From Nitrospirota bacterium (GTDB lineage: Bacteria; Nitrospirota; Nitrospiria; Nitrospirales; Nitrospiraceae): a DNA stretch of 64,000 bases. The notes beneath the pieces are model-generated. The model searched no databases and was not told where the DNA came from. It was given only the letters and a program-made list of their open reading frames with translations. Positions within the stretch are counted from its first letter, which is position 1; each line of letters begins with the position of its first letter. Location of the stretch: positions 1 through 64,000 of the forward strand of contig CAVPGK010000005.1 in assembly GCA_963703955.1 (NCBI GenBank), in the 5' to 3' direction. The position numbers and the translations under genes are program-made. Positions 1 to 64,000 of this stretch are shown in pieces.

Positions 1-24
1 GGGGATAGCCCATGGGCTATCCCC
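1..24 (-). terminator. Perfect 24-bp palindrome, probable terminator hairpin for the globin gene
   Basis: GGGGATAGCCCATGGGCTATCCCC equals its own reverse complement and lies 50 bp past the globin stop. Any U-tract would be outside the window. Confidence 0.55.
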
Positions 25-74
25 TTCCGGTCTTCCGTGCAGTCCTTCTTGTGACTTGTCTGTATGGTGTGTTT

Positions 75-617
75 CTAAAAGGACAGCGATGCTCTTTCGT
101 CTTGCGCTCTTGCCAAGTCATTCTGCCAGCCGCGATCGGTGACCGCGGGCATGCCGGCAAACGGCTTCTCGACGATATCTTTTTTCATCGGCCCGAGGGC
201 GCCGAGTAGTTCATTCTTCTCGCGCTCCGGAACCTTAAACTTGTTCAAGGTCGCAACTAGATCTCCCACCAGCGCATCAAACTCTACACTGGTGATTCCC
301 ATGCCCGCATGCGCGGTCTTCATGTCACGCCCAGTGTAAGTGCAGGGACCGCCCGAGGCCTGGCAAATCTGCTCCACGAGCATGGTCTTCAAACGTGGGA
401 GGTTGGCATTGGCGAACTTGCCGTTGATCCGATTATCTCCCGCCACCCGGGCGACGAAATCATCAACGACCGCGGTAATCGCCGGCTTGCCCCCCAGCCG
501 GTCGTACAGCGGTGTAACCGCAGCGGGCTTTGTGGTGCTTGACTCCATTGTGCTGCAACCGGCGACCGCGAGAGCAATTCCGAATACGAACAAGCGAGAC
601 AGACCATGTGAGCGCAT
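75..617 (-). CDS. glbN: Group 1 truncated haemoglobin, predicted lipoprotein
   Basis: [27 protein letters not shown] (proximal His) and EFDALV motifs; lipobox AVAG-C; AGGAGG RBS. Confidence 0.9.
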
Positions 618-1545
618 GATAGTTCCTCCTGGTTAATGGGTGAGTTCTCCGTTCAGCCGTTCCTTCTCTTGCTTACCTGCACTCTCTACCTCCGTTACGA
701 GACCTCCGTGAGTTTGGATTGCAGATTCCAGAAAGTTTTCTTGTGGCTTCAGCGACGCCGGTGTTATAGTCCCGTTGCCTTTTCCGACTCACGAGGATTT
801 CGTGAATTCTGCGCGGTCGGTGAATCCGTTCTTCTCCACCGTCTCGTAATGACTTAGGGAAAGCCTATGCAGACGCTGGCCGTAGGTAGCGGAGTTCGCA
901 CCTCCCGATTGCGATACAGGAATGAGAGAAGTATCGTGCTGGACGGGAATGTAGTCGTGCCAGGGAACGTGCAGAACGACGATTACCACCGAACCGAGGC
1001 CCACCGTTCATCCAATTACCTGCAGTGAGCAAGGTTACTTCGCGTTTGTGATGACATCCACACAGAACCGGGTTCTGTCGGCTAATCCAGTCGTGTCATA
1101 AGATCTACACGCGATGGCATTTGCCCGTCATGCGAGCGTATCGGTGTGTGGTGTGCTCACCTCACAGGGTGAGAAGGGTCTACCCGGAAAGTAAAAAGGA
1201 GGATTTGACTCACTTGCAACGCAACGCTTAGGAGAGCAAAGTAGCGGCGATTCTGAACCGGCTTCTATGAATACCGTGACAACACCGTCGGAAGCCGCGA
1301 AGTTGCATTCTTGCGATCGGATGTGATCGCGTAGTATGCCCAAGCTGTGCTGAGGCAATTCGAGACAGGGAAAGGGTTCGAACAGCCGTGCAAGTTAGTC
1401 ATTGGGGTTGGGACCAGGGAGGTGATCCACCGATTTCTTGCCGTGGTGGAAGAAAACGGTGTCCGAAACCGGTCTTGAATCTCATTGTTTCGTCGACGAG
1501 CCGAATAGCCCTCTGCAGTGCTATCTAGTTCACGAGGAGACGACC

Positions 1546-2838
1546 ATGATGGCCGAGAATGAGCAAGACATCATTGGCGAACAGCGACGCGAGCTTGAGA
1601 CGGCGCGCCTGTTCCTGGCGCGCATGCAGGTCAGCGGAGGGAATTCTCTTAAGCAGGTGTTTGAGCGTAGCACAGAAACTGCTGCCGCGACCCTCAAGGT
1701 CGAACGTGTGAGCATTTGGTTCTTCGTTCACGACCGCCAGGCCATTCGCTGCCATGACCTGTACGAGCGGTCACGGAAGGAGCATTCTGAGGGGGCGATC
1801 CTATATGCCGCTGATTTTCCTATCTATTTCCGCGCGCTCGAGGAACGCCGCGACATTGCGGCCGCAGACGCGCGGACCCACCCCTTGACCCAGGAGTTAC
1901 GGGAAGCCTATCTGGAACCGCTTGGCATCACGTCCATGCTGGATTCTCCCATTTTTCGCGACGGACAAGTGATCGGAGTCGTGTGCCATGAACATTTCGG
2001 TCCGCCCCGAGAGTGGACAGTTGAGGAGCGCGACTTTACGGGCTCAGTGGCGGACGCCATCGCGTCAAAATTCGAGAGCGCGACGCGGCAGGACGTCGAG
2101 TTGTCGCGTCGGGCGTTGGAACTTCACACGGCAGAACTCCACAGGTTGGATGCCGTTAGCCGAGTGGCCGCTGGCATTGCGCATGACTTTAAGAATGTTC
2201 TGCTGGTGATCATCTGCAACGCAGACTTGATCAGGCGGGCTGAGGCTGCAACGCCTAACATCATTGCAATGGCCCAGGAGGTTCTTGAGGCGGCTGAGCG
2301 TGGCAAAGCGCTTTCCGACGAACTCTTGAACTTTGGGCGGGAGAAATCGCATCGGACGAGCGCGATCCAAGTCTCCGATGTTGTGCAGCGGTTTGTGGGG
2401 ATCCTCCAAACAGCGGTCGGCAGAGCCTATTCCATTCACTTCATCCGAGGCTCATCCCCTGGCCGAGTGTTCATAGAGCCTTCCCAACTCGAACGTGTCC
2501 TGTTGAACTTGTGCCTCAACGCGCGCGATGCCATGCCCCCCGGTGGAATCATAACGATCACGGTCCTCGAAACCCGTGTCACCGAAGCAATCGGTGCTCC
2601 AGGGGTCTATACGGTTGTCGAGGTGAGGGATACGGGTGCGGGGATGGATTCGAAAACCAGGGCGCGGATTTTCGAGCCGCTTTTTACGACCAAGGCTAAA
2701 GACAAGGGAAGCGGGCTGGGCCTAACAATCGTCCATCGAATCGTCGATCGGGCCGGCGGCTTCATCCACGTGACGACCGAGCCAGGGCAGGGCACATGCA
2801 TTCGAGTGTACTTGCCGCGAGTTTCTTCCGAAACTTGA
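1546..2838 (+). CDS. Soluble GAF-HisKA-HATPase sensor histidine kinase
   Basis: GAF (ITSMLDSPI, GVVCHEH), H-box AHDFKN, NLCLNARDAM, DTGAGM, FTTK, GSGLGL; GAGGAG RBS before ATG 1546. Confidence 0.9.
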   Translation: MMAENEQDIIGEQRRELETARLFLARMQVSGGNSLKQVFERSTETAAATLKVERVSIWFFVHDRQAIRCHDLYERSRKEHSEGAILYAADFPIYFRALEERRDIAAADARTHPLTQELREAYLEPLGITSMLDSPIFRDGQVIGVVCHEHFGPPREWTVEERDFTGSVADAIASKFESATRQDVELSRRALELHTAELHRLDAVSRVAAGIAHDFKNVLLVIICNADLIRRAEAATPNIIAMAQEVLEAAERGKALSDELLNFGREKSHRTSAIQVSDVVQRFVGILQTAVGRAYSIHFIRGSSPGRVFIEPSQLERVLLNLCLNARDAMPPGGIITITVLETRVTEAIGAPGVYTVVEVRDTGAGMDSKTRARIFEPLFTTKAKDKGSGLGLTIVHRIVDRAGGFIHVTTEPGQGTCIRVYLPRVSSET

Positions 2839-2852
2839 GCCAGGTTCGGCAA

Positions 2853-3048
2853 GAGGATTGACGGGGATTCGGGCGTGTCACGAAGTTTCGCAAATCATGA
2901 GAGTTCACGAGCCGAAGTCGTGAGTTTTCGCATGAAGCTGGGGAGACGGCTATGGAGGATGATCCAGAGCTGGAGAACTAGCTCTGGCTGGGGCGAGTGA
3001 TACCGAGCGCCTTCATGCGCGAGCTTAAGGTCGAAGGGTTCATCCCCA
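2853..3048 (-). pseudogene. Relic of a paralogous sigma54-activator 3' end plus its downstream UAS region (imperfect direct repeat of 10893-11081)
   Basis: Aligns by eye with 10893-11081; encodes [22 protein letters not shown] versus [20 protein letters not shown]. Confidence 0.85.
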
Positions 3049-3269
3049 TACCACCAGGCGGGATCGAGCCGTGACCTAGACAAGAAGGGTCATAGAGAGA
3101 GATCTATGCGCAAAGACGCAATTTATGCAACCACCTTTAGACCCCCGGTGGCATCCTTATTTTGCTAGAGAGGTGGTCGTCAGGTACAGGAGGGTACAGA
3201 GGCATACAGTGTCACGCGGTAAGAGAAAGCCTTTTCGGAAATTAGAAAAAGCCTATTTACCGGGCTGAC

Positions 3270-4254
3270 TCAGGGCTTTGGCAACTTCGCGATATCAATG
3301 TCGGGATAGAGTTTCCGTATGCAGTTGGGGCAAATGCTGTGCGTGAATGTTGCTTCCGAATGCGTCTGGATATACGACTCAACACTATCCCAATACCCTT
3401 GATCGTCGCGGATCTGCTTGCACGACGCGCAGATAGGCAACAAGCCACGGAGGATCTTGAGCTTTGCCAATGCTTCTGTCACGCGGACTTCTAATTGCTC
3501 GTTCGCGCGGTGCAGCGCCTCCTCTGCCCGTATGCGGTCGGTGATGTCAACCGCAAACACAATGACGCCCACGATGTTCCCTTGCGCGTCGCGATAAGGA
3601 ATTTTGTCCGTTTGGACCCAACGCTTTTCGTCGGCCGACACGCGATAGGGTTCAATAATGCCTCGCTTCGGCTCTCCTGTTTGCATCACCTCAAGATCAT
3701 CTTGGTGGTACTTCAGCGCGTCTTCTGGATAGAATTCATCGGTCAGTCTTCCTTTGATCTGATGCTCGGGTACCCCTATTGATTGGGCGGCTCCCTTGTT
3801 CACGTTAAGAATCCTGTTGGCTTTGTCTTTATACCAGATCATTGCCGGTACTGAATCAAAGATGGTTTGCAACTCATCCTGCTTTTGAGCGAACCGTTCC
3901 TCTGTATCCTTACGCTGCAAGGTCAGGAAAGTGACAGCCCACACTATGCTCACTGAAAGTGCGCGATTGGTTAGTACCATCCAGGGAATGGCTTCTCCAC
4001 TAGGAGAATAAATGTAATCCAGAATGATGAGGATACTACTGACGGTGGCGACCGTGAGTGTCGGCTTTCGTCCACGCAACCATAGGGTTGTCAATACGGG
4101 AGCTACATAAAGAAGCCCCATGGCCACGCCTAAGGGAACAAAGTGGTCCCATAGAAAGATTAGGGCCATGAGCAAGATGGGAACACCGCTCTGTAGTTGA
4201 ATCTTTGTGCCTCTCTATCGGGTTCAGATCTACGAAGGTTAGACGATTTGACAT
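3270..4254 (-). CDS. Membrane PAS protein with C-terminal CxxC..HxxCxxC module; probable frameshift near 4210
   Basis: TM segments, PAS (IFDSVPAMIWYKD..DITDR), LPICASCKQIRDD..FTHSICPNC tail; ATG 4254 is in a different frame from the 3270-4175 ORF. Confidence 0.8.
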
Positions 4255-4402
4255 CTCTTCTCAAGAGGATCAGCTTCGATCTCTATAACTTTCTTTCTAC
4301 AGGGAAAGTCATGGAACCGGGGTAATTAGACTTAGTCTCGCGCGACCCTTTTATTTGCCCTCGTGAGATGATCTGCGAGGGCATTTTTGTCTGTACGACG
4401 GC

Positions 4403-4693
4403 ATGAAAAATCGGATCAGAACAGCAACCTTCATTGCGGATGAGTGGCGCTTTTCGGGCTGGCAATGCATCTGGGCCAATGGCCGAAGCCCCTATAGTGC
4501 CTTCTTCACGGCTGCACACCTCCCGCAGTTTGAGCTGGCGGACTATGGGTCTGAACGTGCGAGGGTTACAGAAGTGAAAGCGGACATCAGACCACGGCAA
4601 CTCTGCTTACCCTTCACCGAGTGGGCGCTTTATCAAGGCACGGAGGTCATCACTCGCTGGCGCTACCCTGAAGCACATTCGGGCGGGGAGTAG
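4403..4693 (+). CDS. Hypothetical protein
   Basis: ATG-started 96-aa ORF in otherwise empty DNA; no motif recognised. Confidence 0.3.
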   Translation: MKNRIRTATFIADEWRFSGWQCIWANGRSPYSAFFTAAHLPQFELADYGSERARVTEVKADIRPRQLCLPFTEWALYQGTEVITRWRYPEAHSGGE

Positions 4694-4797
4694 AATGTGA
4701 GGGGTGGCCGCTCTCAGCGTTGATCCACTTTGGAACCTAGGATGCGAGGAGGGTAGGCTTGAGCAGGATGAAGCTTTGTTAGTTATGCCAAATTTCG

Positions 4798-5000
4798 ACA
4801 CCTTGTCCACAGGCATTCACTGAGGTCAGCCTCTGTTAGGACTGCCGGCCCTATAACTACGTATTATTTATATCTGCTACTAGATATGGTGGTGGTCAGC
4901 CGATGTACCGCAATGATTAAAAAGTGGGCAAGGTGTTCGTCGGCTCAGCCTTGAAGGCAGTTTGCTTGTCAGTGACTCATTATCCACAGCCTTATTCACA
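4798..5000. promoter_or_regulatory. Cluster of DnaA-box-like 9-mers around an AT-rich core
   Basis: TTATCCACA 4980-4988 (perfect), TTATTCACA 4992-5000, TTGTCCACA 4803-4811; 13-bp inverted repeat 4798-4810/4924-4936. Confidence 0.5.
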
Positions 5001-5246
5001 GTTTTTGGGGATTCTATTTTCTTGCCAGTGGGCTCGCCCCGCATGCGCGATAGAACAGCTCATTGATAGCCTTCTCTTGATCTTTAATGCCTTCCTCAGG
5101 AAAGGACCATCGTTTTATACAAAAGACATCGCAACTGCCCCGCCTAAGCCGACGGATTTCTGGCACCTCTGTACTTGCCCCTCAAGACGATTTGGAAACT
5201 TGGTCATTTCTGAGGTACAAGAGCAGACCTGACTCGTTCAAACTAG

Positions 5247-5949
5247 TTGCCCGTTGAACTGCAGGTGGTCGTGATATTTCCTTCTGGTCGCGCTTCTGTA
5301 TCTCCGCGCCACGGTCCCTGGATCACTCGGTCCGTGATCGGCATCGTGCTCGCTACTTTTTTTTCAGACTTTAGCCACGAAATGTGCACAGCAGTCCTCC
5401 CTCTCTACCTTTCAACACTGGGGTTCGGCCCTGCCGCGCTAGGTCTGATCGAGGGAGTCGCTGACTTTCTGGTCAGCCTCTCAAAACTGGCGGGTGGAGT
5501 GGTCGGACATCATGTCCGCCATAAGCGTCCCTTGGCATCCCTGGGTTACAACGGCCGTGGCGACGTGGGCGATCGCTCTTGTCCAGGAGCTCGGTGCACT
5601 GATCTCCCTACGCAGCGCGCCTTGGATCGGCCGAGGCTTTCGCGGACCGCTGCGAGACTATTTACTCGCGGATGCGGTCGAACCTACCCACTATGGGCAC
5701 GCATATGGTTTGGAGCGCGCCGGAGATATGCTTGGAGCAGTCATGGGACCGTTGATGGCCACGCTGCTGATTTGGGGTGGGATCGAGTTCCGTATGGTCA
5801 TTCTGTGGACCCTAGTGCCGGGACTCCTAGCGGCAGGCTCAATGTTCTTTCTCACCAGCGAACGTGCAGGAGCGACGGTCCATATCTCGGAGAATCCAGC
5901 TCCATCATCACGCCGATCATTCGCCCGTCTCTTTCGCGGTGTGCTTTGA
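5247..5949 (+). pseudogene. MFS transporter, N-terminal half only, frameshifted near 5548
   Basis: FFSDFSHEM..LPLYL..LGLIEG, then in a second frame GRGFRGPLRD..AYGLERAGDMLGAV; ends after about 6 TMs against a convergent gene. Confidence 0.8.
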
Positions 5950-5957
5950 TCATGGCC

Positions 5958-6263
5958 TTAGCTTCTTCCACTTCCTCGTCTCTGATCTTCATGGTTTTCT
6001 GCCGGCCTTTGCTTCGTGATCTTTCCTTCTGGCCCCCAGAGTTCATCCCATTCCTTGATCATGGGTTTCCAGTTCACGTCAATTCCATATTCCTCGGCCA
6101 GATCGAGGTAGACCACCAGGGCATTTTGCAGGATGTGAACCTTCGATTTTCTCATCGGGTACTTCCGGATAAACGCCTCGAGTTTGTCATTGATCACTTC
6201 TCCCCAATACACCGGGATCGTGTAATGGGTGTTCTTCGACCCTTTCATGATTGCACCCCCCAT
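5958..6263 (-). CDS. Small ribbon-helix-helix-like DNA-binding protein
   Basis: Strand-helix-helix pattern YTIPVYW-GEVINDKLEAFI-SKVHILQNALVVYL. Confidence 0.5.
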   Translation of the reverse strand: MGGAIMKGSKNTHYTIPVYWGEVINDKLEAFIRKYPMRKSKVHILQNALVVYLDLAEEYGIDVNWKPMIKEWDELWGPEGKITKQRPAENHEDQRRGSGRS

Positions 6264-6684
6264 AGATTTTGGTGATCCTTTGTGAACCCTTAGTGTCGCT
6301 CACCTGGCCTCACTGGTCAAAGGCATTCTCGAGGAGATGGAAAAGCTCGTCTGCAAGGAGAGAACTGCGGGGCTCATTACAGCGAACTCGACCTCACCCC
6401 ATGTATAATTTGCTCGATCAGAAACTAGAGCAAGCCCCGTTCGACCTCCTTAGTCTTGATTGAGAATGGGCCCCTCCGTGAGACACTTGACCACTGTGGA
6501 ACCAGGGCGTTGCACAGAAAGTGCCTACCGAACTCTGCAACCACTTGACAGAATTCACTTTGCCCAGAATACCGCCTTCAGGCGGGCGGGGGTGGATTTT
6601 AACAAGCTCGTTTCTCTACTTTACACCAGCTGGATTGACCTTCCTTGAGCCTGCCTCTCGATGACCTCTCTACGCCGGTTTCTT

Positions 6685-7941
6685 TCAAGCAATTCGAATC
6701 CGGCGAGTGATCTGCCCATTGCTCTCCCAGTAGGTACGCTTGGTCGCGATGACGGGATCACTCATGGCTGGTTGAACATGCCCGGCTCTGTCGATGGCCC
6801 GTGATGTGATCGTATGCTCGCCCGCCCTGGCATCCTCCCAATCCAAATGCCAGAACTTCCACGCGAACTCATGCTCCTGCACGCGATCCACGGTCGCGGC
6901 ACGCCATGGTCCGTCATCGATTCGGACTTCCACACGTTGGATCGGCTTCCCCCAGGCCGCACCATAAATTCGGTGCTTGCCGTCCTTCATGGTGACCTTC
7001 GCCGTCACGGACTTCAGCAAGGCCGGCCCGACCACCTTCTGCGTCCAAACGACTTCCCCGTTCTCCCGCGGCTCTTCACGAATCGTGACATAGTCCTTGG
7101 CCATAAAACGGCCGGCCCAACGCTTCTCGACCACCTCAAGACGTTTCAACCATTTGACATTGGCCACCCCATACCATCCGGGCGCAATAAGCCGCAGCGG
7201 AAATCCGTGAAGCGGGGGCAACGGCTCGCCATTCATTTCATAGCAGAGGAGATTCGTGGGCGCCAATGCGTCTTCCAGCGACATGCTTCGGCTGAAATTT
7301 TGCTTCATCTTGATGTCTCGAACCTCTTCTTCCCCCTCGTCGCTGCCGAAGAACACCACCTCAATCCCGTTCTTCTTGATACCGGCTTCTTGTAGAATCG
7401 GCGCGAGTGGCGTCCCTGCCCACCTCGCATTCCCGATGCCGCCCGTGAACCAGTTGAAGCCGTGATTGCCGGCGCACTCCAGCGAGAACGTCACTTCCTG
7501 CCGCGGCCGTGCCTTGATCTGTTCCCAGGTGAGCGAGATCGGCCTCTCGACCAATCCGCCCACGTGCAGCCGCCATTCTTCGGGCCTGATAACCGGCCGG
7601 TTGTAGTGGCTGACGGCGAAAAAGTCGTTGTTGGGGGTAATCCAGGAACTCAATTGTTCCCAATTGCGCGTGTTCAACTCGCCGTATTGCCGAACGGCCT
7701 CATCTGGAGGTGCGGGAGCTTGATCCAGAAAAGGGATCACCTTCTCGCCCTCGCTGGTACGCCAGATTTGCGCAAACGACAGAGAATCCGACAAGGCCAA
7801 CGCCGCGAGCACGGAGCTTCCACGAATCAGGAAATCGCGTCGTGAAACGACGGAGACAGCGTGATGTGTCTCTAGTTGATGGTCAAAACATTCGCGCGGT
7901 GTCATCGTAGGCCTCTCTTTCTTATCGTGGGTTAAGGTCAC
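6685..7941 (-). CDS. Tat-exported sulfite-oxidase-family molybdopterin oxidoreductase (SorA/SoxC-like)
   Basis: SRRDFL twin-arginine signal, LECAGN Mo-ligand Cys, HGFPLRLIAPGWYG..VKWL, C-terminal dimerisation domain; true start may be ATG 7905. Confidence 0.9.
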   Translation of the reverse strand: MTLTHDKKERPTMTPRECFDHQLETHHAVSVVSRRDFLIRGSSVLAALALSDSLSFAQIWRTSEGEKVIPFLDQAPAPPDEAVRQYGELNTRNWEQLSSWITPNNDFFAVSHYNRPVIRPEEWRLHVGGLVERPISLTWEQIKARPRQEVTFSLECAGNHGFNWFTGGIGNARWAGTPLAPILQEAGIKKNGIEVVFFGSDEGEEEVRDIKMKQNFSRSMSLEDALAPTNLLCYEMNGEPLPPLHGFPLRLIAPGWYGVANVKWLKRLEVVEKRWAGRFMAKDYVTIREEPRENGEVVWTQKVVGPALLKSVTAKVTMKDGKHRIYGAAWGKPIQRVEVRIDDGPWRAATVDRVQEHEFAWKFWHLDWEDARAGEHTITSRAIDRAGHVQPAMSDPVIATKRTYWESNGQITRRIRIA

Positions 7942-7949
7942 TCAATTCG

Positions 7950-9623
7950 CTAGAACCTCGATGCCGTCAGCGTCACGTCCGTGCTTGCCCACGCACGGCG
8001 GAAGCGCGCTTCCGCTGCGGCCGCTTCGGTGTTCTTCCCCTGCGCCCGGAGCGCCTGCGTGAGCCCGAACAGGGACCAGCCGTTCTCGGGGAAGCGCCGG
8101 AGGTCCTCGCGATACACCTTCTCGGCCTCGGCATGTTGTCCCGCCTTCAACAGCGCGGCGCCGAGCGAGTGCCGAATCGGGTAGTACCACTTGGGCGGTT
8201 CGAAGTAGAGTCCCGCGTCCTCGATCTTGGCCGCCTCCCGGAAGTGGTTGATGCCCGCGTCGAGGTCGCCGCGGCGGGTGGCGATCTCGCCGGACAGCGC
8301 GTGCACGGCGATCGAGAGCGCCGTCTTGCCATCGGCCCCTTCGGGCGTCGCGGCGTTGATCGCCGTCACCGTATCGAGCGCGGCTTGCGCCTCCGCCCAC
8401 TGTCCCTTGGCGGCGTGCGCCACGCCGCGGGCGTAGTACGCCAGGGCGTACGAGAAGCGGATGTCTTCCGGCGGAAGCGGTTGGGCAAGCACGTCGTCCC
8501 ATTTTCCGAACGTCGTGAGCGTGAGCGCGTGGTACGGCAGCATCTCCTGCAGCATCCCGACCTGGCGCGCGGCGTCGAGGTTCACCTTGGAGATGAGTGT
8601 GTTGGACGCCTCGATCGCCTGCGCACTGCGGCCCGCCATCGTGGAGGCGAAGGCAAGGAAGTGGATGTTGTGCGGGTAGTAGGCGAGCGGATAGACGCCC
8701 ATCGGGTGCTGCCCTTCGATGAACACCTCGTCGGTGTGGATGGCGTGTTGGTTGGCTTGCACGGCGTCGTTCCACCGTCCGACGCGGATGTAGATGTGTG
8801 CGGGCATGTGGACCATGTGCCCTTCGCCCGGCATGAGCCGAGCGAGCCGCTCGGCGCACGGCACCGCGGCCTGGGGGTTCACTGCTTCGACCGCGTGGAT
8901 GTAGTAATGGCACGCGCCCGGGTGGTTCGGGTTGCGCGAGATGACGCTCTCAAGCTGGCGTACGATTTCATTGGTGCCGGGGTAGGGAGTACCGTCAGGT
9001 CGCCAGTAGTTCCACGGGCGGAGGTCCATCAGCGATTCGGCGTATAGGGTCGCGGCGTCGAGGTCGTCGGGGTAGGTCTTGGCGACCTGTTCCATCGCGC
9101 GCGAGTACAACGTGTCCAAGTGGGCACGATCGGTCGGCGGGACCGCCGCGTAGCGCTGCGCGACCGCCTCGATGTACGCGCGCTCAGGCGCCGTGGCGTG
9201 GGACTTGAGCGCCAGCGCTTTCTGCGCCGCCGCGTACGCGGCGACTCCGCTTGCCGAGTCCATGGGAGCGTTGACGTGCGGGCCGTAGGCGAGTGCGATC
9301 CCCCAGTAGCACATGGCGCAGCTGGGATCGAGCTCTGCGGCGCGCGTGAAGGAGCGGATCGCTTCCGCGTGATTGAATCCGTAGAGGAGTCGCAGGCCTT
9401 GGTCGAAGTACTGCTGTGTGGCCGGGACTCGAGTGGAGATGGGTTTGTGGTGGGAGCCGAGGTTCGTATAGAGGGGGACCGTGTCAGAAAGGCTTTTCGG
9501 CGGTGCGGGCGCCACCGTCGACTCTGTGCCCCAGCTGGGGGCGGCGCTGGCGAGCAGAACAGCCACGGCGAACCCAATGACGTAACTCACGGTTCCATAG
9601 GTGAAGGCTAAGATTCTATTCAT
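7950..9623 (-). CDS. Exported TPR-repeat protein
   Basis: QYFDQGL..YGFNHAEA, CAMCYWG, HPGACHYYIH, HMVHMPAHIY, PENGWSL; AGGAG RBS before ATG 9623. Confidence 0.85.
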   Translation of the reverse strand: MNRILAFTYGTVSYVIGFAVAVLLASAAPSWGTESTVAPAPPKSLSDTVPLYTNLGSHHKPISTRVPATQQYFDQGLRLLYGFNHAEAIRSFTRAAELDPSCAMCYWGIALAYGPHVNAPMDSASGVAAYAAAQKALALKSHATAPERAYIEAVAQRYAAVPPTDRAHLDTLYSRAMEQVAKTYPDDLDAATLYAESLMDLRPWNYWRPDGTPYPGTNEIVRQLESVISRNPNHPGACHYYIHAVEAVNPQAAVPCAERLARLMPGEGHMVHMPAHIYIRVGRWNDAVQANQHAIHTDEVFIEGQHPMGVYPLAYYPHNIHFLAFASTMAGRSAQAIEASNTLISKVNLDAARQVGMLQEMLPYHALTLTTFGKWDDVLAQPLPPEDIRFSYALAYYARGVAHAAKGQWAEAQAALDTVTAINAATPEGADGKTALSIAVHALSGEIATRRGDLDAGINHFREAAKIEDAGLYFEPPKWYYPIRHSLGAALLKAGQHAEAEKVYREDLRRFPENGWSLFGLTQALRAQGKNTEAAAAEARFRRAWASTDVTLTASRF

Positions 9624-9680
9624 GATCGTGTCTCCTTTTCGGTTTTCTCCCGACACCGAAACCGATCGGCGCGAGAATAG

Positions 9681-10241
9681 TTATGAGTGTTGTACCGTCT
9701 CCACGGTGACCGACACCGGCACCGGATTCGACACGATGTCGAGCACCGGTGAGTACTTGCAGAGATCCTTCAGCGCATCGGCGGGCGCGTCTGTCTTGAT
9801 TGTGAGATTGACTCGGATGTTCTGGTAGCCTCTCCTCACACTGTCCGAGAGACCCAGAAAGCCGTGCAGATCGAGGTCCCCCTCGAGTTGAGATTCTACA
9901 GCCTCAATTGTGATCCCGCGTGCGGCTGCGTGATAGACGAGTGTTGTGGTCAGGCCCGCTGCCAACGCGTGCAAGACGAATTCCACGGGATTCGCCCCGT
10001 GATCCTCGCCCAGGAGCACTGGAGGCTCGTCCGCATCAAGGACGAAAGGCTTCATGCGCGTTGCGTCCTCTTGTCCGGCGCCGTAAAACTCTTTGATGCT
10101 CGTCCGATTGCGTCCGCCGGTCAGCCACGTATTGCGGGCGCGAAACTGGAATTTGGCGAGCCCCGGCCGAGCTTTAATGGCATCGATCGTCGACGACAGT
10201 TTGGTGACATTGACTCCGTTCACGTTGACATCCTTCATCAT
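9681..10241 (-). CDS. OsmC/Ohr-family protein
   Basis: NGVNV, ADEPPVLLGEDHGANPVE, EGDLDLHGFLG, SPV; AGGAGG RBS; the longer 10712 start overlaps another gene. Confidence 0.85.
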   Translation of the reverse strand: MMKDVNVNGVNVTKLSSTIDAIKARPGLAKFQFRARNTWLTGGRNRTSIKEFYGAGQEDATRMKPFVLDADEPPVLLGEDHGANPVEFVLHALAAGLTTTLVYHAAARGITIEAVESQLEGDLDLHGFLGLSDSVRRGYQNIRVNLTIKTDAPADALKDLCKYSPVLDIVSNPVPVSVTVETVQHS

Positions 10242-10387
10242 AGGGCATCCTCCTAGGTTGGTGTGGAGTAACGAACGAAACAACAAGTGATCCGCTTGAC
10301 GACACATGTTCTTCAACATGGTGCTCAGCTCGTCCCCGTCATTCGGCGCCGAATATCGGGACGGTCTTTCATCTGCAGACGCCACGG

Positions 10388-10786
10388 TCACCTCATGCCG
10401 CACGTGGCTCTCGCAGGAGCCAAGAAAAAGGTGCGACGCAACAGTCCCCATGAGAGGGGTTCTAGACGATTCCACGGCAGCAACGACAGCGAACGGGAGA
10501 GGAAACAATAGTCCACCAGCACTCTGGCGCTGGTCCCGATCAGTTGGACCCAATGAATCGCATGCAACGGCTCCCACAATCCCGCGAGCAGCAGGCCCAG
10601 ATACGCGATGCGAACCTGCACCGTCAGGGCGGTCACGTTCGATTCGCGTTGGGCGAAATGGACGGCCTGCACCCCGCAAAGCGCCATCGCCAGGTAGAGC
10701 CCCGGCCTCCACCCTGCCTCTTCAATGGCCAAGAGCAGGACTGTCACGAGCCAGTACCACCAGCCCATGTCTTGCTGCTTCTTCAT
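10388..10786 (-). CDS. Small integral membrane protein, first gene of the sigma54 operon
   Basis: About 4 hydrophobic segments, VQVR..Y and YC..SR.LSLLPWNR motifs; AAGGAG RBS. Confidence 0.75.
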   Translation of the reverse strand: MKKQQDMGWWYWLVTVLLLAIEEAGWRPGLYLAMALCGVQAVHFAQRESNVTALTVQVRIAYLGLLLAGLWEPLHAIHWVQLIGTSARVLVDYCFLSRSLSLLPWNRLEPLSWGLLRRTFFLAPARATCGMR

Positions 10787-10833
10787 TGGATATCTCCTTG
10801 TCTATTGATCAGCCCCACGTCGCTTGCGATACA

Positions 10834-10849
10834 AGCAGAGGTTGTGCCA
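10834..10849 (-). promoter_or_regulatory. Sigma54 -24/-12 promoter
   Basis: Minus strand TGGCACAACCTCTGCT (GG-N10-GC), 48 bp upstream of the 10786 start. Confidence 0.85.
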
Positions 10850-10917
10850 GTGCGCTTCCGTGCTCTCTTATTTAAGAATAAAGGGGAGTTACGAGGATTG
10901 ACGGGGATTCGGGCGTG

Positions 10918-10973
10918 TCCCGAAGTTTCGCAAGTCATGAGATTTCGCGAAGCGGAGTCGTGAGTTTTCACGA
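10918..10973. promoter_or_regulatory. Three palindromic UAS-like boxes (TCRTGA-N4-TCRCGA type)
   Basis: TCCCGAAGTTTCGCAA 10918, TCATGAGATTTCGCGA 10935, TCGTGAGTTTTCACGA 10958; all three recur in the 2853-3048 copy. Confidence 0.65.
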
Positions 10974-11016
10974 GAAGCTGGGCAGACGGCTGATGCAAAG
11001 AGATCCACCTGGAGAA

Positions 11017-12954
11017 CTAGCTACGGCGAGTGATGCCGAGCGCCTTCATGCGCGAGCTTAAGGTCGAAGGGTTCATACCCAGGAGACGAGCGGCGCCGTT
11101 GTCGCCGGCCACCCGCCACCCGGTCGATTCCAGAGCACGGAGCAGATTCTCGCGTTCCAAGGCCTCCAGTTCGTGGATGGTTCGAATACGCGAGGTCTTC
11201 TCGTCGGGCGGCACAGCGGCTTCGGTCGTGGTGAGTCGGACCGTTTCCGGAAGCGCCCGGTCCAGATTGATCCGGCCATCTCGAGAGGTGATCACCGCCC
11301 GTTCGATAACATTCTCGAGCTCGCGCACGTTGCCGGGCCAACTGTAGGCGCGTAACCGCCGGATGCATTCCTCCGAGAGAGGCTCGATCCGGCGCCCCAG
11401 TTGTTGTGCAAATTTTTGCACAAAGGTGCTGGCCAGCAGCGGGATATCTTGACTGCGTGCTCGTAGCGGCGGCACGTCGATGGGAAAGACATTGAGGCGG
11501 TAATACAGATCTTCTCGGAACCTTCCTTCCTGCGCGGCCTGACGGCGATCGCGATTTGTGGCGGCGATCACGCGCACGTCCACCTTCCGCGTCTTGGAGC
11601 TACCCACCGGTTCGAATTCGCCATCCTGGAGGACACGCAGTAACTTCGACTGGAGGTCGAGCGGCAGTTCGCCGACCTCGTCCAGAAAGATCGACCCACC
11701 GTCCGCGAGCGTGAATCGCCCATCACGTTTTGCCGTGGCCCCCGTGAACGCGCCTTTCTCATGGCCAAAAAATTCGCTCTCGATCAGGGTCGCGGGGATC
11801 GCGGCGCAGTTGACCTTGACAAGCGGCTTGTCGCGTCGCCGGCTCGCAGCATGAATCGCCCGTGCCAGGAGTTCCTTCCCAGTGCCGGTTTCGCCGAGGA
11901 TGAGCGCGGTGGCGTCTGTCTCCGCCACCTGTGTAATATCGCGCAAGACCCGCACGATCGGCTCGCTGCGCCCAACGATCGTATCGAAATTGTGGAGCGA
12001 CTTGATCTCCTCGCGGAGATACTCGGCCTCATTGGTCAGCGACTGAATCTTCTGCTCGGCTTCGAGCCGGTCATTGACGTTCCGGAGAATCAGCGTGTAG
12101 AAGCGTTGGCGATGCATCTCGAACCCCGACAAAGTCGCTTCTGCGGGAAACTCCCTTCCACCGGGACACCTGGCCTTCAACCCCCCGGGAATCCATAGAT
12201 ACCGCCGCCCTTCCGGCCGACTATTAAGCTCTTGGATCAACGCTTCGAGCTTGGCTCGTCCCTCCTCTGCGAGAAACTTGGTGAACTCCTGCCCCACGAC
12301 CTGGTCCGTTTCGCATCCCAACACTTTTTGCACGGCGGAGTTGATCCGGGTCACCCGGAGGGTCTGGTCCAGCTCGATGATCGCGTCCATGGCGCTGTCC
12401 ACGAGGCGGCCGAGCTTTTCCTCACGCTCGCGCACCTCTCGCTCCGCCCGAAGCCGCTGCAGCTCGGCCGCCGCACGCGCGGCGAAAATGCGAAAGAGCG
12501 TGAGTGCGCGGGGCTCCTCAGGCATCGGCCGCCGGTCGATGACCGCCACGTGGCCGAGAATTTTCCCGTCCACATCCAACAAGGGCGCACCCATGTAACT
12601 GACAACGCCATTCTGTTTGATCTCCGGGTCGCCGGGGTACAGCTCCAAGACGTTCTCGGGGATGTGAACAAGTCGGGTTTGTGTAATGACCTGCTCACAC
12701 GGCGTGCCGCTGATGTCAATCTCATAGCCGTGGACCCATTGCCCGCCCATCCAGAAGGCAAGCGCCCGAAGCCGGCGGGATTCTTCGAGGTATTCGGTCA
12801 CCCAGGCAGCGTGCGTATTTAGCGCCTTGGCAAGATTCTGAACAAGCGACTGGAAGAACCGTTCTCCGGTCTCGCTAGCCGTGCCTTCAAAGATCGTTCG
12901 CAGGGCCGCGTCCTCGTCGAGGTCACGCAATGGAAGCGCATTCTCTGTCGTCAT
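11017..12954 (-). CDS. Sigma54-dependent enhancer-binding protein, GAF-PAS-AAA+-Fis HTH
   Basis: [45 protein letters not shown]-terminal HTH. Confidence 0.95.
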
Positions 12955-13466
12955 GCAAGACTCCGGTTGTCCGTACGTTCGGTCGGCCTAATAGTATCTT
13001 CATATTCGGTAATCAAGGCAAGCCCTTGTTCAGATAATGAGAGGCGAACTCAGTGGATGTTGGAGTTCCATCTCGTTTGGAGTGAAGTAGTCATGCTTCA
13101 ACCTATGCATCATCCAGTCGCTCAAGGAGTTGCTCAAGGGCACAAGGTGCAGGGATCATGAGGAACCTCGTTCATCCGGCAAGCACAACTGATTGACATC
13201 GCTGCGCACTCCAGTTAGTTTCCGCCACCGACCGGTTGGGAAGGTAGTTAGGTTTCGCGTCGCCCTTTAAAATGGGCACTTGGACATTCGTCCTAGAAGA
13301 AAGACGCAACCATGGAAGCGAGCCTTCATCAGCGACCGACGAGAGGATGCCCCAGTAGTCGCTGGGGGGCTTGATGAGCGACTAGGATACGATAAAGCAA
13401 CCGTTATGCTCGTGATCATTGGACCTGGTTGAGGAGCAATTCGAGGAGCAAGGAGAAAGCGTTGCT

Positions 13467-14288
13467 ATGGGCCACTTCACCGACAAAGTCGCCATCGTGA
13501 CCGGCGCAGCATCCGGCATAGGTAAAGCGGTTGCCATTGAACTTGCGCGGAATGGTGCTGTCGTGATTGCCGCCGACATTGATTCACTGGGCGTCGCGCA
13601 AACCGTAGAGTTCGTCAAACGAAAGGGCGCGAGCGCAGAAGCGGCGCACGTGGATGTGGCTCGTGGTCGTGATGTCGAAACCCTGGTCGAGAACACCGTG
13701 GCCAACCGAGGCCACCTCGATTACATCTTCAACATTGCCGGCGTCGCTGTCATGGGCGAAGTTCGGGACCTATCGCTGGACCACTGGCGAAGAATCGTGG
13801 ATGTCAACATGATGGGGGTGGTTCACGGGGCGACGGCGGCCTATCGGGTGATGCTCAAACAAGGGAGCGGGCATATCGTCAATATGGCCTCCTTGGCGGG
13901 TCTGGTTGGCTATCCGACCATGTCCGCGTATGCGACGACGAAAGCGGCCGTCGTGGCCTTCTCGACCAATCTCCGCGCGGAAGCTGAAGCGTTTGGCATC
14001 AGAGTCACCGCGCTGTGTCCAGGTTTTGTAGACTCAGGCATCTACGAGAATGCCATCATCGTGAACGTGGCGCGAGAACACGTGCGAAAATTAGTTCCCT
14101 CCAAATTGATGGATACCCAAAACGCGGCGCGCGAGATTGTAGACGGTGTTCTTCGCGATCAAGCTGTGGTTGTGTTTCCGAGATCTGCGCGCTTGCTGTG
14201 GTTGCTTGCGCGGCATGCCCCGAATACCGTTGCTGCCTTCCATCGTAAGACTGTGAGAGCTTTTCGTGTCGCTCGGATTGGTCCTTAG
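13467..14288 (+). CDS. Short-chain dehydrogenase/reductase
   Basis: TGAASGIG, FNIAG, S..YATTK catalytic residues, CPGFV. Confidence 0.92.
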   Translation: MGHFTDKVAIVTGAASGIGKAVAIELARNGAVVIAADIDSLGVAQTVEFVKRKGASAEAAHVDVARGRDVETLVENTVANRGHLDYIFNIAGVAVMGEVRDLSLDHWRRIVDVNMMGVVHGATAAYRVMLKQGSGHIVNMASLAGLVGYPTMSAYATTKAAVVAFSTNLRAEAEAFGIRVTALCPGFVDSGIYENAIIVNVAREHVRKLVPSKLMDTQNAAREIVDGVLRDQAVVVFPRSARLLWLLARHAPNTVAAFHRKTVRAFRVARIGP

Positions 14289-14526
14289 GACCAGCGAGTG
14301 AATCCGATGAAAAAAGAATAGCGGAAATACAAAGTCCGAACAGAGTTCCTACAGTCTGAGAAGTTGATCGAGGACTATGCCGATGAGGTCAGACGTATGG
14401 CAACAGGACTCGGAAGCCATGCTGGTTGAATTCTATTAGGTCGAACACGTGAAGGGTCCCGGTCACCATGCCAGACACAAAACCACTCCTTGAATAGCCA
14501 GCCACTTTGCCCTCAACGGCTCCTGC

Positions 14527-14696
14527 TGTATCTAACTAGATAACCGAGAGTATGCAATTCGATACACTTCAGGCAGGCGCATGTTCGTCGATTCTTGCCT
14601 CGTATCGCTCCACTGAGAATTTTCATATACGAATCAATCCGTTGAACGGTTCATGACCATACAAGCCACCAGCTGCCAAGAGGCATTGCGATTGCT
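14527..14696 (+). promoter_or_regulatory. Sigma54 promoter cassette 1 (tandem UAS, IHF, -24/-12)
   Basis: UAS 14527-14566; IHF AATCAATCCGTTG 14632-14644; AGGCATTGCGATTGCT 14681-14696. Confidence 0.85.
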
Positions 14697-14742
14697 CTGT
14701 TTAAAGGCAACGGCACCCAAAAGCCACTGCAGGAGGTGGAAT

Positions 14743-14919
14743 ATGGACTGGGCGATCGTGACATGGATGATTCTCATTGGGATGGTCGGATTGTTGTGGG
14801 TAATGGCGATGGCGGTGATTCACGACGACGGACACGGCAGCCGCGAAGTTCCCGTGGAGAAGCCGGAGTCGGACAGGTCGGTCGACAACGTGGAGGCGCA
14901 TCGGCACAACGCGGCCTAG
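14743..14919 (+). CDS. 58-aa single-TM small protein ending in -AA
   Basis: AGGAGG RBS, N-terminal hydrophobic helix, directly after cassette 1. Confidence 0.75.
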   Translation: MDWAIVTWMILIGMVGLLWVMAMAVIHDDGHGSREVPVEKPESDRSVDNVEAHRHNAA

Positions 14920-14969
14920 CAACTGTCCGCCCTAAATAGCCCTAAACCTGTAGATACAAGGAGTGACCC

Positions 14970-15380
14970 GTGGAAACCGCACTGTCGTCTCCAACCTCGA
15001 TACATCCCGGAGAGAATGCTGCCCCTGCCTCAACGGGAGTCTGTCGTTCGGCCAAGCAGCGCGACTGGCAACCCGAAGAAGAGGCTCAGCCGGCTCAGAT
15101 CCTGACCGCTTTCCCGCTCACTACCGAGAAATGCCCTCAGCCCTCTGTCCTCAGGCGGAAACGCCTGACGGTCTACCTGCCGGTGACCCTGTTGGAACAG
15201 TTGCGTAACACGGTGTTTTGGACCCGAGGAGCCACGGTGGCCGGCCTTCTTGAAGCGGCGCTCAGAGAATCCCTTGACCAACGGGAGCATCTGCGTGGTG
15301 GGCCATTTCCGAGGCGGTTGGCAGAGCTCAAGGGAGGACGGCCCAGACGTCGCCAACCTGATCCTCTCCCGGAAGGGTAA
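14970..15380 (+). CDS. Ribbon-helix-helix (CopG-like) DNA-binding protein
   Basis: KRLTVYLPVTLLEQLRN..TVAGLLEAALRESL; AAGGAG RBS before GTG. Confidence 0.7.
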   Translation: METALSSPTSIHPGENAAPASTGVCRSAKQRDWQPEEEAQPAQILTAFPLTTEKCPQPSVLRRKRLTVYLPVTLLEQLRNTVFWTRGATVAGLLEAALRESLDQREHLRGGPFPRRLAELKGGRPRRRQPDPLPEG

Positions 15381-15649
15381 AAACCACACTGGTAGGTGGT
15401 TGCACTCAATCGCACACCGGAGGTATGTACTCTACACAGTTACTCTTGAACGGGAAGGAAACGATATCAGCGCCTCCTAACCACATTTGGCACAATTTCG
15501 GACGTTGTGACGCTAACTTGTAGATAAACGACTATCAAGGATGGTCTCCTGCTGGCCTTCAAGCTAATATGGTGTCAGATGGGAGACCTCCTTTATCACT
15601 ATCCACTCGAACCCACCCCAAGGCTTTTCCTTCTCCAGCGCACGCGCTG

Positions 15650-15920
15650 CGGAAAGAACTTGTTTTATCGAAACAGCTTCTGTGTTCAGGGACCCGATGA
15701 GGGCGAATGTTAGGGAGTGCTTAGAGGACAGAGCAAAAAAGATTTTCTCGGCACGAGTCAATTGCTACAAGGAAGGGCAAGTGAAACACATTCCTCGCTG
15801 AGATTGTTGCATGAATCGAGAGCGCCGATCATACCGGAGATCGACGAACTTCTGAACAAATATCGGGAAATATTGACAGTGCTGAACGGCATGATTCTGA
15901 CAACTCGTCGGAAGTTGGGG
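15650..15920 (+). pseudogene. Degenerate four-helix-bundle (IVS-type) gene
   Basis: Pieces across frames, KELVLSKQLLCSGT / RANVRE / QSKKDFL / ASETHSSLRLL, match the family pattern SKQLLRSGTSIGAN..QSKKDF..EA.ET.YWL.LL. Confidence 0.65.
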
Positions 15921-15941
15921 TCTAGAACCTCCAATTCGTCA

Positions 15942-16028
15942 ATCAGCACTCATCATTCAGAACCCAACACTCTTGACCCGCAACGTAGTATTCTCACCTC
16001 AGAACTCGACACTCAGCACTCAAAACTC
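15942..16028 (+). repeat. Degenerate heptamer array (ACTCAGC-like)
   Basis: tcagcac tcatcat tcagaac ... actcgac actcagc actcaaa actc. Confidence 0.6.
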
Positions 16029-16051
16029 CCAAGGAGGGGTTGGAGGCCGTC

Positions 16052-19000
16052 ATGAGCACCGAGCCCGTGGCAAGCGACACGAAAGTGCTGATCGTGGACG
16101 ATGATCTCGACATCAGCCAGGCCTTGGCCGACCTGTTGGAGCATGAGGGCTATCGGGTGCGGGTCGCCGTGAACGGAGCGGAGGCGTTGGAAAAAGCCAA
16201 GCAGGGTCGTTACGGGGCCGTCCTCTTGGATCTGGGCCTGCCCGATATGGACGGTCTCGAATTGCTGAAGTCGCTGCAGGAAGTGGACGCGACACTTCCG
16301 ATCATCGTGCTGACCGCCTACACCACGGCGGAGAAGACCGTCGGGGCCCTCAGCAAGGGCGCCTTTGCGTTCATGACTAAACCCTACAATCGGGATCAAC
16401 TCAAGGCGACGCTGAGCCGGGCGGTCGGGGTGAAAGCCTTGGCCACTCGAGCGGAAACCGTCGAAAGCGCCTTGACGGTGAGTGAAGATCGGTTTCGCTC
16501 GGTGGTGCAGTCCGCCAGCGATGCGATCGTGCTGGCCAATGCGCAGGGCCAGGTCATCTCCTGGAACAAGGCCGCCGAACGGCTCTTTAGGTATGGCGAG
16601 ACGGAGGTGTTGGGCAAAGCACTGACCACCCTGATGCCGGCTCGGTACCGTCAGGCGCATCAACGTGGGCTGGAGCGAGTCCGCGCCACGGGGCAGTCGC
16701 AGGTGATCGGTCAGACGCTGCAGATGGAGGGCATGCGAAAAGACGGATCAGAATTCCCGATTGAACTCTCCCTCGCGACCTGGAAGACGCACACGGAGAC
16801 CTATTACTGCGGCATCATCCGTGACGTGACCGAACGACGGCGGACGGAAGCGGCGCTGCAAGCCAGTGAGGAACGATATCGCGCCCTGTTTGAAGACAAT
16901 CCGTCCATGTACTTCATGGTGGACCATACCGCGAGGATCCTGTCGGTCAATCGATTCGGGGCCGAGCAACTCGGCTACACCGTGACGGAGTTGGTCGGTC
17001 GACCGCTGCTGAACGTCTTCTATGAAGCCGATCGGGAGGCGGTCACTCGGAATTTCAAAGCCTGCCTCGCCCGGGTCGGCCACACGATGAACTGGGAATT
17101 TCGCAAGGTCCACAAGGACGGTAGTCTGCTCCGCGTGCGCGAAGCGGCCAGGGCCGTCGGTACCGCTGGAAAGAACCCGGTGGTCTTGATCGTGTGCGAG
17201 GATATCACCGAGCAAAAGCGGGCCGAGGAGGCGTTGCAACTAGTGGTGGAGGGGACCTCCTCGCTGATGGGCCGGGAGTTCTTCCGGTCGCTGGTCCGCC
17301 AACTCGCCACCGCGCTCGACGTCAGGTACGCGCTGGCCACCATGTGCAAGGGTTCGCCCGCCACAAAGGTGCAGACCCTCTCGGTCTGGATGGGCGACAC
17401 CTTTGCCGACAACTTCGACTATGACTTGGAGGGGACGCCATGCCACGGCGTGGTCGGCGGGGAGCCGGCATACTACGCCAAAGACATTCAGCAACTCTTT
17501 CCCCGAGATGAGGTCCTCGGGAAGATGCGCGCGGAGAGCTACCTGGGCATCCCGTTCGTCAACTCAACGGGAGTCGTGATCGGTCATCTGGCCGTCATGG
17601 ACGACAAGCCGATGGGAGATGAAGACCGCAAGAAAGCGATCCTCAGAATCTTCGCCGCGCGGGCCGGTGCAGAATTGGAGAGAATGCAGACGGAGGTCGC
17701 TTTGCGCGCCAGCGAGGAGCGGCTGGATCTGGCGGTGCGAGGTTCGAATGACGGCCTGTGGGATGTACGGCCCTTGCAGACCGAGCCGTGGTCTTCCCCG
17801 AAAACCCCGACCTGGTATTCCCCACGCTTCAAAGAGATGCTGGGCTTCGCCCCGGAAGAATTTCCCGATGTGCTCGAAAGTTGGCTCTTGCAGCTGCATC
17901 CCGACGACAAGGATCGGGTGTTCGCGGCACTGACCGCGCATATCGACCACAAGGCCCCCTATGACGTGGAATACCGGTTACGGACGAAGGAAGGTGAATA
18001 CCAGTGGTTTCGAGCGAGAGGGCAGGCGATCTGGAGCGAGGGGGGGCAATTTGTTCGGATGGCCGGCTCATTGCAGTGCATCAACGATCGAAAGCGGGTG
18101 GAGGAGGCACTGCGGGAGCAATTGCGCCTGGCCACCTTCGGCTCCGAGCTGGGCGTTGTGTTGACGCGGCGCCGGACCCTGCGCGACATGCTCGGCCTCT
18201 GCACGGAAGCCATGGTGCACCATCTCGGTGCGGCGTTCGCCCGGGTGTGGCTGTTGAATCAAGAGGGGACCGGTCTGGAGTTACAGGCCAGCTCGGGAAT
18301 GTACACCCATCTCGATGGACCCCATAGTCGCGTGCCGGTCGGCTCCCTTAAGATCGGCCGGATTGCCCAGACGCGTCGGCCTCATCTGACCAACGATGTC
18401 CTCCACGATCAACAGATCAGTGATCCGGAGTGGGCCAGACGCGAAGGTATAGTGGCCTTCGCGGGCCATCCGCTGATGGTGGAAGACCGGTTGGTCGGGG
18501 TGGTGGCGATGTTTGCCCGCCAAGCTTTGACCGACTATACGATCAAGGCGTTGGCGGCAGCCGCCAATGCCATCGCGGGGGGGATTGAACGCAAGCAGGC
18601 CGAGGAAGCGCTCGCCCGACTCAGTCACCAGCACAATTTGATCCTCAATTCGGCCGGCGAGGGAATCTTCGGAGTGGACCGTCATGGCCATACGACCTTC
18701 GTCAACGAAGCCGGCGCCCGCATGCTCGGATGGGAGGCGAATGAATTGATCGGCAATTCGATGCATTCCTTCATCCACCATTCAAAGCCGGACGGGTCAT
18801 CATATCCCGATGAGCAGTGCCCAATTTACGCCGCGTTCCGGGACGGCAGCGTGCATGCGGTCTACAACGAAGTGTTCTGGAAAAAGGACGGCACGAGTTT
18901 TCCGGTCGAATACCTCAGCACGCCCATTCGCGAGCACGGTGAGCTGGCGGGCGCGGTCATCATCTTCAAGGACCTCTCCGATCGGAAACTCACAGAGGAG

Positions 19001-19391
19001 GCGCTCCGGGAGAGCGAGGAACTGCTCCGCGAGGTGACGGAAAATATCAAGGAGGTCTTCTGGATCAGCGACCCGGAAAAGAACGAGGATCCTCTACATC
19101 AGTCCCGCGTATGAAGAGATTTGGGGACGTAGCTGCCACAGCCTCCGGGCGTCGCCGCGTTCATGGCTTGATGCGATCCATCCCGATGACCGCGCCCGCG
19201 TGCTGGACGCCGCGCTGACCAAACAGGTGAGCGGCCGCTACAATGAAGAATATCGTATCGTCCGACCCGACGGGTCCATCCGATGGATTCATGATCGCGC
19301 GTTTCCTGTGCGAGACGCGTCAGGGAGAGTCTATCGCATCGCCGGGATTGCCGAAGACATGACGAGTCGAAAACAGGACAACCAGTCATGA
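16052..19391 (+). CDS. REC-PAS-PAS-GAF-PAS-GAF-PAS-PAS protein with no output domain; +1 frameshift near 19087
   Basis: REC (VDDD, LDLGLPDMDG, KP), repeated PAS/PAC and two GAFs; removing one G in GAGGATC gives NEILYISPAYEEIWG, running to TGA 19389-19391, which overlaps the next ATG. Confidence 0.85.
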
Positions 19392-20455
19392 AGCAATCTT
19401 GCTATGGCCTGCTTCGGGCCGGACGGTGGGGCCAGATCTTCGAGTCGTATTTGAGCCGCGCGGCGGATTTCCGTGGGGACCGCAGAGAGTTGTCATCTGT
19501 GACGGACAAGGCCGTACAGCCATCGTTTGCACGAACCGCAGTCTGGTTAGGATGGCTCGTCGCTGTCATCTGGATGATCGGGCCCGCCCTTCCCGCGTCC
19601 CTGCACGCCCGTGAGATCGCCGTGCTCAAGTCTGCCGATATCGCGGCATACAATCAAGCCGTGGCCGGTCTGAAGAGCGAACTGCCGGAATCGACCACCC
19701 TCAGCGAATACAACATGGATGGCGATGCGGAGCGGGGCCGGAAGCTCGCACGAGATATTCGTGCGTCCGAAGCAAGTGTTGTTGTCGCAGTCGGATTGAA
19801 AGCCGCCTTGGCTGCCAAGCTGGAGATTGTCGCTATGCCTGTCATCTATTGCATGGTGCTCGATCCGGCCAAGCATGAACTGCAGGCGCCAAACCTCACC
19901 GGCATCAGCCTGCAGATTCCGGTCGAGCGGCAGTTCGCCACTATGTCCTCGGTCCTCCCGAACCTGAAACATGTCGGCGTCCTCTATGACCCTGAGAAAA
20001 CCGGCCCATTGATCGCAGAGGCGCGCCGTGTGGCTAAGGGGCTGGGCCTCAACCTGGTCGAGCGCCAGGTCTCTTCTGAAAAAGACTTTCCGGCTGCACT
20101 TCGTGGAATGATCTCGGACACGGAAGTGTTGTGGTTGGTGCCGGACAGCACAATTCTAACCGAAGAGTCGCTTCGATTCGTGCTGGCGACGGCCTTGGAT
20201 CACAATGTTCCAGTCGTCGGGTTCTCCTCTGAATTTGTCCGCAACGGCGCGCTCATTGGCCTTTCCCTTAATGCTGAAGATATCGGGCGGCAGACGGCCG
20301 GTATTGCTAAGAAAATTCTCAAAGGGCAGTCCGCCATCTCTCTTGTGCCTGCGCCACCCAGCCGAATTCGATTTTCCCTGAATCTAAAGACCGCCAAATT
20401 CCTCGGGCTTTTTATTTCACCGGAGGTCGTCAGTCGTGCGGACGAATTGTACTAG
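19388..20455 (+). CDS. ABC-type substrate-binding protein, probable periplasmic sensor partner
   Basis: IAVLKS..AY, VAVG..A, PVIYCMVLDP, VGVLYDP, LWLVPDST, LNLKTA; no permease or ATPase adjacent; true start may be downstream. Confidence 0.85.
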   Translation: MKQSCYGLLRAGRWGQIFESYLSRAADFRGDRRELSSVTDKAVQPSFARTAVWLGWLVAVIWMIGPALPASLHAREIAVLKSADIAAYNQAVAGLKSELPESTTLSEYNMDGDAERGRKLARDIRASEASVVVAVGLKAALAAKLEIVAMPVIYCMVLDPAKHELQAPNLTGISLQIPVERQFATMSSVLPNLKHVGVLYDPEKTGPLIAEARRVAKGLGLNLVERQVSSEKDFPAALRGMISDTEVLWLVPDSTILTEESLRFVLATALDHNVPVVGFSSEFVRNGALIGLSLNAEDIGRQTAGIAKKILKGQSAISLVPAPPSRIRFSLNLKTAKFLGLFISPEVVSRADELY

Positions 20456-20756
20456 GAGGATACGAAAAAAGGCCACCAACTGTTTTGCTGCCGTTCTACC
20501 GTGCAGGGTGTGCATTTTATGATGCGCGAATGGCCCGGCCATGAGCTACTTCGTTCTCAGCCGTTTGGACGCCTCAACGATCCACCTGTCCGCCTCGGAG
20601 CCAACTCCCTGCGGTTTTTGCTGGATGATCTTTTTGAGCATCCTCTTAAGAGAAATCCCAGAAGCATTGGTGTATATGACAGGACATTCAGTTCGTTCTG
20701 GTGCGTTCAGGAGTTCCACGGGCTCAACGGTTCCTTACTAAGCCAGTGAGACTTCT

Positions 20757-22984
20757 ATGAGAGCCCGACAATCACCGCACCAGGGCTCGACAGGTCGATT
20801 CATCGGCCTTCGGACCAAATTTGTGGTTTTCATCAGCTTGATCATTATCGCTGTCTGCACGGGCTTGAGCTGGTACTTCATCCACCAACAGGCCCAATTG
20901 CTGACGCGCACGTTGACGGACACCGGATTACTATTGGTCAACAATCTGGCTCATAACAGTCGATATGCGGCCATTACCGAGGATCTGACAGATCTGGAGC
21001 AGTTCATTGATGGCGTGATGGAGGACGATGAGGTGGTGTATGCCGTGATCACCGAGACCGGACGGGTCGCGAGTGGTGGCGAGGAGCAAGGGGCATTTGG
21101 TCGACCGGATCGCTTTCTCCGTTCCCAGGATTCACCCCTCTATCCGGATGAGTCCCTCGCCCGTCCGTTCGACGTCTCACAGAGTCCCATGGTGATTCGG
21201 GTCTCGACGGGCGGAGGACTGATCGCCGAGCCATCTATGACTTTGCGATTCCGATCCTTAGGCGCCCGCGCTCGTCATCCGACGTGCCTCTCCAATACTC
21301 CTTGGAGTCCGGTGAGAGCGACAGATCAAGAAATGTGAAGCGGGACTCAAATCCGCAAATCGTCAGCGTCATAGAGATCGGCCTCACGGAGGCCAAGAGG
21401 CGACAGAGTCTCGCCGAGGCCGTCAGGCGGGTGGTCATCATCACCGTTCTCTTCATCCTCGGCGGGATTGCGGCCACCATCGCGCTCGCCGCTCGGATTA
21501 TCACTCCGTTAAGGACCCTGGCCATGGTCGCGGGACGGGTCGCGGAGGGCGATTTGACGGTGTCCGCGGAGCCGGCCACCCATGATGAAGTGGGACAGCT
21601 GACATCCATTTTCAATCGGATGACCCAGTCGCTCAAGGAGCGTGACGAGGCCATTTCGTCTCAGATTGGGACGATTACCAAACAGGTGACGCAACTCACT
21701 GCGTTGAACCAAGCCGGTGCGGCGATCACCTCCATGCTCGACGTGGAGAAACTGCTGACGAGTGTCTTGCGTCTCCTGACTGAAAATCTCGGCTACCGGC
21801 GGGTGTTAATCATGTCGTACGATCCGAATCGAGGAGTCGCTTATGGTCCGAGAGTTGCGGGGCTGCCCGACGAGATCGAACGGCAAACTCGAGGGCTGGA
21901 AATATCGGTTCAGGATGATCGGAGCGTCAGAGCGGAACTGCTCATCCACGGGCGTGCGCTTCTCATTTCGGATCTCGAGAGGGTCTCGGACCGAATCTAT
22001 CCCCCACTTCTTCCGTTGGCCCGTCAAATCGGAGTCACCAGCTTCGTCGGTGCGCCACTCAAGAGCTCGCAGCGCATTCTGGGATTCATCGCGGCAGATC
22101 GAGGCAAGGAGGCGTGCACGGAGGAGGATCTGGACCTCCTGGTGACGCTAGCGAGCCAGATTGCCGTGGCGATCGACAACGCCCAGGCGTACCACGAACT
22201 ACAGCACCTCACGCAGACGCTGGAACGACGAGTCCAAGAACGGACACAGGACTTGGTAACGGCCAATGAGCAGCTCCAGGAGCTGGACCGTCTGAAATCG
22301 GCTTTCGTCTCGATTGTCTCACATGAGTTACGCACCCCGATGACCTCCATCAAAGGCTATGTCGAAAACATGTTAGATGGCCTGACGGGTGCTCTCACCG
22401 AGAAGCAGTCGTATTATCTGAGCCGGGTGAAATTCAACATCGAGCGTCTGACGCGGATGATCAACGATCTGCTGGATCTCTCTCGTATCGAAGCGGGCCG
22501 GGTCGAGCTTGTCTTGACACACATTCTCGTGGCCGATCTGCTGGCGGAAACCACGGAGGCGTTACAATCTGTCGCGGACACGAAGGGCGTCGCGCTGCGC
22601 GGCCAATTCCAAGGAGATCCGTGGGCGATGCAGGTCGATCGTGACAAGCTCCATCAGATTCTCACGAACCTGATTCAGAATGCGATCAAATTTACCCCCA
22701 AAGGCGGCGAGGTGCGGCTGGACGCCTCTTTGCGGAACGATGGATTCGTGCAATTCTGTGTGGCCGATACCGGCTGCGGGATCGCTCGCCATGAACTCTC
22801 TAAGATCTTCGAGCGATTCTACCGCGGCGAATCCGTGCAAGCCGAACAGCGAGGGGCCGGGTTGGGTTTAGCCATTACAAAGAGCCTGGTTGAACTGCAT
22901 GGCGGCCAGATATGGGTGGAAAGCACGCTCGGTCAGGGCAGTCAATTCTTCTTTACCATCCCGATGGTCCCACCGGATCGATGA
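20757..22984 (+). CDS. Membrane HAMP-GAF-HisKA-HATPase kinase, frameshifted between about 21055 and 21240
   Basis: TM1 after GLRTKF, IYDFAIPI in the downstream frame, TM2, HAMP (DEVGQL..FNRM), VSHELRTP, NLIQNAIKF, GAGLGL. Confidence 0.85.
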
Positions 22985-23056
22985 CCGTGAATCGCAAGCG
23001 TGAACGATGGCGGGGGTTCAAGGGTTCCGATTCACAGTGATCGTCTTCAGGCTCCA

Positions 23057-23228
23057 TGTATCGGAACAGATAACGCGGCGTATTCGATTCGATACGGTCC
23101 AGGGCACCCGTTGCTCTTGCAGCCGCGTCGGGTTTCACAGCATAAGTAGTTTTATTATGATGAATCAATATCTTAAGATGCGCGTGCTCTGCCAGACCTC
23201 GCAACACGATGCTGGCACCTCAGTTGCT
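23057..23228 (+). promoter_or_regulatory. Sigma54 promoter cassette 2
   Basis: UAS 23057-23096; IHF AATCAATATCTTA 23163-23175; TGGCACCTCAGTTGCT 23213-23228. Confidence 0.88.
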
Positions 23229-23405
23229 CATCTTAGAACATCTGCGAAGATGCTTTCATAGGGAAGTGAGGGAGCGGGAGCGGGACGGAAACAGGGCGAT
23301 GATCTCCGGAATAAACCGGGCGATGGTTAGCAATAGCATAAGCCAAGCGAGTTAACTCCGCGAGAGATCGAGGTTTCTTGAGAAACTCCTTCAGAGAGGT
23401 GCAAC

Positions 23406-25050
23406 ATGAGGAAGACGTGGAGTTTTGTCGTGATGTCGATCGCACTGCTTCTCGCCGCTGTACCCAATTACGGGGATATGGGGAAAAGAGAGTCATCCGT
23501 TCGGTACCTTGATCAGGGTTGGAGCCCGGAATTGCGACAGCAGTTTTACCATACTCCGCAGGGGACCGAACTGATTCCCTATCATTGGTTTCTCCACCTG
23601 AAACAACATGATGGGGCTCTTTTCAAAGATGACATCACGGCGCGGTATGGCTTTATCCCCGATCCAACACATCCGGACGGTTTGCCCGTGGGATTCACAA
23701 TAAGCCCGGACGGATTCCTCGGCTTGAATTGCGCGGCGTGTCATACCAGTCAAATTCGGTATCAAGGCAAGACCATCTATATCGATGGCGGCGCTTCGAT
23801 GCAGAACAACCTTGCATTCATGAAAACGATGTTCGTCTCTCTTGGCGCAATTCTCAAAGATGACAACAAATTCACTCGCTTCGCTCAGGAAGTCGGCAAG
23901 GCCAACGATCAGCTGAAGGTGGAAGTCGCCGAATTTCTTAAGCTGCAGGAGAAGCCATTGTTGGAAGCCAAGGAGAAATGCCAAGACCCCGACAAGAAGA
24001 GTATCTACGCTAACCCCGAGTATTCGGTTTACCCCAAGGATGGTTGGGGATTTGGTCGCTTGGATGCGCTGGGGCGAGGAGGCAATACGCTGTTGACCCG
24101 ACGTGATCCATGCGCTCTTGAACGAGCTGATGCCAGTGAGTATTCCTAGCCTTTGGGGAACCTGGAGGTACGACTGGGTGCAGTGGAATGGTTCGATTGA
24201 AAATCCGCTGGCGCGAAATATCGGACAGACCGTGAGCTTAAACGCCGAGACCGTTGAGATCAAGGCCCTTGATCAGTTGGAAAACTACGTTCAGAAGCTC
24301 AAACCACCTTCCTGGCCGGACGATTTTCCTTCTATCGACAGAAAATTGGCGGCAAAAGGGAAAGAACTCTACCAGGGGCGAGATGGGAAAGGACTATGTG
24401 CCGGTTGCCATATGCCTCCGGTCGAACCCAATCCCTGTGATGGGAAAGAAGAGTTGACCATGAAGTTGATTGCAGTTGAAGACATCAAGACCGACGAAAA
24501 GACGGCTGCTAACTTTGTAGACCGCAAGATTAAGACCGGCCAGTCAGCCGCGACGATCATGAAAGAGACAACTGACACAATAATGGAAAGACAATTTGCA
24601 GAGTTGAAGCTTTCGGTGAATGAGCAAAACAGGATGCAGAGATGCCGCAAAAATGAATGGCGAGCGCGACCGGAGTACAAAGCACCTACCCACGCCGGGG
24701 TATGGGCGACCCCGCCCTATCTGCATAATGGGTCCGTTCCGAATTTGTATCAACTGCTTCTCCCAGCAGAGCAACGTGATAAGTCGTTTTGCGTCGGCAG
24801 TCTTGAATTTGAGCCAAAGCACGTCGGATTCAAAACAGATGTGTGCGTCGAAGGAGAAGCTCCATTCGATACCTCACGTCCCGGCAATATGAACACCGGG
24901 CATGAATTCAGAAACGACGACAGAGCCGGGCACACATTTACACGAGCCCAGTGTGAGGATCGTATGAAACATGCCAAGGATGGTATTCTCGGCTGTGAGA
25001 TTGCGTCTGAAGATCGATGGGCTATTGTCGAGTACATGAAAACCTTATGA
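23406..25050 (+). CDS. Exported di-haem c-type cytochrome (RoxA-like/peroxidase-related); frameshift near 24135
   Basis: Signal peptide, CAACH and CAGCH, GFGRLDA, WATPPYLHNGSVPNL, NTGHEF; adding two C to gatGCCAGTG restores ADAPVS. Confidence 0.85.
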
Positions 25051-25115
25051 TTAGGACGACGACGCAAGTCGGTTACAGGTGAGAGCCGCCGGTACCTCGC
25101 AGTCACGTTGCGACG

Positions 25116-27845
25116 ATGACTGAACTCTTCTCGAAAGAGCATACGATCATCGAAAAGGGGTCCATGGAGTACCGCCCCTTCGGGGTGGACGAAGATGGCG
25201 AGAAAATCCACGACATCAGCGGGGTCATCGTTCGGTCGAGCGTGGCGTATTTGGAAGAGTCGATCTCGCGCGACGCCGGACCGGAGGCGGGTGCCCGAGC
25301 TGTCCAGGAGTTGTGCCGCCTGCTGAATGAGCGGCTTCGCGATCCTGTTTACCACGTCACTCCCGCCTTTCTCAAGAATGTCTGGAACGGCTACTCATAT
25401 GAGTTCGTCTCTTTCCTGCGTGAATTCTGTGCGAATATCTTGAACGACCCCGACTTTACTGCCCATGCGGCGAAGGAGAAACATAATATCTCGCCGCTGC
25501 TCCAGATCTTAGGCCGACCGTTCTCGCTATCCGACATCTACAAGATGTGGGCCCATTTCGGGGAGAAGTACGCGAAGGGCTCTCTCCAGTTCGAGGTGGG
25601 GCCCGTGACGGAGCGTTCGGCCGTGTTGCGGATGAAATTTGCGGACAGGGTCTATCGGCAATTCGGTCCGTACCGGAAGCGCTGCGTCGAAATGGCCTGC
25701 CAATCGGCCAAATTCGGTCTCTCGATGGTTCCTGCGCAGATCCATCACCTGCGTCCGGCGACCGTCACGGACCGCACCTGTATCGTGAATGGTGATGAGT
25801 ACTGCGAATGGGAGTTCAAGTGGTCCCCTCAGCCTACTGACAGGCTGTTCCGCTCGATGTGGGGGCTGCTCGCCGGGACTGCGGCTTATGCGTACCTTCG
25901 TCTGTTCCATCCGGCGGTCACCGTCGTCGAGGCCTTAATCGTTGCCTTAGTACCGGCGGTCGTGGCCTGGCTGGTCGCCAGCCGACCGCTGCAGAGGCAG
26001 GTCGAAAGCCTGAAGGATCTCATCAAGGAGCAAGACCAGGCCGTCGAAGCTCGCCACGAAGAGCTGCGCGAAGCCTATGTTGAGCAGGAACAGACGACCG
26101 TCGAGTTGCGCCGGAAAGTCGGGCAATTGACCACGTTGCACCGCGCGGGGCTCCTCTTCAGCTCCACCCTGGACCGGGAGGCGTTATTGCGCGAGGTCCT
26201 GGAAACGATCGTCCGGGACCTTCATTACGACCGGGCCATGATTGCCTTCTATGACCGGGCCCGACAGATCACCCATGATTTTCGAGTCATAGGCGTCTCC
26301 GAGGATATTACGGCGTTTGCACGCTCGCGAGAGCTGCCGATTACCGATCCCAACAGCATTGAGGGAACCGTGATTCTCCAGGGAAAGCCGCTACTCGTGA
26401 CCGATATTAGAGACGTGTGGGACCGCCTGCACCCCTTGAATCAACAACTGGTTTCAATGGCCAACGTCACGTCGCTGATTTCCGTTCCCCTGAAGGTCAA
26501 GGATCTCATCATCGGCTCCTTGACCGTCGATCGGGCCCAGGGGCATTCACTCACGCAGGATGACCTCGACATGATGGTGACCGTCGGGAGCCAGGTCGCA
26601 ATCGCGCTGGATAACACAGAGGCTTACCGCCAGATCGAAGCGTTGAACCTGGGGCTTGAAGAGCGGGTACGCGAGCGGACCGCAGAACTGAGGGCCGCCA
26701 ACGAACAGCTCAAGCAGATGGACCAGCTCAAGTCTCAGTTTCTAGCGCACGTGTCCCATGAGTTGCGCACGCCGCTGACGAGCATCACCGGATTCACCGA
26801 CAACATGCTGGAAGGGCTGGCCGGCTCCTTGAGCGCGAAACAGGAACAGTATCTGGCCCGGATCAAAGCGAATGGCAATCGGCTGACCCGGATGATCACG
26901 GACCTATTGGACCGTTCCCGGATTGAAGCCGGCAAGCTCGAGCTGTCCCTGGGACCGGTCGTCCTGACCGCGCTGGTCTCGGAGGTGATCGAGCAGCTCC
27001 GGCCGCTTGCGCGGATGAAACGCCAGCGGCTGGACCTTGAGTGCCCGGAGCCCGACCTGGTCGTCTGGGCCGACGCCGATCGGTTGAGCCAAATCCTGAC
27101 GAATCTGATCGACAACGCCATCAAATACACGACCGACGGCGGGTCGGTGATGCTCAGAATTGCACTGGAGGAGCATATGGCCAGAGTGTCGGTGACCGAT
27201 ACCGGACAGGGCATTCCTCGCGACGCCCTCCCGAGGCTTTTTGATCCGTTCTTCCGATCTCGCCATCACGAGAAGAGCCAGATCAAAGGCCTGGGCCTGG
27301 GGCTCTCGATCGCGAAGGATCTGGTCGAGCTTCATGGCGGCGCGATCTCGGTTCAGAGCGAGGTGGGACGAGGAAGCGTGTTTCATTTTACGCTTCCGGT
27401 TCATCGGGGCTTTGAAAAGAGACTGTCGCTTTCTCCATCGCCGAGCAAGCGCATCCTGGTCGTGGATGACGAATCGGACATCCGGCAATTACTGTGTGAC
27501 CGGCTGCAGTCGGACGGATTCGTCGTGCAGACGGCGGTTGATGGGCGCGACGCGTTGGCGTCGCTGCGGCTGGGTTCCGTGGATGGCCTGATCTTGGATA
27601 TCGGCATGCCCGATATCGACGGGCTGGAGGTGCTTCGTGAGATTCGTGAGAAGTATCCTACGGTGCCCGTGGTGATGATCACGGCGGTCGAGGCCCGGGA
27701 ACGCGCGGTCCTGGCCTTGGAAGCGGGCGCGCAGGCGTACCTACTCAAGCCGTTCGACCCGGCACAGTTGCACCAAGTCGTGACTCGCTGGTTTCGACCG
27801 AATGAGGCGGGAACAGAGGAGGGTAGGACGAAGGGGAGGGGATAG
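25116..27845 (+). CDS. Hybrid kinase: V4R-like N-domain, 2 TM, GAF, HisKA, HATPase, REC
   Basis: TCIVNGDEYCEWEFKW (V4R-like Cys pattern), VSHELRTP, NLIDNAIKY, GLGLGL, C-terminal VVDDE..LDIGMPD..KPF. Confidence 0.9.
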   Translation: MTELFSKEHTIIEKGSMEYRPFGVDEDGEKIHDISGVIVRSSVAYLEESISRDAGPEAGARAVQELCRLLNERLRDPVYHVTPAFLKNVWNGYSYEFVSFLREFCANILNDPDFTAHAAKEKHNISPLLQILGRPFSLSDIYKMWAHFGEKYAKGSLQFEVGPVTERSAVLRMKFADRVYRQFGPYRKRCVEMACQSAKFGLSMVPAQIHHLRPATVTDRTCIVNGDEYCEWEFKWSPQPTDRLFRSMWGLLAGTAAYAYLRLFHPAVTVVEALIVALVPAVVAWLVASRPLQRQVESLKDLIKEQDQAVEARHEELREAYVEQEQTTVELRRKVGQLTTLHRAGLLFSSTLDREALLREVLETIVRDLHYDRAMIAFYDRARQITHDFRVIGVSEDITAFARSRELPITDPNSIEGTVILQGKPLLVTDIRDVWDRLHPLNQQLVSMANVTSLISVPLKVKDLIIGSLTVDRAQGHSLTQDDLDMMVTVGSQVAIALDNTEAYRQIEALNLGLEERVRERTAELRAANEQLKQMDQLKSQFLAHVSHELRTPLTSITGFTDNMLEGLAGSLSAKQEQYLARIKANGNRLTRMITDLLDRSRIEAGKLELSLGPVVLTALVSEVIEQLRPLARMKRQRLDLECPEPDLVVWADADRLSQILTNLIDNAIKYTTDGGSVMLRIALEEHMARVSVTDTGQGIPRDALPRLFDPFFRSRHHEKSQIKGLGLGLSIAKDLVELHGGAISVQSEVGRGSVFHFTLPVHRGFEKRLSLSPSPSKRILVVDDESDIRQLLCDRLQSDGFVVQTAVDGRDALASLRLGSVDGLILDIGMPDIDGLEVLREIREKYPTVPVVMITAVEARERAVLALEAGAQAYLLKPFDPAQLHQVVTRWFRPNEAGTEEGRTKGRG

Positions 27846-27846
27846 C

Positions 27847-29217
27847 GTGGTTCGACGAGCATCGGCTGTCCTCCATTCTGTCTGCTGCACGACCTGTCTC
27901 GCCCTCGCCTGGCTGACTTCTTCCCCACCGGCGCATGCGCAAACTCCTCGTATCCAAGGACAAGGATCGGCGGCGTCTGGCATGGCCAATGCATTTGCGG
28001 CCCAGGCCGATGACCCGTCCGCCCTGCACTACAACCCTGCCGGCATGACCCAGTTGCAAGGCGTGCAAAATATGTTTGGGGCTCTGTTCGTCGGCGGGCC
28101 GACGAACTTTACGAGTCCTACCGGTGTTGAGGTAACGGGGGATCGAGGCGGAAGCGTGGCGTGGCCGCCGCCGGGCCACATTTACCTGACCGCCAATCTG
28201 AAGGATCTGGGAGTGAGGTCCCTCGGAGATTTGACGGTCGGAGTGGGGTTGAACAGCCCGTTCGGCTCGCTCAGCCGGTATCCGGTCAATGGTCCATTCA
28301 GAACCGCGGTCACATTCAGCACGCTCCCGCTGTTGGATATCAAGCCCACCATCGCCTACAAAATCAACGATCAGCTATCCCTAGGCCTGGGCGCGGATAT
28401 CTATACCTTTTCCGGATTGTTCGGTGAGGGACACGTCGAGCTCAAGACGGCGAACACGGCCATGACGCAGCAATTCGAGATCAACGGAAGCGACACCGCT
28501 GCGGGATTTAATGTCAGTCTCCTGTATACGCCCTTCCGCAATGCGGACGGAAAACCGCTGGCCAATGTCGGGCTGGTCTATCGAAGCCGCGCGACCCTTC
28601 ATCTCACTGGACTGTTTCTCATAAACGGCGCGCCAACGGCCGATACGGCTGCGACCCTTGTCTTACCGCAGGTTTATTCGGGGGCGATTGCGGTCTGGCC
28701 GATCCGCGATGCGGAGCGCGAATGGAAGCTTGAGCTGGATGTGGACTATGTCGGATGGAAGGCCAATCAAAATCTGGATGTGCAGCTGTCTACAGGTGGG
28801 GTCATCCCTCAGCCCCAGAACTGGAGCAACAGTTTCACCGTGATGATCGGAACCGAGTACAGATGGCTTCGGCTCACGCGTCTGCCGGATTGGGAGCTTG
28901 CGTTGCGAGGAGGGTATGCCAATCAGCAGACGCAGGTTCCTGATTTGACCTTCAATCCCGGTGTGCCTTCGGCAAATACTCACATCCCGTCCGTCGGTCT
29001 GGGGTTCCTGTGTCAGGAGAACGGATCCTTCCTGGGTCTCAAGTGCGGCCAGCTCGGATTCGGAACGCTGAAACCGAAAGCCTTTGGGATCGATATCTCC
29101 TACCAGGCTGCGATCTATGAGGTCCGCACGATCACCGGTAACCGGAACCCCACGGTGAACGGGACGTATGACACCCTCATTCAAGCGGGGGGAGTCAGCC
29201 TGCGGTTTATTTACTGA
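27847..29217 (+). CDS. OmpP1/FadL/TodX-family outer-membrane transporter
   Basis: GMANAFAAQADDPSALHYNPAG hatch motif, amphipathic beta strands, terminal aromatic (RFIY). Confidence 0.9.
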   Translation: MVRRASAVLHSVCCTTCLALAWLTSSPPAHAQTPRIQGQGSAASGMANAFAAQADDPSALHYNPAGMTQLQGVQNMFGALFVGGPTNFTSPTGVEVTGDRGGSVAWPPPGHIYLTANLKDLGVRSLGDLTVGVGLNSPFGSLSRYPVNGPFRTAVTFSTLPLLDIKPTIAYKINDQLSLGLGADIYTFSGLFGEGHVELKTANTAMTQQFEINGSDTAAGFNVSLLYTPFRNADGKPLANVGLVYRSRATLHLTGLFLINGAPTADTAATLVLPQVYSGAIAVWPIRDAEREWKLELDVDYVGWKANQNLDVQLSTGGVIPQPQNWSNSFTVMIGTEYRWLRLTRLPDWELALRGGYANQQTQVPDLTFNPGVPSANTHIPSVGLGFLCQENGSFLGLKCGQLGFGTLKPKAFGIDISYQAAIYEVRTITGNRNPTVNGTYDTLIQAGGVSLRFIY

Positions 29218-29467
29218 TCGCACCGTCGAACCTCACCCGTGTCGTGTCCCCTGAAACTAATGAGCCACCTGGGTTGCCTGTTGCGGCTTAGCGTCAACGT
29301 CGATCGCATGATTCGAATGATTGCGGACCCCTGGAGTTGTGGTTCGGCGTATCGAAGGTTGAATAGGACCATCTCGCTCTTCATTTCTGAATCCTGGATT
29401 CAGCACGAGGTAACCAAACAGTTTGGGTTCTTAGGACTGACAACTAATATGAGTTGGTCGTCGGTGG

Positions 29468-29628
29468 TGTATCTGACTGGATAACACCCTGTATTCAATT
29501 CGATACGATTTTTATCATCCCCGTGTGAGTGCTTCCTCGTCCATGAGGGATAATTCATCGGATCATCAACGTGTTTCGAGCGGTTGCCATATATTGTTTT
29601 GCGGCCATTTCGTGGCACAGCGGTTGCT
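29468..29628 (+). promoter_or_regulatory. Sigma54 promoter cassette 3
   Basis: UAS 29468-29507; IHF-like CATCAACGTGTTT 29564-29576; TGGCACAGCGGTTGCT 29613-29628. Confidence 0.88.
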
Positions 29629-29680
29629 CCATCTCTGCTCGAAAGCGGTTGTCGATGGAGGAGGGAAGGAGGGAGAAACC

Positions 29681-29845
29681 GTGGAAGCGATGGCCTGGGG
29701 AATGATCGTGACGGGATGCACCCTGTTCGGAATGCTGGCGCTGTGGATGCTTAGCGATCGCATAGCCCATATGCCGCTGCCGAAAGAGATGGCTGACAGC
29801 TATCCACTGACTTCTCAGGTGGCTGAACTGACGAAGGCGGCATGA
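29681..29845 (+). CDS. 54-aa single-TM small protein ending in -AA
   Basis: AGGAGG RBS before GTG 29681, hydrophobic N-terminal helix, ends ELTKAA. Confidence 0.7.
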   Translation: MEAMAWGMIVTGCTLFGMLALWMLSDRIAHMPLPKEMADSYPLTSQVAELTKAA

Positions 29846-29885
29846 GAGTTTCAGTGCCTTGTGGCCTCACCGTTGAGAGGGTTCA

Positions 29886-32627
29886 ATGAGCCCCACGGTT
29901 GACGAGGATGATTTGTCTAGCATTCTCATCGTAGATGACGAGCCGGATATCCGGGAGACCCTCAGCGATATGTTGGAACACGAGGGGTACCGGGTTCACG
30001 CGGTGGGGACCGGGGTCGCCGCGATTCAGCAGGCGTCCCAATTCCGATATGGAGCTGTTTTGCTGGACATCGGGCTGCCGGACCTCGACGGGCATTCCGT
30101 CTTGAAAAACTTGATGGAAATGGATTCCACGCTGCCGGTCGTTATTCTAACCGGGCAGGCGACCGAACAGAATACCATTGCGCCGTTGACGAAGGGCGCT
30201 TTCGCCTATGCAACCAAGCCATATAATCCGAAAGAAATCAAGGCCGTGCTCCGCCGAGCCGTGGGGGTCAGGGCTCTGTCCGCCAAGGCCGAAACGGTTG
30301 AAACCGCCCTTAGTGAAAGCGAGGAACGGTTCAAGTCGGTGGTTCAGTCTACCGCGGACGCGATCATCTTGGCGGACGAGGGAGGGCGAATCGTTTTTTG
30401 GAATAAGGCCGCGCAGCGCATGTTCGGCCATGCGGCCGATGAGGTCATGGGGAAGTCTCTGACGATGATTATGCCGGAGCGCTACCGCGTGGGCCATCAA
30501 CGAGGGCTGGATCGGGTCCGACTCTCGGGCGGGACTCACGTGATGGGAAAGACCTTGGAGTTGCACGGTCTCCGGAAAGACGGCAGCGAGTTTCCGGTGG
30601 AGTTATCGCTGGCCATGTGGGGGGCGCAGCAAGCACGGTTTTACGGCGGAATCATCCGCGACATCACCGAGCGGAAAAGGGTTGAGGACGCGCTTCGACG
30701 GAGCGAAGAACGCGTCCGGCAACTGGCCGAGAATATCAGGGAAGTCTTTTGGCTGACGGCGGTCGATAAGAACGAGATGATCTACGTCAGCCCGGCCTAT
30801 GAGGCGATATGGGGGCGGACCTGCGAGAGTCTCTATGCCGCTCCCCGCTCCTGGCTTGACGCCATCCATCCGGAAGACAAGGAACGGATCGTCGGCGCGC
30901 TGCCCAAACAGGTGAAGGGAGAGTATCAGGAGGAATATCGGATCCTGCGCCCGGACGATGGCGTGGAGTGGATCCGAGACCGCGCCTTTCCGATCCGCGA
31001 TGAAACCGGGAAGGTCTATCGTGTGGCGGGATTGCGGAATGCATCACCGCCCAGAAAATTGCGGACCAGCGATTGGCCGCTCAGTATGCGGTGGCCCGCG
31101 CCCTGTCCGAATCCGCCACGTTGGCCGAAGCCACCCCGAAGATTCTACAGGCCATCTCCGAGAGTCTGGGGTGGGATATCGGAGCCCTCTGGTCGATCGA
31201 TGAGCAGGTCGGTGCGTTGCGCTGTGTTCATGTCTGGCATGCTCCCGGCATCAAGGCCGTGAGCTTCGAGACGCTCAGTTGGGAGATGGTCTTTCAACGT
31301 GGCATCGGACTGCCGGGACGGGTATGGGCCGGTGGCGAGCCGGTCTGGATAACGGATATCACCAGGGACCCGAATTTCCCGCGTGCCGCCGTTGCCGGCA
31401 AAACGGGTCTGCACGGGGCTCTGGCGTTTCCGATCAAATTGCGTACCCAGGTATTGGGGGTCCTCGAATTCTTCAGCCGCGAGATCCGCCAGCCCGACGA
31501 AGATCTCCTCCGCATGCTCGGCGCCGTCGGCAGCCAGATCGGTCAGTTTACGGAACGCAAGCAGGCGGAGGAAGCCTTACGGGTGGCCTACGACAAGATC
31601 GACGCGATTCTCGTGTCGTTGCCGTGCGCGGTGTTGATCGTTGATCAGGATCAACGGGTGGTCTACGCCAACCCGCTGGCGTGTCAGCACTTTTGGCCGG
31701 AGCATGGGACGCTGGCCGGAAGTTTGTTGCATGACGTATTGCCGCTGACCGCCGTGCAGTGGCAACGCCTGCTGACCGACCTGCGTGAGACGACCGCTCA
31801 GAGCAGGTCACCCCAAGAGCGCGAGTTTGAGGCGCATAAGCGCATGTATCGATATCGGCTCTTTCCCGTCACGCTTCGGGAGACCTACCGCCTGCAGGCG
31901 GGCATCGTCCTCTGGGACATTACAGAACAGCGGTTACTTCAGGATCAACTGATCCAGGCGGAGAAGCTGTCCAGTCTCGGCACGTTGGTGTCCGGTATGG
32001 CTCACGAGATCAATAATCCCGTTCAGGGCATCATGGGGATGGCGGAGATCATTTTGCAGGAAGAGAATCCGGACAGAAGTGAAGGAATACGCCGGTGATA
32101 TCGTCAAATACTCCGAGCACGTCGGCTCGGTCGTTCGGGACTTCGCCTGTTATGCCCGGCCGGCTTCCCGAGACCGTATCACGGAGCTGGATTTCTGCGA
32201 ACGTCTGTCCGAGGCGGTGAAGTTGGTCCAGAGGGGCCCGAAGTTCGGACACATCCAGGTGACGACCGATTATCAGCCGGTTCCTCGGTTCAAAGCGCAT
32301 CGCACCGAAATCGATCAGGTGTTTATCAATCTGATCAGCAACGCCGTGGACGCGATGGCCGGCAAGGGGCGGCTGACCTTATCGACCTTGATGGAGGGAG
32401 ACGTTATCACGGTGCGTGTCTCCGACACGGGGAGCGGGATTCCCAAGTCGATCTTAAGCAAGATCTTCGATCCGTTCATGACCACCAAAGATCCGGGGAA
32501 AGGGACGGGATTGGGCCTTAGCATCGTTCATCGGATCGTATCAAAATATGGCGGGCGGATCGGCGTGGAGAGCCAGGAGGGCAAAGGCACCACGTTCACA
32601 ATTCAATTTCCACAAGAACCGAAATAA
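29886..32627 (+). CDS. REC-PAS-PAS-GAF-PAS-HisKA-HATPase kinase split by frameshifts near 31030 and 32078
   Basis: Three overlapping ORFs join into one domain order; [29 protein letters not shown]. Confidence 0.85.
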
Positions 32628-32639
32628 CAGGAGGTCTGT

Positions 32640-33071
32640 ATGCATACCCAATACGCGGCCAACGGTCGACAAGGACGAATCCTCATCGTCGAGGATGAAC
32701 CCCAGGTGAGAAAGCCGATTTCTCTCATGCTCAGGAAAGAAGGGTATGAAATCGTGGAGGCGGAAGACGGGGAGCAGGCGATTCAGAAAATCGGCGACGG
32801 AGACAACGCCTTGATGGTGGACACGATCCTTTGCGATATTCGGATGCCCAAGATCAACGGAGACGAGGCTATTGTGTATTTCAGAGGTCAGTTTCCGACG
32901 GTGCCGATTGTGGTGATGACGGGCTATCCGGACGTAGAACTCGCCGTGTCTTTGATGCGGAAAGGTGTACGAGACTATCTGGTGAAGCCAGTGTCCAAGG
33001 ATGAATTGCTGACCGTGATGAAGAAATCCGTCGAGCAGCACGTGATCATGAAGGACCAATTTACGATCTAA
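32640..33071 (+). CDS. Single-domain response regulator
   Basis: VEDE, CDIRMPKING, MTG, KP; AGGAGG RBS. Confidence 0.92.
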   Translation: MHTQYAANGRQGRILIVEDEPQVRKPISLMLRKEGYEIVEAEDGEQAIQKIGDGDNALMVDTILCDIRMPKINGDEAIVYFRGQFPTVPIVVMTGYPDVELAVSLMRKGVRDYLVKPVSKDELLTVMKKSVEQHVIMKDQFTI

Positions 33072-33120
33072 CAAGCTGCCAGGCTCTGTTCAAAGCATTA
33101 GTGGTAGGCTAAGGCCATGG

Positions 33121-33144
33121 AAAAAGCCGCATCTCGGCGCGGCT
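33121..33144 (-). terminator. Probable intrinsic terminator
   Basis: Minus strand AGCCGC-loop-GCGGCT followed by a T run, between convergent genes. Confidence 0.45.
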
Positions 33145-33250
33145 GAGGGTGGGGAGGGCGAAACATCGGGTGAAACGCCGCCTGGCGCAGGCGGGTGATT
33201 GACCTTTACAAACAGACTCGACCACATATCCAGTTATTCTGCCGAAGAAG

Positions 33251-33997
33251 TCATACCTTCTTACCTCCCAAAAGAGCCTTGAGGCCGAAGTAACCGAAGG
33301 CGTCTTTCAGGTTTGAGTACAGGCGGTTGAAGCGACCCATCTCCTGGTTGGTGACGTATTCCATCGTCAACGCGACGCGCTCTTCACCCTCTCCGAGCGG
33401 GGTCACGGCATGCCAGAGCTTGTCGCCGTTAAAAATCACCATTGTGCCGGGCTTTGTGGCGAGTTCTAGTTCTTTCATCTGTTGGGAGGGGTCATCCTTA
33501 TAGAGCTGGCAGACCAGCCGGCAGGACGGGGATCGATCGATCAGCCCAACGAGAATCGTATAGCGGGCGCCCTTGTAGTATGACGTATCATAATGAAACC
33601 CAATATGGTCCCCCGCCTCGGTGTAATAGTATAGAGCGCAGGCGTGCGGGTCGTTTTCCGGGCAGAGCATCAACCGTTCGCCGACCAGCCGGCTGAGGAA
33701 ATCCATGAACACTGGTGACTTGTAGAGGTCGAGAAAGGCCGGCGCCTCCTCTCTCACCGTATAGTAACTGACGCTACCGCCCTTTTTGTGTCCGGGGAGA
33801 TAGTTCCGATTCAGCTTGGGTTTTAATCGTACGACTTCGGGGACAAGCCATTCATCCACGACGGTCTGCGGAAGAAACCGTTGCAGACAGACAAACTCAT
33901 TCTGCTCCCAATACTCTTTCCGCACCCGCTCGAAATCCAATGACGCGATGGCTTGCTCAACCGCTTCGGCGATGCCCTTCACATTGGCTGCAATCAT
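33251..33997 (-). CDS. 2-oxoglutarate/Fe(II) oxygenase
   Basis: HYD (HxD), distal WHAVTP, ERVALT. Confidence 0.85.
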   Translation of the reverse strand: MIAANVKGIAEAVEQAIASLDFERVRKEYWEQNEFVCLQRFLPQTVVDEWLVPEVVRLKPKLNRNYLPGHKKGGSVSYYTVREEAPAFLDLYKSPVFMDFLSRLVGERLMLCPENDPHACALYYYTEAGDHIGFHYDTSYYKGARYTILVGLIDRSPSCRLVCQLYKDDPSQQMKELELATKPGTMVIFNGDKLWHAVTPLGEGEERVALTMEYVTNQEMGRFNRLYSNLKDAFGYFGLKALLGGKKV

Positions 33998-34097
33998 ATC
34001 GATCCTTTGCCTCGCATCAAGAAATACTGACGATTCGTCTACCGACGCCGAGTATAGCGATGCCTGAGGCCATTTTCATAGCCTCGACCGACTCGAT

Positions 34098-34925
34098 TCA
34101 TTGCTGCGGGATGAACGAAGACGCTTTCACAACTTCGACGCCCGGAGGAACGTCGAACGTGAACAGGTCGGGCTTCAGGCCGGCGTTGGCCTTCAGGTTA
34201 CTGAATTGAAAGGTCGAAATGTTGCCGCTGATCTCATGGAGTGACACGGTCTTGATGAAGTAGGTCTTTGGCTGCACTTCCAGCACGATGCGGACGAGCG
34301 CCCGACTGGATTCCGATTCTGAGACCTTCGGCACCAGTGTCACGAGCGGAATTCCGCCTTCTCCGCGCTCCCCGTCCTTCGTCGGTTCCACATCGAACTC
34401 CTCCTCAATCTTCGCCACGCCCTGCAGAAGCTGCAGCGGGGCCTGCGAGGCCGCCATCTGCGTCAGTTTTCCCACCAGCACCTGTTTGTGCTCCGGTACA
34501 TACATCATGACCTCATCCCGATTCACGTAAATCTCCTCCACGTTCGGATCAAGGTAATCCCATCGGAGCAGGCCGGGTTTCTTAATCGACACCCGCCCGC
34601 TCGACATGAGCGGCGTGGCGAACCCTTCGATCCGAGTCACCTGCTTGAAGTCCGCCTGCAGATCCTTCGTCTGCTCATAGCGCGCCTGCAACTTCTTGAT
34701 CACCTCTTTCACCGCCTTCAGTTCTTTCGCTTCCAGCCCCTCCTCAGCCGCCATCACGCCTCCAGCCGCAAGTAGGGTGGACACTACAACGACAAAGGCA
34801 ATAGTGAAAAAGGAGGGGCAGGGGGGTTGCTCGTTACTGCGCGCGTCGGGCGAGCACATTCCGATCGTGCGCGCTCCGCGAGCACGAGGAGCAGCCCCCC
34901 TGCCCCTCCCTCCGAATTTCTTCAT
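34098..34925 (-). CDS. lolA: Outer-membrane lipoprotein carrier LolA
   Basis: ADFKQ, SGRV..KKPG.LRWDY, DLFTF; follows ftsK with ATGA overlap. Confidence 0.9.
   Translation of the reverse strand: MKKFGGRGRGAAPRARGARTIGMCSPDARSNEQPPCPSFFTIAFVVVVSTLLAAGGVMAAEEGLEAKELKAVKEVIKKLQARYEQTKDLQADFKQVTRIEGFATPLMSSGRVSIKKPGLLRWDYLDPNVEEIYVNRDEVMMYVPEHKQVLVGKLTQMAASQAPLQLLQGVAKIEEEFDVEPTKDGERGEGGIPLVTLVPKVSESESSRALVRIVLEVQPKTYFIKTVSLHEISGNISTFQFSNLKANAGLKPDLFTFDVPPGVEVVKASSFIPQQ
34812..34909. repeat. Palindromic repeat (21-bp arms, conserved core) inside the lolA 5' end
   Basis: Arms GGAGGGGCAGGGGGGTTGCTC / GAGCAGCCCCCCTGCCCCTCC; core shared with 45894-45985. Confidence 0.85.
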
Positions 34926-37339
34926 GATTCCTCCTCGCCAACCGGCCCTTTTCGCCCAATCACCTCCCGCCGCCCATCCCGCGCCGGCGCGCTCACAATC
35001 CCTTCCTCTTCCATGCGCTCGATCATCCGCGCCGCCCTGGGATAGCCGACCCGCAACCGGCGCTGAATCAGCGAGGCGGAGGCCTGCCCTGAAGAAATGA
35101 CGAGATCCTTTGCCTGCTCATAAACCTCGTCCCGCTGCTGCTCTTCCACCACATCCTCCTGACGCAGCGACTGCAGCTCCTCCATGTATGCCGGCGCGGC
35201 CTGCTTCTTCACGAACTCGACCACGCGGCGTACATCGTCGTCCGGCACGAAGGAGCCGTGCAGGCGAGTCAGCCGTCCGGTCCCAGAGGCGAGGTACAAC
35301 ATGTCGCCCTTGCCCACGAGCGCTTCCGCACCATTGGCATCGAGGATGGTGCGCGAATCGGTTTTGGAGGAGACCTGAAATGCAATCCGGGCGGGGAAGT
35401 TCGCTTTGATCAGCCCGGTCAGGACATCAACCGAGGGGCGTTGCGTCGCCAGCACCAGGTGAATGCCCGAGGCTCTCGCCATTTGCGCCAACCGCGCGAT
35501 CTTGTCTTCGACCTCTTTGGGCGCGACCATCATCAGATCCGCCAGCTCGTCGATCATCACGACGATATACGGTAACGGGGTAGGAGGCGTCGGGGGCGCC
35601 GATGATCCGGTATCGGAGGCCACGCTTTCACCGGCGGACAGCCGATCTTCCTCAGGGAGAAACTCGATCGGCAAGTCCGTCTGCTCGGGAATATCTTTCT
35701 CGCGCGACTTTGGAATGTGACCTTGGGCCTCGGCCACACGCCGGTTGTAGGTATCGACATTTCGCACACCCGCTTCGGCCAGGAGCCTATAGCGACGGTC
35801 CATTTCCTGAACCACCCAGCCCAGGCCGCGTGCGGCTGACTTGGGATCGGTGATCACGGGCCTGAGAAGATGGGGAATGCCGTCGTACGACTGCAACTCC
35901 AACATTTTAGGATCGATCAGGAGCAGTTTGACCTCATCCGGGCGAGCCGCAAATAAGATGCTCAGCAGCATGGTGTTGAGGCTCACGCTTTTCCCGGCGC
36001 CCGTGGCGCCGGCGACGAGCAGATGGGGCATGGTCTTTAAATCGGCGGTGACCGGCTTCCCGAAGATATCTTTTCCCAGCGCCAAGATCAGCTTGGACCT
36101 GGAGCGGGTGTAGGCCTCACTGGTCAGCACCTCCTTGAGCGAAACGGTCTCACGAAACAGATTGGGCACTTCCACGCCGACCACCGATTTGCCCGGTAGG
36201 GGCGCGACAATGCGCAAGCTTGTCGCCTTCAAAGCCAGCGCCAGATCATCGCTCAAATTGACGATGCGAGCGACCTTGACTCCCGGGGCCGGTTCAAATT
36301 CATACATGGTGACGACCGGGCCGGGGTGAATTTCAGTCACTTTTCCTTCGATGCCGAAGCTCAATAGCGCGCGCGTGAGGACATCGGACTGGCCTTTCAG
36401 GGCATCGTCGGTCATCCGTTCCAGTGGGCCGGAGGGGTCGCTGAGTAATTCATCGGGGTCGGGCAGCATGTAACCAGCCGCAACCGGTCGAGACACGATG
36501 ATCTCAGAAGCCCCCGCATTTTCCGCAACCGACCCAGCAATAGATTGAGCCGGTGCCTCGACGGCGCGGGTCATTGGAGCCTCAGCCGCCTCCGCGCTCT
36601 CCTCATCATTGGACTCATCTTCCACGGGAAGCGTCCGATGGATCTTCACCGGCTTGGGCCTCGTCCTCTTGGCCTTTCCAGGTTGCGTGCCGGGCGCCGG
36701 AAGGAGTGCCGCCATCGTCTCCGACAGCGAGGCCCACCAGTCGGGCACACGCCTCCAGAGTTCCCCTAGCGACATAGGCGTGGCCAGCAAGAGGGACACA
36801 AGCAGACCGGCTAAGACAAGAATATGTGCGCCGGTACTGGCGAAGGCCCCCCGTAGGTTATCCGCAATGAACCCTCCAATGACGCCCCCCGCCAGCCCTC
36901 GTTGTACAAGTCCACTGGAGAGGGTCGGAACGCCGATGAGTTCCAAATGCAGAAAACCGCTCAGGAACAGCACGGCGGCCAGCGATCCAGCGGCGCTCCG
37001 AAGCGTGACACTAAGCGCGCCTTCGACGAAACAGCGCGCTCCCAGCATGACCAGGAGAAAGGGAAAGAGGTACGCAGCGGCCCCAACGAGCCAAAAGAGA
37101 GTGGCGGCGAGGGACGCTCCCACGGTGCCGATCATATTCCGGGTGGGAACGGGCGTGCCCGTGTGCGAAGGAAAAGAACTAAACTGCGGAATGTCAGTTG
37201 GAGAGAAGGAGATCAGGCTTAGGAGCGTCAAGAGCCCGAGCGTCAACAGCAGAACGCCGATGACTTCATGCTTGACATTGGAGGTTTGACGGGAGGCACT
37301 GCGGGCGTCACCGCGCTTCGCCGTGGTGGAGGCACCCAT
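34922..37339 (-). CDS. ftsK: DNA translocase FtsK
   Basis: N-terminal TMs, GPVVT.YE, HLLVAGATGAGKS, ATQRPSVDV, gamma domain LIQRRLRVGYPRAAR. Confidence 0.97.
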   Translation of the reverse strand: MGASTTAKRGDARSASRQTSNVKHEVIGVLLLTLGLLTLLSLISFSPTDIPQFSSFPSHTGTPVPTRNMIGTVGASLAATLFWLVGAAAYLFPFLLVMLGARCFVEGALSVTLRSAAGSLAAVLFLSGFLHLELIGVPTLSSGLVQRGLAGGVIGGFIADNLRGAFASTGAHILVLAGLLVSLLLATPMSLGELWRRVPDWWASLSETMAALLPAPGTQPGKAKRTRPKPVKIHRTLPVEDESNDEESAEAAEAPMTRAVEAPAQSIAGSVAENAGASEIIVSRPVAAGYMLPDPDELLSDPSGPLERMTDDALKGQSDVLTRALLSFGIEGKVTEIHPGPVVTMYEFEPAPGVKVARIVNLSDDLALALKATSLRIVAPLPGKSVVGVEVPNLFRETVSLKEVLTSEAYTRSRSKLILALGKDIFGKPVTADLKTMPHLLVAGATGAGKSVSLNTMLLSILFAARPDEVKLLLIDPKMLELQSYDGIPHLLRPVITDPKSAARGLGWVVQEMDRRYRLLAEAGVRNVDTYNRRVAEAQGHIPKSREKDIPEQTDLPIEFLPEEDRLSAGESVASDTGSSAPPTPPTPLPYIVVMIDELADLMMVAPKEVEDKIARLAQMARASGIHLVLATQRPSVDVLTGLIKANFPARIAFQVSSKTDSRTILDANGAEALVGKGDMLYLASGTGRLTRLHGSFVPDDDVRRVVEFVKKQAAPAYMEELQSLRQEDVVEEQQRDEVYEQAKDLVISSGQASASLIQRRLRVGYPRAARMIERMEEEGIVSAPARDGRREVIGRKGPVGEEES

Positions 37340-37458
37340 GGGGACGATGGTAGCACAGGAGGGAGGTGAATTCAAAAGGAGAAGGGGGGGTATGTCCACC
37401 AGCTTCTCATTTCCCAAGGCTAAACAAGAGGCGGAATACGTGATCAGATTGAGAAGGT

Positions 37459-37839
37459 CTATCGATCAGCACCGGTCGTACCAGGAGTGCCGGCTCCAAA
37501 ATCGGGGTGGACTCCCTCACTCCTGAATCCCCCGCCTGTACCTAATATAGGCAGGCTACGACTTGGACTGGTGACCGGTCCTGGTTCAATGATCGAACGA
37601 AGATCTGACCCCCCCGACAAAAAATCAGAACCTCCCGGTGAGATGGTAGGTCCAGTCATCGACTCTCCGGGCATCAGAGCGCTACTGGGAGAGCTTGGCG
37701 CCCGATCTTCTGACCCGAAGCGGCCGCCCGGAGCCATGCCCGGACCAGGTGTCTCCGGTTGTTGTGAGGCGGAAGGCAAGGCGATACCCATCGCGATGAG
37801 GAAAGACACAAGGATCATAAGGGGCGAGTAGGTCTTCAT
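37459..37839 (-). CDS. Secreted low-complexity Pro/Gly/Ser-rich hypothetical protein
   Basis: Signal peptide, AAGGAG RBS. Confidence 0.6.
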   Translation of the reverse strand: MKTYSPLMILVSFLIAMGIALPSASQQPETPGPGMAPGGRFGSEDRAPSSPSSALMPGESMTGPTISPGGSDFLSGGSDLRSIIEPGPVTSPSRSLPILGTGGGFRSEGVHPDFGAGTPGTTGADR

Positions 37840-38128
37840 ATATCTGTCTCCTTCTATGCCTGGTGAGTTCTATGATCCCTGATGCTCTATTTCTTCAATT
37901 CTGATTGTCGCACTCAGTTGGATCGTGACAAAGGTCTCCATACGCGGGCCCTCCGTTACTCACCGATGAACGATCCGGCGCGAGGGCAGTGCTTACTATT
38001 CTAATGGAAAAGCTCCCAAGACGTATAGACGAACGATGGGTAGGAAGCGGGCATGAAAGGGAGCAGTAAGGTCGCGTAAATGAGAGATGAGGCGGAGCGG
38101 GCTTGGTGAGGTCGAAGGCAGGGGCTAT

Positions 38129-39373
38129 TTAGACTAAGGCTCTCACCTCGTTACGACCGGCTTGCTTGGCGCGCAGCAGGGCTTGGCCTGCTGCTTTCAT
38201 CACCTGATCGGCCTTGGTCAGGTGCTGGTTCGGTTCAGCGACGCCGATGCTGATCGTCACGACGAGCTCCTTTGAAGCAAATTGATCCATCGCCTTGATT
38301 GTTCTCAGGCCAGGCCACCGGCGGGGCAGACTAATGGACGAGGTTTCAACGGCAGTCCGGAGGGTCTCGAGGTGGGGCAGGACGTCAGCCGCGGATTTAC
38401 GTCGAAAGATCACCACGAACTTGCCGCCATCGTAGCGGAAAGCTTCACCGCCACCGGACACATTCGCTATCTTTTTCGCGACCAGTTGTAATGCCAGATT
38501 TCCGAGAGAGTGCCCATAACGTTCATTAACCTGCTTCATCTCGTCAATGTCCACGATGGCAATGGCATACCGACTCCCCAAATTGTGCAGGATTTCATCC
38601 AAAGCGGGGCGGCCTCGAATGTTCGTCAGCTCGTCATAATAGGCCAATCGGTACTCATCTGCATAGATCGCGACGATCAGAATAAGGCCGGCCCCGGCCA
38701 AAAAATTGGTGGAGGACCAACCCAGTCGGGTGCCGTCCAGTGCGATAAATACCGCTATCAGTGCCCAGAAAAACCCTCGATCGAGTCGGCTCCTATGGAG
38801 AATGAAGCGAGATGTGACAAGGACAAACGCCGAGCCGAATGCCAACAGAGACGACTGGCTGAGAGAGGTCCATCCTGTATAACGGGGATCGATGAACGTA
38901 ATCTCCAGTGACGCCGTTCCAGCAGCAGTAAGCTCGGATTGCTTTGAGAAACAGAGCCAGATGACGAGGAGCGCTTGCACGAGAAGCAGGCTGACCCAAC
39001 CCAGCTCCCGGCGGACGGCCAACCCTCGCTCTCGGATCAGCGACAGTGCCAAGAAGTTCAGCGGCACCAGCAGCCCGACCGCGTTGAACACCGTGCGGCC
39101 GACACCTGCTGCGACAATACCCTGTGCAAAGAACTGCAAAGCGCCATCAGCTATGACCAACAGCAGCGTGGCAAACATAACCCGACTGAGCCCCACAAAC
39201 CACCCGAGCAGCATCCCCGCTCCGAGAACAATGTAATCGCATATCATCACGAACATCCCGGTCCACGCGGGTAAACCGGTGGGGCGGAGCAGACCCACAG
39301 CTGCCAGCAGCAGTAGGCCGTCCGGCAGAACAAAGGAAGAGAGCATTCTGAGAAGGGCGTTGGCTCTTATCAT
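38129..39373 (-). CDS. Multi-TM protein with a degenerate GGDEF domain
   Basis: YDELT, VDID..K.VN..YGH, FRY-DGGKF, VTISIGVA, AK..GRN. Confidence 0.85.
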   Translation of the reverse strand: MIRANALLRMLSSFVLPDGLLLLAAVGLLRPTGLPAWTGMFVMICDYIVLGAGMLLGWFVGLSRVMFATLLLVIADGALQFFAQGIVAAGVGRTVFNAVGLLVPLNFLALSLIRERGLAVRRELGWVSLLLVQALLVIWLCFSKQSELTAAGTASLEITFIDPRYTGWTSLSQSSLLAFGSAFVLVTSRFILHRSRLDRGFFWALIAVFIALDGTRLGWSSTNFLAGAGLILIVAIYADEYRLAYYDELTNIRGRPALDEILHNLGSRYAIAIVDIDEMKQVNERYGHSLGNLALQLVAKKIANVSGGGEAFRYDGGKFVVIFRRKSAADVLPHLETLRTAVETSSISLPRRWPGLRTIKAMDQFASKELVVTISIGVAEPNQHLTKADQVMKAAGQALLRAKQAGRNEVRALV

Positions 39374-39706
39374 CCTTTTAAGCTAGCGGAGAGTTGTGGC
39401 CGAAAGATAATTGTATCTGAGGATGTGCAAGGGTGGAGAGCCCCACGAAACCAATGGGTTGAGAGGCGCATGCCGGTTGAGACCTCTCGATACTGATAGG
39501 GAAGCATCCCAAAGTCGGTCGAAGCTGGCGCTTCATAGGATCCAGGATGAATCCCAAGGCTCCAAGGGACACGGTCCCAAACAATAGACTGTCCCAGAGT
39601 CGACCAAGAACTCATCCGTGGCTTTTTTCCTCGGACTAGCAGGATTGATGATGCTGGCGGTTATATGCCTGAGTCCCATGTGACCATGCTTTTGAAGTCA
39701 TATCGG

Positions 39707-40558
39707 TCAGTCAAGCCGCCAATGCCTTCCTATCGCGTTCGAAAATGCTGCAAATTGCGCCAATGTCAGAGTCTCGGCGCGGCGGGATGGGTCGATGCCG
39801 GCGTGCGACATGGCGCGTGAGATCTGTTCTGCTAGGAGACCTTCATCGCGGAGAGAGTTTGAGAACGTCTTGCGGCGGTGGGCGAAGGCCGCGCGTACGA
39901 TGCGGGTAAACAGTGCATTGTCTTTCACGTGAACAGAAGGTGATTCTCGCATCATCAGGCGAACAACGGCGGAGTCCACCTCCGGTCGAGGGCGGAAGCA
40001 GGTCGCTGGAACGCGAAAGGCCAAAAACGGCTCCGTCCAATACTGCGTGAGGACGGAGAGGACACCATATTCGCTCGTGCTCGGTTTGGCCACCAGCCGT
40101 CTGGCTACTTCTGTCTGTAACATGAGCACCATGCGATCGATCCGATCGTGGGTATCGAGCAGTTTGAACAGCAACGGGGTCGAGACGTAGTAGGGGAGGT
40201 TGGCGACAACGACGGTTCCTGCGCGGAGCGTGTGGATGGGGAAGTCAAGCGCATCGCCCAGCCGGAGATCGAGATTGCGACAATCGGTCAGCGTCTCGGT
40301 GAGGTACTCGACGAGCTGCGGATCGAGTTCGACGGCCGTCACCGATCCGGCCGTGGCGCATAACGCGCGGGTGAGAATGCCGCGCCCCGGACCGATCTCC
40401 AGCACCGAGTCATCCGGTCCTAGGGCTGCGAGCGCCACGATCTTTCGGACGATATTGGGATCGATCAAGAAGTGCTGCCCGAGGCGTTTGTCAGGGCGCG
40501 GAGCGATGGGGGGGCGGTCACTCGTCACGAGGCGCTCGTTATCCGCCTTTCTTCGCAT
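39707..40558 (-). CDS. rsmA: 16S rRNA adenine dimethyltransferase
   Basis: LGQHFL, LEIGPGRG, VANLPY, RRAETL. Confidence 0.96.
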   Translation of the reverse strand: MRRKADNERLVTSDRPPIAPRPDKRLGQHFLIDPNIVRKIVALAALGPDDSVLEIGPGRGILTRALCATAGSVTAVELDPQLVEYLTETLTDCRNLDLRLGDALDFPIHTLRAGTVVVANLPYYVSTPLLFKLLDTHDRIDRMVLMLQTEVARRLVAKPSTSEYGVLSVLTQYWTEPFLAFRVPATCFRPRPEVDSAVVRLMMRESPSVHVKDNALFTRIVRAAFAHRRKTFSNSLRDEGLLAEQISRAMSHAGIDPSRRAETLTLAQFAAFSNAIGRHWRLD

Positions 40559-40844
40559 GCTCCAAGAGGGTGACCAGAAAATTGCGATAGGTCTCGGCCT
40601 CGTCGTTCAGTTCTTCGAGAAGATCATTGGTAAAGGACGGCCCTGGGTCCGTAGCCGAAAAGCGGGTGGCCTCCTCCTTGCCGACGTGCTGGGCCAACAG
40701 CTCGCTTGTCCTCGTTTTCCATTTCGCGATTTGCTCGGTGCCCGCCACGACGTTCAACCCGACCGTGGCTTGCTTGACGATATCATCCAGTTCCTTGATT
40801 TGGAGCTGGATCACGTCCAAGGCGTTTGTGGGACCGTCGGTCAT
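40539..40844 (-). CDS. Hypothetical helical protein
   Basis: ATGA-coupled to pdxA, overlaps the rsmA start, protein-like composition. Confidence 0.7.
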   Translation of the reverse strand: MTDGPTNALDVIQLQIKELDDIVKQATVGLNVVAGTEQIAKWKTRTSELLAQHVGKEEATRFSATDPGPSFTNDLLEELNDEAETYRNFLVTLLEHAKKGG

Positions 40845-41875
40845 CGGGTCTTTCTCCTTCTACGTGCAAGCATCGCTGCAAGTGTAATGGCCTCGATCAG
40901 ACTGCCGGGATCCGCGACGCCTTTTCCCACAATATCGTAGGCAGTACCGTGGTCCACGGACGTGCGGATGATTGGGAGCCCCACGGTCAGATTCACGCAC
41001 TTTCCGAAAGCGACCAGCTTCAGCGGGATCAACCCCTGATCGTGATACATCGCCACGACGCAGTCATAGTCGCCGCGTACCGCCTTCCCGAACAAAGTGT
41101 CGGCGGGAAGTGGGTCGCTGGCCAGAATCCCCGCGCGTCGGGCTTGACGGGAAGCCGGTGAGATGATCTCGCGCTCCTCGTCTCCGAATAAGCCGGATTC
41201 TCCGGCATGAGGGTTCAGCGCGGCCACTCCGATCCGCGGTTGAGCCACTCCGAAATACTCCCGCAAACCTCGCGTCGCCAGTCGAATCGCCTGTAGCACC
41301 CGATCCGTGGTGAGCGTGTCCGAGAGATTCCTAATCGCCACATGGGTCGTGGTGAACATGATCTTCAGTGGCCCCCCGAGGATCATCATGCCGCTTTCTT
41401 CGCTGTTGGTCAAAGCCGCTAAGAGCTCCGTGTGACCGGGATAGTGACAGCCGGCCAGATTGATCGCTTCCTTATTAATGGGGCCAGTGACGATTGCGTC
41501 CACGCACCCGGCTTGCGCCAGACGAACTGCCGTCTCGATAAATGCTACCGACGCCGCGCCGGTTTTCTCAGCCACCACGCCTGCTCTGAACTTGCCCAGC
41601 GGGCGTTCCAGTGGGTCCAGAACCGGTACCTCGACAGACGATCCCCATGACTGGGTGTGTTCGTGGACCGTGACCATCCGCAGTCGGAGCCTGAGAGACC
41701 GCACGGTTTCCTCCATGACCGGCCTCGACCCGATCACGATCGGACGACAGAGCTCACGGACAGCTCGGCGCGCGAGCGCCTTCGCGATCACCTCCGGCCC
41801 GATTCCCGCGGGATCTCCCATGGTGAGCCCAAGAATCGGACGGTTGTTCTCGTGGTGTGAACGATTACGCGCCAT
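40841..41875 (-). CDS. pdxA: 4-hydroxythreonine-4-phosphate dehydrogenase
   Basis: TMGDPAGIGPE, PGHTE, LNPHAGE, MYHDQG, RTSVDHGTA. Confidence 0.96.
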   Translation of the reverse strand: MARNRSHHENNRPILGLTMGDPAGIGPEVIAKALARRAVRELCRPIVIGSRPVMEETVRSLRLRLRMVTVHEHTQSWGSSVEVPVLDPLERPLGKFRAGVVAEKTGAASVAFIETAVRLAQAGCVDAIVTGPINKEAINLAGCHYPGHTELLAALTNSEESGMMILGGPLKIMFTTTHVAIRNLSDTLTTDRVLQAIRLATRGLREYFGVAQPRIGVAALNPHAGESGLFGDEEREIISPASRQARRAGILASDPLPADTLFGKAVRGDYDCVVAMYHDQGLIPLKLVAFGKCVNLTVGLPIIRTSVDHGTAYDIVGKGVADPGSLIEAITLAAMLARRRRKTR

Positions 41876-42866
41876 AGAGGTATACGATGAAAAATCCTAC
41901 GTAAAGAAGGGCGGAGGTGCCCAGAAGCCACGGTCTCCAGTGCCCGCCTCCGAGCAGTTGAATAAGGCTCAACCCCACAGCGCCCAGCGCGAGCCCCATC
42001 GTGGCCAGACCCGACGGCTCCAGATTCCAACTGGTCCCGACGAGCCCGACGGAGACTGGGAACGTTCCCTGAAAGACCATGGCCCCGGTGACATTGCCCA
42101 CCGCAAGTGTGTCCTTTCGCTGGTACAGCCACAGGAAGCTGTTCGACATTTCCGGCAGTTCGGTGGCCAGCGGCGCGATGACCAGGGCCAGGAGCAGAGG
42201 GGACACAGCCAATTCAGTTGACAAGGATTTCGCCGCCGTCACAAACAGATGCGCGCCGCCCACGAGTGCAAGCAAACCGATCACGCCTTGGACCCCGATC
42301 ATCACATAGGAGGGCACAGTCGATTTCGGAGTAAAGATCAACGGAGCAAGGCCCGTCTCTCCTTCCACCTCCGATGAGAATTTCAATTTGATGTACACGC
42401 CATACAGCAGCAGTAAGAGGATGGCCACGGCATACCGGATCACCGGATTCGACACGAACACGCAGGCGAGAGCCAATCCGTAGGCGACGAGAAAAAACTG
42501 AAGATCGATGCGGACCTCCCGATAGTCCAACACAAAGGAGGCGTGGCGTTTTCCCATCTTCGCATACAAGACCAGCAGCCCGGCCAAAATCGGCAGCACA
42601 AGCGTACTGAGCATGAATGGCGCGCCCAGGATGGCCCCGAGCCCGACGTCGGTCCTCTCCTGTCCGGACCCGAAGAAAATGGCGATAATGGGAATCGACG
42701 TTTCCGGCAGGGTCGTGCCGACCGCGGCAAGAATGCTTCCGACCGCTCCCTCGGGGACCTTGAGCCGCTTGCCCAGCCATTCAATGCCGTTGGTAAAGAG
42801 CGCGCAGCCTCCCAGCGTGACGACGACTGAGGCAAGGAACAACAAGACATAGTACAGGACCGTCAC
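41865..42866 (-). CDS. Sodium:calcium (CaCA) antiporter
   Basis: Alpha repeats AVGTTLPET and PLATELPEM, GNVTGA; GTG start inferred. Confidence 0.88.
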   Translation of the reverse strand: MTVLYYVLLFLASVVVTLGGCALFTNGIEWLGKRLKVPEGAVGSILAAVGTTLPETSIPIIAIFFGSGQERTDVGLGAILGAPFMLSTLVLPILAGLLVLYAKMGKRHASFVLDYREVRIDLQFFLVAYGLALACVFVSNPVIRYAVAILLLLLYGVYIKLKFSSEVEGETGLAPLIFTPKSTVPSYVMIGVQGVIGLLALVGGAHLFVTAAKSLSTELAVSPLLLALVIAPLATELPEMSNSFLWLYQRKDTLAVGNVTGAMVFQGTFPVSVGLVGTSWNLEPSGLATMGLALGAVGLSLIQLLGGGHWRPWLLGTSALLYVGFFIVYLYGA

Positions 42867-42921
42867 GATCGCTCCATGAGCGATAAGGCAACATGAAAAA
42901 TCCCAAATGAAAAAGTTCGAC

Positions 42922-44146
42922 TCATGATTTTGCCTTTGGCATTTTGCCTTTGGCATTTTGCCTTTGGCCTCGCGCTTGCTTGCGGTAAGCAAGCGCCGCT
43001 TCTTCCATGATTTCGCGGATCGGCCGGCCGGTTTGTTGCGCGATCCGTTTGCAATCCGCGTATTCAGGCGCCGCCTTGCTGCGGCCCTGCCCCAGATCGG
43101 CGACCTTTACGCGGACGGATCCCTGTGTGGTCCGCACCTGTTCGATCCTTCGGGGAAGGACGCGGCGGGACATTTCCTGCATCCTGACGCCCAGCGTACT
43201 TGTGTCTCGCAGGATCACGTCTGCCACTCCCTGCGCCTGAGCGGGAGATGCGAGGGCAGCGAGCACAATGCCCGGCCTACCCTGTTTCATGATCACGGGG
43301 GTGAGCGTCACATCCACCGCGCCGGCGGCAAAGAGTCGTTCCATGATCGTGTCATAGGCCTGAGGATTCAGGTCGTCCAGGTTTGTCTCGATCTGAACGA
43401 TCGACTCACTCTCGCGGGACGCGGCGACGACATCGGCCACAAAGATTCGCAGCACATTCGGCCATTCTCCGGTGTCCGCCGCGCCGGCGCCGTGTCCGAT
43501 GGCGGTCGGACGCATAAGGGGGAGTGGAACGAACTCTTTGACCAGCGTCCTCAGCAGCGCGATCCCGGTCGGCGTTGTCAACTCGCGGGCTGGACCGGCG
43601 CTGTAGATCGGGATGCCGCACGCCATGGCGGCCACTGCGGGACCCGGCGCCGGAAGCTTGCCGTGAGAGGAATCGATCATGCCGGAGCCAAGGTTCACAG
43701 CGCGATGCGGTCATCCGTTTGACGCCGAGGAGATGGCAGCCCAAGAGCGATCCAATGACGTCGACGAAGGAATCGACGACACCAACCTCATGAAACAACA
43801 CGTCCGAGGGCTTGACGCGATGGGCGAGTCCTTCCGCCTTCGTCAGGCGCTCGAACACGTCACGGCTCTGCTCTTTGACCGTCGCCGGCACCCGGCTGGC
43901 GGCGATGATACGATGGATGCGGCGGAGTGAAAACGGAGACCGGAACCCGTGGCGAATGACGACATCCACCTTCGTGGCATGCAAGTCGCCACGCGTGACC
44001 TGCGTGGAACGCAGGCGATAACCTTGGACCGGAACGTCTTTGAGCGCGCGGACCAACTCCTTGAACGGCAGACCGGCGTCAACCAGCGCGCCGAGTATCA
44101 TATCCCCGCTGATTCCGGAAAAGCAGTCGAAGTGAAGCCGGGTCAC
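42922..44146 (-). CDS. larC: Nickel-insertion protein LarC; +1 frameshift near 43703
   Basis: DCFSGISGDM, FHEVG..DS..D, PAP, ELTTPTG, ETNLDD, MKQGRPG, PEYADC. Confidence 0.9.
42927..42968. repeat. (ATTTTGCCTTTGGC)x3 tandem repeat in the larC 3' end
   Basis: Three perfect 14-mers (paired heptamers). Confidence 0.95.
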
Positions 44147-44418
44147 GAGGCCTCTTTCATAACGTCGCAGTGAGCGTGGCGTCCGTGATCATAACGTAAG
44201 GCATTGGCTCGCAGCAATCGCGGGGGCCATGATTCACCGTCTCATGTTTATGTCAAGGTGAGAGCACCATGGCTGAAAGATCGTGCCTTGTTTGACAGTA
44301 AGACCCCTCTGTGATATCCACACATACGAGGACGTTGTTTTTCGTATCCGAGCAAACCGATGCCCCATTGTTTCTGCGGTTTATCAAGTCATCCAGTCAA
44401 TTGTGAGAGTGGCCTGCC

Positions 44419-44958
44419 TTGTTAGCACAGCGGCCGACTTTCACCTCTTTTCTTTCGGCCGTCCTGCTGACAGGCCTCGTTTTGGTGTCAGCTTTCCAGG
44501 CGGAGGTTGAAGCGGCGAAGCGCAAGTCCGTTCCGGTCACTCCACCGGACCTGCGCATTGTCACCGTGAGCGCGTTACCCGATCCCTACAAGCCAGGATC
44601 GGGGGTCGTCGATTTCAACATCGAGGTGGAATTGCCGAAGGAGGTCGGTCAAGGCACCCTGCTGGAAGTCTCCTCCCTGGTTAGTTCTCCGTCGATGAGT
44701 TCGATGCGATTTCTCGCCATCAGGCAGCCTCTATCGCCTGAGTCTTCGGACGTGGCCACAACTATGTCGCAGCCCGGCGCGGTGAAGCCCAGGGTGAGCG
44801 TGACATTGACCTGGGATGGTATGGATCAATCGAAGCAGTTGGCGGAAAGCGGGCGCTACCACTATGAAATCCGCGCCAAGCTGCTGGCAGTCGGCGAGAA
44901 CGGGCCCCGCACACAGATGAATGCCTGGCCCAAACGAGGAACGCTCACGGTTGAATAG
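44419..44958 (+). CDS. Exported beta-rich hypothetical protein (FlgD Ig-like WDG motif)
   Basis: Signal peptide, LTWDGMD..SGRYHY. Confidence 0.7.
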   Translation: MLAQRPTFTSFLSAVLLTGLVLVSAFQAEVEAAKRKSVPVTPPDLRIVTVSALPDPYKPGSGVVDFNIEVELPKEVGQGTLLEVSSLVSSPSMSSMRFLAIRQPLSPESSDVATTMSQPGAVKPRVSVTLTWDGMDQSKQLAESGRYHYEIRAKLLAVGENGPRTQMNAWPKRGTLTVE

Positions 44959-45073
44959 CCGTCGGCGATCAGCTTTCAGTTTTCGGTCAAAATGAAGTCG
45001 TTAGAAGATATCCCCGGCCCACCGCTCCGGCATCTTCGATCTTCCAGAACTCATGCTGAGGATTGATCGCTCC

Positions 45074-45832
45074 TCATGTTCGTGTTCCGCCGAGCACATT
45101 GATCCTGTGCGCAAGACACCCGGCGCCGAAACCATTGTCGATGTTCATGACCCCCACTCCCGCGGCGCAGGAATTGAGCATGGTCAACAGAGCCGCCAGG
45201 CCGCCAAAGCTCGTGCCGTATCCCCGACTGGTAGGCACAGCGATGACTGGGCGATCAACCAGGCCTCCGACCACGCTCGGCAAGACGCCATCCATGCCGG
45301 CGACGACGACAAGGACGCGGGCTTGCAAAAGCCGTTGATGCCGGCTGAGCACGCGATGTAGACCGGCCACGCCCACGTCATAGAGCGTGTCCACACGGCT
45401 CCCCATGACTTCAGCGGTGACTCGCGCTTCCTCGGCCACGGGGACATCCGCCGTGCCGGCCGTCATCACGAGAATCTTACCGGTGAGTTGTGGGAGACGC
45501 TTTTGGATCACCACCACGCGCGCCAACTCATGAAAGACCGCGCGGCGATCCAGGCGGAGCAGCGCCCTGCCGATGTCCGCGTCGGCACGCGTGGCCAACA
45601 GGGATCCGCCCTTTTTCAACAAGCCGCGGGCAATGGCGAGGACCTGTGCCTGTGTCTTGCCTTCACAGAGGATGACCTCCGAGAATCCCTGACGAAGCGA
45701 GCGATGGTGGTCCACCGACGCAAAGCCCAGATCCTCGAAGGGAAGCGTCCGCAACCTATTTAACACCTCCGGGACGCTCGTCTTCCCCTTCTCCAGATCG
45801 ATCAATACTTTCCTGAGCAGATCTCGGTCCAT
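45074..45832 (-). CDS. larB: Nickel-pincer cofactor biosynthesis protein LarB
   Basis: DHHRSLRQG, TAGTAD.PVAEEA, DVGVAGLHR, AGMDG, PTS.GYG, NIDNGFGAG. Confidence 0.95.
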   Translation of the reverse strand: MDRDLLRKVLIDLEKGKTSVPEVLNRLRTLPFEDLGFASVDHHRSLRQGFSEVILCEGKTQAQVLAIARGLLKKGGSLLATRADADIGRALLRLDRRAVFHELARVVVIQKRLPQLTGKILVMTAGTADVPVAEEARVTAEVMGSRVDTLYDVGVAGLHRVLSRHQRLLQARVLVVVAGMDGVLPSVVGGLVDRPVIAVPTSRGYGTSFGGLAALLTMLNSCAAGVGVMNIDNGFGAGCLAHRINVLGGTRT

Positions 45833-45893
45833 CTCTTCAACGACCCCTTCTTAGGGACGACCTGACTGACTCATATCCCCAAATGGCTGTACA

Positions 45894-45985
45894 GGGATGG
45901 TCGGATTGCCCTTCACTGCGCGCGTCCAGCGAGCATAGTCCGATCGTGCGCGCTGCGCGAGCACAAAGGGCAGTCCGACCGTCCC
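45894..45985. repeat. Palindromic repeat with the same core as 34812-34909 but different 20-bp arms
   Basis: GGGATGGTCGGATTGCCCTT / AAGGGCAGTCCGACCGTCCC. Confidence 0.85.
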
Positions 45986-46011
45986 TTCTTTCGATCGATG
46001 TCGTACCTGAG

Positions 46012-47040
46012 TCAGTTTGGTCGGACGTCACCTTCTTCCTTTGCCACCCGTTCCATCAATTCACTGACCGCCTGATGCGGCGGCTTACCGTCAAACAAGA
46101 CCGCGCACACTTCTCCAACAATGGGCATGTCGATCTCATATCGACTCGCCAAGCCGGCCGCTGCTCTCGAGGTCCGGATGCCTTCGGCCACCGCGGTCGT
46201 TTCCTTCAAGATGTCGGCCAGACGCTCGCCTTGGCCGAGGCGAACGCCGACCGTGTAGTTGCGGCTCAACGGCCCTGTGCAGGTCAGCACGAGATCTCCG
46301 ATGCCGGACAATCCATAAAACGTTCGTGTTTCGGCGCCCATCGCATGGCCCAATCGAATCATTTCGGCCAATCCCCGTGTGATGAGAGCGGCGCGAGCGT
46401 TGTGGCCGAGCCGGAGACCGTCCACGACCCCGGCGGCGACGGCCATGACATTCTTCAACGCACCGCCGAGCTGCACTCCGACCACATCGGACCCGGCGTA
46501 GACTCTCAGGAGCGGCGTCATCAGCAGTGTTTGGAGTCGTCGAATCAGGTCCGCGTCCTCGCCGGCCAGGACGACGGCGGTCGGGCGGCCCCTACACACT
46601 TCGAGCGCGAAGCTGGGCCCAGAAAGAAAAGCCAACGAGCGATGCATAGGCGAAGCCAACGTCTCGCCCATCACCTCCGACATAAGTTTCAATGTGTCTT
46701 CTTCGATTCCTTTCGTCGCACTGATCAGCGGAATACACTGAGTGACGAGTGGGGCCAACTCCATGAGGACCGAACGGGCGGCATGTGAAGGCACCGCAAA
46801 GATGACAAGAGCAACCAGCTCGATCGCTTCGGTCAGCGAGCCCGTCGGGGTCAGCGAGACGGGAAGGGAAATGCCGGGCAGGAATAGGCTGTTCTCATGG
46901 CGGCGTTGGATGCTCTCCACAACCTCGCGTTCGTAAGCCCAGAGGCGGACCGGCAGGCCCTTGAGCGCGAGATGGCGTGCCAACGTGGTCCCCCACGCTC
47001 CCGCTCCAATGACGGCGACTTGTTGAACGGGCTGTTCCAT
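46012..47040 (-). CDS. gpsA: NAD(P)H-dependent glycerol-3-phosphate dehydrogenase
   Basis: GAGAWGT, ATKGIE, LSGPSFA, GGALKNV, GDLVLTC..SRN. Confidence 0.97.
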   Translation of the reverse strand: MEQPVQQVAVIGAGAWGTTLARHLALKGLPVRLWAYEREVVESIQRRHENSLFLPGISLPVSLTPTGSLTEAIELVALVIFAVPSHAARSVLMELAPLVTQCIPLISATKGIEEDTLKLMSEVMGETLASPMHRSLAFLSGPSFALEVCRGRPTAVVLAGEDADLIRRLQTLLMTPLLRVYAGSDVVGVQLGGALKNVMAVAAGVVDGLRLGHNARAALITRGLAEMIRLGHAMGAETRTFYGLSGIGDLVLTCTGPLSRNYTVGVRLGQGERLADILKETTAVAEGIRTSRAAAGLASRYEIDMPIVGEVCAVLFDGKPPHQAVSELMERVAKEEGDVRPN

Positions 47041-47210
47041 AGTCGTAACAGTAATGAGGCTGCGGGATTATAGAAACCGTCGGCGCTGGTGTCAAAGAAT
47101 GACTTTCTCAGGAAAAGGGTTCTTGGAAATGAGATTCGACTGGAAACACGATGTGTTTAGCGGTAGGCTCCAGAGAGCAAACAGCCGCTATTCTCACTTC
47201 TCGGTAGAGT

Positions 47211-47612
47211 GTGACGAGGATGATCTGTCCGGCCTGCAGCCAGCAACTCGCGGAGGAGAGCCGATTCTGCACGCGATGCGGAAGGCCCGTGGGAACCGAC
47301 GCTCAACTCAGATCAACGTACGCCGGCATCGCCGCAAACGGTCACGAGGTGGAGGATATGAACATGACGGCTCTGTACGTCATGGTGGCCGCGTTGATCC
47401 TGGCTGTTCTCTTCCCTCCCTGGGAGACACCGCCTGGCCGGCCGCCGGAATTTCTCGGCTTTCACTTCATTCTGAATCCGCCGGAAATCGGCGCGGATGA
47501 AAGCGGTGGAGGGGGAGTCGTCAGCCGGCTCCTCATCACGATCGAATTGGTCACCATTGTGGTGGCGGGATTCTACCTCTCGTGGCTCTTCCGGAAAAAA
47601 GCGCGGATGTAA
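47211..47612 (+). CDS. Zinc-ribbon membrane protein
   Basis: CPAC..SRFCTRCG plus two TMs. Confidence 0.75.
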   Translation: MTRMICPACSQQLAEESRFCTRCGRPVGTDAQLRSTYAGIAANGHEVEDMNMTALYVMVAALILAVLFPPWETPPGRPPEFLGFHFILNPPEIGADESGGGGVVSRLLITIELVTIVVAGFYLSWLFRKKARM

Positions 47613-47762
47613 GAAGTCATGCTGCCGGGACCGATCCCCCTACGTACACGTCCAAACCACCTCACTTTCTAATAAACAGGCCTTGGCGCGCCTGGGGAGA
47701 GGCGGGTGAAATAATCGCGGTGCGTGAGTACGGTGGTCGGCCCGGCTTCCCTCTTCTCCGCC

Positions 47763-48572
47763 TCAATCCAAGGCCAGCGTCAAGCACTTTGCCGAGCCGC
47801 CCGCCTTCATGAATTCGTCCAATCGCAGAGGATGCGGCTCGTACCCCTTCCCGACCAGGAGTTTCATCGTATCCGAACACCCTTCCGGCACGACGACGTG
47901 CTTGCCGACGCAGACTGCGTTACAGGCGAAACGAAGCGCATCAGACTCGGGTACCACCAGTCGGCGGGTCGCATCGATGCGATCCTTGATTACCGTCTGC
48001 GCGTAGGCATCGAACGCCGGAGGGTAATATAACAATTCTCCTCCGCTAAGCGGGCAAAGGCAGGTATCCAGATGGTAGAAGCGGCTGTCTACCAGCTCGA
48101 GGGGGATGATCTGACGCCCGAAGATCTCGCTCAGGCGCGTGTAAGCTCGGATATCGCTTCGCTGACGATAACCGCCGAACCAGACATCCGGAAATCCCAG
48201 TAGATCGCCGGCGCCTTCGAAGTAGAGGCCTTCTTCGAGAAGGATGACTTCATACTGATGCGCTCTGAACCATTGCTCGAAATAGGTTTCCTCGCGTTGC
48301 CGCTCCGGATGCCGGAAGCGGCTGGGGACAGCCCGCCGACCCATCACGGAACCGGCATTCGCGGTAAACACCATGTCGGGAAGTCCAGGAACCGGTGGGA
48401 CCCGCTCTAGCAGGACGCCGATTTCTTGCTCCAACACTTGCATCAAGCCATGCCACTGCGCGCGGGCGCGCTCGGGTTCGGCGGCATTCGAGACACGCAT
48501 CCACGGATTGATTTCATAATCGATGCTGTAATAGTCGGGCGGGCAGACCAGCAGGCGGGTCATGGCTTCCAC
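47763..48572 (-). CDS. Amidinotransferase-fold enzyme resembling the ArgZ/AgrE arginine dihydrolase domain
   Basis: CPPDYY..Y.INPWM, PDMVFTANAG, FEGAGD, FYHLDTC, GGSAKCLTL. Confidence 0.85.
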   Translation of the reverse strand: MEAMTRLLVCPPDYYSIDYEINPWMRVSNAAEPERARAQWHGLMQVLEQEIGVLLERVPPVPGLPDMVFTANAGSVMGRRAVPSRFRHPERQREETYFEQWFRAHQYEVILLEEGLYFEGAGDLLGFPDVWFGGYRQRSDIRAYTRLSEIFGRQIIPLELVDSRFYHLDTCLCPLSGGELLYYPPAFDAYAQTVIKDRIDATRRLVVPESDALRFACNAVCVGKHVVVPEGCSDTMKLLVGKGYEPHPLRLDEFMKAGGSAKCLTLALD

Positions 48573-49801
48573 CCTAACTCGCGGGCCAGCTCACGCAAGA
48601 AAGAGGCTGCGTCCATGACAAGACCTACGGCTTGAAAACTACCGCGGTCGGCGAGCTTGGTCGGAACGGCGGGATTGACGTCCACGCACACGGTCGGGAC
48701 GGTCGCCGGCAAGAGATTTCCGGTAGCGATAGAATGGAGCGTAGACGCGACGAGAAGCGCCAGCCCGACTCCCGGCAGAGCGGCTCGCATCGCATCCTGC
48801 GCGGCGATTGAGTCGGTGATTACACCGGGCAGGGGGCCGTCGTCGCGGATCGTTCCCGCCATGACCAGATGAACGCGCCGGCGGACACAGGCCGCCATGA
48901 TCCCTTGCGTGATCACGCCGGTCTCAACGGCACGTTGAATGCTGCCGATGGCCCGGATGCGATTGATGGTCCGCAGGTGATGCTCGTGGCCGTGCGGCAC
49001 CGCGCGACCGGCCGCGAGGCCGAATCCCAATGTCGTGCCGAAGAGATGGGCTTCCATGTCGTGAGCCGCCAAGGCATTGCCGCAGAAGAGCACATGAATG
49101 AACCCGGATTCAATGAGCCAGGTGAGCGCTTCACGCCCACCCGAATGAATAATGGCGGGACCACCAGCCAGTAAGACTTTGCCGCCTTTCTGATCATGCA
49201 GCGCCTGCATCCGGCGCCCAATATCGGCGATCAGCGGCCCGTGAGGGCGTTCTGCGGAGACGTGCGATTCCATGAAAGCGAACGCATCGCGCTCACGGGG
49301 GCGCTTCAGGGGCATCACTCGGATGCCGTCTCTGCCGGTAACAATGAGATCGCCTTTCTTCACGGCGCCCATCGACACCGCGCGCGCAGCGGTATGCTTC
49401 GGATTCGTACGGATCGCCAAATCCATCTCAATCGCATCCACATCAATCCAGTGTCCGCCAAAACGAACCTGAGTCGGCAAATGCGTGCTCGCGTAGAACT
49501 GATCCGGGAGAATTCCATCCGCAGGTGCCGGTTCCACCCTGCAGTCCGATTCCCGTTCGATGGTTGCGCCGTGCGGTTGGATGGCCTCAAGAATTTCAGC
49601 CAGGAGCGAAGTGGACGGCGCATGCACCACGATCTTGGCGCGGGACGGCTCTTCGCGGGTGGCGCCGATGCGGACTTCGTGAAGATCGAACGTGCCGCCC
49701 ATCATATGAATGGTATCCAGCACTTTCGCCAAGATCAGCGAATCGATGATGTGTCCACTCAGCAGAATGGTTTCTTGAGCGGCGGCCATTAGCGACCTCA
49801 A
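48560..49801 (-). CDS. TIGR00300-like protein resembling the C-terminal ornithine cyclodeaminase part of ArgZ/AgrE
   Basis: SGHIIDS, FY.STH.PT, EMD, GNALAAHD.E, AGTIRDDGPLP, LHSIATGN, KLADRGS.Q. Confidence 0.85.
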   Translation of the reverse strand: MRSLMAAAQETILLSGHIIDSLILAKVLDTIHMMGGTFDLHEVRIGATREEPSRAKIVVHAPSTSLLAEILEAIQPHGATIERESDCRVEPAPADGILPDQFYASTHLPTQVRFGGHWIDVDAIEMDLAIRTNPKHTAARAVSMGAVKKGDLIVTGRDGIRVMPLKRPRERDAFAFMESHVSAERPHGPLIADIGRRMQALHDQKGGKVLLAGGPAIIHSGGREALTWLIESGFIHVLFCGNALAAHDMEAHLFGTTLGFGLAAGRAVPHGHEHHLRTINRIRAIGSIQRAVETGVITQGIMAACVRRRVHLVMAGTIRDDGPLPGVITDSIAAQDAMRAALPGVGLALLVASTLHSIATGNLLPATVPTVCVDVNPAVPTKLADRGSFQAVGLVMDAASFLRELARELGWKP

Positions 49802-49932
49802 GTGGGTTCAGGTTCCGAGCTCTCTCGATATGATACCACGTCGCCGATTTTATCTGCGGTGGCTGTCGAGGGTCATGGACGCCACAGAGGGGAAGGTCTA
49901 TTGAGAAAAGTCAGTGGAACGAAGAGGGCAAT

Positions 49933-49964
49933 AAAAAGGGGAGGTCGCCATCGGCGATCTCCCC
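49933..49964 (-). terminator. Intrinsic terminator
   Basis: Minus strand GGGGAGATCGCC-GAT-GGCGACCTCCCC-TTTTT, 20 bp after the stop. Confidence 0.85.
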
Positions 49965-49984
49965 CGTCAATTTCAGCATTGATG

Positions 49985-50353
49985 TTACTGAATGACCCGA
50001 TCAGCTCCGATCTTCGTCGCAGAGCCCACCGGCGGTTCAATCTTGATCTGGGGACCCTGCACCTTCGGCAGTTGACCTGCTCCCTGCTTTTCAACCAGTC
50101 GCTGATTATTCTCATCCTTGAGGTTCTGCACCGTGTAATTGTCCGTCGCATCACTGGATTGGACAAGGGCCTTCTCGCCACCGGCGTTCGTCTGACCCGA
50201 ATCATTCGCCAAGGGCTGGCCAGTGACCGGGCTCACCGCGTTCCCGCCTGGATAACCAGGGTGCTTAGGGAGCAAGGCCGGATTCGCAAGCGCGAGCGAA
50301 AGTGAGAAGAACACGACACCGAATCCTGCAATAGTGCCGATAAGTGTCTTCAT
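49985..50353 (-). CDS. Small secreted hypothetical protein
   Basis: Signal peptide ALA-NP, AGGAG RBS, own terminator. Confidence 0.8.
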   Translation of the reverse strand: MKTLIGTIAGFGVVFFSLSLALANPALLPKHPGYPGGNAVSPVTGQPLANDSGQTNAGGEKALVQSSDATDNYTVQNLKDENNQRLVEKQGAGQLPKVQGPQIKIEPPVGSATKIGADRVIQ

Positions 50354-50527
50354 GACAGGACTCCTTTGTAGGAAATAATTGTGAAAGAGACCTTCTAGGC
50401 CCTATAAGGCGGGAATATTAGACGCCTCCGATGACACTGTCAAGTATGGCCCTCTCCCAAAAACTGGCATCGGTCCTCTTTGACTTTTCGACGTGTTTAT
50501 CTCTCCCGCACCTTTACATCAAGAGGG

Positions 50528-50599
50528 TGGTTGGAGTGGGTTCCATCGCACTTTCTTCATGTGCGCGGTGCGCGAGCACGGAGCGTACCCCAACGACCT
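50528..50599. repeat. Shorter degenerate copy of the palindromic repeat family
   Basis: Core GTGCGCGGTGCGCGAGCAC inside imperfect arms. Confidence 0.55.
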
Positions 50600-50607
50600 C
50601 GACCCGC

Positions 50608-52434
50608 TCACCGTCCTCGATGCGGTCGACGCCCTCTGCCGCGGCCACGGTAATGTTGACTGCGCGGCGGCGTGGGGAGCCGTATGATCAAGGCGGTTCC
50701 TTGACCGGGCCCGCTGGCGATGGAAATATGGCCTTGATGTTCTTCGACGATCTTTTTGACCGTGGCCAATCCAAGCCCAGTGCCGCTTCGTTTGGTGGTG
50801 AAATACGGCTCAAAGACTTTCCCGACGTGTTCCGTGGGAATCGGCACGCCGTCGTTTTGGATGGTGATCTGAAGGTGACTCCGGGCTGCCCGCTGTTGGG
50901 CGACTTCAATATGCAGATGTCCTCCCGGAGTCATGGCCTCCAGCGCATTCTTGAAGATACTGAGGAAGACCTGCTGCATTTTCCCTTCATCGCACCGCGC
51001 AGGGCTCAGGTTATCTCCATAATCCTTCGTGACGCGAATACGATTCACGTCCAACTCAGTGGCTACGACGGTCAGCGCGTTCTCAATAATCTCAGTGATC
51101 CGACAGGCGCGACGATTCAGGGCCAATGGTTTGGCGAAGTCGAGGATCTCGTGGAGAATCGCTTCGACTCGGATCAGGTCCCGCATGGCGTTCTCGACAC
51201 GGGTTTGCGAGTCGAAGTCCAGAATGCCCGCGCTGGTGACTTCTTCCAACTGAGCTCGAATCGATGCGAGCGGTTCGCGGACTTCCGTCGCCAGGAACGC
51301 GCTGAATTCGCCGATGGCTGCCTGGCGTTCTTGCTTTCTGATCAAAGGCTCCGAGGGAGGCTGCGTCGCTGGAACAGACGGCTTGTCTCCCGGCGTCTCG
51401 CCGGTGCGCGAGCCGACCGGAAAGCCGACTGGTCCCTGGATCAACTCCGCCAGTTTGGCGAGGAGCGGTTCCAAGGTGCGGACTTCGGGAAGACCGTATT
51501 GCATGGCCGTCTTCGAGGCTAATGCGACCGTTCCCCCAACCTGCCCACGCACAAAAAACGGCACGACCATCGCGGACTGGAAGCTATCCTTGTACAGAGG
51601 CTTGTGGTCCTGGAACCGCCCTTGGGTCGAGGCGAGATCGTGATCCACCCGTGGCTTGCGGTGACGGACAGCCCATCCGGACGCCGATGCGTCCAATGCC
51701 AAACGCTGGCCCGGCTTCAGGTCTTTCTTAGCGTCCCCCCGGTGCTCTCCCGACAGCCCGAGCACTTCCACTGCGCCGGCGATTGGATCGTACAGAGTGA
51801 TCCATCCGCGGTCGAACGGCATGGTCTCGGCCGTCTGATCCAATAGGGCCACGATCCGTTCCTGCATTTCAGGAGTGGCGTAGGAAGAGGGAGCGGCATA
51901 GACTTCCGGGCCGGTCGGAGGCGATGGAGAGATCGGTTCTTGAACCACCGGAGGACGACCGAGGATGACGGAACCGTCAAACAGAGAGGCACGCTCAAGC
52001 GAACTGGTGATCTGGTCGGCGGCGGCTTCGAGGAGACTCTTTTCCTTCTTGGAGAAGGCCGCCGATTCCTTTCTTCCAATCACGAGCATGCCGTACGCGC
52101 GCTGTTTATATCGGAGTGGGGCGGCAAGCAGGGACTTGGCGCCCGGGCTAATCATCCGGACCCGCACGGCTTTGAGTTCCACGTCTCCGCCTCCGTGAAC
52201 CTGACCGTTCTGGGCGGGAACGGCTCCTAATTCTTGCAGCGATAAGGCCCGCAGAATTGCCTGCACGTCTCGTGGCGAAAATCCGCGCGAACCTTGCGCC
52301 ACGAGGGGACCGTTGTCCCATTCGGCAATTGCGACCAGCGCGGCATCCAGGCCCAATTCGTTCAGGGCGGTCGTCAAGGTTTTGAGGAGCGTGCTCTGCT
52401 TTTCAGGCGTAGACTGCGCGATGGATCGTCCCAT
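50608..52434 (-). CDS. GAF-GAF-HisKA-like-HATPase protein lacking the phospho-His
   Basis: H-box reads LATEVREPL; KNALEAM, FTTK, GTGLGL retained. Confidence 0.85.
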   Translation of the reverse strand: MGRSIAQSTPEKQSTLLKTLTTALNELGLDAALVAIAEWDNGPLVAQGSRGFSPRDVQAILRALSLQELGAVPAQNGQVHGGGDVELKAVRVRMISPGAKSLLAAPLRYKQRAYGMLVIGRKESAAFSKKEKSLLEAAADQITSSLERASLFDGSVILGRPPVVQEPISPSPPTGPEVYAAPSSYATPEMQERIVALLDQTAETMPFDRGWITLYDPIAGAVEVLGLSGEHRGDAKKDLKPGQRLALDASASGWAVRHRKPRVDHDLASTQGRFQDHKPLYKDSFQSAMVVPFFVRGQVGGTVALASKTAMQYGLPEVRTLEPLLAKLAELIQGPVGFPVGSRTGETPGDKPSVPATQPPSEPLIRKQERQAAIGEFSAFLATEVREPLASIRAQLEEVTSAGILDFDSQTRVENAMRDLIRVEAILHEILDFAKPLALNRRACRITEIIENALTVVATELDVNRIRVTKDYGDNLSPARCDEGKMQQVFLSIFKNALEAMTPGGHLHIEVAQQRAARSHLQITIQNDGVPIPTEHVGKVFEPYFTTKRSGTGLGLATVKKIVEEHQGHISIASGPGQGTALIIRLPTPPRSQHYRGRGRGRRPHRGR

Positions 52435-52486
52435 CCTGGGGCTCCTTGAGCTGGCGGAGCGATTGTAGCAACGGGGGAGGGTGATT

Positions 52487-52882
52487 TCAATTGACGATTC
52501 GCGGAGGCCGTGACCGAGGGGTCACAATTTCCAACCGCCCCTGTTCGGAGACCCACAGGTTCAAAATTGTACTCACCACACTGATCACGACCGCTCCCCA
52601 AAACGATGTCCAGAATCCGGTGACATGAAATCCTTTCACGAGGGCTGAGACGAGATGCAGCAGCAAGGCATTGATCACGATCATGAACAATCCCAACGTG
52701 AGCACGATGAGAGGCAACGAAAACAGATAGAGAATCGGACGGACCAGCGCATTCAACAGCGCGAGAATGATGGCTGCGGCGATGCCCGCCCCCACCGTCT
52801 CCAGCTCGATACCGGGAATGATTTGGGCGGCGAGGAACACCGCCACGCCGGTGATGACAAAACGGATGAAAACGCCTTTCAT
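52487..52882 (-). CDS. YvlD-type 4-TM membrane protein (phage holin family 4)
   Basis: LNALVRPIL..SLP..LTLGLF..VINA. Confidence 0.85.
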   Translation of the reverse strand: MKGVFIRFVITGVAVFLAAQIIPGIELETVGAGIAAAIILALLNALVRPILYLFSLPLIVLTLGLFMIVINALLLHLVSALVKGFHVTGFWTSFWGAVVISVVSTILNLWVSEQGRLEIVTPRSRPPRIVN

Positions 52883-53082
52883 GCTCCTCTTTCGGCAATC
52901 AGTTTCTTCCGAGACACCCCCGTGAGGATACTCAAGAAGGTTCAAGTACACCCCGATCCTGCCAAGAAAGCCCCGCTACTTTCTCACCCGCCCACCCTGA
53001 GCTCGCCAAGACCCACTCCTCACCCATGAGTGCGCGCCCTTCCCTCGAGCGAGTACTTTCTTTGCTTGGGAGGTGATGCGTC

Positions 53083-54192
53083 TTACCCGGTTGCGACGGC
53101 GAGATCCACACTAGCCTGCCGCTTGGTGATCTTGTCGTTCGGGTCGTAGTTCGCCACGATCTCTTTCTGGGCGCCTTTGGCCGATATGACGATCTTGGTG
53201 CCGGAATCCTCGTTATGTAGATGGAGGAAGATCTCGTAGTATCCTTCCTGATTCGTCTTCGCGCTGCCGGCATGGGCATGTTCCTTGATCGGCTTCGCTT
53301 GAACTTCGATGTCCGAGATCGGCTTGCCAGTTCCGTCTCGGACGTAGCCATATACGATGAATCCATGCTCTACTTTGGTTTTCACGAAGATCGGCTTCGG
53401 CGTTTCCACGGCAGGATTCTTGAGCGTGCTGAGATAGGACGCCAACGCATCGAGTTCTTCTTCGGTCATCAGTTCCTTGTACTTATCCGGCATGACGCCT
53501 TTCTTGTGTTCTTTTTCGAACCCTTCGGCGTAGAGATACGCGATATCGAATACCTTTTTCTTGATGTCGTCCTTGGTCATCAAATTCCCGATGTTGTCCA
53601 ACACCGGACCTCGCTTCTTGACGCTGCCCTTTCCTCCGATCTTGTGGCAGTTGTAGCATTCGTGCAGTTCGTAGACCTCCATTCCTCGGGCGAGCAAGGT
53701 CATGCCGCCGCCTGAAGACGCCGGGTTTTCACTGTCGGCCGCGGCCGTCGTCGTCGCGGGCGTGAATCGGTTTAGTCGGGTCAGCAGCGATTGCGCTTTC
53801 GCTTCTTGCTCCTTGGCTTGCTTGACCAACTCATCCAGGTTCCCCACGTCGTGTTCGGCCTTCGCGCGTTTCGCCTTCAAGAGTTTCTCGATCTTCCCTT
53901 TTTCATCGTCCGGATCGAATTGCGGCAAGGCACCGGCGCCGAAAATGTAGACTGCCGATAGGACCACGTAGAATCCGATCAGCACGAGGCCGGCCTTGAG
54001 TCCTGAGAGGCGGGGCAGAGGGGGGGCGTCCAACAACAAAAAAATTCCCAGACCTAGCGCCGCGTACAGAGCAAACATAACCTGGAAAACCCGCGGGAAC
54101 CCCAAGACCCCGCTGCCGACCCAGGCAATCACTGCGATCACTGTCGCAATGATCACCTTTCGAATCACTCCACCGATAGGATTGCTCGCCAT
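53083..54192 (-). CDS. Membrane-anchored mono-haem c-type cytochrome with a C-terminal beta domain
   Basis: 3 TMs, CYNCH, GP.L, MP axial Met. Confidence 0.85.
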   Translation of the reverse strand: MASNPIGGVIRKVIIATVIAVIAWVGSGVLGFPRVFQVMFALYAALGLGIFLLLDAPPLPRLSGLKAGLVLIGFYVVLSAVYIFGAGALPQFDPDDEKGKIEKLLKAKRAKAEHDVGNLDELVKQAKEQEAKAQSLLTRLNRFTPATTTAAADSENPASSGGGMTLLARGMEVYELHECYNCHKIGGKGSVKKRGPVLDNIGNLMTKDDIKKKVFDIAYLYAEGFEKEHKKGVMPDKYKELMTEEELDALASYLSTLKNPAVETPKPIFVKTKVEHGFIVYGYVRDGTGKPISDIEVQAKPIKEHAHAGSAKTNQEGYYEIFLHLHNEDSGTKIVISAKGAQKEIVANYDPNDKITKRQASVDLAVATG

Positions 54193-54482
54193 GGCTGCTT
54201 TCTCCCAATTACTCCCACCCGCCCCAGGCCAGGGAAATGGTTTCAGCGGCTACTTCATCCTCCTGATCCCAAGGCGTCTTTTCACCGGATGCTTCACCCC
54301 CTAACTGCGCCGAGTGAACGCGCCCCTTCCTTCATTTGCACCCGCCCAGCCCCGGGCGCGCCAAGACGCGCCCTTTCCCGGTGACCCGTGACAGAGCCTC
54401 TCAGTGCAGTATACAGGGTCTCCGGTTCGATCTCCAAGAACTGCGAGACGAGTCTTCCTCTATACACCACTCATCTTTGCGA

Positions 54483-55301
54483 TCAAAGTTTGACGGCGGG
54501 ATTGAGTCGGTTTCCGAGCCGCAGGATGGCGAGGGCGGTAATTGGAAGATAGATGAAAATGCCAGCCAGCCCGATCAGCGGTTCATTGATCCAAAACGTC
54601 ATCATCAAGTTGAAGATCACCACACCGTAGTAGAGCCCGCACCCCAGGAGAATTTTTCCTGTGACAGGCTGATCACCCTGTTGGCTCGGGGAGGGAAGTC
54701 GGCGGTCCATCGTGAAATAAATGGTCAGGGCGATCAGGCCCACCACGGCCCATCCGACGTAGTTGCCCAAGGGCACGCCGAAATGGATCCCGGGATCAGG
54801 ATAGTAATAGATCCGGCCCAGGAACCACCGGTCACCGCGGAGCGCCACGGGATCAATGATCATATCAAAGAAGGTGAAGAGAACAACCGTCAATCCCAGA
54901 ACAGACCAGGATGTGCGGACGTCGCGATCGAACAGCAATCTCAGGCTGGGAAATGACCGAGTATGTCTCTCCACCGGTCGTGCGGGCAAGAGAAACAGGA
55001 GCGAGAGACAGTAGCTCGCGTAGAGGAGGAAGGTGAAGGAAAGCGAGTCCATGAACGGCACATTGAAGAGGTAAAGTTCCTGCCCGATCGTCGAACCCGT
55101 GTAGTGGTACCAGCCGAACGGAATCCCGGTTCGGGTCGAGGAGAACTCGCACACGAAGGCCGTGATCCACGTGATGAAAAAGAACAGTCCCGTCTTCCGC
55201 CACCCGAGCAATCGGCTGGCTGAAAAAAGAAACACGGCGAGAAAGAGGAAAACGTAGGGCCGAAGGACAATGGTCTTGAGGAGGAGCTCGAAGGTCTTCA
55301 C
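54483..55301 (-). CDS. CruF-like membrane protein (carotenoid-biosynthesis/hydratase family)
   Basis: E..S.RTG.PFG.Y.Y, D..IDP.A, FGVPL.NY.GW. Confidence 0.8.
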   Translation of the reverse strand: MKTFELLLKTIVLRPYVFLFLAVFLFSASRLLGWRKTGLFFFITWITAFVCEFSSTRTGIPFGWYHYTGSTIGQELYLFNVPFMDSLSFTFLLYASYCLSLLFLLPARPVERHTRSFPSLRLLFDRDVRTSWSVLGLTVVLFTFFDMIIDPVALRGDRWFLGRIYYYPDPGIHFGVPLGNYVGWAVVGLIALTIYFTMDRRLPSPSQQGDQPVTGKILLGCGLYYGVVIFNLMMTFWINEPLIGLAGIFIYLPITALAILRLGNRLNPAVKL

Positions 55302-55314
55302 GAGGTGTCAGTGC

Positions 55315-55415
55315 TCAGCAATCAGCGTACAGCAAGTGCAGTGATGGTTTGGAAGATCTGCAGGATCTTCCGTCGCATTTCGCATTCCTTGCTGAAGGCT
55401 GAAAGCTGACTGCTG
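55315..55415. repeat. Inverted heptamer arrays (TCAGC.. / GCTGA..)
   Basis: tcagcaa tcagcgt acagc ... gctgaag gctgaaa gctgact gctg. Confidence 0.6.
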
Positions 55416-55420
55416 CTTTG

Positions 55421-56407
55421 TTACACGTATCTGTGGTCCTTGAACCATCGGACCGCCTTCTCCAGCGCCGTTTCCACCGGAGTCTGTGGAAGGTCCAGCT
55501 CCCGGCGCGCTTTGCTACAGTCATAATGCATGCGGTATTTGGCCATTCGGACACCTTCCAAGGGAATCCGAGGCGGCCGATGGGTCAGAAAGTCAGCGAC
55601 CCACCGGTTCGCGTAGGCCAACGGTAAAACGGCTTGCCAGGGTAATTTGACGCGAGGCGCCGGGACACCGGTCAGCCGCCCGAGGATCTCGAAAATTTCG
55701 CGAAGCGACAGATTCCGATTCCCCAGTATGTAGCGTTCCCCGGTGCGTCCCCGTTCCATCGCACGCAGGTGACCGACGGCCACATCGTCCACATCCACCA
55801 GATTCATCCCAGTTTCGATGTACGCCCACATGCGCCCTTTCATGAAATCCACGATGATTTGACCGGTCGGGGTGGGTTTGACGTCTCCTTCGCCGACCGG
55901 GGCGGTGGGATTGACGATCACCACGGGCAGGCCTTCTTGAGCGAGTTTCATGACCTCTTGTTCGGCCAGGTACTTGGAGCGCTTATAATCCCCCGCCATC
56001 TGCGAGAGCGAAACGGGGGTCTCCTCCGTTCCCGCGCCTCCGCCCGACGGCAATCCAATCGCGCCGATCGTGCTGGTGTAGACGATTCGCTCGATGCCCA
56101 CCTCGCGGGCGGTCTCCAGCAGCGCTCGTGTCCCGGTCACATTGACCTCATAGAAAATCGCCGGATTCTTGGCCCACAGCGCGTAATGGGCCGCCACATG
56201 GTACAGGTGCCGGCAATCGACGAGGGCCCGCCGAAGAGAATCACGATCGCGTAGCTCGCCGTGAACCGGTTCGATCTTGAGCCTTCCCAGGTTGCGAAGG
56301 TCGCTGTTGGGTCGAACCAGCGCGCGCACATCCGCACCGGCTGCGACTAGGGCGCGGGCGACCGCGGCTCCCACGAATCCGGTTGCGCCGGTGACCAATG
56401 CTTTCAT
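55421..56407 (-). CDS. hpnA: Hopanoid-associated NAD-dependent epimerase/dehydratase
   Basis: TGATGFVG, HVAAHY.LW, YKRSK, NPTAPVG..DVKPTPTG. Confidence 0.85.
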   Translation of the reverse strand: MKALVTGATGFVGAAVARALVAAGADVRALVRPNSDLRNLGRLKIEPVHGELRDRDSLRRALVDCRHLYHVAAHYALWAKNPAIFYEVNVTGTRALLETAREVGIERIVYTSTIGAIGLPSGGGAGTEETPVSLSQMAGDYKRSKYLAEQEVMKLAQEGLPVVIVNPTAPVGEGDVKPTPTGQIIVDFMKGRMWAYIETGMNLVDVDDVAVGHLRAMERGRTGERYILGNRNLSLREIFEILGRLTGVPAPRVKLPWQAVLPLAYANRWVADFLTHRPPRIPLEGVRMAKYRMHYDCSKARRELDLPQTPVETALEKAVRWFKDHRYV

Positions 56408-56431
56408 GCGTCATCCTGAATCAATTTACTG

Positions 56432-56687
56432 AGCGGGTGTTCAAAGGCCATTATTTTCACCCACCCAGCCCCGGCGCGCCAAGACGCGCGCGTTTTACCG
56501 AGCGCGGCCGCAGGCGAGAAAGAACTGGAAGGGCACCCTCGGGGCGCATGGTGCGACGAATAAGGAGCCTCACGTTTGCGCACGCCCGCGAGCCGGTGAG
56601 CGGGCAGTGTCTTCGTCAGGCGGCAGGGGCCCCGTAGAGGACTTTGGCGAGCCGAGAACGAAGCTGGGGGCCTTTCCAGCACCTGCT
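56432..56687. mobile_element. Non-autonomous MITE-like element
   Basis: Imperfect terminal inverted repeats AGCGGGTGTTCAAAGG / CCTTTCCAGCACCTGCT; internal parts recur at 59059-59151, 58450-58520, 60596-60637, 54336-54378, 52980-53011. Confidence 0.7.
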
Positions 56688-57576
56688 AATTCCGGCGCGA
56701 CGTGATGTACTTGGCCAGTTCTCTCAGCGGGTCTGCCTTTCCGTCGAACGTCGACACCCGGCTGATGGCGCGGTCCATGCAGTCATCCGCGAGGCGACGG
56801 GCTCCGTCCACACCGCAAAAGGTCGGATAGGTTTTCTTGCCGCGCTGGGCGTCGGTATTGGCGTTCTTACCGAGTTCCTCACGGGTCCCCGTCACGTTCA
56901 AGACATCATCCGCTATCTGGAACGCGAGTCCGACATCCTCGGCGTACTTGGTCAACTGGTTCAGTTGGGAAAGTGTCGCAGACGCCACGATGGCGCCCAT
57001 CCGCACCGCCGCGCGGATGAGCATGCCGGTCTTGTGCGTATGGATCGTCTGGAGTGTGTGCAGATCGATCGCCTTATTCTCGGCCTGAATGTCGAGGACT
57101 TGCCCGCCGACCATTCCGAGGTGGCCCGATCCCGACGCGAGTTCACGGATGATGAGCACCTGCCGAGCCGGATCGAGGCCTTCGACCAACTCCGACCGGC
57201 TGCAGAGATCGAATGCCAAGGTCAGGAGCGCGTCGCCGGCAAGGATGGCCATCGCTTCACCGTAGACCTTATGGTTAGTCGGCTTTCCGCGGCGATAGTC
57301 ATCGTTGTCCATGGCCGGCAGGTCGTCGTGGATGAGCGAATAGGTGTGAATCAATTCGAGCGACGAGGCGATCGGAAGGATCGCCTTCGTCGGCGGGCCG
57401 ATTGCTTCAGCCGCGGCGATCGCTAAAATGGGACGAACCCGTTTCCCTCCAGCGAACAGGCTGTAGCGCATGGCTTCATGCAGTGTGGTGGGAGATATCT
57501 TCGCGTCGGGAAGGACCCGATCAAGGAACTGATCGACTTCCTCGCGCTTTTGATCCAGGTACCCGGCGATATCCAT
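56686..57576 (-). CDS. ispA: Polyprenyl (farnesyl) diphosphate synthase
   Basis: GGKRVRP, DDLPAMD..RRGKPT, GQ..D, KTG, FQIADD. Confidence 0.95.
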   Translation of the reverse strand: MDIAGYLDQKREEVDQFLDRVLPDAKISPTTLHEAMRYSLFAGGKRVRPILAIAAAEAIGPPTKAILPIASSLELIHTYSLIHDDLPAMDNDDYRRGKPTNHKVYGEAMAILAGDALLTLAFDLCSRSELVEGLDPARQVLIIRELASGSGHLGMVGGQVLDIQAENKAIDLHTLQTIHTHKTGMLIRAAVRMGAIVASATLSQLNQLTKYAEDVGLAFQIADDVLNVTGTREELGKNANTDAQRGKKTYPTFCGVDGARRLADDCMDRAISRVSTFDGKADPLRELAKYITSRRN

Positions 57577-57789
57577 GGACGGTGCGTGTTTCTCCGTTCA
57601 ATGTAACGGGGCGAGAGAGTAACAAACCGGAGGACACGAGGCAAGGGGGCACGGCGCAGCAATGCTCGAGGGCCACCTCGCCTCGAACCGCTGGCCTCGC
57701 GCATGACCGCTGCGACTTGTTATTTTGCAGCAGCCTTCGGTATACTCCGCCTCATGAGTATTCGAAAAGCGGGCGGTGAGTGGGAGTCC

Positions 57790-58029
57790 ATGCTGTTGGG
57801 CATTGAGCCTCGGACCTGTAAGGTCTGTGGGAAGGGGCTGTACCGAAATGTAACCATGTTTCGAGGTGGCTGGTCGCGTTGCACGAAGTGTGATGAGTTC
57901 GTGCATTACAGCTGTTTGGCCAACGGCAGCGTATCATTTCTGAAGCGCCGTCCCCGTGTCTGCAAATTCTGCCTGGCCGAGAAAGCGGCTCCGCCGGCTC
58001 AACCCGTCGACACAGCGGTTGGAACGTGA
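57790..58029 (+). CDS. Small C4HC3 (PHD-like) zinc-finger protein
   Basis: CKVC-x17-CTKC-x4-H-x2-C-x15-CKFC; GGGAG RBS; GTGA-coupled to the next gene. Confidence 0.75.
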   Translation: MLLGIEPRTCKVCGKGLYRNVTMFRGGWSRCTKCDEFVHYSCLANGSVSFLKRRPRVCKFCLAEKAAPPAQPVDTAVGT

Positions 58030-58391
58030 GGCCGGACGCTCACTCTGATGCTTCCCCCAGCACGGACGCCACGATCTGGCATGCCCGATTTGCCGAGGCG
58101 GTTCGGCTCGTGATCGCTCCTCTCATTCTCTTCAGCAGCGGATTTTTCACAACCGATTTTCTGCTGAGCGGTATGTACACATGGCCGCGAACGAGCCGGG
58201 TCGTGGCCCTGATCATCACCGTGCTCGTCCTTTCATATGAATTCGTTTACAAGGAACAGCGGGTGCGTTTTCCGCAGCGTTCTCACGACGATCGGATGAA
58301 GATTCTCCTCTATTCCTGTGTCATTCCATGTAGCCTGGGCGTGCTGGCGCTACTCGGCCTGGTTCGTCTCGCATCCTTAGGGGGACGCTGA
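58026..58391 (+). CDS. Hypothetical 3-TM membrane protein
   Basis: Hydrophobic segments, coupled start. Confidence 0.7.
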   Translation: MRPDAHSDASPSTDATIWHARFAEAVRLVIAPLILFSSGFFTTDFLLSGMYTWPRTSRVVALIITVLVLSYEFVYKEQRVRFPQRSHDDRMKILLYSCVIPCSLGVLALLGLVRLASLGGR

Positions 58392-58657
58392 AAAGGTGCC
58401 CGGCTTTGTTGTCGTCTCGGCGAGATCCTCAGCGGAGGACCCGGACTACGAAGGCACTGCCCGCTCCCCGGCTCGAGGGCGTGCAATCGTGAGGTTCCTT
58501 ATTCATCGCCTTGGGCACCTCCCCGGCGCGCACAGTGGAAATTGGGTGGGTACCATGACGGGTGAAATGCGCGTCCAGGGTGGGCGAAGGCGAGAGCAGC
58601 TTTTTGAGCATCCTAGGAATGCAAGCAGCTTGAGGTTTGTCCTTCGAATGAACTCGT

Positions 58658-59020
58658 ATGCCGGTCTATAGGAGCGGCGCATTTATTCAGCAGTGCTTCT
58701 CAGTTCACCCACTCTGTTTGAATATCAAGAAACTGGCATTGCCGGAGCAGGTGATTCTGTCGTGCACTTCCTGCAATCTGAGCCATCGACTGACCGTGCG
58801 CTCGTGCACCGTGTATGAGCCGTCCGTCCCAAAGACCGGATCGGAGAAGAACAGCGGCCGTTCACCGGTGGAGTGTCTCACGTCGTGTGTGGATGGGCAT
58901 CGAGCGGCGATCGGGGTGTCTACCATGGACGTCCTACAGGAATTCGTCGGCTTTCGATGCCACGACTGTCGCCTGACATTCGGGTTGGATGTTTCTCTCT
59001 TCGAAACCCACCAACGATAA
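58658..59020 (+). CDS. Cys/His-rich protein with two C-x3-H..CxxC units
   Basis: CFSVH-x18-CTSC and CVDGH-x19-CHDC. Confidence 0.7.
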   Translation: MPVYRSGAFIQQCFSVHPLCLNIKKLALPEQVILSCTSCNLSHRLTVRSCTVYEPSVPKTGSEKNSGRSPVECLTSCVDGHRAAIGVSTMDVLQEFVGFRCHDCRLTFGLDVSLFETHQR

Positions 59021-59058
59021 CAAGACGCAGAAAGAGGCGCCGAACCTTGTTCAAGACA

Positions 59059-59151
59059 CTACGGTGTCCTGCCGCCTCACAAGACACTGCCCGCTCACCG
59101 AGTCGCGGCGTGCGCAAACGTGGCGCTCTTTATTCATTGCGCTGTGTGCCC
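59059..59151. repeat. Inverted partial copy of the MITE-like element
   Basis: Matches the reverse complement of about 56541-56637. Confidence 0.8.
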
Positions 59152-59182
59152 ACAACGTAGCCATGGGAAAGAGCCGGTCTTG

Positions 59183-59806
59183 ATGATGAGAGAGTCCACT
59201 CGTTTGACCTCGGAGGAGATTGGCTTAATAGCTGATGTCGAGTTTTTTCGGACCAAGGCGCGGATCATGAAAAAGGTGCGAAGCGTGTTGGACGAGCTCC
59301 ATGCCGGATTGCAAGAGGAACTGAGGGGAGTCGACTTGCTGGCGCCGGTTGGGTTTGACCGGAAGAAGTTTCAGTTCGTCAAAGGGGAACACTTGGAGGA
59401 CTATCCCTACCAGTATCTGGATTTCCCCAAGCATTATGAAGGGGACGAGAAGTTTGCGTTTCGTTCGCTGTTCTGGTGGGGCCATCACTTCGTCTTTGCC
59501 TTGATTCTTGAAGGGGAAGGACTCCTACGCTACAAACAGAATCTGATCAACCGCTACCATCTGGTCGCCGGCCGCGACCTCTATCTTTCCCTTGGGCCTT
59601 CACTGTGGGAGTGGAAACGCGGGGAGGGCTATACGATGCCGCTGACCCATGATCGTAAGTCCCAGGTGTCGGCGGTATTGTCTGGGCGCCGGTTCTTCAA
59701 GCTGGGCCGGTTTGTCTCTCATGAAGACCCTGTGGTGGCGGAGGGTCGCCTTGCCGACATCGGGCGGGAAGTACTTCGGTCACTACTCCCGGTGATCACC
59801 TCCTGA
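59183..59806 (+). CDS. Hypothetical protein
   Basis: Globular ORF with KGE.L..YPYQYLDFP and FRSLFWWGH motifs. Confidence 0.75.
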   Translation: MMRESTRLTSEEIGLIADVEFFRTKARIMKKVRSVLDELHAGLQEELRGVDLLAPVGFDRKKFQFVKGEHLEDYPYQYLDFPKHYEGDEKFAFRSLFWWGHHFVFALILEGEGLLRYKQNLINRYHLVAGRDLYLSLGPSLWEWKRGEGYTMPLTHDRKSQVSAVLSGRRFFKLGRFVSHEDPVVAEGRLADIGREVLRSLLPVITS

Positions 59807-59920
59807 TCTGGGACCTTTCGAGGCCGCTAGCATTCACCGTCGAATTTCATTAGACTCCAGCAACCATCCGGGTCGAATTGAGATCTGACCCATCTTTGCT
59901 CACTTGCCAAGGAGGTTCTC

Positions 59921-60565
59921 GTGAACAAGTATGCGCTGTCGTGGGTATTGACAATCGGGCTCGGATTGTCCGTCGTGAGCGGTTGCGCAGGAACGGGTGA
60001 GGTCGTCGCGCTCGATGTGGGAGCGATTCCCTCGAAACCCCAGCCGGGTCCTCAAAAGGACGAGATGAAAGCGCTGATCATGACATTTGAAGACGAACGG
60101 CCCGAAAAGGGAACGATCGGGTATCGCACACATCTCGGGGGCGGCCGCACGTATTTTACCGTGGCGAACAATAAGGCAGGTGATGTGGTAGCCCAAGCCC
60201 TGTCCGATTACTTAAACCAAAAGGGGTGGAAGACATGGGTCAGCCGCGCAGGAGGCCCGGTCGTCGCCAATCCCGGTGGAGGGCTGGATGTCACCTTGAC
60301 CGGACAGGTACTGGAGTTGTCTGCCAACGCCAAGAGCAAGTTCGGCTCGACCGACATTAGGACGAAGACGAGGGTGAACATCCAGGCGCAGAACGCCCGT
60401 GACGGCAGCGTCGCACGCATGACCTTGAATGGCTCGCGGTCTGAGAGTGTGTTTTGGTTTGAGCCGGAGGCTATGGAGGAGGCCATCAACCGGATGCTGA
60501 AGGAGAGCGTCGAGCGGCTACTTGCCGACGCGAAAATTGAAAACCGGATGCTCCAGGTGCAATAG
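59921..60565 (+). CDS. YajG-like lipoprotein
   Basis: Lipobox VSG-C, FEDERP; AGGAGG RBS. Confidence 0.75.
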   Translation: MNKYALSWVLTIGLGLSVVSGCAGTGEVVALDVGAIPSKPQPGPQKDEMKALIMTFEDERPEKGTIGYRTHLGGGRTYFTVANNKAGDVVAQALSDYLNQKGWKTWVSRAGGPVVANPGGGLDVTLTGQVLELSANAKSKFGSTDIRTKTRVNIQAQNARDGSVARMTLNGSRSESVFWFEPEAMEEAINRMLKESVERLLADAKIENRMLQVQ

Positions 60566-60723
60566 AAAAGGGGAGGCGGTCAGACCGCGCTTCGGCCGGC
60601 TCACCGAGTCGCTGGCCTGCGCAAACGTGACGCTCCGCCTAGGGATAGGGAGAGTGAGGGTGCGTGAAATGCCGGCTAGGGCAGGTGGGTGAACCGGATA
60701 GAGAGAGATAAAAAGTACTAGCA

Positions 60724-61794
60724 ATGCGTGAGCGGCGGTGGGAATCCCGGTCGGACTTGGATTTTAATGCCATATTGGCCGTCGGCGAACGGCTTGCCGG
60801 TCTGGGACTGAAACCGGCGACTCCCGCAAAAGAGATCATTTGCTATGTTGAAGAGTGGACGGTTGAAGGGCCTGAAGACATCGACCAACTCGATCCATGG
60901 TCGGTCGAGGATCTTACCCTGGTACACATTCGAGAACGATGGCAGGGGGATTTCTTCTTATTGGCGGGCGCCTACCATACGATTTACCAGCGGTATCAGG
61001 AAATCGGGACATACTGCTCGATCAGTCATCCCTGGCGGATTCGTACCCCTCTCCGCACACATTTTCCCAAAGCGATGTTCTGGCTCGGCTTTCGGCACGC
61101 GCATGCCTTCATCAGGGTACGCCTGCATACGACGGACGTGATTACGCCGGGCGAGACGCGAGCCGATGATCAGCGTGATCGTTGGCTGGATGAACGACAG
61201 CAAGCCTTCTGCGAAGCCATTAGGGTGCTCGACGTGCCGGTTCGATCACAGGTTGAGAACAAGAATGTGGCTCTTCGGTCCGAGCATGAGGGCGCGCCGC
61301 TCTTCTGTTCATGGCCGGACGCGTTCGGGCCCTGCCAGTTCGAATACAATTCATCCGATCCGTTTGAATTTCTGGTGCCGGCCAGCCGTATGGCGGCAAC
61401 ATACGGGGGAGAACCCGCGACCATACGGGCGTATTTGACCGGTTTTACCGAGTCAGCCCTGAAGGAATTTCAATCCGTGATCGCCGAGGCGAAGTCTGCC
61501 TACCGCTGTTCGGTCCACTGTCCGTTGGATGAATTGCCGGAGGTGCTCCAGAGCATCACGCCGGATGGCCGCCTCTATGCAACGCTGTGCGAGTTCCAGA
61601 CCCAGCAACTCCTGCCGGACGGTGAAGACGCCTCAGCGATCATCGGCATTGTGGGGGCGGACCATCGATTTCAGATTGAAGTGAGATTGAACCGTGCTCC
61701 GCTCAGTGAGGAGGGTATGCCTCCTTGGTTGGAAAAGCTCTTGGGCTTGCCAGTCGGCTACGCGCCGCTACCCCCATTTCCTGAGCCCCTGTGA
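60724..61794 (+). CDS. Hypothetical protein
   Basis: 356-aa ORF, GTGA-coupled to the next gene. Confidence 0.75.
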   Translation: MRERRWESRSDLDFNAILAVGERLAGLGLKPATPAKEIICYVEEWTVEGPEDIDQLDPWSVEDLTLVHIRERWQGDFFLLAGAYHTIYQRYQEIGTYCSISHPWRIRTPLRTHFPKAMFWLGFRHAHAFIRVRLHTTDVITPGETRADDQRDRWLDERQQAFCEAIRVLDVPVRSQVENKNVALRSEHEGAPLFCSWPDAFGPCQFEYNSSDPFEFLVPASRMAATYGGEPATIRAYLTGFTESALKEFQSVIAEAKSAYRCSVHCPLDELPEVLQSITPDGRLYATLCEFQTQQLLPDGEDASAIIGIVGADHRFQIEVRLNRAPLSEEGMPPWLEKLLGLPVGYAPLPPFPEPL

Positions 61795-62912
61795 CTTTTT
61801 CTGGTGCTCGCCTTCGATCCGCGCTGGCCAAACCTTTTCTGCCGGTTCTCTTTTTCTTCGGCGGCGTCACGTATGACACCATCACGTTGACGCGTATCGA
61901 CCGCTGGCTGGATAACCTCATTTTGCTTCTCTACCTGAGTGTGCTGGGCGTGCTGATTATTCTCAAAGGGCGCGCCGACTTGCGGATGGTTCCAGGGCAT
62001 GGGCAGGCCGATCAGTGGGGCGCCCTTGGATGGCTGGCCCGCGCTCAGCCGTATTATCCGATGGCGATTCAGTTTTTGCTGGGTGGGCTCTTTAGCGCAT
62101 ATACGATTTTCTACTCCCGAAGCGCGTCGCTGACCACAACGGCGGTGTTTTTCGGTGTCCTAGTCGCCTTTCTCGTCGCCAACGAATTTCTTCGGGACCG
62201 GTTGTCCAACTTGAGATTACTGGTTAGCCTGTATGCGCTCGTGACCTTCAGTTTCTTCACGTTCTTTCTTCCTGTGCTGACCGGTTTCATGAACACGGTC
62301 ATGTTTCTGCTCGGGGCGGTGTTGAGTTTGGGGGTCACGTTGCGGGTAGTGGAACTAGTGTATGAGAGCGTCCCGAACCGATCGCGGAAGGATGTCATCC
62401 TGACAGGACTGCCAGGGTTCGCTGTGGTCTGCGTGCTGGTCGGCTTTTATTTCCTCAATTGGATTCCACCGGTTCCCCTCTCACTCAAATTCGGCGGCAT
62501 TTACCATGAGGTCACAAGAAAGGACGGGGTTTTTCACCTGAGCCATGAAGAGGGCCGGTGGTATCAGTTTCTCAAACGATCTGATGATCCGTTTCGGGGA
62601 GAGGGACCGGTGTACTGTTTTACGGCGGTCTTTGCACCCGTGGATCTGAAAACGACGATCTACCATCGATGGCAACATCGGTCGTCGGGGACACGTTCGC
62701 CGCGGGGGTTTTCCCAAACAGACCGGATCGCGATCGCCATTTCCGGCGGTCGCAGCGAAGGGTATCGCGGGTACACGGTCAAGCAGCGGGTCGATCCAGG
62801 AGACTGGCGAGTGGATGTGGAAACAGAAGATGGCCGCATCGTTGGGCGTGTGAACTTCAAGGTAACCGAACCAGCCGGGGGCCCTCTGGAACTGCGCTCG
62901 TTCTCTTATTAG
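61791..62912 (+). CDS. DUF2914-type membrane protein
   Basis: Multi-TM N-terminus, IPPVPLSL, YCFTAVFAP, GGR..GYRGY, GDWRVDV. Confidence 0.85.
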   Translation: MTFSGARLRSALAKPFLPVLFFFGGVTYDTITLTRIDRWLDNLILLLYLSVLGVLIILKGRADLRMVPGHGQADQWGALGWLARAQPYYPMAIQFLLGGLFSAYTIFYSRSASLTTTAVFFGVLVAFLVANEFLRDRLSNLRLLVSLYALVTFSFFTFFLPVLTGFMNTVMFLLGAVLSLGVTLRVVELVYESVPNRSRKDVILTGLPGFAVVCVLVGFYFLNWIPPVPLSLKFGGIYHEVTRKDGVFHLSHEEGRWYQFLKRSDDPFRGEGPVYCFTAVFAPVDLKTTIYHRWQHRSSGTRSPRGFSQTDRIAIAISGGRSEGYRGYTVKQRVDPGDWRVDVETEDGRIVGRVNFKVTEPAGGPLELRSFSY

Positions 62913-62938
62913 GAGCGCAGAACCTCCGGATAGAATCT

Positions 62939-63589
62939 CTAGTTTCGCTGGCCCAACTTTTTTCGCAGCTCTTCCACTTCTTTCTCCAGCGATGCCATCT
63001 TAAGCTCTCGACCAATCACCGCCTCTTCGAACCGCTCAAGTTCATTGACGCTTTGTTGCAGGGAGATTCGCGACGCCCGCAGGTCCTTCATGACCTGCTC
63101 GTAGTCTCGTATCTTCTGCAGTAAACTTTCGTTGAGCTGGCGGATCTGTTCCTGAGTTTGCCTCAATTGCGTGTGGTCGCGCATGATTGTGCCGAACCCA
63201 AGGAGGGCTGAATCCCGCAGCGCGATGGTCACCCCGCATACCCACAGACGGGTGCCGTCCTTCCGCACGGCCCAACGGTCGTCGGAGGCCCGTCCCGATC
63301 TGGCGGCTTGCTCGAGTTCCCTCTCCGGAACGTGTTGATCGATCTCCTCGGGAAGGGAAAATGTCGAGAAAGGCCGGCCAAGAATCTCTTCGGCCCTGTA
63401 CCCCAGCAACCGTTCAGCCCCGGAGTTCCAGGTCGCCACGCGACCGGCGAGATCCATGAGGAAGATGGCGTAATCCGACGCCTCCTCGATAAGCAGACAG
63501 AAGAGCGCAGCCCGTTGCTCGATCATCTGCCGAAAATCGCGCTGGTCGCTCATAGCCCATGAGTGTAGATGGGCAGGAAAGCGCTGCAT
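62939..63589 (-). CDS. PAS plus coiled-coil protein without a kinase domain
   Basis: DYAIF.MD..G.V.TWNSGAE, RKDGT, IGRELKM coiled coil. Confidence 0.8.
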   Translation of the reverse strand: MQRFPAHLHSWAMSDQRDFRQMIEQRAALFCLLIEEASDYAIFLMDLAGRVATWNSGAERLLGYRAEEILGRPFSTFSLPEEIDQHVPERELEQAARSGRASDDRWAVRKDGTRLWVCGVTIALRDSALLGFGTIMRDHTQLRQTQEQIRQLNESLLQKIRDYEQVMKDLRASRISLQQSVNELERFEEAVIGRELKMASLEKEVEELRKKLGQRN

Positions 63590-63685
63590 ATCAGCTTCTT
63601 GGTTACGAGGAAATACCGGAGCGTCTGCGGCTAGACAAGTCAGACGGGACGTGAGGCGTAGAAGGGGGCCATTGGTTTTGAACGG

Positions 63686-63880
63686 TTAGGGCGAGCCCTT
63701 CTTCATGTCTCGCTTTGAGGTGTGCTGGAAAATGCACTTCGGGCAGGTGTAGTGAACAAACTTCCCGTCCGCGACGAGCCGTTTCAGCATCGTGACCTTA
63801 CACCACGTGCAGGCTCGGTCTGGTATAGTTGAGAGCGTTGCCGTGTCCGGTAACGCCTGATCTTTCGGGGAGGTCGACAT
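63686..63880 (-). CDS. Small zinc-ribbon protein
   Basis: CTWC..CPKC; GGAG RBS before ATG 63880. Confidence 0.65.
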   Translation of the reverse strand: MSTSPKDQALPDTATLSTIPDRACTWCKVTMLKRLVADGKFVHYTCPKCIFQHTSKRDMKKGSP

Positions 63881-64000
63881 GTCGGCATTCTCTCCGAGAG
63901 AGGACAGGCTTGTCAATGCACGGAGAGGACTGGACAGTGCGGGGACGGCTTGTATATAGTGCTGCGCCATTGTCTTTCCCCCCTCACCGCTTTTTCAAGA

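What the first reader, a model, noticed from the sequence alone, without database searches (positions are those of the whole stretch)
14527..29628. Hidden sigma54 regulon: one UAS-IHF-promoter cassette repeated three times in 15 kb
Seen: three otherwise unrelated intergenic regions share a 40-bp motif: TGTATCTAACTAGATAACCGAGAGTATGCAATTCGATACA (14527), TGTATCGGAACAGATAACGCGGCGTATTCGATTCGATACG (23057) and TGTATCTGACTGGATAACACCCTGTATTCAATTCGATACG (29468). Each is two GTATC-N6-GATAM-type palindromes 22 bp apart. A GG-N10-GC element follows 154, 156 and 145 bp later (14681, 23213, 29613), with an IHF-consensus site 49, 50 and 49 bp upstream of it. Established: UAS pair + IHF + -24/-12 is the architecture of enhancer-binding-protein promoters. 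Inference: one activator, whose site I cannot assign to a known protein, switches on the whole signalling island, possibly in a feedback loop with its kinases. It is probably not the 11017-12954 activator, which sits beside a different palindrome.
Basis: partly seen in the sequence, partly recalled or inferred. Interest (0 to 1): 0.92.

Follow-up and report, generated by a model that had tools for sequence, protein, structure and literature searches.

The report
Conserved sigma-54 enhancer cassette, Nitrospirales
Three operons of signalling genes in this Nitrospirales genome each carry the same activator-binding site, DNA-bending site and sigma-54 promoter; the layout is textbook, the site is conserved in related genera, and the activator is still unproven.

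Summary
The three 38-40 bp motifs are at the stated places, with 0 matches expected by shuffling. They are the only copies at up to 3 mismatches in the 3.3 Mb assembly.

Each motif is two GTATC-N6-GATA(A/C) dyads 22 bp apart. About 105 bp after the motif start lies an ATCAA-N4-TT site, and 145-156 bp after it a GGCA-N7-TTGCT sigma-54 promoter.

Related genera keep the cassette. Of 18 strict motif sites in 10 of 61 genomes, 14 have a sigma-54-like element 135-167 bp downstream, against 0.07 expected. On the opposite side 1 of 18 does. Ten of those 14 have the IHF core at -48 to -51. rpoN and IHF genes are present.

The regulon reaches beyond the island: 18 dyad pairs genome-wide, against 0.15 for permuted controls.

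The best activator candidate is an orphan NtrC-type regulator outside the window (G000:C12:144204-145616). Its relatives in a sister family sit directly behind such dyads. I put this assignment at about 40%.

This is a new member of a known kind, of moderate interest. No transcript start or binding data exist.

The parts
14528..14565 (+). UAS A: two dyads (14528-14543, 14550-14565), centres 22 bp apart
   Evidence: dyad scores 21.6 and 22.0. The orthologous site is kept in G019, G006, G010 and G031.
14632..14644 (+). IHF-like site A (AATCAATCCGTTG), 49 bp before the promoter
14681..14696 (+). Sigma-54 promoter-like element A (AGGCATTGCGATTGCT); start predicted near 14707
   Evidence: GGCA and TTGCT are invariant in the 5 orthologous cassettes.
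14743..14919 (+). Operon A, gene 1: small one-helix membrane protein (58 aa)
   Evidence: no Pfam family. Homologues follow the motif in G010 and G006.
14970..15380 (+). Operon A, gene 2: 136-aa protein of no family; weak ribbon-helix-helix leads only
   Evidence: no family; atlas leads; homologues in G010, G019, G031, G006
16040..19114 (+). Operon A: REC-PAS(x4)-GAF(x2) signalling protein with no kinase domain
   Evidence: 74% identical orthologue in G019
19388..20455 (+). Operon A: periplasmic binding protein (ABC_sub_bind, PF04392)
20757..22984 (+). Operon A: HAMP-GAF-HisKA-HATPase kinase, read here as two frames (20757-21338, 21284-22984)
   Evidence: Relatives have a single ORF of 743-749 aa.
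23058..23095 (+). UAS B: two dyads (23058-23073, 23080-23095)
   Evidence: scores 19.0 and 22.7
23163..23175 (+). IHF-like site B (AATCAATATCTTA), 50 bp before the promoter
23213..23228 (+). Sigma-54 promoter-like element B (TGGCACCTCAGTTGCT, 0 mismatches)
23406..25050 (+). Operon B: di-haem cytochrome c peroxidase family gene, split into two frames (23406-24149, 24103-25050)
   Evidence: the two ORFs match positions 1-192 and 206-524 of NF040606. RoxA-like cytochrome c domain.
25116..27845 (+). Operon B: hybrid kinase GAF-HisKA-HATPase-REC
27802..29217 (+). Operon B: FadL/TodX-type outer-membrane channel
   Evidence: In the sister family, FadL homologues stand directly before a dyad pair and the activator gene in G055 and G038; in G041 one stands about 600 bp before a pair.
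29469..29506 (+). UAS C: two dyads (29469-29484, 29491-29506)
   Evidence: scores 20.0 and 24.1. The orthologous site is kept in G019, G013 and G002.
29564..29576 (+). IHF-like site C (CATCAACGTGTTT; core only), 49 bp before the promoter
29613..29628 (+). Sigma-54 promoter-like element C (TGGCACAGCGGTTGCT, 0 mismatches)
29681..29845 (+). Operon C, gene 1: small one-helix membrane protein (54 aa)
   Evidence: the start codon region is kept in G019
29886..32627 (+). Operon C: REC-PAS-PAS-GAF-PAS-HisKA-HATPase kinase, read here as three frames (29886-31262, 31073-32098, 32079-32627)
   Evidence: Relatives have one ORF of 917-940 aa. Environmental contigs carry one extra base after 31027 and lack one at 32076, which would join the frames.
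32640..33071 (+). Operon C: single-domain receiver protein (143 aa)
   Evidence: 86% identical orthologue in G019

Best explanation

Proposed mechanism: each UAS is two 16-bp dyads (pooled consensus GTATCGAATTCGATAC) whose centres lie 22 bp apart, that is two helical turns, so both face the same side of the DNA. Two dimers of one enhancer-binding protein (EBP) would bind there and assemble into the active ATPase ring. IHF bound at about -50 bends the DNA, so that the ring touches sigma-54 RNA polymerase closed on the GG/GC elements 145-156 bp downstream and opens the promoter.

The three transcripts would cover 14.7-33.1 kb:
- Operon A: small membrane protein, orf136, REC-PAS-GAF protein, periplasmic binding protein, HAMP-GAF kinase.
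- Operon B: di-haem cytochrome c peroxidase family protein, GAF hybrid kinase, FadL-type channel.
- Operon C: small membrane protein, REC-PAS hybrid kinase, receiver.

The same dyad type, mostly in weaker copies, precedes other sigma-54-like promoters elsewhere in the genome.

What is shown in silico: the elements, their fixed spacing and orientation, their conservation at orthologous promoters in other genera, and the presence of rpoN and IHF genes.

What is inferred: binding, bending, the start site and co-regulation.

Activator (odds about 0.4): the orphan REC-AAA+-HTH regulator at G000:C12:144204-145616, outside the window. It would be phosphorylated by the island's kinases, none of which has a DNA-binding partner nearby. 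That would close a positive feedback loop.
For: Motif: 3 copies in the window against 0 in shuffles, and the only 3 in the assembly.

Footprints: the three regions share only the dyads, ATCAA and GGCA-N7-TTGCTC. The same holds for 5 orthologous A cassettes and 4 orthologous C cassettes from other genera.

Strict motif in relatives: found in 10 of 61 related genomes, G000 included, with 0 reversed-control hits.

Link to sigma-54:
- 14 of 18 sites have GGYA-N7-TGC[ATC] at +135 to +167, mostly +152 to +160. Expected is 0.07 at the background rate of 1.2e-4 per position.
- On the opposite side of the motif, 1 of 18.

IHF:
- The core ATCA[AG]-N4-TT lies at -48 to -51 in 10 of these 14, against 0.013 expected.
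- rpoN is present. An IHF-alpha gene scores over its cut-off, and an IHF-beta-like gene scores just under it at 112.6 against 115 bits.

Synteny: the motif precedes orthologous operons in G010, G019, G013, G002, G031 and G006.

Wider regulon:
- A matrix built from the dyads finds 18 pairs in the genome, against a mean of 0.15 for 20 column-permuted matrices.
- 13 of the 18 have a sigma-54-like element within 260 bp. For the 15 pairs outside the window I estimate about 0.7 by chance, from the background rate.
- The looser pair pattern occurs in 29 of 61 genomes, with 1 control hit in all.

Activator candidate:
- In the sister family (G055, G038, G050), REC-AAA-HTH genes lie directly behind a dyad pair plus CGGCAC-N5-TTGCA. 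They sit beside a FadL homologue in G055 and G038, and on one contig with orthologues of the window's kinases in both. G041 has a pair about 650 bp before the two-gene unit that ends in the activator gene, but no promoter-like element facing it.
- 7 of 17 Nitrospirales loci of this activator type have such a pair no more than 900 bp upstream, against 0 of 63 remoter loci.
- These proteins' best match in this genome is the C12 protein, at 57% against at most 45% for the other activators.
- They form one clade with it, support 100/99. The clade shares the helix-turn-helix G[SN]QT.AAE.L.LQRTYL.RLI.Q, which no other activator of this genome has.
- The C12 protein has the receiver aspartate context, GAFTGA and an HTH_8 match. 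No kinase gene lies within about 5 kb.
Against: There is no experimental datum. The RNA-library contigs are few, cannot show starts, and none covers a promoter.

4 of the 18 strict sites lack a promoter by my pattern. Kin are not independent, so the binomial figures overstate the case.

Two of the 18 sites come from the unpublished genome G006. Without them the counts are 12 of 16 for the promoter and 9 of 12 for the IHF core.

Against the C12 activator:
- Strictly it belongs to a sister subclade (c) of the island-borne activators (b). G013 has one of each, so they are paralogues.
- Orthologues at 60% identity or more occur in nearly all 61 genomes, including many with no motif and no excess of perfect dyads, for example G004, G008, G017, G020 and G032.
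- The motif-bearing genomes G002 (86% complete) and G031 (81% complete) show no orthologue.
- In 30 family-f1 loci, this genome's own among them, no dyad pair lies within 1.5 kb of the gene; two loci have one lone dyad each. The own gene has no sigma-54 promoter beside it.
- The assembly is 82% complete, so an island-type paralogue may simply be missing.
Confidence: 0.8

Rival explanations
1. The cassette works as described, but the activator is a different EBP. It could be an island-type (clade b) paralogue lying in the unassembled 18% of the genome, or one of the other NtrC-type regulators with orthologues in the small motif-bearing genomes G010 and G031: C14:69379, C12:83330, C11:189936, C11:135259, C15:1989 or C4:16173.
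For: - The autoregulated activators of the sister family group with G013:C4, not with the C12 subclade.
- G002 and G031 have the motif but no C12 orthologue.
- Six other activators have orthologues of at least 64% identity in both G010 and G031.
- C12 orthologues are far more widespread than the motif.
Against: - None of the other own activators has the LQRTYL-type recognition helix.
- Among the neighbours scanned, five of those six have a kinase gene directly beside them (C14, C12:83330, C11:189936, C15:1989, C4:16173); none was found beside C11:135259.
- No dyad with a score of 10 or more lies within 6 kb of any of them, apart from lone weak sites.
Confidence: 0.3
2. The neighbouring GAF-PAS-AAA+-HTH activator at 11017-12954 (- strand) binds the dyads and drives the island.
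For: - It lies 1.6 kb from UAS A and is the only EBP gene of this genome near any dyad.
- 6 of the 7 genomes with an orthologue also have the looser dyad-pair pattern: G013, G019, G005, G007, G023 and G006, but not G001.
Against: - Of the 9 other strict-motif genomes, 5 have no orthologue at 63% identity or more: G010, G029 (97% complete), G031, G002 and G055.
- In relatives its orthologues have no dyad pair within 1.5 kb and lie on other contigs than the motif.
- It has its own sigma-54-like element right behind it (10849, - strand, TGGCACAACCTCTGCT) facing the OsmC-like gene. A like element follows the G005 orthologue.
- Its helix-turn-helix is of another type.
Confidence: 0.1
3. The dyads are operators of a regulator that is not an EBP. 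Candidates are a response regulator like RhpR of Pseudomonas syringae, which binds the same core GTATC-N6-GATAC, or the possible ribbon-helix-helix protein orf136 of operon A. The sigma-54 promoters would then be fired by an activator acting from solution or from another site.
For: - RhpR's footprinted and ChIP-seq site is GTATC-N6-GATAC (PMC4191427; I read the abstract and the passages found).
- orf136 is kept in the A operons of G010, G019, G031 and G006 and has weak atlas leads to ribbon-helix-helix families.
Against: - The fixed distance, fixed orientation and the IHF core midway are what a looping activator needs, not a repressor or a class I/II activator.
- In the RhpR paper's table the sites lie about 40-100 bp before start codons, and the passages read mention no sigma-54 promoter at them.
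- Dyad pairs stand directly before EBP genes in the sister family.
- Loci there that hold dyad pairs showed no orf136 homologue.
Confidence: 0.07
4. The motif is a fragment of a dispersed mobile or repetitive element, or a chance resemblance, with no regulatory role.
For: None found. The only point in favour is that A and C head paralogous operons, so two of the three copies could stem from a duplication.
Against: - Only 3 strict copies exist in the genome, with no similarity in the flanks.
- The site is conserved at orthologous positions across genera, with fixed half-sites and free spacers.
- Reversed controls give 0.
- There is no Rfam family and no terminator-like hairpin in the A region.
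Confidence: 0.01

Closest known systems
NtrC (GlnG)-activated sigma-54 promoters of enteric bacteria (glnAp2, glnHp2); recalled, not from a call
   Same: - Tandem dyads on one face of the helix more than 100 bp upstream of a -24/-12 promoter.
- A REC-AAA+-HTH_8 activator that assembles on them.
- IHF assisting at some promoters.
- Autoregulation, seen here in the sister family.
   Different: - The dyad sequence differs.
- The targets are kinases, receivers, a di-haem peroxidase-family protein and a FadL channel, not nitrogen assimilation genes.
- The candidate protein scores 437.6 bits against the ntrC equivalog cut-off of 558.6, so it is not NtrC itself.
NifA-dependent nif promoters (UAS TGT-N10-ACA, IHF site, -24/-12); recalled, not from a call
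   Same: The same three-part layout, with an IHF site midway between the UAS and the promoter.
   Different: NifA is a GAF-AAA-HTH protein with a different site, and no nif genes are involved. The dyads here read GTATC-N6-GATAC; only the first three letters of TGTATC recall the NifA half-site.
AtoC/AtoS-like two-component sigma-54 activators (the best-scoring NCBIfam model for the candidate)
   Same: Same domain order. AtoC is the top NCBIfam hit of the C12 protein, at 440.3 bits.
   Different: The score is far below the equivalog cut-off of 714 bits. There is no adjacent kinase and no ato genes.
RhpR inverted repeat GTATC-N6-GATAC of Pseudomonas syringae (PMC4191427)
   Same: The core dyad has the same letters and spacing; it was footprinted and found in most of 167 ChIP-seq peaks (passages read).
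   Different: The paper names HrpR and HrpS, not RhpR, as the NtrC-family sigma-54 activators. RhpR acts at single sites close to genes in a proteobacterium. Here the dyads come in pairs, 145-156 bp before sigma-54 promoters in this window (135-167 bp in relatives), in Nitrospirales. I take the likeness as coincidence of sequence; no RhpR homologue was looked for.

Membership tests
EBP-activated sigma-54 promoter (UAS + IHF + -24/-12) | GG and GC elements 10 nt apart that fit TGGCAC-N5-TTGCW (consensus recalled) | tested here: met
   B and C have 0 mismatches and A has 2. The element is conserved in orthologous cassettes.
EBP-activated sigma-54 promoter (UAS + IHF + -24/-12) | The organism encodes sigma-54 | tested here: met
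   One rpoN, at G000:C26:86884-87366, in a 511-aa open frame, 199.5 bits
EBP-activated sigma-54 promoter (UAS + IHF + -24/-12) | A conserved dyad UAS about 100-200 bp upstream, tied to the promoter in distance and orientation | tested here: met
   14 of 18 sites at +135 to +167, against 0.07 expected; opposite side 1 of 18
EBP-activated sigma-54 promoter (UAS + IHF + -24/-12) | An IHF site between UAS and promoter, and IHF genes in the genome | tested here: met
   Core at -48 to -51 in 10 of 14. IHF-alpha is over its cut-off; the IHF-beta-like gene scores 112.6 against 115 bits.
EBP-activated sigma-54 promoter (UAS + IHF + -24/-12) | Transcription starts about 12 nt after the GC and depends on sigma-54 and an EBP | not testable with these tools
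   Only contigs of two RNA libraries were available. They cannot show starts, and none covers a promoter.
NtrC-type (REC-AAA+-HTH_8) enhancer-binding protein: candidate G000:C12:144204-145616 | Receiver domain, sigma-54 interaction domain with GAFTGA, and a C-terminal Fis-type helix-turn-helix | tested here: met
   Response_reg 100.1 bits, Sigma54_activat 237.6 bits; HTH_8 19.5 bits, under its cut-off of 22. GAFTGA and GESGTGKE are read.
NtrC / AtoC / NtrX / ZraR equivalogs (NCBIfam) | Score over the curated equivalog cut-off | tested here: not met
   AtoC 440.3 against 714; ntrC 437.6 against 558.6; NtrX 387.5 against 600
Activator that binds these dyads | Direct binding of the protein to the 38-bp site | not testable with these tools
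   Only indirect support: relatives lie behind dyad pairs and share the recognition helix.
Dispersed repeat (REP / MITE-like) | Many copies with similar flanks, scattered without regard to genes | tested here: not met
   3 copies, flanks unlike, always before a promoter
RhpR-type inverted-repeat regulon | Core dyad GTATC-N6-GATAC | tested here: met
   The pooled dyad consensus is GTATCGAATTCGATAC; the genome has 9 perfect dyads against 1 control.
RhpR-type inverted-repeat regulon | An RhpR orthologue in the genome, and sites at sigma-70 promoters | not tested
The sites here stand before sigma-54-like elements.

The most novel reading that the evidence does not exclude
One orphan NtrC-type receiver-activator collects phosphoryl groups from several kinases of this island that have no DNA-binding partner. 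Through a single enhancer code it then raises the expression of those same kinases. The result would be a sigma-54-driven, self-amplifying switch, conserved across Nitrospirales, that also turns on a set of envelope and secreted proteins: patatin-like, subtilase, Sel1-repeat, phospholipase D-like and diguanylate cyclase genes in this genome, and two-partner-secretion and CHAT genes in the sister family. It would be a lifestyle switch in nitrite oxidisers, for which I found no defined sigma-54 regulon in print.
Probability: 0.25. Interest if true: 0.6.

Novelty: new member of a known kind. Interest (0 to 1): 0.45.

Why it matters
Nitrospirales are key nitrifiers, hard to grow and nearly without genetics. 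This genome alone has about 20 EBP genes.

Four searches of the open-access library found no paper that defines a sigma-54 regulon or an enhancer site in this group. Subscription journals were not searched.

A site conserved across genera, with a fixed cassette geometry, offers three things:
- a ready-made probe for DAP-seq, EMSA or a heterologous reporter;
- a way to predict co-regulated genes in metagenome-assembled genomes;
- a named candidate regulator.

The architecture itself is textbook, so a specialist would not be surprised. The value lies in annotation and testability, not in a new principle.

Tried and rejected
The dyad matrix was then built by reading the stored loci.
- Naming the EBPs with NCBIfam gave no equivalog for any of those scanned.
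- Phylogenetic profiling of activators against the motif was inconclusive. C12 orthologues are nearly universal, 11017 orthologues are too few, and counts of perfect dyads do not separate the groups cleanly.
- A search with the 49-residue helix-turn-helix found no close match in G002, G031, G044 or G042. It found related helices in G039 and in a 662-aa EBP of G002.
- Autoregulatory dyads near this genome's EBP genes: none except beside 11017. There were none at 30 C12 loci of the family, this genome's own among them, bar two lone sites. The own C12 locus has none and no sigma-54 promoter.
- Palindromes beside the 11017 gene: only two of 10-11 nt.
- Rfam found nothing in 13000-34000. No sigma-70-like promoter on the + strand and no terminator was found in 14200-14800.
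- Sequencing runs: no run holds more than 0.26 of the sampled words. Two RNA-library runs gave 11 and 10 contigs, on parts of 17.5, 19.1, 23.7-25.7 and 29.8-33.3 kb. They cannot show starts, strand or level, DNA may be present in such libraries, and none covers a UAS or promoter.
- Structure prediction, fold search and complex prediction were not used. Kinase-receiver pairs tend to pass by likeness to solved pairs, so a job would not have shifted the odds.


Full report
**1. The observation**

It finds only these three in the whole assembly, with none for the reversed control. The assembly is G000: 3,316,656 bases, 28 contigs, 82% complete; the window is C5:1-64000.

Each motif is two 16-bp dyads whose centres lie 22 bp apart. 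The outer half-sites (GTATC... and ...TTCGATAC) are the best kept (information profile).

The promoter-like elements lie 154, 156 and 145 bp after the motif start. B (TGGCACCTCAGTTGCT) and C (TGGCACAGCGGTTGCT) fit the recalled sigma-54 consensus without a mismatch; A (AGGCATTGCGATTGCT) has two.

The IHF-like sites lie 49-50 bp before the promoters. A and B fit the recalled consensus fully, C only in its core.

An alignment of the three regions shows identity only at the dyads, at ATCAA and at GGCA-N7-TTGCTC.

**2. What lies downstream**

Pfam and NCBIfam scans give three gene strings on the + strand.

- A: a 58-aa one-helix protein, a 136-aa protein of no family, a REC-PAS-GAF protein (1024 aa), a periplasmic binding protein (PF04392) and a HAMP-GAF histidine kinase.
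- B: a di-haem cytochrome c peroxidase family protein, a GAF-kinase-receiver hybrid and a FadL/TodX channel.
- C: a 54-aa one-helix protein, a REC-PAS-GAF-PAS kinase and a lone receiver.

A and C begin with paralogous genes: the REC-PAS parts are 48% identical over 361 residues, and the small proteins are weakly alike. So 'unrelated' holds for the DNA between the elements, not for the operons.

No gene of the three strings encodes a DNA-binding output domain that I could name.

**3. Is the cassette real? Relatives**

The strict pattern occurs in 10 of 61 related genomes, G000 included, as 18 sites with no control hit. Record titles returned place these relatives in the Nitrospirales.

- In 14 of the 18 sites a sigma-54-like element (GGYA-N7-TGC[ATC]) follows at +135 to +167, mostly +152 to +160. 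At the background rate of that pattern in the same loci (13 hits in 106,304 positions), 0.07 sites would be expected.
- On the other side of the motif, 1 of 18 has such an element. The asymmetry of the motif therefore points at the promoter.
- The IHF core ATCA[AG]-N4-TT lies at -48 to -51 from the GG in 10 of the 14, against 0.013 expected.

Kin are not independent, so these probabilities overstate the case. However, the sites come from several genera and from three kinds of operon.

Two of the 18 sites (L012, L015) come from G006, which is unpublished. Without them the counts are 12 of 16 for the promoter and 9 of 12 for the IHF core.

The four sites without a promoter are L008, L016, L017 and L018. 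L008 has a near-miss with A in place of the first G.

Gene maps show the motif before orthologues of operon A (G010, G019, G031, G006) and of operon C (G019, G013, G002). The latter sit beside the same FtsK-LolA-oxygenase neighbours as in the window.

Alignments of five A cassettes and four C cassettes conserve only the dyads, the ATCAA-N4-TT core and the promoter. This is the pattern of protein-binding sites, not of a repeat or an RNA.

Rfam finds nothing, and the A region has no terminator-like hairpin. The genome has one rpoN, an IHF-alpha gene over its cut-off and an IHF-beta-like gene just under it.

**4. The regulon is wider than the island**

A matrix built from the 36 dyads (consensus GTATCGAATTCGATAC) finds 18 dyad pairs with 19-23 bp spacing in the genome. 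Twenty column-permuted matrices give a mean of 0.15.

Thirteen of the 18 have a sigma-54-like element within 260 bp on one side (at most 2 mismatches, GG and GC kept). I ran no direct control for this looser criterion. From its background rate in the window (12 other hits on 128 kb), I estimate about 0.7 chance hits for the 15 sites outside the window, against 10 seen.

The genes behind these pairs include:
- a Sel1-repeat protein;
- a patatin-like protein of 1002 aa;
- a subtilase;
- DUF2278 plus a PLD-like protein;
- an MFS transporter plus a GGDEF protein;
- a further GAF kinase;
- a further REC-PAS protein;
- an 85-aa protein behind C3:35447.

The looser pair pattern occurs in 29 of 61 genomes, with one control hit in all. 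Perfect dyads are in excess over the reversed control in many genomes of families f1 and f3 (own 9 to 1, G007 23 to 1, G055 18 to 0). They are not in excess in genus g38 of family f2.

**5. Which activator?**

The genome has about 20 EBP genes.

*The neighbour, 11017-12954 (GAF-PAS-AAA-HTH).* It is the only one near a dyad, but the evidence is against it.
- Its orthologues (63-78% identity, plus a 70% fragment in G006) occur in 7 genomes. Of the 9 other strict-motif genomes, 5 lack one.
- The orthologues have no dyad pair nearby.
- The gene is followed by its own sigma-54-like element at 10849 (- strand), facing an OsmC-like, TPR and molybdopterin-oxidoreductase string.

*The lead from the sister family f3.*
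- In G055, G038 and G050 a REC-AAA-HTH gene lies directly behind a dyad pair and a CGGCAC-N5-TTGCA element. This looks like positive autoregulation. In G041 a pair lies about 650 bp before the two-gene unit that ends in the activator gene, with no promoter-like element facing it.
- In G055 and G038 the contigs also hold a FadL homologue right before the pair, and orthologues of the window's binding protein and kinases, each with dyad pairs of their own.
- Among 80 loci fetched with an alignment of these proteins, 7 of 17 Nitrospirales loci (at least 65% identity) have a pair no more than 900 bp upstream with a promoter-like element near the start. None of the 63 remoter loci does.

*The candidate in this genome.* The best match of these proteins here is G000:C12:144204-145616, at 57% against at most 45% for all other EBPs.
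- A maximum-likelihood tree joins three subclades with 100/99 support: (a) a second-tier f1 group, (b) the island proteins plus G013:C4, and (c) the f2 and f1 proteins including C12.
- All three share the helix-turn-helix G[SN]QT.AAE.L.LQRTYL.RLI.Q, which none of the nine other EBPs of this genome included in the comparison has.
- The C12 protein has a receiver domain, GAFTGA and an HTH_8 match.
- It has no kinase gene within about 5 kb; its neighbours are a DUF1015 gene and a copper ATPase gene. It also has no sigma-54 promoter or dyad of its own.
- In G058 (f2) two strong pairs lie within 10 kb of the (c)-type gene.

*What speaks against the candidate.*
- Subclades (b) and (c) are paralogous, since G013 has both.
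- (c) orthologues are nearly universal, while the motif is not.
- G002 and G031 have the motif but no (c) gene in their 86% and 81% complete assemblies.
- 18% of this genome is unassembled.

I put the C12 assignment at about 0.4, another or unassembled EBP at about 0.3, and the 11017 protein at about 0.1.

**6. Comparison with what is known**

The layout is that of NtrC- and NifA-type promoters (recalled). The candidate protein is below every NCBIfam equivalog cut-off, so it is an unnamed NtrC-family member.

The core dyad is letter for letter the inverted repeat of RhpR of Pseudomonas syringae (PMC4191427; I read the abstract and the passages found). There, however, it occurs as single sites near genes, and the passages read mention no sigma-54 promoter at them. 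I take the likeness as coincidence, and it backs only a weak rival.

Four library searches (listings read, no further papers opened) turned up no description of this site or of a sigma-54 regulon in Nitrospira or Nitrospirales.

**7. Expression**

No run holds more than 0.26 of the sampled words. Contigs of two RNA libraries lie on parts of the three operons. They cannot show starts, strand or level, and none covers a promoter. There is thus no transcript evidence for or against.

**8. Verdict**

This is a real, conserved enhancer-IHF-sigma-54 cassette and a regulon that extends beyond the window. It is a new member of a well-known kind. The activator is proposed, not shown. Interest is moderate.

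Noticed in passing
window 20757-22984, 23406-25050, 29886-32627: Three island genes are read in two or three frames, four breaks in all, where relatives have a single ORF. For the 29886-32627 kinase, an RNA-library contig has one extra T after 31027, and a DNA contig lacks one base at 32076. Each would join the adjacent frames. These breaks are therefore assembly errors or strain variants, not settled pseudogenes. The other two breaks were not covered.
   Followed up: partly
window 10834-10849 (- strand), with genes 9681-10712, 7950-9656, 6685-7941 (-): A sigma-54-like element (TGGCACAACCTCTGCT, 1 mismatch) lies just behind the 11017-12954 activator gene. It faces an OsmC-like gene, a TPR gene and a molybdopterin oxidoreductase gene. 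A like element follows the G005 orthologue. This is probably that activator's own target.
   Followed up: partly
window 14970-15380: The 136-aa protein of operon A has no Pfam or NCBIfam family. Its nearest atlas clusters are Nitrospirota hypothetical proteins, with weak leads to ribbon-helix-helix families (CB_ParB_C, Antitox_RHH). It could be a small DNA-binding protein inside the regulon.
   Followed up: partly
window 16040-19114: The REC-PAS-GAF protein of operon A has no kinase or other output domain. Its reading frame ends a few residues into a stretch that, in the operon C paralogue, continues as a further PAS domain.
   Followed up: no
G000 C6:174702(-) and C11:275842(-); C15:141508(-) and C17:369589(+): Two pairs of nearly identical sigma-54 consensus promoters, each with nearly identical downstream leader sequence, lie on different contigs. 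They may be duplicated promoter regions or paralogous genes.
   Followed up: no
L019 + L144 (G055:C18, 32.6 kb): One contig of a sister-family genome holds seven dyad pairs and two autoregulated activator genes. It also holds a FadL homologue, an animal-haem-peroxidase-like gene, a TPS-domain protein, a CHAT-TPR protein, a DUF928 gene and a patatin-like gene. It is a dense version of the same regulon.
   Followed up: partly
window 22327-22460: Contigs of two DNA runs skip 132 bases inside the HisKA/HATPase part of the HAMP-GAF kinase (depth 17.6 and 8.6; only 20 letters on the shorter side). With so short a side, this more likely comes from other organisms' kinase genes than from a real deletion.
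   Followed up: no
G000 C4:17666-18754 (L107:11500-12588, - strand): An IS630-family transposase gene lies beside the NtrC-type activator C4:16173-17579.
   Followed up: no

Follow-up and report, generated by a model that had tools for sequence, protein, structure and literature searches.

A hybrid histidine kinase with an H-NOX/V4R-fold sensor domain beside a FadL-family channel in Nitrospiraceae: a candidate module for hydrophobic signals

The window, i.e. the whole analysed stretch of 64,000 nucleotides, carries on its plus strand a RoxA-like gene, a hybrid histidine kinase gene and a FadL-family gene. The genes and the features within them are the following:

23406..25050, plus strand: RoxA-like exported di-haem c-type protein (NCBIfam NF040606)
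25116..27845, plus strand: hybrid histidine kinase, 909 aa (Pfam domains)
25116..25835, plus strand: N-terminal sensor domain of the kinase, residues 1-240 (AlphaFold model, fold match)
25698..25823, plus strand: cysteine cluster C195, D219, C222, G226, C230, E231, W232, W236 (conservation; putative zinc site)
25854..25982, plus strand: hydrophobic hairpin, residues 247-289 (Kyte-Doolittle; predicted topology)
26169..26615, plus strand: GAF domain, residues 353-498 (Pfam GAF, 3.5e-15)
26730..27404, plus strand: HisKA and HATPase_c core, residues 539-606 and 653-763 (Pfam, 1.2e-20 and 4.5e-32)
27453..27782, plus strand: REC receiver, residues 780-889 (Pfam, 9.2e-31)
27847..29217, plus strand: FadL/OMPP1/TodX outer-membrane channel (Pfam Toluene_X; GTG start)

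The initial annotation had described a kinase with a 240-aa N-terminal domain and given the sequence at its end; the open reading frame 25116-27845 agrees with both, and residues 222-236 read CIVNGDEYCEWEFKW. A HisKA domain with an H-box, a HATPase_c domain and a receiver with an acceptor aspartate characterize the protein as a hybrid histidine kinase, the phospho-accepting His548 and the receiver Asp828 being placed by motif. The hairpin is composed of a weakly hydrophobic helix (residues 248-266) and a strongly hydrophobic one (residues 268-288), a pattern kept in the family consensus. Residues 1-235 exhibit neither a hydrophobic segment (Kyte-Doolittle maximum 0.69) nor an export signal. 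Since the N-terminal domain is free of an export signal and lies ahead of the membrane hairpin, it should be cytoplasmic and membrane-tethered, as judged from the sequence. With almost no periplasmic part in the kinase, coupling to FadL would be possible only via a diffusing molecule.

The close spacing of the two genes could be verified: the kinase stop codon TAG occupies 27843-27845 and the GTG at 27847 follows after one nucleotide, with GGAGG (27835-27839) located 7 nt ahead of it. An alternative mechanical start at ATG 27802 would give a 44-nt overlap with the kinase, and alignments with homologues begin only at about residue 27-40 of this longer frame. Counts from a promoter and terminator scan were no higher than in shuffled controls, so co-transcription of kinase and FadL rests on the 1-nt spacing. 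The downstream protein matches Toluene_X (PF03349) with E 7.5e-32 and 110.8 bits compared to a cut-off of 29.7, and has a signal-peptide-like N-terminus with an NPA tripeptide near it; channels of this family are typically 14-strand barrels with an N-terminal hatch. Because the E. coli FadL equivalog NF007988 gives only 25 bits versus 585, we regard it as a family member and not as a FadL orthologue. Further downstream lie two small open reading frames (29239-29484 and 29525-29845), neither of which is conserved across 20 related loci. Among the 57 non-overlapping open reading frames of at least 100 aa in the window, none belongs to beta-oxidation, ring cleavage, LuxI or LuxR, in accordance with the catabolic genes having been described as absent.

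To follow the linkage across genomes, 121 Nitrospiraceae genomes from 39 genera were surveyed, which represent one family and are not independent; they contain 125 kinase genes with the N-terminal domain. Among the FadL matches listed, FadL directly follows the kinase on the same strand in 46 of the 125 (49 if three cases with a broken or contig-edge frame are included) and precedes it in nine. For 55 genes no FadL match on the same contig is among those listed, many of these contigs being short. Adjacency was found in at least 15 of the 39 genera sampled and in two of four genomes checked of the sister family f2. The linkage noted at this locus is, by these numbers, strongly conserved, and kinase and FadL are the sole constant elements across three differing flanking contexts. 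The window's own genome also encodes two kinase paralogues, neither with an adjoining FadL.

The sensor domain family is one that no Pfam or NCBIfam model recognises: residues 1-250 of the kinase gave zero Pfam matches even at E<=10, neither V4R nor HNOB, and likewise none in NCBIfam. It comprises 252 representative clusters, is almost confined to Nitrospirales in our surveys, and occurs in relatives as two to four tandem copies before the hairpin. Searches of PDB sequences by phmmer and by profile yielded chance-level matches only, and when the domain alignment was compared by hhalign with the XylR A domain of pWW0, 13 columns aligned at a probability of 0.19, which is weak either way given the single-sequence template. 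With an AF2 model of the domain (pLDDT 84.7, pTM 0.83), in which the H-NOX/V4R-fold core spans residues 34-238, Foldseek ranked H-NOX domains at the top (E ~1e-4, probability 1.0), with Bet3 at rank 39 and the MopR sensor domain at rank 49 of the same list. VIA-align superimposed the model on H-NOX residues 1-182 with Z 13-14 (rmsd 2.5 A, 169 residues), on the drug-binding VirS N-terminal domain with Z 11.4 and on palmitate-binding Bet3 with Z 8.5. In solved structures of H-NOX, VirS and Bet3, hydrophobic ligands are located in an internal cavity. Membership of the domain in the H-NOX/V4R/Bet3 fold class is supported by this model.

Among 50 distant relatives, 18 match Pfam V4R at E<=0.01 on the segment aligning with C195-W236, and two reach the PF02830 cut-off of 31 bits (33.8 and 31.0 bits); the window domain has no such match, and searching all of the window's own genome with Pfam V4R gave zero matches. 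A cluster of the ESM Atlas with V4R on 96% of its members scored 0.88 and is taken as a lead only. In a set of 106 non-redundant domains, each of C195, C222 and C230 is kept in 92%, and an acidic residue (E or D) fills position 219 in 84%. The cysteine spacing of 27/8 compares to 26/8 for C155, C181 and C189 of MopR, the zinc cysteines of a cluster reported as structural in PMC9556785, and by analogy the cluster of the window domain may bind zinc. The domain, proposed earlier as V4R-like, is therefore so in fold class and in its three-cysteine cluster, but not by a Pfam V4R match. A similar combination, HNOB-like secondary structure with the V4R three-cysteine cluster, is described for MetOD1 by Galperin et al. 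2018 (PMC5847659); the likeness is one of description, and unlike the sensor domain in the window, MetOD1 serves as output domain in response regulators of methanogens. The effector domains of MopR, PoxR, DmpR and XylR share with the window domain the fold class, the spacing of the three cysteines and a cytoplasmic sensing of hydrophobic compounds, predicted in our case, and the xyl upper operon, on the same replicon (pWW0) as xylR, includes a FadL-family gene. In contrast, these proteins act with sigma-54 as soluble activators and are encoded next to catabolic operons, whereas the window encodes a membrane-anchored hybrid kinase with no such operon nearby. Sequence similarity of the window protein to this group is undetectable, and its model is nearer to H-NOX than to MopR.

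On balance we lean towards kinase and FadL forming one co-transcribed module that perceives a hydrophobic small molecule, with the H-NOX/V4R-fold domain as receptor. The architecture, fold class, cysteine cluster, absence of a conserved haem histidine, linkage and recurring haem-oxygenase or lipase neighbours are the observations behind it; from them we infer zinc binding, the topology, that any ligand binds, its kind and the output. FadL would admit a lipid-like compound across the outer membrane, which would partition into the inner membrane and be captured by the cytoplasmic, membrane-tethered domain, its H-NOX/V4R fold presumably held by a zinc site of three cysteines and an acidic residue like that of MopR and PoxR, which sense phenol. 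Binding would alter autophosphorylation of His548 via hairpin, coiled coil and GAF domain, and the phosphoryl group would be relayed first to Asp828 in the receiver of the same protein and then to a phosphotransfer protein and a regulator encoded elsewhere. The GAF domain, instead of the N-terminal domain, could also be the real sensor. An output into the sigma-54 regulon, as assumed in the initial annotation, was rejected: the window encodes a single enhancer-binding protein (11017-12954, minus strand; GAF-PAS-AAA-HTH), and this one lacks a receiver domain.

Nitrospira is a nitrite oxidiser of soils, waters and treatment plants, and to our knowledge little is known about its chemical cues beyond LuxI/LuxR. 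The pair suggests that some unspecified lipid-like compound is sensed by these nitrite oxidisers. With FadL as a clear partner of the sensor domain family, and with a candidate enzyme for making the signal beside some of its members, such a molecule becomes open to experiment.

This candidate enzyme is encoded by the RoxA-like gene just upstream of the kinase, which had been overlooked. The earlier statement that the window holds no signal synthase is right with regard to LuxI but has to be qualified by this di-haem oxygenase-type gene, which immediately precedes the kinase gene in 19 genomes. In the window it is split into the frames 23406-24149 and 24103-25050 by one apparent frameshift near 24100-24140; NF040606 matches the two pieces with 158.3 and 255.6 bits (cut-off 150). 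The protein exhibits a signal-peptide-like N-terminus and one CxxCH per piece, two in all. The model of an orthologue aligns with RoxA (4b2n) at Z 17.5 compared to about 11 for CCP/MauG, and because the RoxA equivalog NF050033 reaches 42 bits where 1000 are required, the protein is RoxA-like and not RoxA. A contig from an RNA library covers 24990-25257, reaching from the 3' end of the RoxA-like gene into the 5' end of the kinase gene, and is no proof of a transcript. Among 79 RoxA-like loci, the sensor domain or a close FadL was found nearby in only two, both from Nitrospira; this comparison used BLAST with Nitrospira queries, so that distant FadLs could be missed. Other neighbours are a DyP::P450 fusion upstream of FadL-kinase in three loci and a DUF676 esterase at four loci, and patatin genes flank a kinase paralogue in the window's own genome.

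By analogy, the three genes might constitute, in some Nitrospira, a self-contained circuit for an oxidised-lipid or isoprenoid signal with the kinase as receptor, a possibility that we rate as doubtful. The exported RoxA-like di-haem oxygenase would convert an unsaturated lipid into the signal in the extracellular space, FadL would return the product and the H-NOX/V4R-fold kinase would receive it; in other lineages the DyP::P450 fusion, sometimes with a lipase, could act as signal maker. In Pseudomonas aeruginosa, OdsA and OdsB are exported RoxA-like di-haem oxygenases (PMC4496055), and ExFadLO, a FadL-family channel, is proposed as product importer with OdsR as cytoplasmic receptor (10.1101/2021.09.08.459554). 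By these descriptions, both systems have an exported RoxA-like di-haem enzyme, a FadL-family channel and a cytoplasmic receptor, a predicted one in the window. The oxylipin receptor is, however, a LysR regulator and that of the window a kinase, with the three genes of the window in one cluster; the window enzyme belongs to NF040606, is present as a frameshifted copy and is set beside PA2077/PA2078 by description. If correct, the circuit would be a histidine-kinase counterpart of P. aeruginosa oxylipin quorum sensing in key nitrifiers.

The haem neighbours can also be understood as peroxidases under control of the kinase, the N-terminal domain being a thiol/zinc redox switch for peroxide or lipid peroxidation and FadL part of an envelope response. 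The conserved three-cysteine cluster, the NCBI name of the upstream family ('di-heme cytochrome C peroxidase') and DyP peroxidase domains at three loci are in line with this. We nevertheless consider it unlikely: a structural role is reported for the matching cluster of MopR, the upstream protein is far nearer to the dioxygenase RoxA than to peroxidases, no haem enzyme is encoded next to kinase and FadL at 10 of the 15 loci examined, and FadL as constant partner is left unexplained.

Quite unlikely, too, is a role of the linkage in outer-membrane or lipid homeostasis, in which the kinase would read the membrane state via its hairpin and FadL would merely be co-expressed. Conservation of the hairpin and the presence of LolA and lipid-related genes nearby would fit, but a large conserved domain of ligand-binding type and its tandem arrays remain unexplained, and the similarly arranged luxI-luxR-FadL loci speak for signal traffic.

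These loci also bear on acyl-homoserine lactones (AHLs), for which the pair had been put forward as a LuxR-independent receptor. LuxN-type membrane hybrid kinases sense AHLs through a multi-pass membrane domain; the window kinase resembles LuxN as a hybrid kinase for a lipophilic signal, a proposed one here, without LuxR, but has a predicted soluble cytoplasmic domain and a hairpin instead. FadL has reportedly been tied to long-chain AHLs in Sinorhizobium (PMC9938287), and FadLs linked to the kinase share 50-55% identity with those Nitrospiraceae paralogues that are encoded beside luxI-luxR. Against this, LuxI is present in 38 of the 121 genomes and was not found in the window's own (82% complete). 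All ten genomes of genus g31 contain the kinase-FadL pair and none contains LuxI, which is also missing from the six genomes of genus g8. Moreover, AHL loci already have their own LuxR and FadL: a third FadL paralogue adjoins luxI-luxR in 20 of 38 LuxI loci and forms a dedicated clade (support 99/100). The LuxR autoinducer-binding domain PF03472 is absent from the kinase and the window and present in these separate loci. A V4R-like AHL receptor, mentioned in the initial annotation as having been proposed, could not be traced, as no paper in the literature searched ties V4R to AHL sensing. An AHL as the signal imported and sensed is thus very unlikely.

A domain that senses NO or O2 through haem, as genuine H-NOX domains do, would be relevant to a nitrite oxidiser and is suggested by full-length H-NOX domains as best structural matches and by His147 corresponding in secondary-structure order to the proximal histidine (a predicted placement). 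This reading is highly improbable, since His occupies position 147 in only 12% of the 106 domains (Arg 52%, Tyr 16%), the residue there differs even between orthologues, and both the Y-x-S-x-R motif and a Pfam HNOB (PF07700) match are absent from the window domain. A conserved proximal histidine and the YxSxR propionate motif are hallmarks of H-NOX; the window domain shares with H-NOX the fold and the pairing with histidine kinases, and differs in these residues, in its zinc-type cysteine cluster and in its fusion to the kinase behind a hairpin.

In the FadL tree the paralogues sort into context-specific clades, with the window FadL placed in the kinase-linked clade. Three distinct FadL clades adjoin three kinds of receptor in Nitrospiraceae, which suggests as a general rule that FadL paralogues serve as dedicated entry gates for lipophilic signals.

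The hybrid histidine kinase and the FadL gene behind it lie in the following arrangement.

Genes at the kinase–FadL site of the window
23406–25050 (+), RoxA-like gene encoding an exported di-haem c-type protein
25116–27845 (+), hybrid kinase, 909 aa
27847–29217 (+), gene of a FadL/OMPP1/TodX-family outer-membrane channel

Pfam places GAF (residues 353–498), HisKA (539–606), HATPase_c (653–763) and receiver (780–889) domains in the kinase; for residues 1–250, neither Pfam (E≤10) nor NCBIfam gives a match. The stop codon (TAG, 27843–27845) is directly followed by the next gene, which opens at GTG 27847, 7 nt past GGAGG. Its product matches Pfam Toluene_X (OMPP1/FadL/TodX; 7.5e-32) and has an N-terminus resembling a signal peptide. 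Among all 57 non-overlapping ORFs of at least 100 aa in the window, no β-oxidation, aromatic-catabolic, LuxI or LuxR gene was found. The initial annotation had described a kinase with an N-terminal domain and an adjoining FadL gene, with no catabolic genes nearby; this observation is therefore confirmed, and the sequence of residues 222–236 agrees with its reading.

The kinase–FadL module is real and conserved, and no description of it was found in searchable papers. The survey covered 121 genomes from 39 genera of this family, the window's own among them; the sensor domain (kinase residues 1–240) occurred in 95 genomes and a close FadL relative in 92. With tandem domain copies merged, 125 kinase genes were obtained. 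A FadL gene follows directly on the same strand in 46 of these; in 3 more it lies 2.9–4.1 kb downstream, with the ORF broken or at a contig edge, and 9 have it within 2.5 kb upstream. Nine other kinase genes share a contig with a non-adjacent FadL within 25 kb, 3 are more than 25 kb away from one, and 55 have none on the contig among the matches listed, all counts being drawn from 150 of 170 FadL matches and from many contigs of only a few kb. Both gene orders together span 15 of the 39 genera, and in the sister family the kinase is directly preceded by FadL in 2 of 4 genomes checked. Two kinase paralogues of the window's own genome have no FadL neighbour. One paralogous kinase of this genome is flanked by patatin-like phospholipase genes (L001:1713–2975 (−) and 9950–11812 (+)) and followed by a lone receiver gene.

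Twenty loci were compared for gene order; they were picked for showing adjacency and therefore inform synteny, not frequency.

Gene order in the twenty loci
Context (a), 5 loci and the window: radical-SAM and Usp genes, then RoxA-like, kinase, FadL
Context (b), 10 loci: sirohaem-synthase-like and YkoF-like genes, then kinase, FadL; then alr, frr and pyrH on the opposite strand
Context (c), 3 loci: DUF676 esterase, unknown gene, DyP::P450 fusion of ~1000 aa, then FadL, kinase
Further 2 loci: signalling island syntenic with the window, FadL, kinase at the site of the window's RoxA-like, kinase, FadL

The only constant element across these contexts is the kinase–FadL pair. Directly upstream of FadL and kinase, three loci carry fusions of about 920–1020 aa that combine a D-type DyP peroxidase with a cytochrome P450; in L015 and L016 a DUF676 esterase-like gene lies two genes further upstream.

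DyP::P450 fusions
L013:10939–13836 (−)
L015:4701–7760 (+)
L016:10579–13350 (−)

A FadL tree was built from 25 family rows and XylN of pWW0, after removal of any row aligned over fewer than 330 residues, which excluded one truncated copy. All 15 copies in the order kinase, FadL group in a single clade (support 89/51), and those in the order FadL, kinase form two. The second FadL of the window's own genome (L024:6483–8288 (−)), found beside UPF0114 and acyl-CoA dehydrogenase genes, clusters with the FadLs that two relatives carry at the window's RoxA-like/kinase/FadL site, which suggests a local rearrangement there.

Within residues 1–235 of the kinase no 19-residue window exceeds a Kyte–Doolittle value of 0.69. 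The sole strongly hydrophobic stretch (268–288) is preceded by a conserved, weakly hydrophobic helix (248–266). We infer from sequence that the domain lies in the cytoplasm and that both helices cross the membrane as a hairpin, leaving hardly any loop in the periplasm, because an export signal is missing, up to four domain copies precede the hairpin and a cysteine cluster is present.

The AlphaFold model of the domain (36 sequences; mean pLDDT 84.7, pTM 0.83) has H-NOX domains as best PDB matches in Foldseek (E about 1e-4, probability 1.0), with Bet3 ranking 39th and the aromatic sensor domain of MopR 49th. VIA-align superimposes it on H-NOX with Z 13–14 (rmsd 2.5 Å over 169 residues, spanning H-NOX residues 1–182), compared to Z 11.4 for the ligand-binding domain of VirS and about 8.5 for Bet3. 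Sequence-level searches revealed no link between the domain and solved structures. In MopR the zinc site is completed by a glutamate. Counted over 106 domains, non-redundant at 60 % identity, C195, C222 and C230 are conserved to 92 % each, Glu or Asp occupies position 219 in 84 %, and E231, W232 and W236 reach 92–98 %. The cysteine spacing of 27/8 in the window's domain is close to the 26/8 of the zinc-coordinating C155, C181 and C189 reported for MopR (PMC9556785). Pfam V4R matches at E≤0.01 were obtained for 18 of 50 distant relatives, 2 of them attaining the cut-off, and map to the segment aligned with the cysteine cluster.

Judged by the order of helices and strands, residue 147 should correspond to the proximal histidine of H-NOX. 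It is His in 12 %, Arg in 52 % and Tyr in 16 % of the 106 domains, differs even between orthologues, and there is no YxSxR motif; a canonical haem sensor was rejected on these grounds. The H-NOX fold match, the V4R-type cysteines and the variable residue 147 therefore define a new sequence family of the HNOB/V4R superfamily, combining an H-NOX-like overall shape with a V4R-type putative metal cluster. Archaeal MetOD1 is described by Galperin et al. as the same combination, HNOB-like with a V4R-type cluster (PMC5847659). The V4R identity proposed earlier thus holds for fold superfamily and cysteine cluster, not for a Pfam match of the window's domain, which is missing even at E≤10.

A word-based search returned 430 relatives of the domain, the source-named ones all labelled Nitrospira, Nitrospiraceae or Nitrospirae, and HMMER, run exhaustively against 1.84 billion representatives, gave only 252 clusters at E≤1e-3. 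Across 251 genomes of the phylum, the domain was detected in 36 of the 39 that belong to the window's family, in 17 of 17 of the sister family within the same order, in the one genome of family f17, as weak partial matches only in 4 of 6 genomes of family f5, and in none of the remaining 23 families. It is a mobile sensor module: single or in tandems of 2–4 copies, it occurs in fusions with histidine and hybrid kinases, with adenylate cyclases and with GGDEF, MCP and SpoIIE outputs, this hairpin and a GAF domain being the usual connection. The four-copy kinase is an ORF of 1847 aa (L011:8568–13904 (−)); two- and three-copy forms are present in other genomes.

As the most likely mechanism, which we favour by a little, a hydrophobic compound would enter via FadL and be perceived by binding to the cytoplasmic H-NOX/V4R-fold domain. 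A possible origin of such a compound lies directly upstream of the kinase, in a gene overlooked by the initial annotation. The ORFs 23406–24149 and 24103–25050 each match one half of NCBIfam NF040606 (cut-off 150), with 158 and 256 bits, also match the Pfam RoxA-like cytochrome c module, and together comprise a signal-peptide-like start and two CxxCH motifs. The gene is split by one frameshift near 24100–24140, one of four apparent frameshifts within about 12 kb, the others affecting two neighbouring kinase genes.

Frameshifted kinase genes
20757–22984, HAMP-GAF kinase, in two pieces
29886–32627, REC-PAS-GAF-PAS kinase, in three pieces

Since these genes, like the RoxA-like one, are single ORFs in related genomes, assembly error is as likely as decay. 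The RoxA-like family occurs in 27 of the 121 genomes, in 19 of them directly upstream of a domain-bearing kinase. For the structure model of an intact orthologue (pLDDT 84.8), the latex dioxygenase RoxA is the sole significant PDB match (Foldseek E 1.2e-10) and superimposes over 397 residues with Z 17.5, compared to about Z 11 for MauG and the classical di-haem peroxidases. In P. aeruginosa, RoxA served as the modelling template for the oleate-diol synthases PA2077 and PA2078, which were given the name fatty-acid di-haem Ccps (PMC4496055); they are reported to be secreted and to produce oxylipin autoinducers, for which the FadL-family protein ExFadLO was proposed as importer serving the cytoplasmic receptor OdsR (10.1101/2021.09.08.459554). 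An oxidised lipid or isoprenoid from the RoxA-like enzyme is the most interesting ligand candidate, to be regarded as tentative and rather unlikely. About 25 kb from the module, three consecutive genes (54483–57576 (−)) encode a carotenoid-biosynthesis protein, a 3-β-HSD/epimerase-type reductase and a polyprenyl synthetase; they could be an isoprenoid substrate source. In 79 RoxA-like loci from other bacteria, a catalase-like gene adjoins in 24, an LCAT/DUF676-type lipase occurs in 4, and kinase plus FadL in only 2, both Nitrospira. The catalase-like protein of about 380 aa (L038:8766–9911 and 23 other loci among L029–L107), found in Pseudomonas and other bacteria, could form a two-enzyme lipid-oxygenation pair with the RoxA-like protein.

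The AHL ligand suggested by the initial annotation is less likely than such an oxidised product, and quite improbable. LuxI occurs in 38 of the 121 genomes and was not found in the window's own (82 % complete); a FadL paralogue lies 1.2–1.5 kb from luxI in 20 of the 38 loci. Three loci inspected have the order luxI, luxR (opposite strand), FadL, with FadL divergent from luxR.

luxI–luxR–FadL loci
L025:4971–8086
L026:4669–8035
L027:4561–7700

All 4 LuxI-linked FadLs in the tree group in one clade (support 99/100); the family's AHL system thus possesses a receptor and a FadL clade of its own. Genera without LuxI also frequently carry the kinase–FadL pair, and our literature search revealed no paper tying V4R to AHLs or to Nitrospira, nor one describing this arrangement of Nitrospiraceae AHL loci. 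The paired FadLs do support the general idea that each lipophilic-signal receptor is served by a FadL paralogue, but give no support to AHL as the ligand of this kinase.

Regarding the output of the kinase, the proposed sigma54 regulon is unsupported, because the sole sigma-54 activator in the window (11017–12954 (−)) has GAF and PAS inputs and lacks a receiver. Neither an Hpt protein nor a DNA-binding regulator is a conserved neighbour of the pair in the compared loci. The window further encodes a bacterial-like globin (75–617 (−)) and a sulfite-oxidase-type molybdoenzyme (6685–7941 (−)).
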